A stretch of 64,000 nucleotides of DNA from an uncultured Chthonomonadaceae bacterium (GTDB lineage: Bacteria; Armatimonadota; Chthonomonadetes; Chthonomonadales; Chthonomonadaceae), in the NCBI GenBank assembly GCA_963817895.1, contig CAWFQB010000014.1, forward strand, positions 416,001 to 480,000. Reading direction: 5' to 3'. Shown piece by piece: positions 1 to 64,000 of this stretch. The translations under genes were made by a program, and so were the position numbers. The number at the start of each line of letters is the position of its first letter. The stretch's first letter is position 1. The notes under the pieces are model-generated. The model did no database searches and was not told where the DNA came from. It was given only the letters and a program-made list of their open reading frames with translations.

Positions 1-1728
1 CTCGTAATTCTCCGCCGCAACATGGTCGGCGCAAACCAGCGCGTGGGACAGCAGGCGCTCACAGACAGGCCAATTTTCAACCGTCACTTCGGGAAACGCC
101 AGACTGACCGCCCTCACCGCCCGCTCCGTCCACAATTCGCGCTGCGTGTCGTCGAGATTCTGGCGCGTCACGGCCTGCACCAGACGGTGAACGTCGTAGC
201 TGTTGGACTGCCGTTGCCGATGCGCCAGCGAGTAGCGCGTCAGGGGCAGCAGCAGATCATCCAGAACCAGTTCGTCTTCGTCGGCTCCGTCCAGCGCGTC
301 TGCCAATTTCGCGCCAAGCCGCGAACCGGCTTTGATGAGTAGTTCCAGCGGAATACGTTCCGGGGCCAGAAACGCGCTCAGATTAAGCAGTTCTACGGAA
401 GCCGGGGATTTGCGCTGTATCAACTGGAAGTTGATGTCCCACGTCGTGGCGACCGAATGGGCGTAATCGCCCTGTACCGGGTCCTGCGCGTTGAGCAGGG
501 CCAGACGCCGCTTCTTAAAGGATTTCAGGTAGCTTTGAAACGGCGTATCGTTTTGCCCGACATACGCGGCGGCCTGCTCCAGCGCGAGGGGCAGTCCGCC
601 CAGTTCCACGCCTAACTGTTTCGCCGCCGCGCACTCCTCCGGCTCGGCGTTTTCGCGCCCCGTGCTTTTCAGCAGAAACGCCTGCGCTTCGTTCGGCGAC
701 AGTTCCGGCAAGGTCAGCGGCATGGCGATCCCCAGTGCGCGCACATCCTGCGAGCGCGTCGTCAGCAATACGCAGCCACTGTGAATTACAGGCAGAAACG
801 GCTTCACGGCAGCCGGCGCGTCCACATTATCCAGTATCAGCAGCCATTTTTCGTTGCAACTGAGCCACTGCTTCACCGCCTCCCGCGTTTCGTCCTGATT
901 CGACGAGTCCTGTTCCGGCAAATTCAGCAATTTGGCAATGGCAACGAAATCAGTTTTTAATTCCTGCTCGTTTTCCGCCCGCGCCCACAAAACCGCGCTG
1001 TATTCTTCCCGGTACTGGTACGCATATTCGACCGCCATTTGCGTCTTGCCGATGCCGCCTAATCCGGTCAGCGCCTGTATCGCCGTTGTGCGCCCGCCGC
1101 CGATAAGCGCCTGATGCAGCGCGGCCAGTTGATCTTCGCGCCCCGTGAAAAAGGCGAGGCGCGGATGCGGCACCTGAAACGGCGCATTGGCGGTTGGGAA
1201 ATCGGGACGGGAACTCTCCGCGCTGAGAGAGGATGGGGGCGCGGCAACAACCGCCTGCGCTTCCGGCTTGCGACTGCCCAGGAACGAGGGGCGCGAGGTC
1301 GGCTTGGCGCGCTCCGTAACCTTGATCTGCGCCAGCAGGATTTCGCGGGCATCCTGCTCCTCCTTTCCAACAAGATCAATGTACACGATCTGCCGCAGCA
1401 GGCCGGTCAGTTCACACTCTTCCACCCTAATCGGTATCAGCTTGCGCCCCACGCTGGTCGGGTCGTCCGCAAACGCCGCCGCCCATTCCGGGCGCGTGAA
1501 AATAGAAGCGATATACGTGGGCGACAAGAGCGCCAGTGTCCGCTCGGCGTTTTTCGCAGCCTCATCCATTTCCACGACGAAGTTGCTGCCCGCCCCAAAG
1601 TCCCACGCCTGCACAATCGCCGTATAGCCCGCTTCTTCCAGTTCCCAGGCAACCCACTCAGCCCAGTGCCGATCTTTCTGGTTGTAACTGATAAAAAAAT
1701 CTTTAGTCGCTTTGCCCGGAAATGCCAT
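1..1728 (-). CDS. TIR domain + NB-ARC (STAND) ATPase protein, NLR-like; runs off the left edge (TPR C-terminus likely outside the window)
   Basis: Not in the ORF track; translated by hand from ATG at 1728 (AAGGAG RBS). MAFPGKATKDFFISYNQKDRHWAEWVAWELEEAG...QAWDF (TIR), FTGRE, Walker A GLGGIGKT, Walker B WLLILDNV, LLTTR, GGLPLAL and YDVHRLVQ. The frame is open to position 1. Confidence 0.9.
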   Translation of the reverse strand, partial: MAFPGKATKDFFISYNQKDRHWAEWVAWELEEAGYTAIVQAWDFGAGSNFVVEMDEAAKNAERTLALLSPTYIASIFTRPEWAAAFADDPTSVGRKLIPIRVEECELTGLLRQIVYIDLVGKEEQDAREILLAQIKVTERAKPTSRPSFLGSRKPEAQAVVAAPPSSLSAESSRPDFPTANAPFQVPHPRLAFFTGREDQLAALHQALIGGGRTTAIQALTGLGGIGKTQMAVEYAYQYREEYSAVLWARAENEQELKTDFVAIAKLLNLPEQDSSNQDETREAVKQWLSCNEKWLLILDNVDAPAAVKPFLPVIHSGCVLLTTRSQDVRALGIAMPLTLPELSPNEAQAFLLKSTGRENAEPEECAAAKQLGVELGGLPLALEQAAAYVGQNDTPFQSYLKSFKKRRLALLNAQDPVQGDYAHSVATTWDINFQLIQRKSPASVELLNLSAFLAPERIPLELLIKAGSRLGAKLADALDGADEDELVLDDLLLPLTRYSLAHRQRQSNSYDVHRLVQAVTRQNLDDTQRELWTERAVRAVSLAFPEVTVENWPVCERLLSHALVCADHVAAENYE

Positions 1729-1802
1729 TGGTACTCCTTTGGGGAGGCACGAGATACCAGATATTAGAACTACGATGCAACCTCTTTACTCGTATCTCAT
1801 AT

Positions 1803-4800
1803 CTAGCGCCTTATGACTGGCAGCGGAACGTTTTTGTCGGCATCCGACAGGCCGAAAAGATTGGGATGCTGTCCGGCATACTTCGCGCTCACTTGCTGCG
1901 GAACCCAGTAGTCCAGCGCGCGCAGCAGAACGGTATCGTTTGTGTACAAATCCGGGGTCATGCCGCCGTTCAGCGCTTTTAGAATGTAGTAGGTGAACAC
2001 GCCGTGCTTGAGGTCGTCGGCTTCGTAACTGACTTCAGTGGACGCGGAAGCCGCGAAAACCAGAATGTTGTTTTTCCAGGCCGAGCGCATCGTATCGGTT
2101 TGCATTTGAAAGCGCGTGTTGGGCGCAGCATCCAGAGTCTTGCTGACGCCGCCTGCAAAGCAGTGGTCTACCATCAAAATGATATGCTTCGCGTCCACCT
2201 TCGCCAGTTGGTCCAGAATTTCCTGCCAGGAATAGCCGTTTTCAACCGTGTTCCCGCCCGCGCCATTGTCATGCGTGATAACGTTGACGGGAGCCAGGTA
2301 AAAGGTCTTGCGGCCCGCGTCATCGTTCCCGGTAAAGCCGTGACAGGAGAAATACAGCAGCACGGTGTCGGACGACTTCACGTTGACGAGCAACTCCTTC
2401 AATTTAGTTTGGATGTTTGCCTTTGTGGCCTTCTGGTCGTCCAGCAACTCGGTATGCACTTCGCTGAACAGCTTATTGCCGTTCATCCGAAAGAATCCCT
2501 CCATGTCCTTCGCGTCGGCGGCGGCATAATTTAGATGCAGATCCTGGTTGATGTAATCACTGATGCCCACCGAAAGCATATACAGATGCGGTGGTTTGGA
2601 ACTGCCGCTCCCGTCCACCACCACGTCCACAGCATCATCGCTCATGCCGCTGTCATTTGTGGCGAAGATGTGAATGGTATTCTTGCCCGAATTCAGATTG
2701 TCAACTACGCGCAGCCGTTCCCCGGTATTCCGGTCGTATGTTTTCGATGTTTTCGTTTCCAATGCTCTTCCTCTGCCGGTTGCAATAACGGCGAAGGTTT
2801 TGGAATGGTTGAGGGCGGTCTGCACGTTGAGCAGCGGGTCGGGCGTCTGGTAGCGGAGATGCAGGGCGATCTTTGAGGCATCGGTGTGATACGCGCCATC
2901 CGCGTCGAGCGGCAACACTTTTCCGTTTACCGTCACGCTCAGATTACTTTTGTCCAGTTTGGGAACGACGGCGATTTGCCGGGACAGAGGCGTGTCCAGA
3001 TCGGGCGCTTCTTTGCCATTGTACACGGCAGCGAGAGCAGATTTCAGGACGCCTGTTTTGCCCACCTGCGCAATCACATCCGGCTGGTAAAATTGCGGAG
3101 ACTGAAACAACTCGCGGAATTCGGCGGGCCTGTCCAAGCCCCGGTTGATGTGCCAGCCCAAAACGTAATCGCCTGCCGGGGACGCGGCATAACAGCCGTT
3201 TTGCGCCCACGCCGCCCACACGCCCCCCTCGCCCGCGAAAATGCCGAGCAGAGCGGCAACGGAGGGAGAGGGCTTTTGCGGACTCACGATTGCGAACGTG
3301 GAAGTATCCAACTGCTGATAGGCGCGTCGTTGCGCGTTCAGGCGCGGGGGTTCCGCGCTCGTCGCGCCCATGTCTTCGGGGCTGGCGGAACCGGCGCGCG
3401 CGGCGGATTTCAAACTCCACAGACGGACGGTTTGATCCACGCCGCCGGACGCGACATACCGGCCCTGCGGGTCTACAGCCAGCGCGAGTACCGGCCCCTC
3501 ATGCCCCTCGAAATCCACCATTTTGTGGGCGCGTTGGCCGCTGATGTCGTACACGCTCAAATACAGGTCGGAACCGACTACCACTCTCTTGCCATCGGGC
3601 GTGAAACTGAAACAGCGCAGGCGGTCCGTTTCGCTCAATGTAATGCGGTGCGTGGCCCGCCCGCTTGCGTCGCGCACAATCACCCCGCTATGATCGGGCA
3701 TCTCCTGCAACGAAAATGGCTCGGTACCGCGTTTGCCGCCACCTGCAAGCGTATGCTGCGCTTCCGTCCACTCGTACTTTGCCGCGTCGAATTCCGGGTC
3801 GGGAATACCGGCGTCCAACTCAAACGCATGTTCCACACTGGCATGTTCCAGTTTCGCGCTGCCGAACGAGTTGCCCCACGCCACGCGCCTGCCGTCGGCT
3901 GACCACGCGACGGTGAACACCGGTTCGCCCGGCCCCTGGAACGAGCGCAGCTTTGCCCCGGTTTTCGCGTTCCACAGATACACCATGCCGTAGGCGTCGC
4001 CACTGGCGGCGGTTTCGCCGTCCGACGCAAATGCCACGCTGTAAATCGTCGTGTTGTGCCATTTGAAAATCTGAATCTGGCGATTGTTTTCCAGCGACCA
4101 GACGCGGGCGGACACATCCGCGCCCCGACTGCCGCTGCCGCTGATCAGGCGCGTGCCTTTGCTGTTGAAAGCCAGACAGGTGACGCTGTCGTTTTGCACC
4201 GTGAACGGCGACTGCTCCACAAACTTCTGCGCGGGGTTTCGCAGGTGAATAATGCCGTCTTCCGCGCCGTAGGCCAGCAGCCCCTGCGGATACTGCTGCG
4301 AGACAGGGGCCACCGCCAGGCACAAAATGTCGCTGCCACAGGTGAATGTGCGTTTTGATTTCGCGTGATGGGCGGCATCCAGCTGCCAGATGCGCAACAC
4401 GCCCTGATGCTCTTCGTCATTCACGCGCCAGCTTGTGGCCGCGACCCAACTGCCGTTCGCGCCGAACGCCACGCCCGTCATATACTCGTCTTCGTCCACC
4501 GTCAGCGTTTGCGATACGCGCGCGCCGGTGTTCCTGCCGCCGAATATACTGCCCCGGTTATCAACCGCGCTGTCGGCTGTGTTCGCGCCGGTATTCGCGC
4601 TTGCATTCTTAGTTTTCGATCTGGCGGACTTGCCGCCCCGCGAGGCTGCTGTCGAGGCTCCACAATACTACTTTGTGGTCGGTTCCGCAGGAGGCGAGCA
4701 GGCGGGCGTCCGGGGAATAGGCCAGGCTCGTAATCGTGCCTTTGTGTCCCTTCAGCCGCTGCGTCAGCGCGCCCGTAACCACATCGGTGAGCAGAATATC

Positions 4801-5181
4801 GCTGTCGGCTTTCGCGTCCCTGCCGCTGGAACCCAGCGCCAGTTGGCGCGGCTGTTTGGGATTCAGCGCGGCGGCGTGAAATAGTCCCTCAAACCCGTCG
4901 CCGATCTGGTAGCGCCACGCATCGGCATGGCCATCCGTCAGCGGATGGACGCGCGCCACTTTGTCCGAGCCGCAGGAGATCAGCCGGACGCTGTTCAGGT
5001 TGGCAGGGTCGGCGGGAGTGAAAATCAGGCTATGTACCGCGCCGATATGCCCGCCCGTTTCCATACGGAATCGAACGTCCGGCTTGTCCGTAAGTTCCAC
5101 CTGCGCGCCGCTGCGGATGCCGGCAAGCGGCAGCGCAACCAGCGCCAGAAGCGCCCACCGATTTTTGTCAGCTAACAACAT
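1803..5181 (-). CDS. Secreted WD40-repeat protein with C-terminal caspase-like (peptidase C14) domain; frameshift near 4560-4620
   Basis: ORFs 4609-5277 and 1803-4499 join. Signal peptide MLLADKNRWALLALVALPLAG, many GH...W[DS] WD40 repeats, LSVGISDY, catalytic YFSCHG and MVDHC. Confidence 0.85.
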
Positions 5182-5217
5182 CCTGACCTCTCCTTTACTT
5201 TTCAACAAAGCACTACA

Positions 5218-5316
5218 GGCCCTCAACCCCTGACCCCTTCTCCCAAGTTTGGGAGAAGGGGAATCTATTAGCCTCAAGCCCTGGCCTCTTCTGCCAAATT
5301 GGGAGAAGGGGAACCT
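5218..5316. repeat. Two copies of an intergenic palindromic REP-like element (CCCCTTCTCCCA..TGGGAGAAGGGGAA)
   Basis: Hairpins at 5218-5263 and 5271-5316; another copy at 12868-12921. Confidence 0.7.
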
Positions 5317-5329
5317 GATGGAAAAGGCT

Positions 5330-6025
5330 CTAAAACGAGAACCCTAATCCAAGCGCGAAACGGTTCAGGTCGGCGGAACGGTCGCGCAGATACCATTGAC
5401 TGGCGTTGATGCTGATGCGCGGCGCGATTTCTATCGATCCCGATACAAAGAAAGAAAAATCCGATGTGTCCTGCCCTGCGCTGACATCGCGCAGCAGACC
5501 CAGTCCAAACTCCACCGACCAGCGTGGACGCGCCCGACGCGCAAACTGCTGCGAAGTCAGGTCGTACACCACAAAACCGCTGTACGTATGGCCGGAGGCC
5601 AGCTTGTTCGTGGAACTGATGTAGCTTAACTGAACGCCGATTTGCGGCGTGAAGAAGGCGCGGCCCTGAATCTGGTACAGATCGCTGCTGCCCTTGTTCC
5701 AGTACCAGCCGCCGATTTCCAGCGCGCTGCGTGTGCGTGGCAATTTTACGCCCACGTCGCCCGCAACCAACAGGCCCGAGTCCGAAACCGCGCCCGCAAC
5801 CGTGTCGGTGATGCGTCCGCCCGTCGCGAAAATCGCTACCGGGTACAGGGATAAGGAGCCATAGGGAACCGCTTTCTGGCTGGCAGTGGCTTCGTAACGC
5901 GCATTGCCGGTGAAGCCCGCGAATTGCGCCCGCGCGGGAGAAATCGAAGCCGCCCCCGCCATCAGCGCGAGCAGGGGCGCGGTTCCATGCGAAAACTTCA
6001 CGTGTCGCTCCTTCCGGTTGTTCAA
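5330..6025 (-). CDS. Putative outer-membrane beta-barrel protein
   Basis: Signal peptide ending ARA, alternating amphipathic strands, C-terminal ...LGLGFSF. Confidence 0.6.
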   Translation of the reverse strand: MNNRKERHVKFSHGTAPLLALMAGAASISPARAQFAGFTGNARYEATASQKAVPYGSLSLYPVAIFATGGRITDTVAGAVSDSGLLVAGDVGVKLPRTRSALEIGGWYWNKGSSDLYQIQGRAFFTPQIGVQLSYISSTNKLASGHTYSGFVVYDLTSQQFARRARPRWSVEFGLGLLRDVSAGQDTSDFSFFVSGSIEIAPRISINASQWYLRDRSADLNRFALGLGFSF

Positions 6026-6479
6026 ACAGATTGTTCATACAGGCGGCGTGAAGCCGTTAATTCACGTTAATCGCGCCTGTCCCGACCGCGACCTGAATGG
6101 TTAATTCATAGGACTGCGTAGGGCGCGGTAGCAATGGAAGCAGGCGGATTTTCCGTGTCAATGATGGTGGCATTCGTTCCGGGCGGCGCGATATTTCCCG
6201 TTGTCTCAGGGTTCCGATAGAGTAACCGGGACAAAAGCAATTGATTAGCGTCAAATCGTTGTGTGAGCATGAATGCATATTCGTTGTAAAACCGGAGGAT
6301 TGCAAGCGGTCGGTAATTTTTTCTATTATAGCGTAAAAAGGAGAAAAACAGTATAAAACACAGGTAAATGAGCTTCGCCTCACTAATTTTCTTCGGCATG
6401 CTTTTTTCAGAACCGTTGTGCGGTATGTAAATGGGGAAAGGTACTCTCCCCGCCATGAAGCTCCACAACTTTGTTTCGT

Positions 6480-6690
6480 TTGAACGGCGGCGCGTACGCT
6501 CTTCCCCGGTTTTCGGCGCGGGCAGAACCGTTTACGTCGGATCAGAAGACAGAACGCTGTACGCGCTGGATGGAACCTCGGGTACGATGAAATGGCCGAC
6601 TAACGGGCTTAGTACCTTTCTTTTTGCCTCCCGACTATCGGTAAGAACGGCACAATTTACATCGGCTCCACTTCGGGATATGCCCTAGCC
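6480..6690 (+). pseudogene. Fragment of a PQQ-like beta-propeller repeat gene
   Basis: SSPVFGAGRTVYVGSEDRTLYALDGTSGTMKW, then a frameshifted ASPTIGKNGTIYIGS; no complete ORF. Confidence 0.5.
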
Positions 6691-6812
6691 ATCAAGTGAC
6701 AAGTAGGTTGTCAAGTTGTCAGGCGTTTTCATGGCAGCCTTTACGCGCCTTCCATACGCTTGATTCAGGCGAAGGCGTAACCGGACAACCTGACAACTAA
6801 CAACCTGACAAC

Positions 6813-7383
6813 CTACTTGTTCACGCTGATGCTGCCCAGAACCACGCTTGCGCTGCGTTCGCGCACAAAGCAGCCCTGGCCGTCGGCCTGACTGCCTGCC
6901 GCGCCCGCGCCTGTATTGAATTCCACGCACACCACATCACCGTCCTGCGCATGGTCGAAAATGCCGACATGCTGCGGGCGCGGGCCCCCATTGAACGAAA
7001 ACAGCACCGGATCGCCGGGATGAATGGCCGATGCCGTCGTGAATGGTTTCCAGACGCCTTTCTCCTTCGCGGCATCCATGATAGAGCCGCAGGAGGGTGA
7101 CGGATCGAAGTAGTGGGGAATGTCGTCGGCCAGAATGGACTGAAGCGTGGCGTTGTCCGTCGCCTGCCCGCTCAGAAACGCGTAGGCTTTCATGTAGCAG
7201 AACGCCACGCCCATCGCGCAGTAGGGTTCCCCCTGCAAATCGAAGAAATGCTCGATCTTGTCAATCTCCGTGCCGTCATTGTGTCCGGTCGCTTCGTGCA
7301 GGTGGCTGGCGGCAAAGGCATGCGCGATTTCCAGAGCTTTCGGCGCAAGCTGCGCGCCGGTAATGTGAGTGGTAGCGGTCATA
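6813..7383 (-). CDS. CHAP-domain peptidoglycan amidase/endopeptidase
   Basis: EATGHNDG..., PYCAMGV (catalytic Cys), PGDPVLF, HVGI (His), VEFNT; GAGGA RBS before MTATT. Confidence 0.75.
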
Positions 7384-7627
7384 GAGTCCTCCTGTTCAAG
7401 CAGAATATTCTTCATCAATATTCGCGTCTTTACAGAAAACTCCTGCACTTCTTTCAATTCTATAGAAATATTTCTATGAACATACGCGCCATAAGGCTAA
7501 CCCCTGCTGACTTTTAAATGACTCTCGTTTATTTACATGATGTTGGATGATGTCGCGCAGGGTATTCGGTGGAGGCAATTGACGTGGTTTGGCATGGCAG
7601 CGCAACGGGTTTCGCGTGTCGCGGGGT

Positions 7628-9033
7628 TCATTTTAGTTTTCCGATTTTCAGCAGCGTGAACGGATAGATCGTCGTGGCATAGATCGTGCCGTCATGGGCG
7701 ACGATCAGGGCCATGATGACGTGGAGCGGCGTGAGCGTTCCGTCCGGCAGGGTGTGGAAGCCATGACGCGGGCGCAGCGAACCGTCCGGGTTTTTCGCCT
7801 GAACGCCCGTGAAATCGAAGAAGTCCGGGTTCTTGACGGCAAACACGCCCAGGTCGTCCATCGCGCGCGTCTTCGGGGTGTAGCGAACCAGATGGTGCAG
7901 GTAGCCGGTCCCGAAGCCGGTTTTGTTGTCCACGCGAACCGCCGAGTAGACGCGCCCGTCGGGGCCGATGCTGATGGAACCGCGCGAGTCGGGGTTCTCG
8001 CCCTCGATCCGGTTGCCCAGGTTCGTGGCGATCACGGGCTGCCCCGCCGCGCCCGTCAGGTCCACCCGAAACATGCGCAGGTCATTCAGCAGCTGCAGGT
8101 ACGCGGTTTTGCCGTCGCGGGTTATCCGCCAGTCGGGATGGACGCGATCGGCGCCGATATAATCTCCGAAACGGCTTGCCCTCCACCAGCAGGGGATCAA
8201 CGCTCACCTTGTCCGTCGCGGGATCGTAACGGGCGATTTTGAAATCCGCAGTGATGGCCGTGCCGCGCCCCTGCGCGTCGATCAGGGTGTTGGGCTGGTC
8301 GCGCAGGATCGGACCGAGTTCGCGGTACTGCTTGGTCTTCGTGTCGTAGAGCATCCAGTGCTGTTCTTCGCAGGTGATGACATAGATCAGCCCGCGCGCT
8401 TCGTCGGCGGTCACGTCAATGACGCCCTGCCCCTCCTTCTTGCCCGCTGCGATCTGCGCGTCATCGAGCGGCATGGGCATGCCGAGGTTTTCGGCGGTAT
8501 CCGTTGCCGGGTCGTACACCATCACGTAGCCGCCGCGATAGGTGGGGATGTTTTCGCCCCGCGCAAGCGCCGCTTTCTCGGCGGGCGAGGGATAGCCCTG
8601 CTTGGAGCCGACATAGATTTTGCCGGACGCGCCGACAAAATTGCGCGTATGAATTTTGGACTGCGCGGCGTAGCCCGTGGGCGTCAGCGGCAGGCCGACG
8701 AGTTTATGCATATCCAGAACGACCCGCATCTGCTCGGTTTTGGGATCGAACTCGACCAGATAGGCATCCCTCCCGTACGCCGCCGCGCCGATATAGATTT
8801 TGCCGTTGCGCCCTTCGCACAGGGAAAAGTAGCCGGACTCTTCCGTCGTGGTTTCCGGCGGGATGTGGTAGGCTTTCGCCCGCACATACCGAAACGGCGC
8901 AGTCGGAGCCGGTTTCGTATCGTCGGCGCTGAATTGGGCCGCGAAGTCCGAAAAGCAGACAACAGGCCACGCAGATCGGAAATGCCGCGCGGCGATATGG
9001 GAACCGGGTTTTCAGGAAGGAGAGGGAAACCAT
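7628..9033 (-). CDS. Secreted beta-propeller-type hypothetical protein, frameshifted twice
   Basis: Overlapping ORFs 8704-9033, 8082-8885 and 7628-8200 carry GKIYIG/DGRVY/DGTIY repeats. Confidence 0.55.
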
Positions 9034-9466
9034 GTGTACCTCACAAAGATTAGTGAGGCCAGTATTCGCCTTTGCGCCCCGGGTTTCCTGTTAGCGTACA
9101 GAGTAAAAGAAATATGTAGAGACAGCGTCGAAATCTTGGCAATGCAGCGCTTCCAGCCCGGTGTCTCGTTATGTCAAGTTTTTATGAAGAGGCATCGTGA
9201 CCTCATGAGGGTCACGGCGACCGCGTATTTACAGGCATCTTTATTGCACCTCCCTTCCAGGTTAGATTGTTGAGAGGGCAGAGGAACTCCGAACTCTCAG
9301 CGTCCCGCCACCTGGCTGATTAGTAGATTTATGTCTGTATTCATAGACAGGAGGAGTGAGGCGATGGTTTCGGTCTTTTCTGGTTGCTGAACTCTTTTTT
9401 GCGATCTTTTTTGTGAGATGGTTGCGGTTGGCGGTGGGGGAGGAGCGGGGAGGGTGTTGCTGAGTT

Positions 9467-9493
9467 AGGGCAAACACGGGGCTTTGCCCCTAC
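9467..9493 (-). repeat. GTAG-type REP palindrome
   Basis: Minus strand reads GTAG-GGGCAAA-GCCCCGTG-TTTGCCC. Confidence 0.55.
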
Positions 9494-9680
9494 GTCGAAT
9501 TGGGAACGTAACCTTTCGGATGAGAACACGATGCGCGGGAGGGGTAACAGGAAGAAGGCCGATACAACCGGAGAAGACGCAAATGCGCCGAGCCAAGCGG
9601 GCTGGAAAAACGCAGATGCTCGGCCTCGATCTGAATGTTGATTTCCGCCGGGGCGACTAGTTTTTGAAGTTGTGCCACTC

Positions 9681-9739
9681 TGTTCACTGAATTGGGTTAT
9701 ATATACCTCTGTGGTAAATATAACCCAATTCAGTGAACA
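9681..9739. repeat. Perfect 22-bp inverted repeat
   Basis: TGTTCACTGAATTGGGTTATAT...ATATAACCCAATTCAGTGAACA. Confidence 0.85.
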
Positions 9740-9939
9740 TCTGGCAAGGGGCTGTTGTAAAGAATACAGGACAGGGCGAGGTTGTCCGGTTCCGTTGCGC
9801 CGCCGCGTGAAACCGGAAGGATGTGTTCGGCGGCAAACGATTCCGTCGTGAAGGACAGCGAAGAGCTGCAGTATTCACATCGCCGATTGGCTCGCTGCTC
9901 GACGGCGTGGCGCAGGCTTTTGGGGATGTACTCAGACAA
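9730..9939 (-). pseudogene. HNH endonuclease, truncated
   Basis: RCEYC...EHILPVSRGG...DNLALSC; the sequence diverges before the second CxxCN motif is complete. Confidence 0.7.
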
Positions 9940-10333
9940 CGGGAGGAGCCTTCAAGCCGAGTTGCTTCATCAGGCGCGGCACGGAAATCTGCCGAAGTTG
10001 GGCGAGTTCCGACAAGGCTTTCAGGCGTTCGACATCGAGGGCTTCGGCTTCATCGCTGAGAGCAATCAGTTCGTTCTGCTCGTCAGGCGTGAGAGTGAAG
10101 GCGCGGCGTTTGGCTTGCAGTTCGGCGAACCGCTCCGCGAACCCTGCCCGCTTTTCCCGCGCAATGAACTGGAGCAGTTCCGCCTCCCGCGGCGGCACAG
10201 ACGGCGCTTTGCGCTGCGCTAACAGCTGCTGCCATTGCCGCAAAAGGTGTTCGGCTTCGCGCGTATCGAGCTGCGCCAAAGCGTTCAGCAAATCCTCGCT
10301 CGTCAGTTTTGCCTGTACGGAAATCGTCGCCAT
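9932..10333 (-). CDS. Small helical protein coupled to the HNH gene (antitoxin-like)
   Basis: 133 aa, overlaps the HNH start; upstream TATAAT at about 10376-10381 (minus strand); LTPDEQNELIAL...ERLKALSELAQLR pattern. Confidence 0.65.
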   Translation of the reverse strand: MATISVQAKLTSEDLLNALAQLDTREAEHLLRQWQQLLAQRKAPSVPPREAELLQFIAREKRAGFAERFAELQAKRRAFTLTPDEQNELIALSDEAEALDVERLKALSELAQLRQISVPRLMKQLGLKAPPVV

Positions 10334-10436
10334 TGTTTCAAATGTCCTTCTGCTTCATGGGGCGCGTTTCCTCACATTATACCACAGCGGCTACATACAG
10401 AAAGCGACTGCGCGGCGCTTCTTCTGTCCTGTCACG

Positions 10437-12824
10437 CTATGGGGAGTAGAGGAACATGCGGCCTTGCAGTCCTCCTCCAGCGGCGGCGCGGTTGAGACTG
10501 GTGTTGACGCGCAGGGCGATGACGTTGGTCTTGCCGGGAATCAGCGCGTCGCCGACTTCGAGGCTCAGTTCATTGGGACGCTCGTAGGCTTCTTTGTAGG
10601 GACGGTGGCCGACAAACTTGCCGTTCACCCATGCCCACGCTTCGGTTTCCACGACGGGCGTATACAGGAGGACGGACTTGCCTTTTGCGCTTGCGGGAAC
10701 GTTGACTTTGAAGCGATACCAGACCGTGCCGGTATACGGATAGCCTTCCCCGCTCATATACCCCTGCGCGTAGAACGGTTTGGTGGTTTGTACCGAACGC
10801 CACTCCTTTGTGTCCCATTGCGACTGATACCAGCCTGCGAAGCGGCCTTCATCGTAGGGGTCGGTTCGGAAGTCCGCCTGCTCCGGCAGCAGGGCGACCA
10901 GATGCCCGGATTTGGCGGAAAGCAGATTTGCCATTTTCTCATAGTAGGCTTTGCGATCCAACACGCCCCAGTACCAGACGCCGGAGTCGTAACGGCGCTC
11001 ATCGGGCAGGCAGAAAAACGGATTGATGGCGTTTAGCTGCTTACGCAACTGCATCATCCGGTCGGCATGTTGGGCGGCAGCCGCAAAATTCCCCGCCGAA
11101 CTCCGCGCCGTTCATGTCCATGTAGGCTTTGAGGTGTTCGTAGATGAGGCGGTCTACGTGTACGTGAAGTTTATCCCGTTCCGAAACCGCCAGCCGCTCC
11201 GCTGATTCTACATTGGTTTGTAACTTCGCCAGCAATTGGGGCGTGTACACGTAGGGCAGGATGCGCTCCTCGTGCCCCTGTAGCGGCGTGGTTTCTATGG
11301 CGTCTTCCAGCGCGTCCCAGAACGCCTGTGCGGGCGCGGCGGCAGGCCCGTACCAGCGCGCGAAGTAGTCCGACAGCAGGCTTTTCACATCGGCGTTGGC
11401 GTTCCATTCCAACCGGGCCTGCGCGTACTTGGTCGTGATGCCGCACTCCATCCACACATTGCGGGTTTCATCCGCGAAGCCCGCCACGCCCCACTTTTTG
11501 AGCAGGGGCATATTGCGGGCCAGCCGGCGCGTGGTTGGAACCGGGGTCAGGGCCGTGACGAGCATCGTGTAATCGTAGCCGTATATCCATACTTTATCGC
11601 TCAGTTCGGCCCAACGCCGCAATGCCTGCCCCTGCCGCTTCATCTGCCAGCTTTTGGGATCGTCGTAGGCGTGAAGCGTATCCGACCAAATGGCGGCGAA
11701 CATCACGCCGACATTGGGGTCAATGGCAACGCCCTGCGGCGGAAGATCGCGATTCGCGTAGCCGTTCGTGGTGATTATTCGGTCGGGAAATTCCGTCTTG
11801 ACCTGCCGGGTAACGGCGTTGACAAACTCAATCCACTCTTCGCTCACGCTAACTTCCGTCGGTTCGCCCTCGCGCCCGCCCATTTCGGACAGGTTCAGAT
11901 TGCGCTTTACGGTGGCGGGGTTGAAATCGCGGGGAAGGCCGTCATCGGGCGCAATGCCAATGGAACCGGCCTGCGGATTCTTGCGGAAATACGCCTTCAT
12001 GTTATCGGCGGCGATCTCTACGGCTTTCGGGATTGGTCAGATTGGGCAGAAACGGATTGATTGTGCCGTCCAGATTTTTGGCAAAGTATTCCGGGTGGGT
12101 TGTCACCAGTTTGGCATCCGCGACAAACTGGCGCACGGACGAATCCCCCGGAGGGGCAAAAATCTCGTCGGGGTTCATCTTGTTGCGGATTTTCCACCGC
12201 CGTTCCTGTTCGGCCATTTCGGGCGTGGTATGCAGCCACCAGTTGCGCATGATGAAATCCGGCTTCTGGCGAATGGACAGGTCGGCAACCGTGATTGTGG
12301 TTTGATGCGGCAGAACTTCCCCGAATTCGCCGGGCATGTACCAGCGCGCGCCGAGCCGTTCGAGGAAATCATACACGGCGTATTCCGTGCCATGATACGG
12401 CCCCATGTCGTTGCCCGCCAGAACCAGACGCTCCCCTTTGGCTGAGCTCGACAAAGCCCTCTTCCCTCTTCTGCGGCGTCAGGCCGTCGGGAATGTTCGT
12501 TTTCTGCGCGGCAGTCAGGCGACTCTTTCCGACGAGAACGAGGACGCCTTTGACGGGCTGATCGTCCCCGACAATCGGCAGTTTCGCGCCGCTGATTTTG
12601 ACCAGATACGCCTGCAAATCCTGCGCGGCAATCGCCACCTTTTGCCCGACAGCATCGTCTTTGGCCGGAGCCAGCGCCGTCTTCGCTATGACAATGCTCG
12701 CCTGCGCGACACCGTCCCGAACAAGCGTCAGGGCGTCGGCAGGCTGAACCTGTAACATGCAGAATCCTGCGCCCAGGCTCCACGTCAGGCAATGCGCGGT
12801 TGTTTTCAACTTCTTCTGAGCCAT
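10437..12824 (-). CDS. DUF4838-type secreted glycoside-hydrolase-like protein with C-terminal GH2-N-like sugar-binding domain; about 3 frameshifts
   Basis: ORFs 12369-12824, 12002-12454, 11041-12000 and 10437-11057; AVYDFLERLGARWYMPG, HPEYFA, WVNGKFVG. Confidence 0.65.
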
Positions 12825-12867
12825 AGGGTTCTCCTTGCCGCGATTGGGCGTATAGCTGTTATCAATT

Positions 12868-12921
12868 GGCCCTCAACCCCTAACCCCTTCTCCCAAAAAA
12901 GCCTGGGAGAAGGGGAACCTG
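12868..12921. repeat. REP-like palindrome, same family as 5218-5316
   Basis: GGCCCTCAACCCCTAACCCCTTCTCCCA...TGGGAGAAGGGGAACCTG. Confidence 0.7.
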
Positions 12922-12952
12922 TTGGGAGAGGCTTTTAGCCGTTACCAGGTTG

Positions 12953-15142
12953 TCAGTATTTCAGCGCAAGCACTTCGTGAATGTCGTTAATGGTGGCCTC
13001 AATGCGGTTTCCAATCCGGCGCGTTTGGGTAGCCGGGTTCCATGCCGTCACGCTTTTTACCGGAAAGCGAACGGCAATGGCGGCGCGGAACAGGGGGGCC
13101 TCTTCGGTCAGTCCGGGCAGCACATAGGGCCTGCCGGTTGGGGGCGTTGTCTGCGGCAGCGCGTTGTAGGCCAGAAAATGGACGCGCAGCAGCCGCGTTT
13201 TCGGGTCGTCGGTGACAACAGCCTCCACGTTCGCCGGAGCCGTGATTTCCATGCGCCGGGCTCGGATGCAGAAAGCGAATGGCGTTGGTAAAGAGTTTAC
13301 GCGCTTCGGTGATGTGGTGTTCCGAAGCGGTCGCGAAATCCGGCGAACCGGCGAATGTCAATACCATGCCTTTACCTGCCGGGTGAACCAGAATTGCCGG
13401 GCCAACGGGCGCGTCCGCGCTCATCGGCCAATCCGTTCCCTCCGCGCCCACTTTCTGCCGGGTTGTTCGCGCCGGTTCGCTCAACACGCCAAACGGGATT
13501 GCGGTTGTCGCGACGATACGCGGTTGCCGGTCCGGGAACCAGAAAATTCCAGTCTGAGGGGATGGAAGCGCCCAGCCCGGAGAATTGCTGCGGACGATGT
13601 GATTCAAGGCGTACCCAGTTGTCCTGTAACGCGAGGGGACGGATGGACTGCGCTCCGATCAGTTTTTCCAGCAGGGAATGGGCAAGAGGCAAGCCATACG
13701 CATCAAAAAGGCCGCTCTGCCCTGTGATGAGCAGCTTGCCCCCGGCTTCCACATAGGATTGAAACAGGCCGATTTCCCGCGTGGAGAGGATTGCCACATT
13801 CGGCAGGCACACAACCGGAAAGGACTGCAAGCGCGCAATCGTGAGGTTTTCGTCCAGCAGGACGCCATACATCAGATGCTCATAGACGCAGGCTTTTTGC
13901 GCGCCCTGAAACGCCTGAAAATAGCGCGCGGCATTCTCGCGCCCATACCAATCCCGCGTCCGCGCGCTGAAATACAGGCCGACATCGTATACCGGCTGCT
14001 GTCCAAAATGGGCGCTTTTGGCCTGCGCTTCCTTAAACGCCGTTCCAATCCGCTGATAGGCAACGGGGTCGAGCCGCCCGTCGAAGCCGGTCTTATCTAC
14101 CATCGTGACGAACGCGCCATGCGCCAGAAGTGTGAACAATTCCCATCGCATGTCGGCAAGCGGGCGGGTTGTCTGGTCATGGTACATGCGAACGCCCCGC
14201 TGCATGGCGACCTGCGCGCGCTTTCCCGGCGTGGCGGCGCGGTAAAATTCGGCGTTCAGCCCGACGCCAAGCGCGCTGAAACCCCACTGCCCGGTTTCGC
14301 CGGTCACAAAGTCGCCATTGCCCGCGTGCTGAACCGGACGCTGCCCCACTTCCCACGAGAAGGGAGGATTGCCATGATAATTGAAGTCTACCGTGGCGCG
14401 GGGGTTCAGGGACTTTATATAGTCCCGAAGCGCCTGTTCAAATCTGCGCGCTGCCGCGATAGCGAAATTCAAGCATCTCCTCCCAGTTCGCGTCCCAGCT
14501 TACCGATGTGGGCATTTTGTGGCCGAACATAGCGGCGAACTGCTGTTGACAATGCTCACACCAGCAGCCATAAGGCGGTCCAAAGCCCTGATCCAGCATG
14601 TCAATATGAAAACCGGCGATTGGGTACGCCAACTGCTCGGCCACGATCTGCTTCATCGCGTCCAGATAGCCGGAATTCAGGCAGAAGCGCCCCAACGCTT
14701 TGCCATCCATGCCGCGCATCTCGAACTCCGGGTGCGCTTTGAGATAGTGGCCGCCCTGCTGTACAACACAATAGGCAAGAACCGGCAGGCGGGTTGCCTT
14801 TGCTTCCTCGATAGCCTCGCGTAACGGATCGCGCCGGCCCAAACCGGGCGCTTTGGGCAGCAGTTTGGAGTTGTAGTAGGCGAAATCGCCATCGCGCGCC
14901 CACAGCACCACATACTGCGCGTGAGCGGCCACACAGCGCCGGACGATTTCACGCCCATTGAAGCGAGCGGCGTAGCGGGTATCGTTTGGATCGCTATTGC
15001 CGAACTGCGCCCCGGTCGGTCCCACTTCCATACCGATGAGCGCGTGTTGATACCACGCGCTTTGCGGGGCTTGCCGCGCCTGACTGAAGCCACACAGGCA
15101 GGCGAACGTCAGGCCGAACAACCAGCCAGTGAAAGTCGCCAT
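12953..15142 (-). CDS. Putative glycoside hydrolase (GHL6/alpha-fucosidase-like TIM barrel + beta-galactosidase trimerisation domain), frameshifted
   Basis: Four overlapping ORFs; CLNSGY, GFHIDM, CWCEHCQQQF, VCLPNVAILS, YVEAGGKLLITG. Confidence 0.65.
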
Positions 15143-15277
15143 AGTCTCTGCCTCCTGATTCCCTCATGTCGCGAGATTGATCTTTACAGGATCAACTGGC
15201 AGTTCACTCTTTGACTTCTTCTGCAAGAGATGAGATACGAGATATGAGAAATGCCCGAACTTGTTGTACAAACACGC

Positions 15278-16061
15278 TTAATCTTTCAGAGCGGCGCGCA
15301 GTTCGGCGGCGAATTGCGCTACTGCCGCTTCGGGTGGTTCGGCCTCTTCGTATTCGATAGCCAGAAAACCACGATACCCAGCTTGCTCCAGAATACTTCG
15401 CGACGCGTTTGTAGTCTATACGCTCACGCGATAGCGGCGGTCCCGGCGTAATTGTCGCAAGCGGCTTGGCATGGGTTGCTACCGCAAAGGGTGCGCATGC
15501 TTCAAACTGTTCGTAGATGTCGCCATGAAAATTGCCGAAGTCGAGGTTGAGGCGCAGCGCGGGGCGGTCTACGGCCTGTAATAATCGCAGCGTTCCGGCT
15601 GCCGTTTGTGTCAGGCCGCCGTGATTTTCCAGAGCCAGCATGATGCCCCGCTCCCACGCGGTTTCGGCGCAGGATTGCAGGCACGACACGACTTCCTGAA
15701 AGGTTTGTTCCGGGTCTGAGTCCGGGCGGACCGCGCCTGCAAAAACGCGCAGGGTCGGCGCGCCCAAAATCTCCGAATGTTCAATCCACGCCTTTGTCAT
15801 GGCAACGTGTTCCTGCCGCTTGCCCGCCTCCGGGTGGGCGAAATCGCTGCCGATAGCCGTGCCGGAGATCAACATTCCTTCCCGATGCGCCAGACGCTTC
15901 AAGTCGTTGAGGTAAGCGCGTTCCGTCGAGGCAAAGTAGTAAGAGGTCAGTTCCACGCCGTCAAAACCTGTCTGTCGGCACAGTTGAATGAAATCCGGCA
16001 AAGTGATTTGCCCGGCTTGCAGGGCGTGACGATAGGAGTAGGCGCAGCAGCTCAGTCGCAT
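15278..16061 (-). CDS. Sugar phosphate isomerase/epimerase (xylose-isomerase-like TIM barrel)
   Basis: FDGVEL, LALENHGG, LNLDFGNF; a frameshift near 15390 restores GYRGFLAIEYE and a stop at 15278. Confidence 0.8.
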
Positions 16062-16100
16062 CGGTTCTCTCCTTCACAATGGGAATCAACCCGACAACGC

Positions 16101-16132
16101 ATCAGGCCAGAGTGGTTTGCTCTGGCCTGATT
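16101..16132. terminator. Hairpin downstream of katG
   Basis: ATCAGGCCAGAG...CTCTGGCCTGAT. Confidence 0.55.
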
Positions 16133-16153
16133 CAAGGTAACAACGCGATCACA

Positions 16154-18888
<2,735 letters not shown>

Positions 18889-18894
18889 AAACCT

Positions 18895-18926
18895 ATTGTA
18901 GCCTCATAATCTGGAATAAGTCAATA
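18895..18926 (-). promoter_or_regulatory. Sigma70-type promoter and probable Fur operator of furA-katG
   Basis: TTGACT-18 nt-TACAAT on the minus strand; AT-rich TTGACTTATTCCAGA overlaps the -35 box. Confidence 0.65.
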
Positions 18927-18949
18927 GTACGACAAATTCGATTTTGGCG

Positions 18950-19359
18950 CGCGTCTATCCCTGGGCGCGGGATATGATCGCTTACCTCCAAACAAATGGG
19001 GGCGATTGGAAACCGACGCATTTCAAATGAGCTTCAGCGGCGATCCTGACGAACTGGGACGATGGCGTGGTTATGCGTCGAACGGCATGGGTTGTTCTAT
19101 TGTGACGGATGCGGTAGCAGTGAAAAATGTGGCTGACCTGGCGGGATGGGTTCTTTACGAGCGCGGGCAGCAAGAGGTTTTCGCCTCCAGGGTTCTGAGC
19201 AGATTGCAGAGCGAGAAGGATAACGCTGTCATAGAAAAGGCGCTTGTTGCGGCGGCAAGCTGTATGAAGCATGAGGGCTTCAAGCCGGAGAAGGAATTCC
19301 GTCTGTTGAAGTTTCCCGGCGTGTCGGACACCTGGGCGTCCGTCTCCACAACTTATTAG
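18950..19359 (+). pseudogene. DUF2971-like gene fragment
   Basis: SFSGDPDELGRWRGYASNGMGCSI and KHEGFKPEKEFRL match DUF2971-type motifs; no proper start and an abrupt end. Confidence 0.55.
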
Positions 19360-20439
19360 AGACAGCGGCAGCAACCCAGAGTATCCGAGGTTGCCATCTG
19401 CTCCGCCGTCAGCTTCTGTAGATCCGTCAGGACGACGCGGGTTCCCGCTGCGCGCGCCTTTTGCAAGCCTCGCGCCAGCAGGGATGTCTTGCCCATCTGT
19501 CGCGCCCCTTTGACCAGGACAATGCTGTCCTGCCGGGCCACGGCATGGCTGAAAAGACCATCGCTTTCGCGTTCAATGTAAAAAGCGGATTCCAGAGGCA
19601 CGCCTCCTCCTTCCGGCTCCAAGTCCGGTTGTACTCCCAATGGTTGGGAGGCGGCTTCTCCCGGCAGAGGCGCTTCGGAACCAGACGGAAGCGTGGGGCG
19701 CTGTAAATGCGTCAGCAGGGCGCGCGTTTCCGCCGAGGGGCGCAGTCCCATTTCGCCCCGGAGAACGCGTTCCAGTTCCTGATACTGGCGGATGGCGTCT
19801 ACATTCCGTCCGGCCTGACCAAACAGGCGTATCAGAGCGGCATGCGCCTCTTCATCGAGAGCGTCTGCGGTGATGGCGCGTCTGGCATAGGTGATGGCGT
19901 ACAGGCAGATCGCCCATCTGCGCAAAGGCGTGGGCTGACTGACTCAGCGCGTGACGATATGCGATGGCAAGCCGTTCACGCTCTGCAAGTACCCAGTTCT
20001 CATAGCGTCCCGGCAAAAGCTCGCCCGTGTAAAGAGCGATGGCGCGGCAAAGACAGTCCGCGCGCTCCGACTCATCATTGGCCTGCCTGACATCCTGTAG
20101 GGCGCGTTCAAACTCCTGTATGTCCGTTGTGAAAGAATGGGCGTCCAGGCGTATTTCGGCCCGGTCGGAGATTAAGACGCTGCCGGTTGGGGTGGCCTCC
20201 GGTTCCAGAATACGCCGCAAGGCCCACAGCGTTGTACGAAGTCGGCTGCGCGTCGCTTCCGGGTCTTCTTCGGGCCAAAGTTGCTCGGCAAGCGCCTTGC
20301 GAGAGTGCGCGCGATCCGGGAAGAACGCCAGACAGGTGAGCAGAGCCGCCGTTTGCCGGGTCTCAAAATGAGCGGGCGCTTCCTCACCGCGCTGCGCGCA
20401 AAAATCTCCCAAAAGCCTGATTCGCCAGGAAGTTTTCAT
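19356..20439 (-). pseudogene. AfsR/SARP (BTAD) regulator with AAA ATPase domain, frameshifted and 3'-truncated
   Basis: [41 protein letters not shown] and Walker [10 protein letters not shown], then a stop shortly afterwards. Confidence 0.75.
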
Positions 20440-20551
20440 GATGTTTTCCGTTCGCGAAATGTCCCTCACTGGCTATTTTACACATCTATCATCAAATCTG
20501 CGTCAAATTGAAGTCAAACTTGTTGGAGGGGGCGTGTGGATACTGTACATG

Positions 20552-21773
20552 TTATTTAGCAGTTGATTGGTCTTGGAAGAGCAAGGGGACGAATTCAATC
20601 AGGTAGTCGCGCCAGTTGAGCCAGGTATGCCCGCCGGAAGACTCGGCGTAGGTGACATTAAAGTCATGCTTTTTCAACAGGTCTACCGTAGAGCGCGTGG
20701 TTTGCAGCAGAAAGTCGTCTTTCCCAGTTCTGAACCAGAGGAGTTTCAGCCCCTTTTTCCAGGCCGCATTGTCCAATTCAGCCAGATGCTGTTCTTCCCA
20801 GGGCGAGCGCGCGTTGGCAGGGGGCGCCGCGGAGTTCGCCTGCACGCCGAACGGGGAAGGCGCCGAACAAGCCGGAACTGAACACGCCGACATAGGCAAA
20901 CTTCTCCTGATGGGGAATGGCGAGGTTGAGTGTCTGCCCACCGCCCATGGAAAGTCCTGCGATAGCGCGATGCTGCCGGTCATTGATGGTACGGTAGTTT
21001 TTCTCCACAGCAGGCATAATGTCGTTGAGAAAGTCCTGCTCGAACTCGTCTGCGGGCGGACGCGCGCCGGACGAGGGCGGCGGGCCGCCGACCCCGCCGC
21101 CCCGGGTATGCCCGGCAGGCATGACGACGATCATCGGCTTTGCCTTGCCCGCCGCAATCAGGTTGTCCAGGATAAACCCGGCGCGGCCTACCGTACTCCA
21201 CGAGGCGTCACTATCGCCCGACCCGTGCAGCAGGTAAAAGACCGGATATTTGCCTTTGCCCTGTTCATAACCGGGCGGGGTGTAGATGTGCATCCGGCGA
21301 AATCCTACTGAGTGTCGTGGAATAGTAGGAAACAGAAGCGACCGCGCCATGCGGCACGTTTTTGGTGTCCATGAACTCCGAGCCGGGAACAGTGACCAGG
21401 CTCCAGACGCTGCCGAGCGATTCGCTGACGGCAGGACTGCGCGGGTCTATAGTGGAAACGCCATCCACAACGAAGGTGTAGCGGTACGCGCCGGAAGGAA
21501 CAGGCTCCGTGGTGAATGTCCAGACGCCATTCTCTGCTTTCGTCAACGCCGCGCCTGCCCCGAGACCGGGAATGTCCCCGCCATTCAGCCGCACCGATTC
21601 CGAGCGCGGGGCGTAGATGCGGAACGTCAGACGCCGGTCCGCCTGCACTTCCGGGGATTGGACGGCAGGAGGCGGTTGTGGGCGGCGGCGGGCGCTTGAG
21701 AGTAGGCGGAAATGGAGCCTGACAGCGCGACTGCCACGCTTGCAAACTTAAACCAATGAGTAATGGGTTTCAT
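20552..21773 (-). CDS. CE1-family esterase with N-terminal CBM48-like domain, frameshifted
   Basis: [23 protein letters not shown], nucleophile [15 protein letters not shown]. Confidence 0.8.
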
Positions 21774-21927
21774 CTTAGTCTCCCTGGTGAAGATGAGAGG
21801 GCTCATCCTGCCGCTTGATTCAGCGCGAGGCAGCTGGAACAGTTTTGCGCGCACTGATAGACAATCGTTCTTCCACCAGCCACTCAGTCGCCCCGAGCGT
21901 CGAACCCGACAGGAGCGGCAGGCAGGT

Positions 21928-22921
21928 TCACGGCCCTGCTGTGGGATCGCCGGGGAACATGATCTGCGCGGTCTGGTACAGGTAGCGCCGCCAGTTCTTC
22001 CACTCGTGTCCTCCGGTACTCAGTGTCCAGAACGTGCGAACGGCATACTTATTCAAGACCGAGAGGGTTTTCTGGCTGTTGACAAGCGCAATGTCCGTTT
22101 CCCCGGCAGCCATATAGAACGGGACGCGCAGCAGATTGGCATTGGTCTTTGGATCTGTAAATACGGACTTGAAGTTATCTTCAAACGTCTGTACCTGATC
22201 GGGGAAGTAGCCGGAACTATAGACATACAGTTCGCTGAAGGTATCCAGATGGGAAAGTCCGGTGTTCATCACCACGAACCCGCCCATCGAGAGACCGGCC
22301 AGCGCGCGGTTCTCACGCCCCGTTTTGGCGCGGTAGTGGCTTTCCACGTAAGGAATGATGTTCTTCAGATACTCCCTGGTACAGGCATCGTCTTTCCCCG
22401 GAACCGGCGCGACGGGCGAGGCAAGACCGCGCGTGTTGGGCATGACTACAATCATCGGTTTGGCCTTGCCCGCCGCAATGAGATTGTCCAGAATGTACTG
22501 GGCGTTGCCGCCGTTGGCCGGACCCGTGTCCGTCCAACGGGAATCGTCCTCGCCCCCGCCATGATTGAGGTAGAGCGTGGGATACCGGATCGTCGAGTTT
22601 TGCGCATAGCCTGGCGGTAAATAAACGTGCATCCGCTTGTCGCGGCCCGCTTCATTGCGATACGTAGCCTGCTCGACTGTGCCATGCGGCACATCTGCCC
22701 CGGGCATAAAACGCGGTGTCATTGTCGCGTGGAAGCGCCGGGAGAATGGGTAGCGGAACCGGGCCAGAGGCTGGCCGGGGTGGAAACCCGCCCGGTCGCG
22801 GTTGCCCCTGCCCCGGCGCAGGAGGCTGGGCGCGAACGCCTGCGACGATGCAGGTCATCAAGGCTACGATAAGTAAACCCGCCGGAAAGCCCGGTCGTTT
22901 ACGCAGCGGCTGTGAGTTCAT
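21928..22921 (-). CDS. CE1-family esterase, frameshifted near 22710
   Basis: VYLPPGY, YLNHGGGE, GLSMGG, GGHEWKNWR. Confidence 0.8.
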
Positions 22922-22974
22922 GTGTCTCCTCAAAGGCGTTTTTCCTGTCGGTCTGACGGCTCGGATGAATCCTT

Positions 22975-24624
22975 TCATTGGGACTGCGCCGTCGCCACAT
23001 GGAAATAGTCGAAGTCCACGGAGCCGCCTGTGGACTTTGTCGCATAGTTGAACAGGGCAAAGCGATATCCCATGAAATGGGGAAGCGTGTAGGTCATTTT
23101 CAGAGGTGAACCGACCGCGTTCCAGTTCGCGCCATCCATACTATAATAGAAAGTAGCTCTATCGGCCCTATTCTCGAAATCGGCCTGAACTTTTAGAAAT
23201 ACGGTTTTCTGATTTAGCGGAACCGCTGCTACCTCGATGGGTGTCCCGGATTCGGCGCTTATCATAACGATTGTTTTAGAGTTCTCCGCCGCCTTGACAG
23301 CAACATATCCATAGTTCTTCTGGAACGCGGCAAGACCGGCAACGTCGCCGTCTTTCATGCCGCTCACATCCATGGAGATAATCCCGGTACAGCGCGGGCC
23401 AAACATCCTTTGCGTCAGCGTGTTTCTCGCCTCCGCCAGCGTGGAGTCCACTCGTCCCGTCGTCAAGCGCAGCCATCCCGGACGGTCCGTAAGCGACCAG
23501 AAGCGATTGTCCGGGTTGTGGTTCCATTGCCATGCGAGCGGAAAAGCGCCCCGCATGTAATCATTTTCGCCGCGTTGGGACTTTTTCAGTTCTGCCAGCA
23601 AACGTGGCGACCGGTCAAACTCATCAGATGCCGTGATACCTCCGATTGTCCCCCTACCGGCAGGAATATCCAGCGTATGCGGCGCTTTGCCGTCTATTCC
23701 GAGTACCGGCCAGCCCTCTTCCCACTTCACGGGTACCAAAAATGGGGTACGGCCAACGGCCCCATGATCCTGAAAGAGGTAGGCGACCCATTTGCCGTCC
23801 GGCGTATCTATGAGTCCTCCCTGCGCAACGCCCTGATCGCTGAGAGCGACTCGCCCCTCATACGGCCCGGTGAGGTTGTCTGAACGAAAGACGAGTTCGG
23901 TACGCATCCCCCGTCTCGGCCAGGTGATACAGAAGAGGTAGTATTTCCCATTAATCTTAAAAAGCTGCGAACCTTCCGCCTGTAGGCCGATGTTTGGGCC
24001 TGCCACAAGGCTGGCATTGGGAATGATAACTTTATTCACGCCGTCCGGCTTGATCCCCGACGCATCTGCGGTGAGTTCAATCAGCCGGATGTTGCCGCTT
24101 CCCGTCGCCATGTAGACGCGGCCATCGTCGTCGAAGAACAGCGAATGGTCGTGCAGCGCAGGCTCGAATGAAGATAGGGCCCACGACCCCTTTTCGATGT
24201 TGTTGGTTTTGAAGATGTATGTCTTGTGGGTGACGCTGCTAAAGGTCGTGACGTAGTAGACGCCCTGATGGTATCGCAGGCTGCTCGCCCACGAACCTCG
24301 GCCATAGTTGTTCTTGCCGTTCCTCAGAGCCAGCTCGTCCGTATCGCCGAGAGTGTCATAAGCGTAGTTTACCAACTGCCAGTTTACAAGATCACGGGAC
24401 TTCATAATGGGAAGACCCGGATTCATGTGCATGGTGGTGCTGCTCATATAGTAGGTGTTGCCGACGCGGATTATGGAAGGGTCCGGCACATCGGCCCAGA
24501 CAATGGGGTTTTGCGCAACATCCTCCGGCGCTGCGGCACACGCCGGCAGAACGCCGAACACAGTCACAGCGCTGAGGAACATTAAAAGCAGACGGCCAAT
24601 CTGTACAATGGTCTTCGCGTCCAT
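22975..24624 (-). CDS. GH43 beta-xylosidase/arabinofuranosidase
   Basis: NPIVWADVPDPSIIRV, SWASSLRYH, AEGSQLFK, C-terminal WQWNHNP beta-sandwich. Confidence 0.9.
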   Translation of the reverse strand: MDAKTIVQIGRLLLMFLSAVTVFGVLPACAAAPEDVAQNPIVWADVPDPSIIRVGNTYYMSSTTMHMNPGLPIMKSRDLVNWQLVNYAYDTLGDTDELALRNGKNNYGRGSWASSLRYHQGVYYVTTFSSVTHKTYIFKTNNIEKGSWALSSFEPALHDHSLFFDDDGRVYMATGSGNIRLIELTADASGIKPDGVNKVIIPNASLVAGPNIGLQAEGSQLFKINGKYYLFCITWPRRGMRTELVFRSDNLTGPYEGRVALSDQGVAQGGLIDTPDGKWVAYLFQDHGAVGRTPFLVPVKWEEGWPVLGIDGKAPHTLDIPAGRGTIGGITASDEFDRSPRLLAELKKSQRGENDYMRGAFPLAWQWNHNPDNRFWSLTDRPGWLRLTTGRVDSTLAEARNTLTQRMFGPRCTGIISMDVSGMKDGDVAGLAAFQKNYGYVAVKAAENSKTIVMISAESGTPIEVAAVPLNQKTVFLKVQADFENRADRATFYYSMDGANWNAVGSPLKMTYTLPHFMGYRFALFNYATKSTGGSVDFDYFHVATAQSQ

Positions 24625-24691
24625 CGGTTTCTACATTCTCCTGATCGAGGGAACCCAATCCTCCAGTTCCCGTCCGAAGCGCGATGAACGG

Positions 24692-27217
24692 TTACGGTTT
24701 AACACTGAGCCGCAGGAGCGTGAGCGAGTGAGGCAGGAATGTTCTGCGGAACGATGCCGAAGCGTTGGTAATCGATTCCTGCTTCGGCGCAATGTTCATC
24801 GGCTGTTCGACGGTATTCATCGCTCCCGGTTCGCCGGTAAGAACGACGGCTGTGCCTTTCGACTCTACTTTGCCGACTCCCCGAAGGCGAATATCCATGT
24901 CTACCGGATCGCTGCCGGGGTTAACGACCTTGACAAAGACCGTGTGATTGGAAGCGGTATACGTTGCCGAGGTGATGACCGGAGGCGGGGCGGAAGCGAC
25001 AGCTTCGTTTGTCTCCGACACGAGTTTGCCGTCCACGAAGCCGCGAATATGATGGCCTGTCACCTCCAGTTTGAGGTCGTACCAGCGGCCCGTTTCCACC
25101 ATAAACGGGACGCCCTCCCCATAGGGCACACGATCCCCGTTATCAGCAGCTTCAAATCGCGCCAGCGTGTTGCCCCACCCTCCAACATTCCACCAGCGGT
25201 AACTGTCACGGTCTTTCGCATGGAAGAGAACAATGAAACCTTCGCGGCCTGCCATTTTGCGCGCCCGGAGCTGAATCGTGTAGTTGGTCCAGTTTGCATC
25301 GCCTGTTATAGCCCACGATTCGGAATCGCCGTTGACGGGCAGGATCGTATTATTTCGCCCATCCCATCTGCCGCCCGCAGTTTGCCAGCCGGCGAGGTTT
25401 GCCGTAGGCGCAACTGTCAGAAGAGCATGACCGTCCGGGGCTGTCACCTTGATGTCAGTGTATTCCACTTGCGTATGCCACGTTCCGACTCCGATACCGC
25501 CATGCGGCGAGGGTTCCGGCGTTGGCTGATACGGCTCCACTTTGAGGCCGGATGAGAGAGCGGTCTCGCCGCGATTTTTGGCAAGCATAGACTGGGCATA
25601 GTAGCTTGGCGAACCGAAACTGTTGAGCGCGTTGTAGCCAATCAGGTTTGTTCCCCACTGCGACGCGCCGGGATTCACGTTGACCAGCAGGGGCGCGTAG
25701 CATTCGATGGGAATCACGTCCGCATTCTGTTCCAGTTCCATAACGAATGCGGCGTCGGCAAGAGCGGCATTCAGGTTCGGCGTGGGGCGCCCCTCCTGCG
25801 TGGCCCACTCGCCCACAAATGTCTGGATACCGTCCGGCTGCCGCCCGTTCCATGCGCCGCCGTTGAACCGCAGCGGTTTCGCCTCGCCTGCCTGCGGGTC
25901 GTACTGACGCCCCTGCATCATCAACTGGCGCGCGCTGCGATAGAAGTGGTCATCAACCATATCGGGCTTGAAACTCTTGACCGGAGCGGTCGCGATAATT
26001 TTGAGATAGGGATATTTCGCGCGGATCGCTTTCGCCATTTGCGTGAACCGGCCATCGTAACTTCCCGATCTGTCGAACCAGTCTTCGTTGCCGATTTCCA
26101 CATAGCGCAGAGTGAATGGTTCGGGTAAGCCGTCGGCCGCGCGCTGTTTCCCCCATTTACTGGTCGCCGGCCCGCTGACATATTCGATCTCTTCGAGAGC
26201 TTCCTGAGTATACTGCTCCATCTCCGGGCTGCCCGCATCGACATGGTTCCCGTTTAGAACATAGCCCGCAAAAACGGCCAGAATCGGTTCGGCTTTGAGC
26301 TGCTTACACCACAGCAGATATTCCGGCATACCAAACCCATCGGAGGAACGATACCCCCAGCAACCCATGTGACCCGGACGCAGTTCGGCGGGACCGATCA
26401 TTTGTTTCCAGTTGAAGCGGGTTGGGAACGTGCTGCCCTCCACATAGTTGCCTCCGGGCAGGCGGATAAATGCCGGACGCAGATCCTCCATCAGCTTCAT
26501 CAAGTCCGGGCGCAACCCGTTGGGCGTATTTTTGTACGTCGGTGGGAAGAGCGACACAAGGCTGAAGGACACGCTGCCGGTTCCCGCAGCGGAAAGGACG
26601 AAACGGGCTTTCGTCGTAGTCGGCGCATCGTGGCCGGTCGTGAGTGTGACGGTATATTTTCCCCACGCGCCGGAGATCGGCTTCGTGGTCGCTTTCGCAA
26701 CGGTGGCGTTGCCCTCATCCGCGACGAGCGATGCCGTTATGGAACCCGTAAAGCCCTGTCCGCTTTTGGCGTAGAAACTGGCGGTGTATTTGGTGTTGGG
26801 CCGAACGGGAATGCCCCAGTAGCCGTCGTTCGCCACGCCCGCCGAACCACCGGAGAGGTCGAGACGCAGGCTGATCGGCAGGGCGCTGTTCACCGGATCG
26901 TTGCGCTCAATACTCGCCTTGCCGCCCCCAATCAGCGACCAGTGGACGGGCAAATCCTGCTGCTGCGCCTGCTGGCGACGGGGAGGCGGGTCCTGAAAGG
27001 TACGGTTCTGAATCAATTCGGCAAAGAGTCCGCCGTCGTAGCTGTGGTTGATCTCCTCGGTCATAAGACCGCCAAAGGTGGGCGGTATCGCCGGACCTTT
27101 CTTGCTCAGGTCAATGTCAAGCGTCGCCTTTACATCTGCGCGCGCTGCCTGTATCGGCAGGGAGCAGAAGGCTGATAGAAGCGCGGTATACGCGGCTGCG
27201 GGTCGCAAAGTTTTCAT
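24692..27217 (-). CDS. GH51 alpha-L-arabinofuranosidase (secreted, with inserted lectin-like domain)
   Basis: EEINHSYDGGLFAELIQNR, RLPGGNYVEG, VEIGNED, FVGEWA. Confidence 0.9.
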   Translation of the reverse strand: MKTLRPAAAYTALLSAFCSLPIQAARADVKATLDIDLSKKGPAIPPTFGGLMTEEINHSYDGGLFAELIQNRTFQDPPPRRQQAQQQDLPVHWSLIGGGKASIERNDPVNSALPISLRLDLSGGSAGVANDGYWGIPVRPNTKYTASFYAKSGQGFTGSITASLVADEGNATVAKATTKPISGAWGKYTVTLTTGHDAPTTTKARFVLSAAGTGSVSFSLVSLFPPTYKNTPNGLRPDLMKLMEDLRPAFIRLPGGNYVEGSTFPTRFNWKQMIGPAELRPGHMGCWGYRSSDGFGMPEYLLWCKQLKAEPILAVFAGYVLNGNHVDAGSPEMEQYTQEALEEIEYVSGPATSKWGKQRAADGLPEPFTLRYVEIGNEDWFDRSGSYDGRFTQMAKAIRAKYPYLKIIATAPVKSFKPDMVDDHFYRSARQLMMQGRQYDPQAGEAKPLRFNGGAWNGRQPDGIQTFVGEWATQEGRPTPNLNAALADAAFVMELEQNADVIPIECYAPLLVNVNPGASQWGTNLIGYNALNSFGSPSYYAQSMLAKNRGETALSSGLKVEPYQPTPEPSPHGGIGVGTWHTQVEYTDIKVTAPDGHALLTVAPTANLAGWQTAGGRWDGRNNTILPVNGDSESWAITGDANWTNYTIQLRARKMAGREGFIVLFHAKDRDSYRWWNVGGWGNTLARFEAADNGDRVPYGEGVPFMVETGRWYDLKLEVTGHHIRGFVDGKLVSETNEAVASAPPPVITSATYTASNHTVFVKVVNPGSDPVDMDIRLRGVGKVESKGTAVVLTGEPGAMNTVEQPMNIAPKQESITNASASFRRTFLPHSLTLLRLSVKP

Positions 27218-27323
27218 ATTTCATCTCAACTCACCGGGTTAGAATTGTTTGTAACAGGATTTGGAAGCGCTGTCGGGTATGCGGCACTCATGGCGTGTTT
27301 GTGCCGCATACTGCCGCATCGCG

Positions 27324-29402
<2,079 letters not shown>

Positions 29403-30482
29403 TCAGGTAGGAGGAGACATGCAGGTCGCCCCCTCCAGCATGGTTACCGGAATGCTTCTCTCCGGCAAAGGCGTTTCAGGATTTTGGATTTTCTCAAGCA
29501 ACATATCCACGGCGGATATGCCTACCTGTTCCATGGCGTTGCTCACCGTTTGAATGGGAATGAAGAAGCGGTCATCAATCCCGTGATGAAACTGAAGCAG
29601 AGAAAGGTCTTCGGGGATGCGCAAACGCAGTATATACGCCGCGCGAACCACCGCCATTGCCTCCGCGAGTTCGTACGCGATCACGGCGGTGGGCCGGTCT
29701 TGACGCGCCAGCAAATGCAGCGCCGATTCCACCCGTTGATCCACACCGGATTGTCCGGCTGCCTGCCAGTCTTTCGGGAGCAGCCAAACACGGACGTTTC
29801 TCCCCGTCCCTGTCATGGTTTGTTCATAGCCCAGGCGACGATCCTGCTTGCTGTAATGCCGATTTCCTGGTTCGTGGGTATCTACATAAACAATGCGCTC
29901 ATGTCTGAGACGGAGCATAAAATCGGTCGCCATCCGTCCACCCATAAGGTCGTCTGGATGAACGCAGTCGAATTCTTGCCGAACGTTCAGGAAGACTGCG
30001 GGTATGCGAAGCCGGTGAATTCGTTCCAGATAAGGCAGCGTAGATTCTACGTGACGGTTAATCAAAACGCCATCTGCGGACAGGTCACGCAGGGTATGGG
30101 GAAGATAGGATTCCTCATCAAAGACATGCTCACGCGCCTGTGTCAATGTCAGGTGTAAATCTTTATCCGCAATCGCCCGTGTCAACCCATTGAGCAGTTC
30201 GTTGGGAAGATACTGTCCACATGTTGACTGAATCAGGGCAATATTTCCAAATCGCCCATCCCGAATAGCGCGCGCGGAGGCGTTCGCCCGGTATCCCAAC
30301 TCCTGAGCGGCTTCCAGAACCCGACGCTGCGTGTCGGGCCGAATGCGTAATTCCGCCGCCTTGCCGTTTAGAACATGCGTCACAGTCGCCCGCGAGAGAC
30401 CTATATGCGCGGCTATGGTCGCAATGGTCGGATGAGAAGTGCGCGTTGGCGGCGTTGATTGCAATTTGGGGTCTGTTGACAA
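29403..30482 (-). CDS. LacI-family transcriptional regulator
   Basis: HTH TIATIAAHIGLSRATVTHVLN, LGYRAN, RIPEDLS. Confidence 0.9.
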   Translation of the reverse strand: MSTDPKLQSTPPTRTSHPTIATIAAHIGLSRATVTHVLNGKAAELRIRPDTQRRVLEAAQELGYRANASARAIRDGRFGNIALIQSTCGQYLPNELLNGLTRAIADKDLHLTLTQAREHVFDEESYLPHTLRDLSADGVLINRHVESTLPYLERIHRLRIPAVFLNVRQEFDCVHPDDLMGGRMATDFMLRLRHERIVYVDTHEPGNRHYSKQDRRLGYEQTMTGTGRNVRVWLLPKDWQAAGQSGVDQRVESALHLLARQDRPTAVIAYELAEAMAVVRAAYILRLRIPEDLSLLQFHHGIDDRFFIPIQTVSNAMEQVGISAVDMLLEKIQNPETPLPERSIPVTMLEGATCMSPPT

Positions 30483-30683
30483 CTAGCATCCTCTCAATTC
30501 CGTGCCATCCCGAACATGCTAATTCGTGATAGCAGAGTATAACGCAGATCAACCATCGTGTCAAGCAATAATTTTCGAGTTTTCGATTTTATCCAATCCG
30601 TCCATAGTTCTGTTTCTCTTCTTCTGCCGGCGAGCGTAAACACGTGCGGGGCTAGCGCGAAAGAGGACCCGCATTTCGCCCGC

Positions 30684-31949
30684 TCATTTTATCGGAAGTG
30701 GAGGCAACACGGGAGCAAGCGGCGTGTTTTTGTGGAAAGCCTGTGTGATCTCCCCGGCGAGGCGCAGGTACCAGTCGCCTGGCAGGTCAAAGCCATCGGC
30801 GTCCAGGGTCAGCCAGTAGCCCTGATCCGGCGCGTCTGCGCGGTGAGAGGCCGCTTTGAACATAGCGGTTCCCTCGTTTACCTCGTCGAACATGGCGATC
30901 TTGAGCATATGCGCGCCCGCCGCGCGGGCATTGACCGCCTGACGCCACAGAAATTCGCCCTTCAGACGCGGGATCTGGTTTTGGGGTGAGCGGGATTGAG
31001 ATTGTGCCAGGAGAAACCGGGGAAGATGACCGGCATATAAAGCTGGTTATGCGCAGCCGTGGCCGCCAGGTCGGGGACGAGTTGCTCCGTTTTCCAGCGA
31101 TCGACTCCGGCAAGATCGCCATAGCGTCCCACTGTCCAGGGCTGAACTACGTCCATCGCCTGATACACGCCCGTCCAGCGCCGGATCGGGGTTCGCATCG
31201 CGTGTTCGGGAGCGCCAGTAGGCGGGCGTTCCGCCGATATAGGTCGTGCCCGCCGTATTCTGAAACCAGCGGATGATAGCGAGGGCTGCCGCGGTATCGG
31301 AGGGAGGATGGCTTTGATCGCTCAGTCCCATGCCCCACACGGAGACAACCGGCTTGCCCTTATGGTGCAGATAGCGCGGGCTTGCGGTGATATGCAGATC
31401 ATTGACCAGGTAGTTCCAGTCCTTCTGCAGAATGTCCGCCATCGTGTCGGCATGCGCGCCGCTGATATCGTACTCGATGGCGAAGGTTCGGCCCGTCTTC
31501 TCCGCGGCGGCCATGATGTTCTTCAGCACGCCATCGCCCTGCGCCCGGCTGCCGGGTATATCGCTGAGGAAGCGCTGCACCAGCACGCCGTCAAGCCCAT
31601 ACTGCTTCATCCACTCGAAGTGCTTCATCACGACGTTCTTGTTGAAGGAAGAGAACAGGTAGGCGGGCTTGGCGCCGATCGTCTCGCCGGGGATAGGGCA
31701 GAGATCCTTCGTATCAAACTCGCTCAGATCGGGGTAGAGGTCGACGGTCATGGAATCGGCGGACGGAACGCCGCGCGACCAGTGGCTCCAGCCGACATTC
31801 GAGCCGTCGCCGGGCGTGCGGAACCAGCCCTGATAGCCGAACAGCACCTTGCCGTCCAGCGTGGAGGCATCGACGGTCTTCTGCGCGCCGGCGACGTTCA
31901 CAGCGGCAAGCAGGAATATCACGAGAAGAGCGGGAACGGAAATGTTCAT
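30684..31949 (-). CDS. GH71/99-like glycoside hydrolase, frameshifted
   Basis: VLFGYQGWF, HFEWMKQYGLDGVLVQRF, FPGFSWHNL, AMFDEVNEGTA across three ORFs. Confidence 0.75.
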
Positions 31950-31971
31950 GGAATCTCCTGTCAGTTTAAGA

Positions 31972-34828
31972 TTAAGGCCCGTTTAAGACCCGAAATGTGT
32001 ATTCCCCGGACCCAACGTGAAATACCGCCGAGCCGGCTTCCATGCGCGCAAAGGAGACGCCGGACGCCTTCCGGGCCACTGCGCTTCCCTCCTGTACATC
32101 CTGTTCCCGGCGCGGCGGGAACATACACCGTAGCGGAGGTGTTGGGAGGCACAACAATGCTTAGATACAGGACGCCTCCCTGCTTGCGCCACTCACTGAT
32201 CGCCAGTCCGCGTACACTGCGATAGCTGCCCCGCGCCCAGGTGAGGTCGCCGACTATGCGCGGTTGAATGCGAATCTTGTCGAAGCCGACTGCGTCCGGT
32301 TCCACGCAGATGCCCGCCAGTGACTTCTGAAACCAGGCGCTGATGGAACCGAACATCGGGTGATTGTGGGAGAATGTATTGTCGCTGAACTCCCAATGCT
32401 CCCACAGCGTTGTGGCTCCATTTGCCAGCATCCATCCCCAGCCCGGAAACGTCTGCTGGCTCGCGACGGTATAAGCCACGTCTGCGTGTCCTCCTTCGCT
32501 GAGGGCGCTGAGCAGGGCCGGCGTGCCGAAGATGCCTGTAGTCAGATGGCCTCCATGCGTTTGCGCAACGTCCTGCGCCAGCACCTCCATAGCCGCCGCT
32601 TCTTCTGATGGAGGCACGAGACCATACTGGAGGGCCATCGCCTGGCACGCCTGGGTTGCCGTGTCGTAGCGCCCCGTTCCCGCCACAAGGAATCTCTGGT
32701 TGAACGCAACGGCGATCGTTGCCGCCTCCTGCGCATAGTCATGAGCGTCCAGCCTGTCGTCCCAACGCCCGCGCCATTTTCTCCAGCAGGCGCGCATTGT
32801 AGTAGTAGAAGGCGGTGCCGGTCAGCGCTGTGGGCTTGGCGACGAGGCTCTCGTGATCGCTGATGCCGTTGTCCAGAATGTGATCCACGGCCTTTGACGG
32901 AGCAGGGCAAACCAGTGCTGCCCTTCGGGTACTGCTCCCGCAGCGTTTTGCGGTCGCCATACATTACATAGCGCTGCCAGACGAGCTGAGGATGCGCCGT
33001 GCCCCACTCCACCGGTCCCGCGCCTTCTCCCAGACCCGCGTCCGCAATGCCTACAAACGGCGACGGTTTCGGTAAAACCTCCATTCGGCCGCGCGGAGTC
33101 CGCCAGGTCCAGCATAGACTTCTCGTAGAAACGCGCCATGTCGAAGTTGAGCATCGCTGTTTCGCTGGTCGCCACAATATCGCCGCCATAGCCGAATTTC
33201 TCACGGTGCGGACAGTCGGACTGGACACTGAACAGATTGCTCAGAAACGTGTTTTCTACCATCGTCTGAATGCGCGTGAGCATCGGGTTGGAACAGGCGA
33301 AGTCACCGACTTTCTCTACATCGGCGTTCAGCCCGATGCCTTCGACAGCGTCTTTTGGAGGTATGCCCGGATAGCCGGTCACTTCGACGTAGCGGAAGCC
33401 GTGAAAGGTGAAGCGGGGCGTATAAATTTCGAGCGTTTTTCCTTTACAGACATACGTGTCGGCCTGCCATGCTGTCGCGGGAGCCTGTGATCCTGCCTCG
33501 ACCCTGCGCCCTTTAATCTGCCCGGTCACAGAGGTCAGCGGGTTGAGGGTACCGTCGGGATTCAGCAATTCCCCATAGCGCAGCGTCACGCGCGTTCCAG
33601 GCATACCCTCAACCACTCGCAGGCGCGCCCAACCCGCAAAGTTTTGTCCCAGATCGAAAAGGTACACGTCGGGGCGGGGCTGTGTCCTTGCGCGCGCGAG
33701 AAAGCGGCGCGTGGCGCGAATGGGTGGGGAAATCTGGGCGGACAGACTGCCGATGGGTTCCCGCGCAGGCACAGCGTACTTCCAGATCTCTTCGTCAAAG
33801 CCGGGGCGGTCCCAGTCCGGCTGTTCCCGGCGCGCATCGTAAGCCTCGCCCAGATAGACGCTGTTCTTGCGGATTGGACCGTCATGCGTCTTCCACGTCG
33901 TGTCCGTTACGAGGGTCTGGCGTGTGCCATCTGTATACGTAATCTCCAATTGCAGGAGGGCGCGCGGCGCGCCGATGGCGAGATGCTCGCGCAGGTTGAG
34001 ATGGCCCCACATCCGCAGGGGAAGTGGATCATACCAGCCGTTGCCCAACACGATCCCCACCGCGTTTTGACCCTGTTGCAGCGCAGACGTGACATCATAG
34101 GTGGCGTATAGCACCCGTTGCGAATAGGCCGTCCAGCCCGGATCAAGGACATGATCGCCCACTTTGCGGCCGTTGAGGGTAAGCTCATAGTAGCCTAGCC
34201 CACTAACATACGCCCGGGCGTATCGGATGGGTTTGCCGACGCGGAACTCCTTGCGCAGCAGGGGAGCGGGAGTATCACCGAAGTATGCCTCCTCGGTTGG
34301 CGGGGGCGGCACATCCTGTCGTATCCACTGCGCGCGCCAATCAGAGGGATGGAGCAGCCCCATCTCCCAGAAAGCGGAACCTGCTGTGGAGGAGGGCCTC
34401 CCTTGCCCATCCCACACCTGTACGCTCCACCAGACGCGCTGCCCGGAGTGCAGGGGACGCCCATTATATTCCACGCCTACAGTCTGTGTGGAGGCTATTC
34501 GTCCGCTGTCCCACAGGTCGGCCAGGCCGGTTTGCAGCCGCTCCGCGCTGCTGGCAACCCGAAGGCGATAGGCGCTCTGACGCAGCCCCCGCGCATGGGG
34601 CGCAACAGCCTTTAACTCCCAACTCAACCGTGGATGGGCAGTGTCTACACCTATGGGAGCATCCGCATACTCGCAACGCAGCCGAACGGCCTTCATAGCG
34701 CAGGGAACTACGCTTACACCCTCCTTATGGGCCGGTTGCGCTCTGGCCGCGAGCAGCGTGCCGCGTGAAAGGATCAACAGACCACTCACGAGCCATGTAT
34801 ACCAGATCATGGAACAGTTTTCTCTCAC
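31972..34828 (-). CDS. GH78 alpha-L-rhamnosidase, frameshifted
   Basis: LRCEY..P, DLWDSG, SGLGYYEL, DLGQNFAG, FTFHGFRY, SDCPHREK, GATTLWEHW, SHNHPMFG. Confidence 0.88.
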
Positions 34829-34935
34829 TACGTAAACCTCTGTGCGCCGTATGATCCGGCAATATATTTCCTGTCAGGCCTTTCAAGCAACCCCGGATTA
34901 CTATAACCTGACTGCTCGCTATTACAGGAGGACAC

Positions 34936-36663
34936 TCACTGCGGCGATTGGCGTACGACTATTGGGACATAGCCGATCGTCCATTCCCGGCGGCGGCTGA
35001 ACCAGAAGCGCCGGGTCAAGCATCGCGACCGTTCCTGTGCCGGGCGGAGGCATGTACTCCTTCCGGGGCGTCCAGGCGGCGTGAATCTTCTCCACAATGG
35101 CCTGCAAACGCTGCTTCTCCGCGCCGCTCAGGTCCGCATCTTGCAGCGCGGGCTGGTCTATGAAGCGGTACCAGTAGTAAGTGACCACACTGCCGTCGGA
35201 AAGCCTGGCCCGGAATGGCCCCGCTTTCGGACCGGGCTTGTGCCAGCAATCATCTCCGGCCTCAGGCGAGGTATAGGATGCGTCTGCAGTGGCCGGAAGG
35301 AACCGCGCCGTCTTCAACCCGGTTGCGTCCGGCACTGCGTCTGCGGCAACGGCTGCCATTTCGTTCCCCTCCTGCTTGAAATACTCTGGGAAAGACCCGC
35401 GCCGAACCTTGCCGGTCCAGGGCGTGAGCGCAGAAGGCTGCCACTGCAAACCGAACGTACTCCTATCAAACGCGACAGTTTCCACCCATTTCTCGAAGTT
35501 GCGAATGGGACGCTTCTCCGCTCCCTGGCGCACGGCAAGGGGACGGGCTTTGCAGGGCGGAACCAGAGCGCCTTTCGCATCGAATTTGCCGGAGGGTGCG
35601 GCTTCCCCCGGCCAGCCAGCGCTCCACCTGCCGATACAAGCGCGTCTTTGGAGTAGTGCGTCAGATTGTGGATGAGGATGGTGCGGCCCTCCTTATCCAC
35701 CGGGAATTGCAGACGCGGGATACGGGTATAGGTCACTGCCGTCCGCATCCTGACTGAGGAAACGCGGCACGGTATTGATCTCGATAGCGCCGCCGGTCAC
35801 CAGACCCGGTCGGGTGTCCAGTCCCCGCGCAATGGCGGGCGGGTGCTGCCGGGAGATACGGCTCCAGGTGACGGGCGTGTAAAACGCCACCGGCCCTTTG
35901 AAGTTCTTGGAATTGAGGAAAAGCGTCCAGCACTGGTTGCCGGTGGGAATGGGCAGGCCGGCGGTCGTGGATTTCGGCTTCGGTCAGCGGCAGCGCCATC
36001 CAGGCATAGCCCAGGAGGTCGCCGCAGGTTCCGTTCCGAAACGTCAGGCCGTCCGGCGGAACCAGCAGGCGCGGGCTGAGTTGCGCAATGCCCATCTGGT
36101 CCGGCTGGAGCGCTTTGGTATTCCCGAATCCCCATCCCGGCGACGATATCTCGTGGTTGTAGCCATTGGCCGTGCCGTTCATGCGGAACTTGGCCGTCGT
36201 CAGCTCCAAAATGGGTACTGCCCCAGAAGCCCAGCCCGCCTTCGATGGTCTGGAAGACATCGCGGTAGCTGGGGCCGCGTTCCGGCCAGTTGTCGCGGGC
36301 CACCGTGCCCCTGGGCAGCAGCGGAGTGTTGATCTTGCGGTTCTCCGGCACGATCCAGATGGAGGCAAGGCCGATCTGAAAGTCGCGCAGGGGCCGCTCC
36401 ACCAGAGGCCAGGCGGTGGCGTAAAGGCTGACGCCGTACCCATACTCCTCCGGCGGGGCCGGAACCTCCATGCTGATATAGCCCGCCAGCCCTTCCGAAA
36501 CGAGCTGTGGCGTTGGCAAGGCCGGGGATGGCGTCTGAAGTTCCTGATTGAAATTTTCCACAGGAGGCAACCCTTTTTGGGATTTTGCTCTCTCCTCCGC
36601 ATGAACAAAGAGAGCGCTGCTGCCGAGCAGACAGACCAAAAGTGTACGTTGTCGAACGCGCAT
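34936..36663 (-). CDS. Secreted hypothetical protein, several frameshifts
   Basis: Overlapping ORFs give a continuous protein-like path (FQTIEGGLGFW, GYAWMALPL, VTYYWYRFIDQP, GYVPIV). Confidence 0.55.
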
Positions 36664-36730
36664 GTGTTTTGTTCCTTAGAGAAGGATACCGCCCAAAGTG
36701 TCTTGGTCCGGGTGTCAACGGATTTGCCGT

Positions 36731-37063
36731 TCAATTCCGGCAAAGAGGGTCTTTAGCTATGCCAATCGTGCAGCGTCGAGACAGGGACGCCGCGACCGCG
36801 CGAAGATTTTCCCGCAACCGCTCCTCACTGTGAAAGCCCACACAGCAGGCACTGATCTCCTGCGCCAGAACAAAGCGCAGCGCGGCTTCAGGGATGCTGT
36901 AAGGCTGGAGAAAATCCAGGAGCGTTGGGGTGTCGTATGGTGGGACAACGGGAAGATTGCCGTCCGCGATGTGGCGACGAATACATTCTAAAGCGGCATT
37001 CACATGCATAAAAGTCTCTGACGAAAGTGCGGGCGTTTCGTAATGCAGCATTTGGCCTCTCAA
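36731..37063 (-). pseudogene. 3' fragment resembling an aldo/keto reductase C-terminus
   Basis: IPEAALRFVLA...VG...ERLRENL; no N-terminal part. Confidence 0.4.
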
Positions 37064-37136
37064 CTTGTGATAATGCTCGAATAGGCGGTCAGCCGAGGAT
37101 TTCCTACAGACTGCCGCAATATCTGTTCTCAGGACA

Positions 37137-40100
37137 TTATTGCTTGTTTGCGCCCCCGCTAAGGGTACTGCCAGACTGCACCTTATACGCCCCTTGGGTA
37201 TTGCGGGTCAGGTCACAGCGCCATGCCTCGGCAACGCTCTGATCGTCCGCCAAAATCCCGGCAAGTTGATTGCCATTGAGGGTGCAATCCCGCAGTTCGG
37301 CGCGGCCGGAATGGAGAGCGATTCCTGCGCCGCCGTTACTGTACAGGGGGCTTTTCTCCACGGTTGCATGGCCGCCACTTCCAATCCAGATGCCGTCGCG
37401 CGTATTATGATGCGCCTGGCAGCGTTGAATAGTCCCATTGGCTTTGTCGCTGACGCTGATGCCCACCGCTGCATTGCCGAAGACAAAACAATCCTGGAGG
37501 CTGCACACGCTGTTCGCGCCTATCTTGACGCCATCCTCCTTGTTATTGAATACCTGACAGTGATAAAACTCCCCTTTACCGCCGTCTATTACGCTTACGC
37601 CGGTCCACCCGTTTGTGCCGATGTCACAGTCTCTTACGATTCCGTAGCCGCCGCGTCCGATCCAGATGCCGTGATGCTGATTGTTCTGCGCCCGGCAACG
37701 CAGTATGGTTGCCGTCGCGTTATCGCCAACGCCCACGCCTGCCGACACATTGCCAACCAGGATACAATCCTGCAGGCTGCCCGTGCTGTTCATGCCCAGC
37801 CACACGCCATTCTCCTGATTGTTCAAAACCTGACAGCGATAAAGGGTCAGTTTACCGCCATCTACGATGTTTGCGCCTTTCTCCCCGTTCTTGCCGATGT
37901 CGCAGTTTTCAGCAACGATCTGGCCCTCCTGGGTCGCCGTAATCCCCTGATGCGCGCCATCATGAATTTTGCAGCGTCGTAATAAAATGGAACCGCTGGC
38001 CCGCGCGAGTACATTTGCGGAGGGACTGCCGGAGAGGTCGCAGTCCTCGAATTGCGCCCTCGCATGGGCGATCACGAGGACGCCTTCCTCTTTGCAGTCG
38101 TGAACCCAACACTTCGTCGCGAAAACATCGGTTTTCTCGCCGGACGCGATCAACCCCGCCCCCGTCTCGGAACTGAGAGCGCAGTTGAACAGGGTCAAAC
38201 GTCCTGACGTAATTCCTGCCGCAGGGACGGGCTTGCCCGCAGGCGCGCCTTGAACGCGCAGAATGATTCCACGCAGTGTCACATCCGCCTCCTGCACGAA
38301 GACGCACGGGCTGCCTGTTGCCTCGATACGCACTTCTCCCGCCGGATTGTTGCTCGTCAATTCCACAGACTTATCAAGTACGAGGCTCTCTTTGTAAATT
38401 CCCGGATCAATAAAAATGCGCGTCCCGGCAGGAACATTGCGGATGGCTTCGGTAATGGAAGCGAACTGTCCCTCGCCATTCTTGCTTACCGTGATGTGGG
38501 GCGCAAGATAGACTCCCAGAGCTAAACGCGCCGTAACTTCCTCTTGCGCCTGCTCCCAGGCGTCCCGCTTGATCTGGCCTCCCGGCGTTTGCAGCACCGC
38601 CAGCAAAGGCGCAAGGGAGGCGTTGTCTTGCAGCCGCGCCTGAAGGAGTTCAGGGCTGACTCCCATCTCCGCCGCCGCCTGCATCAAATTAAGCGGCGCA
38701 TCGTATTTTGTCGCGAGGGCGACGATGGGTTCCGCGCTGCCGATTTCCGCGCCCGTCGCGTGGATGCCGGCAGCATAACGCTTATTGTCCCCTTCCATCA
38801 GGGCGGCAAGGCGCGAAGGTTCCACATACAGCCCCAATGCCCGGTCGCGGTCGTAGTCCGGGGTCGGGGTTTTCTCAATCACAGCGCGCACCTGATCCTG
38901 GAAGCGTCTGAGTCCCTGCGTGTGACAGGTCATGCACGTCAGTCCATTGCGGACAACCGGGTCGCTTGCGTTCTCCTTGTTGGTGACGATTTCCACCGGC
39001 CCCGCGTTGATTCGTTCTCCATTGCTGTTGACAAGCATATAGCCCTGCAATCCATTGGGCAGGTTGAAGATGATTTCCCCGCCCGCCACATCAAAGAAGA
39101 TTGGATTCTGAAAGATGTTTTGCTTGCCCACGCTGGAACTAAAATCATACGAGCGCCAGTAGGCTCCAAATGCGGCGTCATGCCGCTCCACAATGCGATT
39201 GTTGCGTGACACGCCGCTCTCGCCAAATCCGGCGCGTCGAGCGTTTCCTTGCCGAATATTCCTGTTCGCATCGATCCCCAACTTCGCCTCAAGCTCGAAG
39301 ACGGTGCGCGGCAAGCCCAACAGTGCGTGATAGAGTAAGGGTTGTCCAGCGCGCGCCACAAACCAATCGGCGCGCGCGCACAGCATTTCACAATCGGTAG
39401 CGGCGCGAACGCTCTGCCCGACGGCGGTTTGAGCGACAACGGCATAAGGATAGAGCGTGACCAGTTTGCGCCAGGTGTCCGCCGTCCAGGAATAGTGGCG
39501 TATATCAATGCGCAGAATAGTCTGGGCGGCATCTACGGGCTGCGGCACGGCAATGCGTTTCTGCCACGACAGACTGTTGAGGAGTTTGGACAGGGCAAGG
39601 CTATACGCATGGAGAGCGTCGTCGCTGACGCCGGCATTATAGAGATGGGTAAGGGTAAAATAGCGCGTGTATTGCCGGTCAGGTTCCTTGATTCCGTCGA
39701 TGATCTGCCCTGATAGCCGTATAAGTGGTTTCGGTAGAAATGAACTTGCGCGAACCGGAGGTAGACTTTCCGATGCCTTCCGCACCCGCTTCGATCCAGG
39801 CTTTGAGAGTTGCTTTCTCGTCCGACGTAAGAGCGTCCTGTCGGCTTTTGGGCGGCATTGGGTCATTGGGGGAGAGAACGGCGCGGATGTAGATGCGCGA
39901 ATGTGCCGGGTCGCCGGGCTTAATCTGGTTTTTGGCTAGCATCGCAACGCGATCATTGATGTCAAACCCGGCGGTGGCATCCGCGCCGTGACATTTGCTG
40001 CAATGCGTGGTAAAGATCGCCTGCGCCTTTTGCGGCAGTTCGGAAGTATTTTGGGCGCCAGCATCCTGTCGGCTGTCAACAAGGACAAGCAGCGTCAGGA

Positions 40101-40143
40101 AGAGAGCGAGACCAACCCGGATGGATAAATGGAGGGGCAACAT
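37137..40143 (-). CDS. Planctomycete-type cytochrome c domain + second heme-motif domain + right-handed beta-helix; frameshift near 39720
   Basis: Signal peptide, CSKCH, PGDP..S, MPP...WIEAGA; CMTCH; about 400 aa of parallel beta-helix repeats (N..GI.V...A..TI..C). Confidence 0.75.
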
Positions 40144-40270
40144 GGTTTTCAATTTAACATCCCCTTGTTAACGAGGCTTACGCGCCGAAACAACTTTTCT
40201 AAATTCCTACTCTTGCATCGAACAGCAACCTGGCCGCTTTTCGTAAGTGATTAAGAGCATACAGACCTGG

Positions 40271-40309
40271 ACGAAATCAGCGTTCCGGTAGTAGGGGCGC
40301 TGATTTCGT
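40271..40309. terminator. Hairpin downstream of hyi fragment 1
   Basis: ACGAAATCAGCG-15 nt-CGCTGATTTCGT. Confidence 0.6.
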
Positions 40310-40337
40310 TTCCATAGATAGGATCGTTTGCAATAGT

Positions 40338-40569
40338 CTATACGTCACAGGCTTTGTACGCCTGTTCCAGCGCGGCGACCGCATCGCGTTTGGGTGTGAA
40401 TTCCTGTCCCACATAACCGTCGTACTCCGTGGCGGCAATGGCGCGGCAGATGGCGGGATAGTAGAGTTCCTGGTTCTCGTCGAGTTCGTTGCAGCCCGGA
40501 TTGCCTGCCGTGTGGAAATGCCCGATGTAGTCTATGTTGTCGCGCAGGGTGCGGATCACATCGCCCTCC
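40338..40569 (-). pseudogene. Displaced 3' end of the hydroxypyruvate isomerase-like gene (copy 1)
   Basis: EGDVIRTLRDNIDYIGHFHTAGNPG...AYKACDV*, nearly identical in protein sequence to the C-terminus of 50846-51604. Confidence 0.9.
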
Positions 40570-40866
40570 CCTTTTTACATGCCTACAATGCTCTTGCGGA
40601 CAACAAACCGTGGCGCAACACCCTAAAGCTTAGTGATTCGGTTCTTGAACTCAAGGATTAAGGCTTTCTTTGCCGGCAAGGCGCATGCCGACAAGATGCG
40701 AGGCTCCTCTTGACGTAAGATCATCCATGTCCGACTCCCAGCACTTGCGGTCTGCCGTACAAACCTTGACTATTTGATGTCAGGTAGGTTTCTGCTTGGG
40801 GTAGAATTTCAGATACGAGATGACAAGGCTGGCCTCCCTTAGTTCCAGTTCAGTCTCCTGATTGCT

Positions 40867-42259
40867 TCAACGCGCCACCAGTTCTGGCAACTGTTTCTCG
40901 GCGATTCCGATCTGCCGATCCAGCGGAATGCCCGCACATGTCAGCAGCGTGCCAAGCAGATCGCCCTGGTTACCTTTGACATCGGGGAGATAACATCCGG
41001 TCTTGAGCGATCCGCCGCCTTTACCGGCGATGATAAACGGCAGGTTCTCCCTGGTATGTTTGTTTCCGTCTTCCAGGCCTGATCCCCACATCAAGATGCA
41101 ATTGTCGAGTAGTGTGCCGCTGCCTTCCTTCAAGCCGGCCATCTTCTTCACCATGTAGGCAAATTGAGCCACGTTGAAAGCGTTGATCTTGGTGACCTTG
41201 TCGAGCATCACGGGATTGTTGTTGTGGTGCGTCTGGGAGTGATGCTCGTCACTGAAGCCAAGCTCCGGGTACGACACGCCGTTTGGTGTCGACCCGATGT
41301 AAGTACTCACACGGGTGAGATCGCACTGGAACGCCAGCACGTTGAGGTCGCACATTACCTCCATGTACTCGCTCCGTTTGTCGCCCGTGGGGATTTTGAC
41401 CTCAATCGGCACCGAACGGGCGGCGACCGTGTTGGAGGGGGCGACGTTGGCCTTTGCCAGAGAACTCTCTTTCTGCCGCGCCTGGATTGCCGCGATTCGT
41501 CGTTCCACAGCGCGCACACTGTCGAGATACTCGTCCAGCTTCTGCTGGTCGTCACGGCTCAGTTTTCCGCGTAGTTCCTTTGCACCGCCCAAAACCAGGT
41601 CGAGCATCGAACGGTCCAGTGGGTCATAAGAGGTCTTACTCGCGGGACCGAAGCCTGTCTCACGGCATTGGAACAATCGCTTGAGAACGCTGGCGGGATC
41701 TATCTCGGCCGGCATCGGCTGGCGAGGCCCGCGGAAACTGCAGTGCGAGTAATACGCTTCGTGCAGCCCTTCCTGGTGCTCCATGTGTGTTTGAGGCATC
41801 GTCGCCAGTTCCAGCGACGGCATGAGGAGTGAACGCGCCGACATAGTTCGCGGCGATCTGGTCGGCAGAGGTGGCGATGTTCACGACTGCCCTGCTTTTG
41901 CGAATCCGGCAAGGTTGCCGTCAGCCAGGTGGAGAGTTCCAGAGCGTGGGGCGCGCCGTTGAACGGCGCGATGGGCACGCCGCTGATCCCCTTCACCAGT
42001 AGGCACTGATCGAGTACGCCACGCAGCGGCTCCAGGATCGGTGGTGGCGACTTCAAGAACCCGGCGGAATCCGTTGGCCAGAATCGCTCGGGGATCACAC
42101 CGTGCGGCATGTACATGAAACCAAGCCGTACCGGTGGTTTCGACGCGGCGGGCGACTTCCGACCATCCGCCCAGCCCATCGTTTCCAGCAGAGGCAACGA
42201 AAGCGATACACCAAGCCACTCAGACAGGTTCGGCGACTGATAAGAACGTTACTTCGCAT
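40867..42259 (-). CDS. DUF1552 (HxxSHH) Tat-exported protein, frameshifted near 41850-41890
   Basis: [49 protein letters not shown]. Confidence 0.85.
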
Positions 42260-44198
42260 TTTGGGTCTCTCCTGTATTGGTCACGCGACGATGGGTAAAG
42301 GGATCACTGGTCACCACGCTAAGTACGAGCGTCTGCATCCGATAGTCATCTTTCTTGATCGAGTCTGTCATTTCATCTACTACGATCTCATCATACCCTT
42401 CCAGCTGCCGACCAAGTGCATACGCCAGCAGTTTGCCGGTGAGATTTCGGCAGAAATCATCCTTTCGGTCGGCTATGATCCGCTTGAGTTCCGCAGGGGT
42501 GGTGAAATGGAGTCCTCCCGGCAGTTCGCCGGAGGCATCGATCTTACCGGCGGAATCATCTACAGTTCGCCAGCGACCGATCGCATCGAAATTCTCCAAC
42601 CCGAAACCGATCGGGTCGAGCACCTTGTGGCAGCTCGCGCAAACGGCGTTCGAACGATGTAGCTCCGTGCGCTGTCGCAGCGTCATGTTCGCTATTACCA
42701 GTTTGTCCTGCTTCTCCAGCGTAGGCACATTGGGTGGGGGCGGAGGCACATGTTCGCCAAGTACCTGCTCCAGCACCCAGACGCCACGATTCACAGGGCT
42801 GGTGCGGTTTGGAAATGAGCTATTTGCGAGAATACCAGGCATTGTAAGGATGCCGCCGCGGTTGGAATTCGTCAGAGTTACACGTCGCATCTGCTCGCCG
42901 CGAACGGTCCCCTCCATCCCATAGATAGTCGCCAAGCTCTCGTTGAGGTAGGTGGAGTTGCTATCGATTAAGGTTGTCAATTTGAGGTTATTACGAAGGA
43001 CCTCTTGAAAAAACAGGCGGGCCTCGTCGTACATTGCCAATCGCATTTTCCCCGTCATCTGAGGAAACTTCTCGGTGTCGAACATCTTGCCCTCAAGCTT
43101 GTCCACGCCGAGCCACTGTGCCCCAAATCCATCGAACAGCGCCCGCGACCGCGGATCTTTTAAGAGCCGTCGGGCTTGGGCTGCGAGTACCTCGGTGTTC
43201 TGTAGTTTCCCAGAGTCTGCCAGTGCGGACAACTCGCCGTCGGGCATCGTCGCCCACAGCAGATACGAAAGGCGTGACGCCAGTTGATAATCGTCCAGAG
43301 GGACCATCTCCTGTGACACCGTCGTATTGCCGCTGCTATTCGCTTTGACGGGCGTGATAAACAAGAACTGCGGTGACACCAGGGTCGCCTTGACCATCAA
43401 TCGCAGCGCTTCGGGATAGGGTTTGCCGTTCTGTCTCGCCAACGAGAAAACTCGCATCAGGACATCCACTTCCGCATCCGAAGCGGGCCGACGAAACGCG
43501 AGACGAGCCAGTGATCGGGCAACTTTCCGCGCTGCCGCCGTGGGATCCACTCCTTTATCCGGCAACTCGCCGAGCAACCTCCGCTGCACTGCTGTCGGCT
43601 TTGATCCGGGGGGTGAAAATGACTTGTCCAGAACATTATTCGCTATTGAAAGGTATTTCTCGATCAGTAGTGGCGAGAGTGTGTTGGTGTATCCCGCGCC
43701 GACTACCTCATCTGGCAGCTCTCGTGCAATCGCAGGATCGACACCGAATATATCATGAAGGGTGTTGCCATATTCCCGCTTGTTCAATCGTCGAATGACA
43801 AACAAGCCAGGATCCTTCGGCACACGTTTCTTCATTCCTGCTACCCATTCGATGACCGCCCTGCGTTCCTTTTCGCTCGGTTGCCTACTCTCATTCGCCG
43901 GTGGCATGTCATGAGCCGCGATCTGGGTCGACGCTCGCTTCCACAGCATCTGGAACGCCAGCCCGTTCGGATTCTTTTGTAAATCTTGGAATGTCACACC
44001 TCCGCTCCGCCTGTTGTCTGTATGGCAACGCAGGCAGTAGGTCTCCATGAACGGTGAGACCTCGTTCTTAAAGGTTTTGGCCGCTTCGGTGCGTGCCCGG
44101 ATTAAAGCCGCGGCATCATTCTTCGATGAGTCGTCCGCGCACAGCGCTGTCGGCAGCGCCAGCAGCAAGGCGGTGAGGAGTGTTATGGTGTGTTTCAC
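42249..44198 (-). CDS. DUF1592/DUF1588-family planctomycete-type cytochrome c protein
   Basis: CLRCH, RRLNKREY.NT, LASRLSYLLW, RTSPVNRGVWV, CASCH..DPIGFGLENFD. Confidence 0.88.
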   Translation of the reverse strand: MKHTITLLTALLLALPTALCADDSSKNDAAALIRARTEAAKTFKNEVSPFMETYCLRCHTDNRRSGGVTFQDLQKNPNGLAFQMLWKRASTQIAAHDMPPANESRQPSEKERRAVIEWVAGMKKRVPKDPGLFVIRRLNKREYGNTLHDIFGVDPAIARELPDEVVGAGYTNTLSPLLIEKYLSIANNVLDKSFSPPGSKPTAVQRRLLGELPDKGVDPTAAARKVARSLARLAFRRPASDAEVDVLMRVFSLARQNGKPYPEALRLMVKATLVSPQFLFITPVKANSSGNTTVSQEMVPLDDYQLASRLSYLLWATMPDGELSALADSGKLQNTEVLAAQARRLLKDPRSRALFDGFGAQWLGVDKLEGKMFDTEKFPQMTGKMRLAMYDEARLFFQEVLRNNLKLTTLIDSNSTYLNESLATIYGMEGTVRGEQMRRVTLTNSNRGGILTMPGILANSSFPNRTSPVNRGVWVLEQVLGEHVPPPPPNVPTLEKQDKLVIANMTLRQRTELHRSNAVCASCHKVLDPIGFGLENFDAIGRWRTVDDSAGKIDASGELPGGLHFTTPAELKRIIADRKDDFCRNLTGKLLAYALGRQLEGYDEIVVDEMTDSIKKDDYRMQTLVLSVVTSDPFTHRRVTNTGETQNAK

Positions 44199-44389
44199 AT
44201 TCAGTTCCTTCAGTTGAGTGTTTGCAGACCAAGGTTTTACGCCTCTTCCCAAGGCGCCCTGAGCTTCGGTTTCGCGGTGAGGAACTCGAGGCAGCGGCGC
44301 AGCTTGCCTTCCTTTAACCTGCACGAAATCAGCGTCCCTACCACCGGAACGCTGATTTCATTTCCATAGATAGGATCGTTTGCAATAAT

Positions 44390-44620
44390 CTATACGTCAC
44401 AGGCCTTGTACGCCTGCTCCAGTGCGGCGACGGGATCACCCTTCGGCGTGAATTCCTGCCCGATGTAGCCGTCGTAGCCGGTTGCGGCGATGGCGCAGCA
44501 GATGGCAGGGTAGTAGAGTTCCTGGTTCTCGTCGAGTTCGTTGCGGCCCGGATTGCTGGCCATGTGGAAGTATCCGGGTGTTCGGTGTTGTTATGCAATG
44601 TTCTGATTACGTCGCCGTCC
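44390..44620 (-). pseudogene. Displaced 3' end of the hydroxypyruvate isomerase-like gene (copy 2, more decayed)
   Basis: [10 protein letters not shown]...[18 protein letters not shown]...[23 protein letters not shown]; 1-nt deletion near 44580. Confidence 0.88.
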
Positions 44621-44665
44621 CTTTTTTACATGCATACCAGGCAAGGACATGACTTATTAGATGAA

Positions 44666-47600
44666 TCAGCCAAAATAAAGGAGATCAGGCAATTTCTCCG
44701 TTAGGTTAATGAACCATTGCTCACCACGTACAGCGGTGAAATCAGAATCATTTTCTACATGCTTCTTCCCCATGTGCGGCAAACTAGGCAGCGCGAGATG
44801 CAACTCACTTCGGCATTGCTCTGCCTCACCCTTGCGGGCGTAGCAGCAGGCAAGATCATAGTGTGCGCCTGCAATTACCTGAGCGTCATACCAGGGCATT
44901 GTCAAGCACGTTTGCAGAACCTCTTGTGCCCGTTCGAGGTGGTTTAGCTGAAGTAGAATTTCGCCCCGTGTAGCATTCAAACGAACATTGCGTGGCATAC
45001 AGGCAATCTGTGCGTCGATTTCTTTGAGAGCCGATGTAAGTAGTTCCTCCTTACCCGGTTCCTGTATGTGTTGATGCCAACCATTCATTACGTTCTTGCA
45101 TGATCCGCTCGACAGCAGCTTCTGAACGGCTGCCTGTTCTCGCATCCAGCCCGAAACATACTCCGCTTGATTTGAGCGCAGACTCGCAATTGAAAGCGCA
45201 GGCGGGAAGTACCATGTTTCGGCAGCAACGCCATGTCCATTAACAATACTGCCGTTTTCCAGCCAATGATGCCGATCATGCACCCAGCCAATGCCACTGC
45301 ATATCCATTTTTCACAATCGGCGGCAGTGAAAGAAGGAGTATGCTGGAAAGCCCGGACGATATCTATTGCCACGCGATGCGATTGGCTGAGTAGATCGCT
45401 CTCAAACTCCAATGTGGGAACCTCAACCTTATCCGTGTCGCAGAAGGCGCTTAGGGTTGTGTATACGCCCTGATACTCATGCTTCAAGCGTGAAGCAGGC
45501 AGCCCGCGTATAGCTGTCAGCGCTTGATCACACACGCAGCGGCAATCTCGCAAGGACAATGCAACCGGTGAGAACATGGCGCGCAAGGTATGGCTGAGTA
45601 GAACCGCGCGCCAGTCCGTAGCGTCACATGCCCATTCCCATAATATAGGCACAGCATTCTCTTTGTTGACATGCGCGTGGAGCGTTTCCAGAATGGTTTC
45701 GGGCGCGCGGCGGATGTCCGCTTCCAGACTGCTTAACCTGGCCTCCGTCCCCAAGCTTCGGTTAGCCAGTAGTTCCGCGTAAGCAGGCGGAAGCAAGGCA
45801 GCCTCGCGCAGCGCATACAAGAACAGATCACGGTCACGAGAGATATTTCCCTCAACATTGATATGCTTCGCACAAACGTCACCAGCCTGTTCGATGATCT
45901 CCGGCGTGATACGCCTGGTGTGTACAAGCGCAGTGCAGAAACGCAACAAAGGCCAATCCGGGGGCAGTGCGGCTACAATAGCTGCGGGATTGTCCACGTA
46001 AGGCGCGCAAGCGCACAGCCAATCTGTCGCCAAGTTCGTTACCCTAAACTGCCATTCGGATGGACTTCCATCAGCAGGATGAATGTTGTATTCTGCGTCT
46101 TCTCTAGCTGTCTGGCATAACAATCTGTACCAATCTGTAAATAGTGAATGGGTGGCTATTTGACTCGCGAAGCGTCCACAAGTTTCCAGTGTCTGCACAT
46201 ACAGGAAATTATGGTTTGTTTCCAATGCGAGATGGTGAAAAATCATCGGTGCCTCGGCTGCCGCAGCGGACATGCCTCCGATGTCCAAAGCGATCCGCGC
46301 AAGAACCGCAACAGACGCACTGTAGGCAGCAAAAGCCCTGTTCTTATTTTGAATGTCCTCGTATAATGGCCCAGATAACTCTTCCAGCACACTTCTCGCA
46401 TGAGCATCATGGGGAACTTGGCTGGCGTACTGCCACCATGTGAAAGCTAACAACTCATTGAGCAAGGTTCGCGCGGAGCCGAAAGCTGTGTCAAGCCTGC
46501 CGGGGAGCATATTACCAACAAGGGCTGGACGGATACAAGCAATGTGTGCCAACAGTGTCAACGCAATGCCACACGCCCTTGTGTGCAGCATATTGCCCTT
46601 CTGTATAGCCTCAATTACAGATTCGGGATCACTTTCTGTGTAAAAGTACAGTAATCGAGACACGTCACCAACAACAGCTTGCTCCGTACCTGCCTGATGA
46701 AAGACAACTTCCTTGATATGCTCGGGGCGTCCCTCGGCGACGGGCAACAAGGCACGTGCAGCGGCTTGACGTGTCCAGAGGTTCTCATCACCAAGTTCCT
46801 GTACCAACACGGGAATGTCTGCTCCATTTCCAAACAGCGCCACGCGCCCCCGGATTGCATCAATCTCATAGCCCAAGGTTTCACGCACGTCCATGCGTTC
46901 GGGTTTGCGTGGCGACACGTAACGGCTTTGAAACCAGGCAAGAATCCAGTGTGCAGTTGCAGCAGCCTCAGCATGGCTGACAGCTTGCAAAGGCTGAAGT
47001 GCGCCACTCAGGTAACGTGCTTGCTCTCTGTTTTCGGAACTCATCATGAAGCCAGAGGGTCGCTGTAGATCGCGCCTCAGTCGCAGCAGCATTCGTCGCT
47101 TGACCCAAGAAGGAGCAATCTCCAGAGCAGCGCTCAAGGCAAATTGGCCTTTTAGAGCCTGCGTTTCTTTCTCGTCCGCATACAGTGTTCCAATCCAAGC
47201 GCGGGCGTAACTGGAATGTCCCGCCATAGCCCCCAAAGCGCGCATGGCGTTCCATGTGGAATAAGTTTCGTCACGATTAGACCAGGCGGTTAGCATAGCT
47301 GGAATACGCCAGTCGTCTCCCTGACGCTGCGCCAACCCCTGCGCCAGAGCGCTTAACCAACGAGAATCGCACTCCAGAACATGTCCAGCCCATTTCACTG
47401 CATCCGGTTCCACTGTTTCGATAGCCTGACGCACCAGTGCTGTCATTATGCCGTCGTCCAGCCCTGGCTCCATTTCAGCAAGCACATCTTCGTTCTGCGA
47501 CATGCGACCGGCCAGCCAAAGTGCCGTCAGTCGGTCGCCGAATTGTGGATTGGCATACACAACAGCACCCACCGGAGCCTTAATGTCTGCTGTGCGCGTG

Positions 47601-49786
47601 AGGATATCCTCAGATTGCAGGGCGGGCAGGACTTTCCGCCCAAATCCGGCAAGAACACCATCTATGGATTGAACAAGCTCTCCAGAGGGCTTTCCTACTC
47701 GACGGGCATGCCACATTTCAGCCGCCAGCAGCTTACTGAGATCATCAATTTCGTCTGGTTCACAGGCGGAGCGACGTGCAACTTCGTTGAAACGATATTG
47801 AGCTTCCTCATCTAACAGCACATCAACATCGACAGCTACTGGTGTTTTGACGTTGCCGCCGGAGAGATACTGGCGGATGTAAATCTTCAACAAATATGGA
47901 TTACGCAATGCTGCAAACGCGGAGTGTCGTAGTGCAAGGGCGATTTTGTCTACATCGGAAGAAGCGGGAAGCCGACATACAAGCATAGCTTGCATTTCAC
48001 TATCGGATAATCGGGTAAGTTCGTAAGAGTATAACCGAGACTTGTCCAGCTTGTTTGTCTTATCTGTATTGTCCGGCTTGTCTGTGTTATCTGTCTGTTC
48101 CGGCGTGATTACATGCCGGAACAGGTAAGGCGCAAGGCGCTTGCCCTGCGACAGTCGTTGCCAAACGCCGGATCGGACGGACAGCGCCAGCTTTATGCCT
48201 CGATGTTGCGCTTCTTGACACAGAACTTCTAGTTTATCTTCAAAGGCAGCGGGATCGCTTGAAAGTAGAACCTCATCGGCAATAAGAACAAACGTCTCAT
48301 GTAATGTATCCGACGCTATACCCTTTAGCTGCTGGAATAATTCCTCTGCCGTCGCGTCCGGACGTGTCACGCCGGATAGTGATTCACGGATTAGATCAAC
48401 CAAGGAGCGGCATTGTTCAAGTTGAGTTCCGCGTATCAGCAAGCGTACACTGTTATTGAGTCTCTCTGCGGCTTCGGCATAACATTCCCACGACTTGCCA
48501 CAGCCGCTATTGCCAATAAGGACAAACAGAGGGCGGTCACTTTTTCGGAATTCCTCAAAAGTGGCGGCAAGATCAGACCGAGAAACATACAATTCAGCCC
48601 GCCAGTCACTCGGCAGTGAGCGTTCCACCTGTTGCTGACATGCCTGAAGAGCATCATCGAGAGGAGGTTTGCGCACCATTGACGTTCCTGAATCCGAGAT
48701 GGCATTCGCTTCTTCGTTGCAGGGCAGCTCCGAAGGAGTGAAAACCTGTGTTACGGCCTCTCTTTTCACAGGCTGAATCAATTCAGGGAAAAAGTTAGGG
48801 TTTTCCAAGCAAAATCGCAACAGACTTACGGATGCGGCAGCAGCTTTTTTCTGCCAACCGTCACCTTTGCCTACACCCCAGTCGCAGATGCCTTTGGCGA
48901 ATAGAAACCATGCCTGCCCCTCTCGCTCCTTGTTGGAGTAGGAGAGCACGCTGGTTCCTAATCCATGCCCTTCCATATCCAGCCCGATAGCGTCCTTGTA
49001 TTCCGCACGGAGTTCCTCGCGTCGGTTGAAGTGATTAAGAAGTTCGTCCCCCGAAATGACCAGTCCACTATGAACACGGCAGCGGCGAGAACCGTAGTCC
49101 GCCTCGGGTGCTGTCTGCTGCCACTCTTTCGCATGTTCAAGTAAAAGATTAAGACGGTCACGGTTGGCAGCAAACCGCCCGCCTCGATTCTCAGTGCGGT
49201 CTACTTTGGTTGCCCGAAAATTATGTTGCCACAGACTGGAAGCAACCAAGATGTCACCTATTTGCTGGGTGGAGGCTGAATCATCCGTCTCAGGAGTCAT
49301 ATACTTCGGCAAGACTATCGTCTTATTTTTGGTTTTCAAGGTTGCACGAAGCAACTCCGCAATATGTAATGGCAGTTCGCTCTGGTTGCTCGGGCTGAAG
49401 TACTTTTCTAATTCTTCGCAGGCAATGGTGGTTTTATCAGAGGCGCTTCTTTTAAGGCCACACGCGATGCCAGGCATAAGTACATAAAAGGATTGTGAAC
49501 CACCAGTCCCTCGCAGTTCTGCGAGTGCAGCAGTGATCTCTGTCGCTGCATTCATACCAGCCTGTCCGCACATCAAATGAGCCGCCAGGTACTTGCCGAA
49601 GTAACCGAAGCGGTACTGCTGGTAAAGTGGAATTATCTCCTCTACGAATGGTTCAGCGTCAAGTACCACGTTGACGGCATCTGCCTCTACCTGCATGGCC
49701 GTTACAATTAGAACGTTGACCCTCTGCCTCAGTTCGTCAAACTCTTTTTTGCTGATTGATCGAGTCATTGTGCTTGTCCCTGACAA
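44666..49786 (-). CDS. Nucleoside phosphorylase (PNP/MTA-SAH nucleosidase) effector + STAND NTPase + helical/TPR sensor; Avs-like putative antiphage protein
   Basis: VLIVTAMQVE, MPGIACG, IGDILVA, SGDELL, LDMEGHG, KGICDW; Walker A GNSGCGKS, Walker B FVLIADE; C-terminal HYDLACCYA...DSDF..VR TPR end. Confidence 0.8.
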   Translation of the reverse strand: MSGTSTMTRSISKKEFDELRQRVNVLIVTAMQVEADAVNVVLDAEPFVEEIIPLYQQYRFGYFGKYLAAHLMCGQAGMNAATEITAALAELRGTGGSQSFYVLMPGIACGLKRSASDKTTIACEELEKYFSPSNQSELPLHIAELLRATLKTKNKTIVLPKYMTPETDDSASTQQIGDILVASSLWQHNFRATKVDRTENRGGRFAANRDRLNLLLEHAKEWQQTAPEADYGSRRCRVHSGLVISGDELLNHFNRREELRAEYKDAIGLDMEGHGLGTSVLSYSNKEREGQAWFLFAKGICDWGVGKGDGWQKKAAAASVSLLRFCLENPNFFPELIQPVKREAVTQVFTPSELPCNEEANAISDSGTSMVRKPPLDDALQACQQQVERSLPSDWRAELYVSRSDLAATFEEFRKSDRPLFVLIGNSGCGKSWECYAEAAERLNNSVRLLIRGTQLEQCRSLVDLIRESLSGVTRPDATAEELFQQLKGIASDTLHETFVLIADEVLLSSDPAAFEDKLEVLCQEAQHRGIKLALSVRSGVWQRLSQGKRLAPYLFRHVITPEQTDNTDKPDNTDKTNKLDKSRLYSYELTRLSDSEMQAMLVCRLPASSDVDKIALALRHSAFAALRNPYLLKIYIRQYLSGGNVKTPVAVDVDVLLDEEAQYRFNEVARRSACEPDEIDDLSKLLAAEMWHARRVGKPSGELVQSIDGVLAGFGRKVLPALQSEDILTRTADIKAPVGAVVYANPQFGDRLTALWLAGRMSQNEDVLAEMEPGLDDGIMTALVRQAIETVEPDAVKWAGHVLECDSRWLSALAQGLAQRQGDDWRIPAMLTAWSNRDETYSTWNAMRALGAMAGHSSYARAWIGTLYADEKETQALKGQFALSAALEIAPSWVKRRMLLRLRRDLQRPSGFMMSSENREQARYLSGALQPLQAVSHAEAAATAHWILAWFQSRYVSPRKPERMDVRETLGYEIDAIRGRVALFGNGADIPVLVQELGDENLWTRQAAARALLPVAEGRPEHIKEVVFHQAGTEQAVVGDVSRLLYFYTESDPESVIEAIQKGNMLHTRACGIALTLLAHIACIRPALVGNMLPGRLDTAFGSARTLLNELLAFTWWQYASQVPHDAHARSVLEELSGPLYEDIQNKNRAFAAYSASVAVLARIALDIGGMSAAAAEAPMIFHHLALETNHNFLYVQTLETCGRFASQIATHSLFTDWYRLLCQTAREDAEYNIHPADGSPSEWQFRVTNLATDWLCACAPYVDNPAAIVAALPPDWPLLRFCTALVHTRRITPEIIEQAGDVCAKHINVEGNISRDRDLFLYALREAALLPPAYAELLANRSLGTEARLSSLEADIRRAPETILETLHAHVNKENAVPILWEWACDATDWRAVLLSHTLRAMFSPVALSLRDCRCVCDQALTAIRGLPASRLKHEYQGVYTTLSAFCDTDKVEVPTLEFESDLLSQSHRVAIDIVRAFQHTPSFTAADCEKWICSGIGWVHDRHHWLENGSIVNGHGVAAETWYFPPALSIASLRSNQAEYVSGWMREQAAVQKLLSSGSCKNVMNGWHQHIQEPGKEELLTSALKEIDAQIACMPRNVRLNATRGEILLQLNHLERAQEVLQTCLTMPWYDAQVIAGAHYDLACCYARKGEAEQCRSELHLALPSLPHMGKKHVENDSDFTAVRGEQWFINLTEKLPDLLYFG

Positions 49787-49862
49787 TTATGTTCGTACCA
49801 CATAGCCTATGGGCGAGTGAATGAAATATTAATCCGCATCTTGTTTGCGTATAAACCTGCAA

Positions 49863-50501
49863 TCAGTCCTTCGATTTTGCAATGTCCCGTAACAGTTTTA
49901 TGCGCGTATCCATCCGTTCTCGAAGGTCGTCGAACGTCATACAGCTCACTTTGTTCGCGTTGATGGAAACCTTCTGCGTACGCCAATGAAGCCGTTCTCG
50001 CATTGTATTGTCAAGGTATTTACTTCGCCCAATGAGCAGCAATCCTGAAAAACTGTGCAGTTCGCCGCCAAAGCGCTTGCGGAAATCAATGTTGCCCCGG
50101 TACATATCAAGCGCCCAAAACCAGTCTATTAATTGTGAGTAGCCGTGTTCAAAGCGGCGTCCCCACTCATCATGGTATTTGTCCCCACTGCCGAAAACGC
50201 TATAACGACGCGCATCTTCTATTTCCACCAGTACGAATTCGCCACTCTGCGAATGCCCCGCCGCCCAATCGCAGCGGAAGTTGCCGAAGAGATCAAGTTC
50301 AAACCCGAACAAATCTATCTCCTCGATACGCAGGTTCCAGGAGGCGGCAAATGTGGCAAGATGAGGCCGTGACCCAAAGAAAGGCAACAGGTCGTTCTTT
50401 TCCGAAAGTTCATCCTTGCTGTCCAGAAGCGCGCCGAATTCTGCAAGTTCCTGCTCGCACTGGTCAAGCGAAAACTGAAACTTCGAGAGTTCCTTGCTCA
50501 T
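49863..50501 (-). CDS. Shedu (SduA/DUF4263) nuclease-domain protein
   Basis: FRCDW, FVLVEIED, GYSQLIDW, LLIGR, MTFDDL. Confidence 0.75.
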   Translation of the reverse strand: MSKELSKFQFSLDQCEQELAEFGALLDSKDELSEKNDLLPFFGSRPHLATFAASWNLRIEEIDLFGFELDLFGNFRCDWAAGHSQSGEFVLVEIEDARRYSVFGSGDKYHDEWGRRFEHGYSQLIDWFWALDMYRGNIDFRKRFGGELHSFSGLLLIGRSKYLDNTMRERLHWRTQKVSINANKVSCMTFDDLRERMDTRIKLLRDIAKSKD

Positions 50502-50770
50502 CCATATCTCTCAGCGAAGCGCCTGTTGAGTATGTCCAGGACAGTGATACTGTCTTGACCAACAGTAAACGCTACCAGCAAATCATTTCCAGTCCGAAGC
50601 ACATATGTGGGGTTCTCCTCCGTTATGTCCTTAAGTCGGGCAATGTTGGGGTCCGACAACCCACATTCGGCCAGCATGTGAATGCGGGTGAGTACGCGAT
50701 TGCGCTCTTCTGAATCCAGAGAACTGAGCGCATCTTCAGCTTGTGGATAATAGTGTATGGAATATGACAT
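50498..50770 (-). CDS. RelE/ParE-fold small protein
   Basis: YSIHYYPQAEDALSSL...YVLRTG.DL.VAF...ITVLDIL.R; ATGA overlap with the Shedu gene. Confidence 0.6.
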   Translation of the reverse strand: MSYSIHYYPQAEDALSSLDSEERNRVLTRIHMLAECGLSDPNIARLKDITEENPTYVLRTGNDLLVAFTVGQDSITVLDILNRRFAERYG

Positions 50771-50845
50771 TGTTTTACTTTCCAAGAACGTTCCCTGCCC
50801 TCGATTCATTATACCATTTCGGGCAGAGAGGTTTGTTCACATCCT

Positions 50846-51604
50846 TTACACGTCACATGCCTCGTAAGCCTGCTCCAATGCTGCAACCGGTTCGCCCTTT
50901 GGCGTGAACTCCTGCCCCACATAGCCGTCGTAAGCGGTGGCGGCAATGGCGCGGCAGATGGCGGGATAGTAGAGTTCCTGGTTCTCGTCGAGTTCGTTGC
51001 GCCCCGGATTGCCTGCCGTGTGGAAATGCCCGATGTATTCGATGTTGTCGCGCAGGGTACGAATGACATCGCCCTCCATGATTTGCATGTGGTAGATGTC
51101 GTACAGCACTTTTACGCGGGGCGAGTTGACCAGTTTGCACACGTCCACGCCCCAGGCAGTGTGGTCGCACTGGTAATCGGGATGATTCACTTTGCTGTTG
51201 AGCAGTTCCAGCACGAGGGTAACGCCCGCCTGCTCTGCAGCCTTCGCCACCCGGCTTAACCCTTCCGCCGTATGCTCAATCCCCGCCGCGTCGGGCAGGC
51301 CGTTGCGGTTGCCGCTGAACACGATCAGGGCGGGAATGTGCCACTTCACGGCGAGTTCCAGATTGGCGTTGAGTTCCGATTCGATGCGGTCATGGTTTTC
51401 GCGCCGGTTCAGGCCGTCGCCGAGCGACTTATGCCCGCCCATTGTGATGATCTGCAAACCGCCATCGGTAATCTGCGGCCACAAATCTTCCGGGGCCATC
51501 TCCACGCCCGCGTAGCCAATACGCTTCGATTCTTTGATAAGGGTTTCCGCGCCCACCTTGTTCGCCAGCGCCCACCACGCGAGCGATTGCTTGATTGCTG
51601 CCAT
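50846..51604 (-). CDS. hyi: Hydroxypyruvate isomerase family TIM-barrel protein (intact)
   Basis: LELLNSKVNHPDYQCD, LYDIYHMQIMEGD, HFHTAGNPGRNE, YVGQEF. Confidence 0.88.
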   Translation of the reverse strand: MAAIKQSLAWWALANKVGAETLIKESKRIGYAGVEMAPEDLWPQITDGGLQIITMGGHKSLGDGLNRRENHDRIESELNANLELAVKWHIPALIVFSGNRNGLPDAAGIEHTAEGLSRVAKAAEQAGVTLVLELLNSKVNHPDYQCDHTAWGVDVCKLVNSPRVKVLYDIYHMQIMEGDVIRTLRDNIEYIGHFHTAGNPGRNELDENQELYYPAICRAIAATAYDGYVGQEFTPKGEPVAALEQAYEACDV

Positions 51605-51634
51605 TGCTTTCTTTTTCTCCTCTGCTTCGAGTAT

Positions 51635-53152
51635 TTAAGCCAACACGAGAGTCAGTTTTGTCACGGATGCCGGAGTCAGCGTCAAATTGCCTAAAATGCC
51701 TTCGGGATTCGCGCCTTTCCATTCCTCGGCTCTTACATTGTCCGGTTCGTCGTGGGTGTTGTGCGCGTGAATGTCGCCTTTCGGGTAGGCAAGCGTGGTC
51801 ATGGCCTCGAAACTCGCCTGCCCGCCACCGAAAAGTTTTAAGTCAATGGCCGCTTCCTCCGTCGCGCTTGTGTTGGTCAGGGTCAGGGTCAGCGTGTTGC
51901 CTTTCACGCTTGCCGAACCGGATACGACAGGCAGTTTTTGCGCTTTGCCGTTCACGGTCACGTCCACAGTGGGCGTGTCGCACAGCAACCGGACGGCCTG
52001 CCCGTTATGATGATCCTTGTACATGTGGTACACATGGTACGTCGGGGTTTTCAGCATTTTGTCGCCGTCTGTCAGCAGAAGGGCTTGCAGCACGTTGATG
52101 GTTTGCGCGATGTTTGTCATCACCACTTTATCCGCGTGGCGGTTGAAAATGTCGAGCGTGAGCGAAGCTACAAGCGCGTCCCGAACCGTGTTCTGCTGCC
52201 ACAAGAACGCGGGATTATGGCCGGGAGTTGCCGGGTGCCACGTTCCCCACTCGTCCACGATAAGGCCGATTTTGCGGTCAGGGTCGAAGGCATCCATGAG
52301 GGCGCGCTGCTGAACGACAAGCGGCTCCATCTGTATCGCTTTCCACAGCAGTTCGTACCATTGCGCTTCCGTGTACTCGGTTGCCGTGCCTGCCGTGCCG
52401 CAGTAGTAGTGCGCGGCGTAGCCGTGAACGGGCGGATGATGCCCGTGATCTTTTTTCAGTTTGGTGAAGAAGCGGCGCGTCCAGTCCAGATCGTTGGTGT
52501 TGGGGCCGCAGGCGATAAGGTACAGAGGGTCCGCGCCCCAGTTGCGCAGATAGGTGGCGAACCGGCGGTACTCCGTGCCATAATCTTCGGGCGTGAAATG
52601 CCCGCCACAGCCCCAGTTTTCGTTGCCCACACCCCAGTAGCGGACATTGTACGGCGCGTCCTGCCCATTCGCCCGCCGCTGTCTAGCCCATTCGCTGTCG
52701 CCGGGAAAATTGCAGTATTCCACCCAATCGCGCATTTCGCGGGGGCTGCCGCTGCCTAAATTGCCGCAAAAGTACGGCTCGGCCCCGACAGCGCGGCAAA
52801 AATCCATGAACTCATGCGTCCCGAACTCGTTGGTTTCAATCACGTCGCCCCAGTGAATATTGATACGGCGCGGACGTTTTGCGCGCGGTCCCACCCCGTC
52901 AATCCAGTGGTAATCATCCGCGAAGCAGCCCCCCGGCCAGCGAATGAGGGGCGCTCCCACCTCCTTCAAAGCGGCAACCACATCGTTGCGGACGCCGCCC
53001 GTATGGGAAATAAGCGACTCGGTTCCCACCCAGCAACCCTCGTCTATGCAGCCGCCCAGATGTTCCATAAAGTGGCCGTAAATGTTGGGGTTGATGGTTC
53101 CTATCGGCTCGTTGACAAGCACATTGACGGCAATCGTTGGCATATTCGGCAT
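51635..53152 (-). CDS. GH51 alpha-L-arabinofuranosidase (cytoplasmic AbfA type)
   Basis: IYGHFMEHLG, RWPGGCFAD, WGVGNENWGCGG, VDEWGTW, NIAQTINVLQ. Confidence 0.92.
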   Translation of the reverse strand: MPNMPTIAVNVLVNEPIGTINPNIYGHFMEHLGGCIDEGCWVGTESLISHTGGVRNDVVAALKEVGAPLIRWPGGCFADDYHWIDGVGPRAKRPRRINIHWGDVIETNEFGTHEFMDFCRAVGAEPYFCGNLGSGSPREMRDWVEYCNFPGDSEWARQRRANGQDAPYNVRYWGVGNENWGCGGHFTPEDYGTEYRRFATYLRNWGADPLYLIACGPNTNDLDWTRRFFTKLKKDHGHHPPVHGYAAHYYCGTAGTATEYTEAQWYELLWKAIQMEPLVVQQRALMDAFDPDRKIGLIVDEWGTWHPATPGHNPAFLWQQNTVRDALVASLTLDIFNRHADKVVMTNIAQTINVLQALLLTDGDKMLKTPTYHVYHMYKDHHNGQAVRLLCDTPTVDVTVNGKAQKLPVVSGSASVKGNTLTLTLTNTSATEEAAIDLKLFGGGQASFEAMTTLAYPKGDIHAHNTHDEPDNVRAEEWKGANPEGILGNLTLTPASVTKLTLVLA

Positions 53153-53514
53153 AATCGGCTGACTCTCCCTAAGTGAAATTTTGGATATACTCCCGCTGTA
53201 TTTCAACTGAGGGCAGGCGAGTTCCTGCGTTGTTTCTGCCTGCAACACGCATTTTTGCCGGAATACGAGGCTGGTATCGTAACGCTTATTCTCAATAAAT
53301 GGGATGCAGACAGGAAAAAGGTCGGCTGTATGTTTGTATACATAGCCGACCATAAATTTAACGATATAATTTTTCCTATGTTTTTGGAACTATGCGCCCC
53401 CGTTTACGTGAATAACTGCGAGGCCCCGATACGTCTCGCATGGAACGTTCCAAAAGCATTAAGCATTAAGCATTGAGAGGGTAATCTTTCTGCTTAACGC
53501 TTGACGCTTTCGCA

Positions 53515-53904
53515 TTAGCCCTCAATCCTCACCGCGGAATACCCGTTTCTCAACGTTAAAAACCACGTATGACGGCGAAGTTCCGCCTGTTCCGTAAACT
53601 GTACGCCGCACTCGTACCAGGTTATGCCCGCTTCTTCCACAAGATGCTGCCGCACAATGCGCGCCCTTCCTACCCGCAACGCCGTATCGTGTGGCGGATG
53701 AATCAGGATTTCGCTGCCGCAGGGCATGCATACAGCCATGCGCAGTTTCAATCCCTTGCGGCTGATGTCCACGCAGGGACATTCGTAAATTCCCATCTGT
53801 GGATGTTCCACTCTCAATGTTTTGGCAATGCACTTCTGGCGCAATGCGTCGCGCCGATCATCATCCAATGCGTTGATTATATCTTTTTCGGCTGTAAGCG
53901 TCAT
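53515..53904 (-). CDS. PilZ domain c-di-GMP receptor
   Basis: RRDALR (RxxxR) and DISRKG (DxSxxG); start overlaps the upstream subtilase stop (TAATG). Confidence 0.85.
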   Translation of the reverse strand: MTLTAEKDIINALDDDRRDALRQKCIAKTLRVEHPQMGIYECPCVDISRKGLKLRMAVCMPCGSEILIHPPHDTALRVGRARIVRQHLVEEAGITWYECGVQFTEQAELRRHTWFLTLRNGYSAVRIEG

Positions 53905-55793
53905 TATTTTTCTCCTTGAATCACTTTGGTAGATAGGTCAGATTGCGTTGTCGTAACGCCCCACACGGCCCGGTCACTCCAGACATTCGTTCCCCACAGG
54001 GCGCGGTTGGCGTTCAGTTGGTTGGTACTCACGCCCCAGATGGCGCGCGTTCCCCAGATAGCGCGAAGATGGGTGACATCCGTTCCCCAGATCGCCCGCG
54101 TTCCCCACAGGGCGCGATCCATGTTGATCGTCACATTGCCCTGATCGTCAATGGTAAGCGAGGGCGACAGCGCGGGCTGCGTGGGGACAATCCGGCTGTT
54201 CAGAGCAGCGGGTATATTGAGAAATCCGGCCCCGTAGGTGCAGGGGTTGCCCATTCCCGTCGCGTCTGCCCACTTGTCGGCGGAAAACATCAGCCGCGCT
54301 TTCACGGTATCGGGCGTCAGCGCGGGGCTTGCCTGTAACATCAGGGCGATAGCCCCGCTGACAACCGGCGTCGCCATCGAGGTTCCCGACAGGCGGATAT
54401 AGTCTCTGGAGGCTGAACTGTTTCCGTTCTTGACGTACTCGCTGTTCAGCACATTGGTTTGCGCGTTGAAGTTGAGGTCAAGGTACGAGCCGGGAACGTT
54501 CAGCGAGACGATGTGGTTTCCGGGCGCGACAATATCGGGCTTGAGCGTCAAGTCCAATCGGGACGGGCCGCGACTGGAATACGTCGCCACCGCGTCATGC
54601 GGATGCTGTCCGTCTACAGATTTCATCGCGCCAACAGTAATCACATAAGGATCGTTGCCGGGGCTGTCAATGGAGCCATAAGCCGCGCCGTAGCCTTCGT
54701 TGTCCGGCACGGGCGGGTTGGGCATGGCGTCGTTTACGCGGCCATCGTTGCCTGCCGCGCAGACCACTACGATACCGGCCTGCCATGCCGCTTCCACCGC
54801 CTGGCAGAGCGGATCGTTCGCGGCAGCATCCCCAACAGGATGCCCCATAGATAGGTTCAGAACCCTGATATTGTAGGGATTGTTGTTCTTGACGCTGTTG
54901 ACTACCCATGTAATGCCCGCGACCACTGTGCTTACGTCGCTCTGCCCGTTTGCATTCAGGACGCGCACGTTTATCAGGGACGCTTTCGGCGCGATGCCGT
55001 AGTAGTTCTGCGTATTAGCGGCGCTGCTCGATTGGGCCGCATTGCCCGCGATAATGCCCGCGACATGGGTTCCATGCCCGCATCTATCGTCGCCGGAGCC
55101 TGTAGGCGCGATTAAATCATGATCCGTGAGCCATGTTTGAAGACTGGGGCGCGGCCCGACTGCAGGCGCAGGGTCATTACTCGCGTCCACAAAGTTGACG
55201 CTGACGGCCACGCGGTCGCCCAACGCGGTCAGCTTACCTTTGAGGCCGGGTATGTACTTGCATACATCCGGGTGCTGTTCATGGATGCCGCTGTCCAGAA
55301 TCGCCACGCCAATATTCGTTCCATCCAGTTTGTAAGGCGCGGCCCACGCCGCTGCGGTTCCCGTCGAACCGGTTGTAAACCCGTCGTATTTACGCACGAT
55401 GGCGTTGGACGACAGATGCTTCACAAACGGAAGCGCGGACAGTTTGTTCAGCGCCGAATTGGGAATGCGTACCGTTACCGAGTGTATCAGCGGCAATCGG
55501 CTTTGAATGGACGCGCCACAGGCTTTCAATTGCGCTTCCCGATCGGGAGTGCAGTCGCCATCTATTCTCACAATTACAGAGGACCAATCATTCGCCGTCC
55601 TTGCTGTCAGCGCGTTCGCCAGAAAGCTGTCCGTCTTCGGACCGGTCTTGTCGGCGCGAACCGATTGCCCCATTCCAATCAGCAGCAGGGCTACTGTCGC
55701 GCCTCCCCCAAAAAAGCGACCTGCATTATATTTTCCAGGGCGGTTTTCACGCCATTTTGTCACAAACTTCTGATACTTCTTCATACCGGTCAT
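53904..55793 (-). CDS. Secreted S8 subtilase with C-terminal RA[LIV]WG repeats
   Basis: AILDSG, HGTHVAG, AAGN, GTSMATP; signal peptide and propeptide. Confidence 0.92.
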   Translation of the reverse strand: MTGMKKYQKFVTKWRENRPGKYNAGRFFGGGATVALLLIGMGQSVRADKTGPKTDSFLANALTARTANDWSSVIVRIDGDCTPDREAQLKACGASIQSRLPLIHSVTVRIPNSALNKLSALPFVKHLSSNAIVRKYDGFTTGSTGTAAAWAAPYKLDGTNIGVAILDSGIHEQHPDVCKYIPGLKGKLTALGDRVAVSVNFVDASNDPAPAVGPRPSLQTWLTDHDLIAPTGSGDDRCGHGTHVAGIIAGNAAQSSSAANTQNYYGIAPKASLINVRVLNANGQSDVSTVVAGITWVVNSVKNNNPYNIRVLNLSMGHPVGDAAANDPLCQAVEAAWQAGIVVVCAAGNDGRVNDAMPNPPVPDNEGYGAAYGSIDSPGNDPYVITVGAMKSVDGQHPHDAVATYSSRGPSRLDLTLKPDIVAPGNHIVSLNVPGSYLDLNFNAQTNVLNSEYVKNGNSSASRDYIRLSGTSMATPVVSGAIALMLQASPALTPDTVKARLMFSADKWADATGMGNPCTYGAGFLNIPAALNSRIVPTQPALSPSLTIDDQGNVTINMDRALWGTRAIWGTDVTHLRAIWGTRAIWGVSTNQLNANRALWGTNVWSDRAVWGVTTTQSDLSTKVIQGEK

Positions 55794-55820
55794 AACCTCA
55801 CTCTTTCGCCTGATAGTAAC

Positions 55821-55909
55821 TTCCGCTTTGAAGTCGCCGGAATGGAGGCAGAGCGAACCTCTACAAGGTTATGCCCGGTTTGCGCGTGTTTTCGACCAGT
55901 TATAATTGC
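55821..55909 (-). promoter_or_regulatory. Conserved structured leader and promoter-like box upstream of subtilase 1
   Basis: Aligns with 58082-58169, with compensatory changes in the stem. Confidence 0.6.
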
Positions 55910-55953
55910 GGGATAATGTAAAGACGAGAAACGTAATTACTGAACAAGCATAT

Positions 55954-55997
55954 CTATCCGGTAAGCCGCCTAAAGTTACAGGCGGCTTACCGGATAG
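55954..55997. terminator. Strong hairpin between the two subtilase genes
   Basis: CTATCCGGTAAGCCGCCT-8 nt-AGGCGGCTTACCGGATAG. Confidence 0.7.
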
Positions 55998-56106
55998 TTA
56001 TCTCTACTCAGCTATATTCCCCACACTATGCGCCCACAAACGAGAGTTTTGTAATCCGGCCCTCTTGACAGGGTGCGACCGGGACACGTCTGCTGGTTAA
56101 CCATCA

Positions 56107-58047
56107 TCATTTTTCTCCTTGAACCACTTTGTTACTTAAATCGGCCTGGGTCGCCGATGTGCCCCACATTGCCCGATCACACCAGACAGTGGTTCCCCAC
56201 ATCGCTCGGCTGGCATTAAGAATGTTCGCGCTGGTTCCCCACATCGCCCGCGTGCCCCACATCGCTCGCAGGTCTGTAATGTCCGTTCCCCACATTGCGC
56301 GCGATCCCCACAACGCGCGATCCATGTTGATGGTCACGTTCCCCTGACTATCCTGCGACAGGGAGGGCGACATCGCCGGTTGCCGGGCGACAATCTGACT
56401 GCTCAACGCGGCGGGGATATTGAGATAACCCGCCCCGTATGTGCAGGGATCGCCGTTTCCCTGCGCATCCGCCCATTTATCCGCCGCAAACATCAGGCGG
56501 GCTTTGATGGTGTCCGGCGAAAGGGTTGGATTGGCTTGCAGCATCAACGCCACTGCGCCACTCACAACCGGCGTCGCCATAGAGGTGCCCGACAGACGGG
56601 CATAGGAAGTGGAGGGCTGACTGTCGCCATTCCAGATGTACTCGTTGTGCAGCACATCAATCTGCGCCCCGTAGTTGAGATCAAAGTACGAATTCACCAC
56701 GTTCAGCGAAACAATACGGTTGCCGGGCGCGGCAATGTCGGGCTTGAGAGTCAGGTCCAGGCGCGTCGGACCCCGACTGGAATAGGTGGCTGCCCGGTCA
56801 TGCTGACGCATGCCGTCCACCTGCTTCATCGCGCCGACCGTAATCACATACGGATCGTTGCCGGGGCAGGCAATGGAACCATACGCGGTTCCGTAGCCCT
56901 CATTATCGGGGCAGGGCGGCGCAGGCAGATTGTCGTTGAGACGGCCATCATTGCCCGCTGCGCAGACCACGACCAGACCTGCCTTATAGGCCGCTTCCAC
57001 CGCCTGACAGAGGGGGTCATTGGTATAATAGTCGCCCACGGGATGCCCCACAGACAGGTTCACCACGCGAATGTTGTAAGGATTTTTGTTCTTGACGCTG
57101 TTGACGACCCACTGAATACCCGCAATAACCGTACTCACGTCGCTCTGCCCGTAGGCGTTTAACACACGCACGTTCACCAGCGAAGCCGCAGGAGCGATAC
57201 CGGCAAAGGAGTGCGTGTTGAACAACCCGACGGACATTGTCGCATTTCCGGCCACAATGCCTGCGACGTGCGTACCGTGTCCGCATTGGTCGTCCGCATG
57301 ACCATCCGGGGTACTCTTGTCGTAGTCGGAATTCCACGGCGGCGGAGCAAATTGGCCTGCAACCGGCGCCGGATCCTTGTCCTTTTTATCAGACTTGCCG
57401 GGAAGCAACGCTAAAATTCCCTTTTTGGCTGCCGGATCGTTGTGAGTGTCCACAAAGTTGACGCCTATGAGAACGCGGTTTCCTTTTACTTTTATTTTGC
57501 CGTTGGAATCGACAAGGTACTGGCACATGTCAGGATGATCCTGGCTAATTCCGCTGTCGAGGACGGCCACGCCGACGTTGACGCCGGACAGGTAATTGGG
57601 TGCGCCCCACGCCTGCCACGCCCCACTCGCGCCCACTGTGTACTCGTCGGTTTTTTTCACGGTAAGGTCCGAAGAGAGATGCCGTACCCAGGACAATTCC
57701 GCCAGTTGCTGTAACGCGCTGTTCGGGACGCGCACGGAGATAGACTGGATGAGCGGCAGCTGCACTGTCACAACTGCGCCCAACGCCTTCAACTGCGCTT
57801 CTCTGATGGGCGTATACTCGCCGTCTACTCTTATGATTACCGCCGACACGCCCGCCTGCCGCTTTGCAGCCAACACGCGCGAAAGAAACAGATCAGTTTT
57901 TGTCGTGGCTGCATCCGCCCGCGCAAACTGCGTCTGGCCGGCAAACAGCAGGGCTGCCGCAGCGCAAGCCGCAATTCCATTTACTGCTCTATGTTGCTTA
58001 TGGCCGTCAGTTCGGCCCGACTTCTCGCATTTGATATTTTTGTTCAT
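56107..58047 (-). CDS. Secreted S8 subtilase with C-terminal RA[LM]WG repeats (paralogue)
   Basis: AVLDSG, HGTHVAG, AAGN, GTSMATP. Confidence 0.92.
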   Translation of the reverse strand: MNKNIKCEKSGRTDGHKQHRAVNGIAACAAAALLFAGQTQFARADAATTKTDLFLSRVLAAKRQAGVSAVIIRVDGEYTPIREAQLKALGAVVTVQLPLIQSISVRVPNSALQQLAELSWVRHLSSDLTVKKTDEYTVGASGAWQAWGAPNYLSGVNVGVAVLDSGISQDHPDMCQYLVDSNGKIKVKGNRVLIGVNFVDTHNDPAAKKGILALLPGKSDKKDKDPAPVAGQFAPPPWNSDYDKSTPDGHADDQCGHGTHVAGIVAGNATMSVGLFNTHSFAGIAPAASLVNVRVLNAYGQSDVSTVIAGIQWVVNSVKNKNPYNIRVVNLSVGHPVGDYYTNDPLCQAVEAAYKAGLVVVCAAGNDGRLNDNLPAPPCPDNEGYGTAYGSIACPGNDPYVITVGAMKQVDGMRQHDRAATYSSRGPTRLDLTLKPDIAAPGNRIVSLNVVNSYFDLNYGAQIDVLHNEYIWNGDSQPSTSYARLSGTSMATPVVSGAVALMLQANPTLSPDTIKARLMFAADKWADAQGNGDPCTYGAGYLNIPAALSSQIVARQPAMSPSLSQDSQGNVTINMDRALWGSRAMWGTDITDLRAMWGTRAMWGTSANILNASRAMWGTTVWCDRAMWGTSATQADLSNKVVQGEK

Positions 58048-58081
58048 ACCGTTTATAGCCTCATCCTCAGCTTTATTTAAA

Positions 58082-58169
58082 TTCCGCTTTGAATCACTGG
58101 AATTGAGGTACAGCGGACCTCAATAAGGGTATGCCCTGTATACTGACAGATTCCGTCTATTACAATTGC
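58082..58169 (-). promoter_or_regulatory. Conserved structured leader and promoter-like box upstream of subtilase 2
   Basis: Second copy of the 55821-55909 motif. Confidence 0.6.
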
Positions 58170-58189
58170 CTGATTCTTCTTGCCTGATT

Positions 58190-60691
58190 CTACGCCGCTT
58201 TCGCTTCCGGCCAAACAGTGATTTGAAGAGATACTTCCGGCTCCTGAATTTCGAGGCATTTTTCGCTGTTCTTTTCGCGACCCGCAAGTTTGCCTAATTT
58301 GCGCTCGGTCTTCTGGTGGTACATCTGCGTATCGGCGGCGGAAAGGAGGGTGGCGCAGTCTTCGCCATCGTGGGGAAAACACGCGACGCCAATACTCACG
58401 CCCAGATGCAGCGCTCCCAACTTGGGATGAATCAAATCCGGGTCGTAGGCTTCCACGGCCTGCTGTATTTTCTGCGCGAGCGCGGTCGCTTCCGCCCTTT
58501 CGCCGCCCTCGACCACAATCAGAAACTCGTCGCCGCCGTACCGAGCCACAATGTCGCCTGTCCCGACGTTCATGCGGAACAGATGCGCCAGTTCGCCCAG
58601 CACCTGATCGCCTTTCTGGTGGCCGAAATTGTCATTGATCGGCTTGAAACTGTCCAGGTCGAGGCACAGGAGGGCGAAGCCCGCGCGTTCGGGACGGCGG
58701 CACTTCTCCTCCACCATCTGCGTCAGATAGCGGATGTTGTACGCGCCCGTCAGAGGATCGGTGAACGCATGGCCGCGTGTACGGTCGAACAGCAAGCCGT
58801 TGTACAGCGCCATCGCCGCCCGCTCCGCAATGGTTTCCAGCAGTTGCTTGTCGTGGACGCTGAATGCTTCGGTTTCCGGCGAGTACAGATTGATGGTTCC
58901 CAGAACTTCGCCCTGATGCACGATGCTGACAATCAGCGCGGACTCGAATGTCACCCACTGCGCCGACTGCGAACTGGTCAGCAGTAGATCATCCTGATCG
59001 TACTGTCCCACATACGTGGTCCGTGTGGCGGCGACCTGCGCGGATGTGCAGCGCGGATTCAGGGAGCGCGCAGTGACAAGAAAATCGCGGTTCAATCCCA
59101 CTGCCGCCCGCGCGCTCAGGGTCTCTTCGCCCTCCTCTTTGAGCAGGAACACGCACGCGCCGCCGGGGAAAATCGCTTCCAGTTTGCGGGCCAGAATATC
59201 AATCGTCTCCTGCAATCCCAGACTGGAGGACAGGGTCTGCGCCACTTCGTACAGCGCCCACAGCTCCGAACTCGCCCGCTGAATATCGCGGGCCGCCCCC
59301 TCCATTTTCGACTTCGGATTCTCGATTTTAGAGGGCGCGGGTACAAGAGGGCCTTCTCCCTGCTCCGCCATTTCGTGAACCACGCGGTCAATCACCAGTA
59401 CGAACGCATCCACAATGACCGGGTCGAAGTGCGTTCCCGCGTCTTTGATAATCACCGAAAGGGCGCGTTCATGCGTCCACGCCGTCCGGTACGAGCGGGA
59501 ACTTGTCAGCGCGTCGTACACATCGGCAACCGCCAGAATACGCGCCGTGAGGGGAATATCCAGGCCCGCCAGACCCTCCGGGTAGCCGGTTCCGTCCCAC
59601 TTCTCATGGTGGTACTTCACAGCGGGCAGAACGGGCCAGGGGAACTCGACCGGGTCCAGAATCGCCGCGCCGATTTCAGGATGCTTCTTGATTTTTTCGA
59701 ATTCTTCGTCCGTCAAACGCCCTGGTTTGAGCAGCACGTATTCGGGAACGCCCAATTTGCCGATGTCGTGTAGCAGCGCGCCGGTATTCACGCCCTCCAG
59801 TTCCGCGCCGGTCAGTCCCATCTGCACGGCAATGGCGACCGCGTACCGCTGTACCCGCAGAATGTGCTGATGCGTGTACTGGTCCTTGGCGTCAATGGCG
59901 AGGGCGAGGCTTTTAATTGTCGCTAAATACAGATCCGCAAGATGCGCCTGATTGCGCTGAAGCTCTTCGATATGCTGTAGTTTCTCCTCCTGCCGCCCAA
60001 TGTACGTGCCGTAAGATTGGTAGGTGAGATAGGCGACGGGCGACACGAACAACAAAATCGCGACCAGGTGCTGCCCGAACAACACCAACGCAAGCGTGCT
60101 GATACACGCCCCGGCAAAATAACTGGGGGCTGTCCACAGAAACGTCTGTTTCCACAAGGTAAACGGAGGCTCTTTGGTACACAGCGCGATAATCAGGGCC
60201 ACGCCGCCTGTGTTGATGACGAAATTCATCAACGCCGCGCCGATGACGGCCATGAAGGTTTCTACGGGTCGCATTTGCAGCGTGCCGCCGTTCAGCCACA
60301 AAAACACCAGTCCCGCCAGCCAGCCCTCCAGTATCCCCAGGCAGGAGTTGAAAGCCAGTTGGTAGAGGGGCTGCCGTTTGGGATACAGGCCACCGGAGAT
60401 GCAGGTAATCATCGCCGTCATCGCGCCAGCTCCCGGCCCGAAGTGCAGCATGGCGGCGAACGTAATGGCAAACCCAAGCGACATGGAACCGGCGTCATCC
60501 TCTTGTTTATGGCGCATCAGGCAGATTTTCTTGCCGCCCGCCAATACAGCGATTATCAGGAAAACGACCAATTCCCATGCCTGCGTTTTACTGGTAGGCA
60601 TAGCCGTCGTGCAGGCGTAAACCGCGGCGACAAGACCGAGCAGGCAAACTGTTAGCAAGTACAATTGCGCCGGCTTTGGCAAACTACGCAT
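58190..60691 (-). CDS. Membrane-sensor HD-GYP + GAF + GGDEF c-di-GMP turnover protein
   Basis: About 7 N-terminal TM helices; HDIGK, HHEKWDGTGYP; GAF (GTINLY); TDPLTG, DLDSFK.IND.FGH, RYGGDEF. Confidence 0.92.
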   Translation of the reverse strand: MRSLPKPAQLYLLTVCLLGLVAAVYACTTAMPTSKTQAWELVVFLIIAVLAGGKKICLMRHKQEDDAGSMSLGFAITFAAMLHFGPGAGAMTAMITCISGGLYPKRQPLYQLAFNSCLGILEGWLAGLVFLWLNGGTLQMRPVETFMAVIGAALMNFVINTGGVALIIALCTKEPPFTLWKQTFLWTAPSYFAGACISTLALVLFGQHLVAILLFVSPVAYLTYQSYGTYIGRQEEKLQHIEELQRNQAHLADLYLATIKSLALAIDAKDQYTHQHILRVQRYAVAIAVQMGLTGAELEGVNTGALLHDIGKLGVPEYVLLKPGRLTDEEFEKIKKHPEIGAAILDPVEFPWPVLPAVKYHHEKWDGTGYPEGLAGLDIPLTARILAVADVYDALTSSRSYRTAWTHERALSVIIKDAGTHFDPVIVDAFVLVIDRVVHEMAEQGEGPLVPAPSKIENPKSKMEGAARDIQRASSELWALYEVAQTLSSSLGLQETIDILARKLEAIFPGGACVFLLKEEGEETLSARAAVGLNRDFLVTARSLNPRCTSAQVAATRTTYVGQYDQDDLLLTSSQSAQWVTFESALIVSIVHQGEVLGTINLYSPETEAFSVHDKQLLETIAERAAMALYNGLLFDRTRGHAFTDPLTGAYNIRYLTQMVEEKCRRPERAGFALLCLDLDSFKPINDNFGHQKGDQVLGELAHLFRMNVGTGDIVARYGGDEFLIVVEGGERAEATALAQKIQQAVEAYDPDLIHPKLGALHLGVSIGVACFPHDGEDCATLLSAADTQMYHQKTERKLGKLAGREKNSEKCLEIQEPEVSLQITVWPEAKAA

Positions 60692-60996
60692 TTTGTTTCC
60701 TCTTTATATACATTTTAATATAACAATTATTATCCATGCCCACCCGTTCTCCGCAAGCCTTCCGCCTGCAAACGCCGAACGGTGAAACCTCTGAATGTCG
60801 AACGCTGGTATTCTGAATCCCTGAACTGTATAGTCGTTCATTGTCAACACCAAACCTGATTTTCTTTAGTACACGTTCGGCATAGGGGCCGCAAAAAAAT
60901 CTTAGTTAAATTTGCCGGTTCTCGTGGAATGATTTTCATGGTGAAGTGATTTTCTTGAATAGAGAATTTTTGAATAGAAAGGAATGACATTGCCCC

Positions 60997-61839
60997 ATGT
61001 TGTCTAAACATAACCAAAATACCAGCATCGCTCAACGCTCAACGCTCAACGCTTTCACTTTGATTGAGTTGCTCGTTGTGATCGCCATTATCGGCATTCT
61101 GGCTGCGATCCTATTTCCGGTCTTTGCCCAGGCGCGAGAGTCGGCGCGGGCCACCGCCTGCCTGTCCAACACCAAACAGCTCGGCCTGGCCCTGACGCTT
61201 TATGCGCAGGACTATGACGAGGGGCTTATCGCCTGGCGCAACTGCCCGGCTCACGATGCAACCGGCGTGACGCAGTGTTCGCTTGCCGACCAGACCGCAT
61301 CCCTGTGGACCAATACCCTTCAGCCGTATATCAAGAGCCAGCAGATTTTAAAGTGTCCCTCGTATGTGGCGGAAAACACCGCGCAGGCGATGGACGCGGA
61401 CGATTGCGATGGCGCGGGCGCGTCGCCTAACGTGTTTCCCCCGGACACGGTGTTCGCCAACTATGGCCTGTCCTACCCGGCAACCTACTATCCGGGCTGT
61501 GACACAACCGGCAACATGGCTTACGCTCATTACGCGGGCAGCGGATGGATGACCGATACAAACGGCAACTACGTTTTCTCCGCCCAATCGCTGACGAATG
61601 TAGTCGCGCCCGCCCGTACCGCGATGGTGGTAGACGCGCTCACATTCCAGAAGCACGACGGCAGCGGCCCGTATTTAGGCATTCTGTACGGCTGCGAGGG
61701 ACGCTTCCGGCACAGGGGCGGAGCCAATCTGACTTTTCTGGACGGCCATTCCAAATGGATCACCAACAACCCGGAACGCCATCTGGAACAGGACGCATCC
61801 GGCTGCTACTACGAGCGCTACTTCACCTCGGATAAGTAG
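60997..61839 (+). CDS. DUF1559 prepilin-type N-terminal cleavage/methylation protein with H-X9-DG C-terminal motif
   Basis: [54 protein letters not shown]. Confidence 0.92.
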
Positions 61840-61945
61840 AACCGACATGTAAATAGCCGCGAATGAACGCGAATAAACGCGCCTACATAGCTAGATTTAA
61901 TGCGACAACAACCGCGCTAAAACAACGTCAAGGTAGAACAGTCAG

Positions 61946-62113
61946 GTAGGGGCGCTGCTTGCTGCGCCCAAAACGACGAATTGCTGCGCCCAAAACGACG
62001 AATTGCTGCGCCCAAAACGACGAATTGCTGCGCCCTCTGGAAGCGGTTGCTGCGCCTTTGTTCGAGGAGGGTTCAACCAATGTTGAGGAGGGTTCAGCAA
62101 GCAGAACCCCTAC
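61946..62113. repeat. REP doublet (REPIN-like) with internal 22-bp tandem repeat
   Basis: GTAGGGGCGCTGCTTGCTGCGCCC on + and GTAGGGGTTCTGCTTGCTGAACCC on -; (GCTGCGCCCAAAACGACGAATT)x3 in between. Confidence 0.75.
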
Positions 62114-62205
62114 AACGTACCCTGCTATCCTACCTTGACAGACTTGTAGCGCAGCGAACATCTCTATGAAACAAAGCAAGCAGTAAAGAATACAGGAGGT
62201 TAATC

Positions 62206-62409
62206 ATGCTTAAACAGAAGAAACAAAACAGCCGACCGGAAGGAACGCGGCGCGTTGCGCGGCGAAACGCGAAATGGATTTTGTTGCCGGTTGCGGCAGG
62301 CGCGTTCAGCCTGCTGGCGGGTTGCCGAACGCAGACCGCCGATGCGTCCGACCCCGACCCGCACTACTACAAAGGCGCGGACTTCCACGGCAAACCGAGG
62401 AAAGCGTAG
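62206..62409 (+). CDS. Small lipoprotein downstream of the DUF1559 gene
   Basis: AGGAGG RBS, basic N-terminus, lipobox LAGC. Confidence 0.7.
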   Translation: MLKQKKQNSRPEGTRRVARRNAKWILLPVAAGAFSLLAGCRTQTADASDPDPHYYKGADFHGKPRKA

Positions 62410-62489
62410 TTGGTGGTTGGTGGTTGGTCAGGTTGTTATTAGTTGGAAAACTTCTCAACCTTATCTCTTGCAGGTTCGTAATCTATGGC

Positions 62490-64000
62490 ATGAGAACACC
62501 AACCACCAACCACCAACCACCAACCACCACTTTCGACCCCGTTCAGGTGGAAGTATGGCGGCACTTGCTGGCGGCAGTGGCCGAAGAGATGGGCGTCACG
62601 CTGGAACGAACAGCCTACTCCCCCAACATCAAGGAGCGTCTGGACCATAGCTGCGCCCTGTTCGACGCGGAGGGACGATTACTCGCGCAGGCGGCCCACA
62701 TTCCCGTACATCTCGGCGCAATGCCCCTGATGATTCAATCCCTGCGTTCCCGACTCGACTGGCAGCCTGGCAGCATGTGGCTGTGCAACGATCCCCGTTG
62801 CGGCGGAACCCATTTGCCGGATATTACGCTGATTGCGCCCGTGTTTGTAAAGGATGAAGGCGGAAGGATGAAGGATGAGGGGAAAATACGAGATACAAGA
62901 TACGAGATACGAGAAGAAGAGAATTCATCCTTCATGCTTCATCCTTCATCCTTGCTTGGCTTCGTCGCCAGCCGCGCCCATCATGCCGATGTGGGGGGAT
63001 TGTCGCCCGGTTCGCTGCCGCTTTCTACGGAAGCCTTTCACGAGGGAATTATCATTCCGCCGCTGTTGTTGGTAGAAAATGGGCAGGTGCGGCAGGACGC
63101 TCTGGAACTGGTTTGCGCCAATTCACGGACGCCGGGGGAGCGGCGGGGCGACCTGTCGGCGCAAATCGCCGCCAATGAGACGGGCATACGGAGGTTTCGC
63201 GCTCTGATGGAAGCGCATGGCGCGGAAACATTCGGGCTGCGCGTGGGCGAAAACATCGCGTATGCCGCGCAAGCCGTTCGCGCCGCCATTCAAACCCTGC
63301 CGCCGGGAGTTTATGAGGCCGAGGATGTTCTGGACGATGACGGCGCGGGCAGCACAGACATTCTGATTCGCGTTAAAATGACCGTGCAGGCAAACGGCGG
63401 CATCTGCTTTGATTTCACGGGCAGCGCCAGTCAGGTGCGCGGTTCGCTCAACGCCACTCTCGCCATTACCCGTTCCGCCTGCTACTACGTCGTCCGCTGT
63501 CTTGTCGAGGAAGAAATCCCCACGAATGAGGGCTGTTTCGCGCCCGTCGAAGTGATTGCGCCACCGGGAAGCATCGTCAACGCGCGTTTTCCGGCTGCGG
63601 TGGCGGCGGGAAATGTCGAGACTTCGCAGCGCATTGTGGATGTGCTGTTGCGGGCATTAGCGCAGGCCGCGCCTGAACGTATTCCCGCCGCCAGTCAAGG
63701 CACGATGAACAACCTGACCATCGGCGGGTGGGACGCGGAGCGGCAACAGCCGTTCGCGTATTACGAAACAATTGCGGGCGGCGCGGGCGCGTCCCCTTTC
63801 GGAGCGGGCATGTCGGGCATCCACACCCACATGACCAACACGCGCAATACGCCGGTCGAAGCCTTTGAAACCCATTATCCCATGCGCGTGGAAGCCTACG
63901 CGCTTGCAGAGGGGACAGGCGGCGAAGGCGAACACGCGGGCGGCATGGGAATCATACGCCAAATCCGTCTGCTCACGGATTGCCGCGTGTCGCTGCTGAC
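62490..64000 (+). CDS. Hydantoinase B/5-oxoprolinase family protein; runs off the right edge
   Basis: Translated by hand: DPVQVEV...AEEMGVTLERTAYSPNIKERLDHSCALFD, HIPVHLG, NDP..GGTHLPD, RAHHADVGG, ASQGTMNN, YYETIAGG, HMTNTRNTPVE. Confidence 0.92.
   Translation, partial: MRTPTTNHQPPTTTFDPVQVEVWRHLLAAVAEEMGVTLERTAYSPNIKERLDHSCALFDAEGRLLAQAAHIPVHLGAMPLMIQSLRSRLDWQPGSMWLCNDPRCGGTHLPDITLIAPVFVKDEGGRMKDEGKIRDTRYEIREEENSSFMLHPSSLLGFVASRAHHADVGGLSPGSLPLSTEAFHEGIIIPPLLLVENGQVRQDALELVCANSRTPGERRGDLSAQIAANETGIRRFRALMEAHGAETFGLRVGENIAYAAQAVRAAIQTLPPGVYEAEDVLDDDGAGSTDILIRVKMTVQANGGICFDFTGSASQVRGSLNATLAITRSACYYVVRCLVEEEIPTNEGCFAPVEVIAPPGSIVNARFPAAVAAGNVETSQRIVDVLLRALAQAAPERIPAASQGTMNNLTIGGWDAERQQPFAYYETIAGGAGASPFGAGMSGIHTHMTNTRNTPVEAFETHYPMRVEAYALAEGTGGEGEHAGGMGIIRQIRLLTDCRVSLL

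Follow-up and report, generated by a model that had tools for sequence, protein, structure and literature searches.

In Escherichia coli, phage 21 and the element e14 occupy icd, a gene whose old 3′ end is displaced by one supplied with the insert, the two differing for the most part at synonymous sites; each is a single insert with its own integrase next to the gene. Integrons gather small co-oriented cassettes of one or two genes at one site, each with a short conserved end and without a recombinase of its own.

In streptococci, ICEs, IMEs and CIMEs stack in tandem at the 3′ end of fda and of tRNA-Lys (PMC7563491). The reports on the core defence hotspot cDHS1 of Pseudomonas aeruginosa (PMC10250203) and on the minimal mobile elements of Neisseria (PMC1797815) describe variable, mostly defence-related cargo at one position between conserved flanks and without hallmarks of mobile elements, for which exchange by homologous recombination with the flanks was proposed. 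The discussion in PMC10250203 treats the origin of defence islands lacking such hallmarks as an open question.

The window analysed here is a stretch of 64,000 nucleotides from the genome (G000) of an uncultured soil bacterium of the Chthonomonadaceae (GCA_963817895.1, CAWFQB010000014.1:416001-480000), in which partial 3′ ends of a hyi-like gene are separated by unrelated cargo. The locus is similar to the phage 21-icd case in its displaced, mainly synonymously altered 3′ end, and differs from it in being an array and in having no integrase. Unlike integrons, hyi arrays have no integrase gene intI adjacent to them, and each of their cassettes is bounded by a 231-nt gene fragment. With streptococcal accretion they share elements without recombination genes that are stacked behind a metabolic gene and separated by direct repeats of its end; at the streptococcal sites, integrase-bearing ICEs and IMEs are common and the repeats are short att sites (PMC7563491), whereas the hyi arrays show no integrase-bearing element in 14 genomes, repeats of ~231 nt and variable crossover points. 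Like cDHS and minimal mobile elements, they hold different cargo, for the most part anti-phage defence genes, at one position, lack mobility genes and have variable breakpoints. Their flank, in contrast, consists of one gene end, of which a further copy stands between any two neighbouring cassettes; the result is a tandem array in which the homology arms are internal and the junction is conserved. Whereas the known examples concern strains within a species, the hyi arrays extend across many genera of a family. They are a variation on known hotspot and accretion systems, and no description of them was found in the literature searched, a non-exhaustive set that included work on Chthonomonas genomic islands. 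Each insertion leaves a dated, codon-bearing scar in the form of the displaced gene end, so that order, source and crossover point become readable from the sequence.

Displaced ends of the hyi-like gene

The hyi ORF is intact, and direct repeats of its 3′ end flank the inserts (Table 1). Its best-matching model is NCBIfam OxoTetrIsom (107.6 bits, cut-off 325), and OH-pyruv-isom (TIGR03234) scores 96.8 bits, below the curated cut-off of 353; judged by these scores, the gene is hyi-like only and no curated hydroxypyruvate isomerase. Orthologues are present in 39 of 41 relatives.

Repeat search detected a 243-nt family with three copies, at 40339-40581, 44391-44633 (70% identity, ungapped) and 50847-51089 (86%), and within-genome BLAST gave identities of 83% and 87%. 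The recurrence of the last ~230 bp of the gene at two further places, claimed in the original prediction, is therefore confirmed, the recurring part being its final ~231-243 nt. The claim of one shared breakpoint was likewise borne out by alignment: both displaced fragments, termed the 40k and 44k copies, have an identical start point, at which CATGTAAAAA(A/G)GGGA(G/C)GGCGA stands where the hyi gene has CATGCAAATCATGGAGGGCGA. This substitution creates an in-frame TAA at codon 175, and the 44k copy carries an additional 1-nt deletion. Some 75 nt past the stop codon, including a hairpin with 10-bp stems, are common to both fragments and missing from the intact gene; the hairpin behind the 44k fragment and the one at 40273-40307 have loops that are reverse complements of each other (39-nt inverted match). 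It should be added that a fourth, decayed hyi remnant (96 nt, 80% identity) is located on the same strand 3.8 kb before the window start (G000:C14:412155-412250).

The intact end and the 40k copy are separated by 21.5 synonymous and 7.5 non-synonymous differences (dN/dS 0.071), and dN/dS against the 44k copy is 0.086, so that the differences are mostly synonymous, as had been noticed earlier. Across the arrays, fragments and intact ends also differ mainly at synonymous sites, with dN/dS of 0.05-0.16, which points to former working gene ends and not to neutral copies; by all appearances, the fragments carry the signature of 3′ ends that once functioned.

Misassembly was considered in view of the many split genes in G000, which suggest indel errors. 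An artefact of this kind is nonetheless next to impossible: the three copies are 13-30% diverged, which removes the concern over a collapsed repeat, 13 further genomes and two metagenome contigs show this layout as well, and cassette B together with its borders is covered by independent contigs.

Table 1. Features of the hyi array in the window (positions counted from its first nucleotide)
Feature	Position	Strand	Basis or remark
Intact hyi-like gene, 252 aa, xylose-isomerase-like TIM barrel	50846..51604	-	Pfam AP_endonuc_2, 1.1e-26
Repeat copy 1, the 3′ end of the intact gene	50847..51089	-	Final ~90 nt of other lineage than first ~140 nt
Cassette A: 103-aa ORF (50498-50809), Shedu SduA (49863-50501), 1706-aa protein (44666-49786)	44640..50845	-	Profile matches
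Junction motif U (TGGTATGCATGTAAAAAAG), directly 5′ of 44k fragment, with in-frame TAA	44621..44639	-	Alignment, motif search
Displaced hyi 3′ fragment, 44k copy	44391..44620	-	First ~90 nt decayed (1-nt deletion, several non-synonymous changes), rest well kept
Terminator-like hairpin after stop codon of 44k fragment	44325..44359	-	10-bp stems
Cassette B: DUF1592-family gene (42249-44324, likely start near 44197), DUF1552 gene as two ORFs (41700-42197, 40867-41844), 290-nt trailer	40589..44324	-	Pfam
Junction motif U (TTGTAGGCATGTAAAAAGG), directly 5′ of 40k fragment	40570..40588	-	Alignment, motif search; identity with G006 stops here
Displaced hyi 3′ fragment, 40k copy	40339..40569	-	Open 76-codon frame; 89% identity to G002 fragment
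Possible third insert: hairpin, PSCyt1/beta-helix gene (37137-40152, two overlapping ORFs), unknown ORFs, split rhamnosidase	30590..40338	-	Pfam

Cassettes and their cargo

Defence genes had been expected between 44666 and 50770, in what is now cassette A. One of them, Shedu SduA, is a solid assignment on profile evidence (PADLOC 2.8e-66 over 205 of 211 positions; Pfam SduA_C 1.7e-19, 70.9 bits, cut-off 27). The 1706-aa protein fits the expectation less well; it matches nSTAND1 under the cut-off (E 8.8e-4) and PDC-M60C of PADLOC (2.7e-8) and also contains TPR_END_plus and a PRK05584-like stretch; it may be described as nucleosidase-like/NTPase/TPR, its likeness to STAND NTPases being weakly indicated. 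Cassette A was not found at the hyi locus of the congeners G001 and G002.

Cassette B holds the DUF1592/DUF1552 pair foreseen between the copies, which Pfam confirmed with the DUF1552 gene split. It is 95.3% identical over 3446 nt to contig C119 of G006, a genome of another genus, where it also lies between hyi fragments. Furthermore, it is covered to 90-99% by contigs of four sequencing runs from four studies (used as assembled contigs, with no run above 0.14 of sampled words). The interval 44.8-49.6 kb, within cassette A, was without cover in the contigs of these four runs, which is no evidence of its absence.

The suspected further cassette with the cytochrome/beta-helix gene beyond 40338 remains plausible, as neither congener has this 9.7-kb stretch at its hyi locus, and is weakened by the lack of a terminal hyi fragment. 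In G002, a flank homologous to the window from 30581 downward directly follows the last fragment of that genome.

Distribution of hyi arrays

The same layout was detected in 14 family genomes (record titles: Chthonomonadaceae, Armatimonadota) with 30 partial 3′ copies, and all 20 testable copies are situated downstream of hyi and on its strand. Fragments were found in 12 of 31 genomes of family f1, in none of 21 genomes of the sister families f2 and f3, and at 2 of 79 metagenome loci. Ten fragments have an open 76-codon frame with low dN/dS; truncated ones starting at aa 187-234 are common.

The cargo varies among all three congeners (Shedu and the large NTPase in G000, HEC-01 in G001, Septu in G002), as the prediction of a recurrent insertion hotspot had implied, and the presence of arrays in 14 genomes bears this prediction out. 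Taken at sequence level, the hyi 3′ end is a family-wide hotspot with blocks stacked in series, each leaving a displaced gene end. The small cassettes are co-oriented with hyi in 29 of the 30 ORFs outside the G048 array (hand count), and Pfam gave no match for about 40% of cargo ORFs. Intervals from hyi end to hyi fragment may serve as a cheap harvest of candidate defence genes from Armatimonadota.

The junction motif and cassette borders

The 19-nt junction was observed in five cargo contexts from four genera and a looser 12-nt form in about five more, and a junction-plus-core tract of 25-31 nt is common to many cassettes. By eye, the 19-nt sequence contains only a 6-bp palindrome. In G000, the junction motif occurs at the two fragments alone, apart from one chance-level near-match on the same contig, and the four matches to the junction pattern in the genome-contig collection all belong to arrays already known from this set.

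Pairwise alignments had suggested that the junction is decayed hyi sequence. This idea was dropped after a shuffle test, in which 13 of 15 well-kept fragments showed no significant hyi homology upstream of the junction; such homology was supported in G048 (0 of 300 shuffles, z 10.6), with weak support in G007 (12 of 300). The 5′ limit of the fragments is consequently nearly fixed. Moreover, the near-identity of cassette B between G000 and G006 stops exactly at the border of junction and core, where a soil contig stops too, and the intact gene of G002 turns foreign-type exactly at the core.

These borders argue for site-specific accretion, in which circles composed of junction motif, core, replacement hyi 3′ end and cargo would be inserted at the hyi core by a recombinase acting in trans, either host-encoded or on an unsampled master element, in the manner of CIME-like or integron-like systems, with later homologous recombination blurring the repeats. 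We regard this as quite possible, if on balance doubtful. A trans-acting enzyme is kept as a candidate because the conserved 12-19-nt junction abuts unrelated cargo; the replacement 3′ end, the displaced copies in register, downstream and on one strand, the low dN/dS and the co-orientation of the small cassettes also fit. Against it, the arms beside the core are dissimilar between gene and junction, and the junction pattern had no match in metagenome or in viral contigs. Viral contigs gave 82 pattern matches for the hyi 3′ end, none of which was confirmed, and a phage or other virus as its carrier was accordingly rejected.

If the junction motif is a recombination site, a little-studied phylum would have yielded a new platform for cassette capture; otherwise a duplicated gene end would suffice by itself to make a housekeeping locus a cassette array that extends itself. 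A rather unlikely reading is an integron analogue free of an integrase, with the hyi 3′ repeat and the 12-19-nt junction as a portable recombination site. By way of this site, either an unrecognised trans enzyme or the recombination machinery of the host would take up single operons, ordinary chromosomal genes like the DUF1592/DUF1552 pair among them. The operons would be stacked in a co-oriented defence array and handed on between genera of Chthonomonadaceae.

A further reading explains the fixed border by a fixed cut site, namely that an endonuclease borne by a cassette or phage cuts the hyi core and that repair from an array-bearing template copies the cassette in. A fragment in each of G012, G048, G007 and metagenome locus L086 indeed has a small HNH gene immediately upstream. 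Nevertheless, the proteins of these genes do not form a single family (only those of G012 and L086 share 72% identity, and identity to the others is 23-28%), for which reason HNH was discarded as the mobility gene; most cassettes, including both in the window, lack HNH, and the putative cut site is retained in the intact gene. We consider such homing very improbable.

Search for recombinase genes

Catalytic domains of integrases, resolvases or transposases were not detected in the 105 ORFs taken from 13 relatives (16 array loci), where the single hit was an IS605 OrfB HTH, nor in 10 ORFs of two metagenome arrays. Among the PF00589 matches listed for 42 family genomes, a list that leaves out 63 weaker ones, none comes closer than 13 kb to an array. 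G000 itself has nine PF00589 and three PF00239 matches, none of them on the 778-kb contig of the array. Hence the absence of an integrase noted originally holds, as does the view of compact cassettes without a recombinase of their own, none being recognisable in array ORFs. G007 and G012 have arrays, yet hold just two Xer-like tyrosine recombinases and no serine recombinase. These results count against site-specific accretion.

A role of Xer/dif was also considered and set aside: a dif-like consensus had no convincing match in the genome, and none that resembled the junction. Homologues of ComEC and DprA are encoded in the genome, and the same families match in 10-11 of 14 control genomes, which makes them uninformative.

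Mosaic repeats and probable exchange of cassettes

Within the 231 repeat columns, the points at which sequence type switches vary, lying at ~48, 92-140 and ~190. Between the intact end in the window and the 40k copy, which of the copies is nearest to the genus-typical end, the switch falls near column 140 (identities per segment 41/46, 42/44, 48/48, 37/49 and 33/44). G001, G023 and G006c are 98-100% identical to their own gene for ~190 nt and 68-77% thereafter, and G048 and G006b begin with 48-100 nt of foreign 'ISCIR'-type sequence followed by host-type sequence. The repeat contains a near-invariant block of ~50 nt. In six genomes the fragments cluster with the intact end of the same genome, which suggests concerted evolution.

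In the comparison of cassette B between G000 and G006, near-identity begins at the stop codon of the preceding fragment, which is itself only 57-80% identical; an earlier placement of this start inside the fragment, at 44542, was refuted by window-by-window identity. The fragment would thus be a recombination joint and not a part of the travelling unit, and for site-specific accretion it is awkward that cassette B moved without its upstream fragment at cargo-level identity. The same is true of the proximal 44k fragment being more decayed than the distal 40k one. Together with the variable switch points and the two array genomes having only two Xer-like enzymes, these observations fit homologous recombination at least as well as the site-specific insertion that the original prediction had proposed.

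We tentatively favour host homologous recombination between repeated hyi ends as the driver of cassette turnover, at slightly less than an even chance; with no recombinase gene found among them, the blocks were likely swapped by recombination between hyi copies. Each fragment would act as a portable homology arm, the right one for the preceding cassette and the left one for the following. Incoming DNA from relatives, arranged as hyi end, cargo and fragment, would recombine with the resident hyi end; the gene would keep an intact end of partly foreign origin, and a copy would be displaced. Most crossovers would be located either in the near-invariant block of ~50 nt or in the junction-plus-core tract of 25-31 nt; those upstream of the junction stop codon would inactivate hyi and be lost, and the repeats would thereby retain their sharp 5′ limit. 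A 44k fragment with its first 90 nt decayed is what the model predicts, provided that this part never enters the working gene, and restriction to one family is expected if sequence homology limits spread. The frequent truncated fragments and the clustering of fragments with the intact end of their own genome also speak in its favour. The model covers turnover, and the founding event behind the first junction falls outside it.

Several points speak against homologous recombination. Neutral descent poorly explains a replacement that extends right up to a conserved junction beside unrelated cargo; the nearly fixed 5′ limit, the exact border of cassette B in two genomes and the soil contig, and the lineage switch at the core in G002 add to this. 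Transfer between genera would need to cross 20-25% divergence. The architecture is, moreover, the classical signature of integrase-mediated insertion, and the Pfam-less cargo ORFs could hide a novel recombinase.

Finally, the fragments might be static relics of old duplications or rearrangements around hyi, without ongoing mobility and with cargo differences due to ordinary gain and loss. Partial pieces of other kinds (in G017 an N-terminal one upstream of hyi, in G008 one from the middle) would suit such an origin, as would the many old, truncated fragments and the fact that synteny with G001 and G002 breaks at this locus. We judge it improbable in view of the different cargo in all three congeners, the ten fragments with open frames and low dN/dS, and cassette B, which lies between fragments in both genera and is 95% identical between them while their hyi proteins are 72% identical.

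Repeated 3' ends of the hyi-like gene

The protein encoded by the hyi-like gene scored far under the curated cut-offs for hydroxypyruvate isomerase and 2-oxo-tetronate isomerase, and "hyi-like" is therefore the right name. The last 243 nt of this gene and the two displaced copies, hereafter the 44k and 40k fragments, form a direct-repeat family of three members. The original prediction held that both copies begin at the same breakpoint, and the alignment agrees: they have a common first base, at which the gene sequence gives way to a shared stretch introducing an in-frame TAA at codon 175. Approximately 75 nt located 3' of the stop codon, hairpin included, are likewise common to both fragments; the hairpin is flipped between them. 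It should be added that a hyi-like paralogue (48% identical) is encoded on another contig of the same genome. The fourth, decayed remnant retains only the near-invariant middle block; genes for SLATT/DUF4231, SLOG (LSDAT_prok) and TPR proteins adjoin it, and, judged from this remnant and its neighbours, the accreted region may extend over ~55 kb.

Coordinates of the hyi-like gene, its remnants and associated features (window positions unless a contig or locus is named; C, contig; L, fetched locus)
Feature	Position	Strand	Remarks
hyi-like gene	50846-51604	minus	252 aa, xylose-isomerase-like TIM barrel
44k fragment with junction	44391-44633		1-nt deletion
40k fragment with junction	40339-40581		
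Hairpins	40273-40307; 44325-44359		same 10-bp stems; 15-nt loops mutually reverse-complementary
Fourth hyi 3' remnant, decayed	C14:412155-412250 (= L012:16155-16250)	same as hyi	3.8 kb before window start; 80% identity over 96 nt
Cassette B	40589-44324	minus	DUF1592-family/DUF1552 block
Duplication within beta-helix gene	37360-37906		tandem, 271 nt, 70% identical
WD40-caspase protein	1803-4499		downstream region; PADLOC caspase, 8e-15
AAA_35/BTAD gene	19356-19925		downstream region, truncated; full-length in G006 (another genus) after cassette B
Split DUF1552	40867-42197		two overlapping ORFs
Split rhamnosidase	31961-34828		two overlapping ORFs
Split peroxidase	16264-18595		two overlapping ORFs
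Split PSCyt1/beta-helix	37137-40152		two overlapping ORFs
Split DprA	G000:C1:330360-330981		two overlapping ORFs; window's genome
Intact hyi of congener G002	G002:C37:235604-236365 (L035/L036)		
Two-gene HNH cassette	L043:4328-5037 (G012); L086:543-1252 (metagenome)		directly upstream of hyi fragment, different organisms
N-terminal hyi piece	L047:1823-2170 (G017)		aa 3-118, upstream of intact gene
Middle hyi piece	L051:5939-6145 (G008)		aa 49-117, behind a fragment

Distribution and cargo of the arrays

Relatives were placed in Chthonomonadales/Chthonomonadaceae, Armatimonadota. Searching the fetched loci with tblastn returned 30 partial 3' hyi copies in 14 genomes, and at loci also holding the intact gene the fragments lay downstream of it on the same strand in 20/20 cases. 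A quality-filtered search of the class detected fragments in 12 of the 31 genomes of this family and in none of the 21 genomes of two sister families, in which full-length homologues are present. Of the 79 metagenome loci that carried a hyi-like end (58-81% identity), 2 have arrays, and one relative, G011, has a diverged homologue with its own fragment. Two checks had been proposed originally, for an empty site and for different cargo in relatives; the former is represented by genomes with a single hyi copy, such as G005 (one complete contig), and the latter by the three genus members, all of which differ.

In the window, a 103-aa ORF, Shedu SduA (2.8e-66) and a 1706-aa NTPase/TPR protein precede the DUF1592-family/DUF1552 pair, while the congeners G001 and G002 carry HEC-01 A/B and Septu PtuA/PtuB (1e-101 and 1e-64), respectively. 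Cargo of further arrays comprised PDC-M38, PDC-M28, small HNH genes, STAND and AAA_35 NTPases, a cytosine methylase and ankyrin proteins, and in some arrays plain metabolic genes. By hand count from ORF lists, 29/30 cargo ORFs were co-oriented with hyi outside the long G048 array and 8/16 within it. The HNH cassette found in two organisms encodes 103-aa and 133-aa proteins, 78% and 72% identical. In G002 the last fragment is directly followed by sequence homologous to window position 30581 downward; 9.7 kb (30590-40338) are therefore extra in the window, and this stretch is missing from the hyi loci of both congeners.

Mosaic history of the fragments

Fragments compared with intact ends showed dN/dS of 0.05-0.16 in 13/13 pairs (0.071 and 0.086 for the window copies, with dS of 0.61 and 1.02), and 10 of 14 translated fragments kept an open 76-codon frame. 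It follows that the fragments served as working gene ends while they diverged, as had been proposed for one of the copies. In the tree of 231-nt segments, fragments grouped with the intact end of their own genome in six genomes. Segment-wise identities reveal the repeats to be mosaics: between the intact end in the window and the 40k fragment, 131/138 positions agree over the first 140 columns of the repeat and 70/93 after, and fragments of G001, G023 and G006c are 94-100% identical to their own gene over ~190 nt (185/187, 180/187 and 174/187) and 68-77% beyond. In G048 and G006b, a foreign "ISCIR"-type stretch opens the fragment, which then continues as host-type. The intact hyi of G002 is of this foreign type from the core (the start of the repeated 3' end) on, and two frame shifts there put ~45 codons out of frame, the result of either pseudogenisation or indel errors in long reads.

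Sharing of cassette B between genera

A contig of G006, a member of another genus with a hyi protein 72% identical, matches cassette B at 95.3% identity over 3446 nt, and there too the cassette is flanked by hyi fragments on both sides. Counted in 30-nt windows, matches number 27-30/30 once the stop codon of the preceding fragment is reached and 25-30/30 through genes, trailer and junction motif, and fall to 15-20/30 exactly at the junction/core border; the preceding fragment is 57% identical over its first 90 nt and ~80% over the rest. Contigs from four soil or peat runs of four studies cover 90-99% of the cassette; one of these stops at the same border, and another contains both a hyi end and the cassette, separated by 570 other bases. 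The DUF1592/DUF1552 pair also occurs in four other genomes (81-91% identity) without adjoining hyi fragments, and homology there is confined to the two genes, so that an ordinary gene pair was captured into the array. Outside arrays, the pair was seen in three other genera at 89-91% nucleotide identity (L063-L066, from G044, G056, G009 and G010), well above the ~75-80% of hyi itself, and on these identities it seems to move between genera independently.

Junction motif, recombinases and mechanism

Immediately 5' of the core, a 19-nt motif is common to five cargo contexts in four genera, with mutually unrelated flanks upstream of it, and a looser 12-nt form (ATG, stop codon, purine-rich run) occurs in about five others, metagenome locus L086 among them. 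Homology to hyi upstream of the junction was significant in 1/15 fragments and marginal in one more (shuffle test), so that the repeat has a nearly fixed 5' limit. Elsewhere in the window's genome the motif was not found. Its conservation between relatives (17/19, G002 versus G017b) does not clearly exceed that of the fragment next to it (34/43) and, taken alone, would be no proof of constraint.

No integrase, resolvase or transposase core was detected among 105 ORFs at 16 relatives' loci or among 10 ORFs of two metagenome arrays; the window's contig gave no match to PF00589 or PF00239, in line with the original prediction of no integrase in sight. Among the matches listed for 42 family genomes, with 63 weaker ones outside the list, the tyrosine recombinases nearest to an array lay upstream of it, at distances of 13 kb (G020) and 31 kb (G023). 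G007 and G012 possess arrays, yet only two tyrosine recombinases each, both high-scoring and Xer-like, and lack serine recombinases. No hyi end was found on viral contigs.

We tentatively give nearly even chances to cassette turnover by homologous recombination between the repeats, which accords with the failure to find a recombinase, the variable switch points inside repeats, the decayed head of the proximal fragment, the concerted evolution of repeats within a genome and the behaviour of fragments as joints outside the travelling cassette. If a crossover fell upstream of the junction's stop codon, the working gene would acquire this stop, and a sharp 5' limit would thus also follow from homologous recombination. 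The same fixed limit, together with the classical architecture, the junction adjoining unrelated cargo and two borders, those of cassette B and the G002 gene, that coincide exactly with the core, argues for a site-specific recombinase acting in trans or unsampled, a possible though somewhat doubtful reading. Static relics, nuclease-driven homing and assembly artefact are unlikely even when taken jointly. Neither homologous recombination nor a trans-acting enzyme explains the founding event or how new cassettes arise.

Relation to known systems

The hyi locus resembles the icd/e14 replacement-end case. By the criteria tested, it falls among recombinase-free hotspots. It behaves like a core defence hotspot (PMC10250203) or a minimal mobile element (PMC1797815), and is similar in look to tandem CIME accretion at a gene 3' end (PMC7563491). 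Integrase-borne families are defined by a recombinase and integrons by intI, neither of which was found in the hyi arrays. A non-exhaustive literature search found no description of such hyi arrays, and a self-repeating homology arm that has a conserved junction and builds arrays across the whole family is new.

Split genes and synteny

Many genes (DUF1552, rhamnosidase, peroxidase, PSCyt1/beta-helix and DprA) were split into two overlapping ORFs, and at 41823-41895 single-base indels distinguish relatives' contigs from the window. The splits represent either widespread pseudogenes or assembly indel errors, and the 1-nt deletion of the 44k fragment should be read with both in mind. It should also be added that hyi lies at a synteny break relative to G001 and G002 (window 51635-60691): their DNA upstream of hyi corresponds to window ~58.7-77.5 kb in opposite relative orientation, and 51635-58190 (arabinofuranosidase, PilZ and two subtilases) is not at their hyi locus.

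Follow-up and report, generated by a model that had tools for sequence, protein, structure and literature searches.

Peptide quorum-sensing systems such as agr, ComX/ComP, Phr/Rap and SHP/Rgg combine an exported precursor, its proteolytic maturation, and a variable peptide with a cognate receptor. By analogy, the module considered here would share with them the exported precursor, the maturation, the matched variable peptide and, likely, auto-regulation; it would differ in that the protease itself carries the precursor as its multi-copy tail, an S-component-like domain serves as the receptor, the output is mainly c-di-GMP, and the hosts are Armatimonadota and Acidobacteriota.

The closest described sensors are those of MASE9-HD-GYP-GAF-GGDEF architecture, for which the main text of the original description (Galperin and Chou, bioRxiv 10.1101/2021.11.05.467447) proposes a ligand binding within the membrane, naming none, and does not contain the words "protease" or "peptidase". 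For the MASE9 protein HdgA, no linked protease is mentioned in the covered parts of the report (PMC6205966). Partipilo and Slotboom (2024, PMC11109136) linked the S-component fold of ECF transporters to 5TMR receptors and placed the ligand in the central cavity; the word "MASE" is absent from their main text.

The sensor of our locus has the architecture of MASE9 sensors and the same eight predicted helices with a short hairpin, but the protein itself does not match the Pfam model MASE9 (PF20972). [quoted passage not shown] The initial annotation, which knew of no characterisation of such a module, has to be amended as regards the published sensor architecture. In the literature searched, which comprised openly accessible papers and the main texts of the two papers above, neither the pairing with a protease nor a peptide signal feeding into c-di-GMP in the abundant soil phyla was found.

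Gene content of the locus

The window, that is, the whole analyzed stretch of 64,000 nt, carries four ORFs of this locus, all on the minus strand, with ends agreeing with the initial annotation. Pfam domains are HD_5, GAF and GGDEF in the sensor, Peptidase_S8 in both subtilases, and PilZ (25 bits, cut-off 22.5). The membrane sensor (58190..60691, minus strand, 833 aa) comprises a MASE9-type membrane domain, HD-GYP, GAF and GGDEF. Its catalytic motifs, first annotated as intact, are indeed so, with HD at 308, HHExxDGxGYP at 361 and GGDEF at 719. HD and HHExxDGxGYP are both present in 84 of 90 full-length homologues, and the GGDEF domain has the GG[DE]EF active site and exceeds the TIGR00254 cut-off; the two domains are assigned by motif as a predicted phosphodiesterase and a predicted cyclase, respectively. 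The RxxD inhibitory site is absent from this GGDEF domain and present in 64 of 86 homologues.

The membrane domain (sensor residues 1–241, 59969..60691, minus strand) is more easily recognized in relatives: 60 of 81 aligned sequences match PF20972 at E<=0.01, some of them over the curated cut-off, and three of the 81 match ECF_trnsprt (PF12822). In agreement with the description of MASE9, two short helices of the predicted eight form a hairpin, and aromatic and Asn/Ser positions are conserved; N115 and W180 are invariant in the alignment, and S71, F114, N160, F184 and W186 are conserved at 90% or more. The AlphaFold2 model (pLDDT 80.8) aligns best with a NikM-type structure, 4m5c (VIA Z 14.1, rmsd 3.5, 181 aligned residues), other S-components give Z of 10–13, and all top 15 structural matches are S-components or related vitamin or metal binders. 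The best Foldseek rows are RibU and FolT, with the best E of 2.9e-3 and none at E<=0.001, and the membrane-domain profile has no match among sequences of solved structures. The modelled six-helix core is superposable on S-components, with RibU, FolT, ThiT, BioY and NikM/CbiM as reference, and we predict for this domain the ECF S-component fold, a six-helix core with a central cavity.

The orientation is likely inverted relative to usual S-components, with the pocket mouth on the cytoplasmic side, as judged from the helix count and the Lys/Arg-rich loops L1, L3 and L5 (mean numbers of Lys/Arg 4.1, 1.9 and 2.1, vs. 0.7, 0.7 and 0.4 in L2, L4 and L6). Thus, loops L1, L3 and L5, which are extracellular in S-components, are here predicted to be inside. 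The pocket-side loops are cytoplasmic by this prediction, yet the protease is exported, a counterpoint to sensing of the tail peptide.

The subtilase S8a (56107..58047, minus strand, 646 aa) has a signal-like segment, a predicted prodomain, the triad D164/H257/S489 and a repeat tail (residues 577–629, 56161..56319, minus strand) with one RALWG and five RAMWG copies. S8b (53904..55793, minus strand, 629 aa), 62% identical to S8a, has the triad D167/H240/S472 and a tail (residues 560–612, 53958..54116, minus strand) with three RAIWG, two RALWG and one RAVWG. Hence both the complete Asp/His/Ser triads and the six R-x-x-W-G copies per protein stand as initially annotated. PF00082 is matched over its cut-off with the triad in order, and family membership implies proteolysis and self-maturation as probable activities. 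A hydrophobic signal-like segment precedes the prodomain in 68 of 69 full-length S8 proteins. The closest solved relative by both sequence and fold is Tk-SP (PDB 3afg, E 2e-32), which shares the prodomain, the triad and a C-terminal extension, the latter being here a repeat tail modelled with low confidence.

The repeat consensus in the family is X-x-hydrophobic-W-G, where X is mostly R, N, Q, H or S, with 3–18 copies per tail (median 7, 156 proteases) and 6 as the commonest period (559 gaps). Some tails are pure tandem copies right up to the stop codon. The tail also retains a positional scaffold, in which the spacer words are fixed and the DL...GE end is conserved, and this may reflect a structural role. 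One explanation of the locus, unlikely on the evidence as a whole, is a c-di-GMP-regulated exoprotease with a structural tail (a hexapeptide-like beta-solenoid, an amyloid-like strand or a surface anchor), where the co-variation with the sensor described below would be inherited, the sensor would read an unrelated small molecule, and the protease would be kept beside a c-di-GMP enzyme. The period of 6 is consistent with it, as are Hexapep on 16% of the members in one Atlas look-alike cluster, a lead at most, and the fact that S-component folds usually bind small molecules, as stated in the main text of PMC11109136. On the other hand, the repeat spacing in the tails of this locus is irregular (6, 11, 6, 14, 11 in S8a), and the AlphaFold2 model, with the prodomain and core at high confidence (core ~90), has the tail at pLDDT mostly below 60 and yields no confident solenoid in it. 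The tail has no match among solved structures, and Tandem Repeats Finder does not report the tails at the DNA level.

The stand-alone PilZ protein (53515..53904, minus strand, 129 aa) matches PF07238 and has R18xxxR22 and D46xSxxG51, corresponding to RxxxR and DxSxxG, which we take to be the PilZ c-di-GMP motif; binding of c-di-GMP is thus predicted from sequence. Its proposed coupling to S8b is seen here as a one-base stop/start overlap (TAATG), and this overlap is absent from the four relatives with PilZ beside the sensor, in varying positions and once with no protease nearby. This overlap and these relatives are what favors a self-contained four-gene operon with PilZ as the dedicated reader of the sensor. 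Still, such an operon is very improbable, given that PilZ, an accessory component, occurs in 5 of 117 sensor loci, with a variable position and no preserved overlap, and that the region is divided by a strong hairpin and by separate upstream motifs. This 18-pair hairpin (55954..55997, unstranded) lies between S8a and S8b and is likely a terminator or an RNA-stabilising element. As each protease, moreover, has its own copy of the upstream motif described below, the four genes are probably not transcribed as a unit.

Elsewhere in this genome, the same membrane domain is found in a second sensor, positioned head to head with an S8 gene whose tail repeat is NFGWG; this second sensor is split by a frameshift, which may be an assembly error. 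A third S8 gene, with RAIWG-type repeats, is found alone on another contig.

Linkage of the protease tail and the membrane domain

The same 401 Armatimonadota genomes were searched with two profiles, one for the membrane domain and one for the C-terminal 116 positions of the protease. The membrane domain was identified in 128 genomes, the tail in 84, and both in 83. Where the best membrane-domain match listed for a genome has E<=1e-50, the tail is always present (71 of 71 genomes), while 45 of the 128 membrane-domain genomes have no tail match, and all 45 have weaker membrane-domain matches.

Sensor loci were collected from the search for relatives (18 loci) and from the best 100, by E-value, of 125 further listed ones; locus L140 was included out of the E-value order because a tail had been seen beside its sensor. 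An S8 gene is present within 6 kb in 77 of 117 loci with the full membrane domain, many contigs ending sooner; chance alone would, by our own arithmetic (two to three such proteases per 5 Mb), give about 1 in 100. Sixty-eight of these 77 loci were typed by repeat. Outside this set, a DNA pattern of three W-G repeats searched in GTDB genomes yielded at least 124 stretches, 80 of them with flanks and mostly from Acidobacteriota by title; S8 was found in 68 of these 80 loci, and S8 together with the membrane domain in 32. The pairing therefore recurs in Acidobacteriota, and the linkage of protease and sensor, for which the initial annotation had suggested neighbourhood analysis, is conserved in two phyla.

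The domains fused to this membrane domain include HD-GYP/GGDEF, SpoIIE, histidine kinase and LuxR-type outputs, c-di-GMP turnover being the commonest output and not the defining one. The protease remains adjacent when the fusion is to SpoIIE (six loci scanned), to a histidine kinase, to HD-GYP alone or to PAS-PAS-LuxR (L411). As adjacency is kept despite the varied outputs, the unit under selection is the tail plus the membrane domain, and the conserved unit is smaller than four genes: an S8 protease with a signal peptide and a repeat tail, and a MASE9-type sensor. All genes and motifs of the closed writer-eraser-reader locus initially annotated are present, but the idea of closure is weakened by the rarity of PilZ and by these varying outputs. 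Linkage to the protease beside outputs other than c-di-GMP also argues against a merely structural tail, as does the co-occurrence of tail and membrane domain, which holds for unlinked genes too. Moreover, as many as five proteases may be arrayed beside several sensor types, Arg repeats alternating with Asn repeats. No recurring peptide importer or modifying enzyme was recognised in the neighbourhoods (clustered ORFs of at least 120 aa, judged by N-terminal sequence).

Co-variation of the repeat with the sensor

The first residue of the repeat co-varies with residues of the sensor, an observation new here. The position co-varying with Arg/Lys repeats is 122 in helix 4, the Glu122 codon being at 60326..60328 (minus strand), and the window itself combines RAxWG repeats with E122. 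In the discovery set of 68 pairs, residue 122 is an acid for 29 of the 30 Arg/Lys repeats vs. 6 of 38 others; Gln repeats are accompanied by N119 (10 of 12) and F156 (11 of 12), and Asn repeats by Y156 (18 of 18). In 30 Acidobacteriota pairs, none of the 29 non-basic ones has an acid at 122, and the sole Arg pair has Glu118; the Asn/Y156 rule is looser there (10 of 19), and Gln/F156 holds in one pair of two. Position 118 is one helical turn from 122. Judged by spacing in the sequence, positions 115, 118/119 and 122, as well as 156 and 160, would lie on single helical faces.

After the 118/122 rule had been fixed, four more Arg pairs (L276, L290, L320, L411) were found to have Glu at 118 or 122. 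In the clade of the Acidobacteriota type, Arg-type sensors carry E118, and two sensors beside Ser or Gln repeats (L282, L408) carry Ala118. Overall, Glu/Asp at 118 or 122 is seen in 34 of 35 Arg/Lys pairs vs. 8 of 80 others, and after clustering at 60% identity, in 17 of 18 vs. 8 of 53. For the held-out pairs the respective fractions are 5/5 and 1/42 (L196 included), with stand-alone membrane domains among the rows and multi-protease loci scored by the nearest protease. Among genomes that have a single sensor and lack a typed protease within 6 kb of it (18 genomes), 16 were typed, and the acid is present in seven of eight vs. three of eight. Exceptions to the rule are L140, an Arg pair, and G121, a Lys pair, both without the acid, and eight non-basic pairs that have one. 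A search of 401 Acidobacteriota genomes with the Arg-type repeat pattern matched 10; since Ser codons fit this pattern as well, most of the 10 are Ser-type.

Raw mutual information reached 0.70 at best in the membrane domain, 0.59 at position 122, and 0.67 in the cytoplasmic control; as it did not by itself separate the domain from the control, tree-based and held-out tests were added. With the tree built without the tested columns, the Pagel test gives a likelihood ratio of 42.5 (df 4, p ~1e-8), where p-values overstate the significance, since position 122 was selected among about 240 columns and 118 entered the rule only once L196 had been seen. The observed phi of 0.83 was reached in none of 4595 tree simulations, and the combination of 118/122 with Arg/Lys ranks first of 2133 combinations of column pair and residue class. 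At the same time, T229/233 reaches phi of 0.71, which, together with the mutual information of the control, demonstrates that shared descent does create strong correlations. The independent-pairs test was not significant, with only three and four pairs on strongly supported branches of star-like trees. This last result agrees with inheritance of the co-variation beside a structural tail; that a separate clade with Arg repeats has the acid at a different position, 118, does not. Hence the co-variation that the initial annotation proposed to look for is observed, with the independent pairs not significant.

Upstream elements and a candidate peptide circuit

A motif, GCAAT-N27-30-GGCATA(A/C)C, is found before S8a (58128..58169, minus strand) and, in a second copy, before S8b (55868..55909, minus strand). 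It occurs six times in the genome vs. once for the reversed control, and its part GGCATAAC recurs before S8 genes in five relative loci of the same family, so it is likely a promoter or a regulator site. A sigma-54 assignment was considered and not adopted, the spacing being one base short of what we take to be the consensus, and counts in a sigma-70 scan were at the chance level. In eight of 15 relative loci scanned, c-di-GMP-I riboswitches, often in tandem, are located just upstream of the protease, which suggests c-di-GMP feedback. Such control of the relatives' proteases would also be expected of a c-di-GMP-regulated exoprotease with a structural tail. At the Rfam gathering score, no riboswitch was identified in the window or in two paralogous loci, and the three c-di-GMP-I-GGC matches of the genome lie elsewhere. 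The sole match obtained at a relaxed E-value, a weak one of the hairpin to a microRNA model, was rejected.

Linkage and co-variation together favor the proposal that the tail is sensed by the membrane domain, whereas the closed c-di-GMP circuit initially attached to it is less well supported. Our main reading, to which we assign a probability of roughly 0.6, is that the released tail peptide is the ligand of the MASE9-type sensor, which changes c-di-GMP levels. The protease would be exported and its prodomain removed, as in other subtilases; the tail, which has no confident predicted fold, would then be processed to near-identical peptides, likely through the protease's own activity. Going by the co-variation, the peptide may bind in the S-component-like cavity, where its constant W-G end would be near the conserved N115/N160/W180 and its Arg would contact E122, which is two helical turns away from N115, and binding would shift the HD-GYP/GGDEF balance. 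Since the charge pattern places the pocket mouth in the cytoplasm, the peptide would have to pass through the helix bundle from the periplasmic side or to be imported beforehand. c-di-GMP would feed back on protease expression, via riboswitches in many relatives; in the window, lacking a riboswitch, this role may fall to PilZ or to the upstream motif.

The placement of the pocket bears also on another explanation, that the sensor recognises the intact or partly trimmed tail and monitors its own protease (export, maturation or precursor pool) within one cell and not through a diffusible cell-to-cell signal. Linkage and co-variation are explained equally well in this case, the tail scaffold is conserved, and a cytoplasm-facing pocket could meet the C-terminal tail of the precursor before or during export. 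Nevertheless, up to 18 copies and pure tandem tails suit a multi-copy precursor, and the alternating Arg/Asn arrays beside several sensor types suggest several channels; we regard an attached tail as quite unlikely.

With a released peptide as the ligand, the module would work like peptide quorum sensing, precursor and receptor being genetically linked and co-varying as in those systems, with the reservation that independent pairs are not significant; its role would be cell-to-cell. Going further, and tentatively, as we put it at slightly below even odds, these loci may represent a widespread undescribed class of peptide pheromones, with a self-released multi-copy protease tail, an inverted MASE9 receptor of the S-component fold, a residue code, an auto-induction loop through c-di-GMP riboswitches, and several orthogonal channels per genome. 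The code, part of the same reading and equally tentative, would match Arg/Lys repeats with Glu/Asp at 118/122, Gln repeats with Asn119 and Phe156, and Asn repeats with Tyr156.

For MASE9, a domain without a known ligand, the co-variation names a candidate peptide (RAMWG with short extensions) and a candidate residue (E122), and the question of the ligand becomes directly testable with synthetic peptides. If the proposal is true, it would extend the S-component fold to peptide reception and offer a set of orthogonal peptide-receptor pairs.

Gene neighborhood of the sensor

Divergently from the sensor gene, the window contains a prepilin-type DUF1559 gene (60997–61839, plus strand; Pfam). Genes of this type are found again near 15 loci, although they appear to be common across the phylum anyway. 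In loci of family f29, the gene divergent from the sensor gene often encodes a GAF-PAS-GGDEF-HD-GYP protein, e.g., L048:12031–14583, with the domain order taken from a scan of one such gene.

Tandem repeats are found in the window at 61959–62035, 62497–62529, and 62850–62953, and include a perfect repeat with a 22-base unit in 3.5 copies and several with a 7-base unit. Some of them fall within the hydantoinase B/oxoprolinase ORF, forming an insertion-like stretch in which the reading frame is kept.

A lower-GC stretch of the window holds a gene for a short Shedu SduA_C protein (49863–50501; Pfam), adjoined by a gene whose 1706-aa product gives weak STAND/AAA matches in Pfam (44666–49786) and a 103-aa ORF (50498–50809) yielding no match in the Pfam search, all three on the minus strand. 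This group looks like a small defense island.

Frameshifted copies

A paralogous sensor from the same genome as the window (L001:9662–12365) is split by a frameshift, as are both the sensor and the S8 protease of a same-genus genome (L023:5798–10454). These frameshifts may reflect either decay or assembly error.

Variants of the protease–MASE9 module

In one Acidobacteriota genome (L200–L202, L403, L404), at least five proteases form a tandem array, with NIVWG and RVIWG repeats in alternation; the same genome has five sensors, two of which have Glu at position 118 of membrane helix 4 (E118). In Acidobacteriota-type loci, MASE9 proteins that span about 240 aa and lack an output domain directly follow Ser-type WG proteases (L141:4232–4966, L187:8161–8886, L279:2222–2941, and others); these stand-alone proteins could be partners, importers, or decoys.

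At L411:7546–11819, the gene encoding a MASE9-PAS-PAS-LuxR protein, which has E118, starts within the gene for an RLLWG protease. This locus carries the module in the form of a one-component membrane transcription factor.
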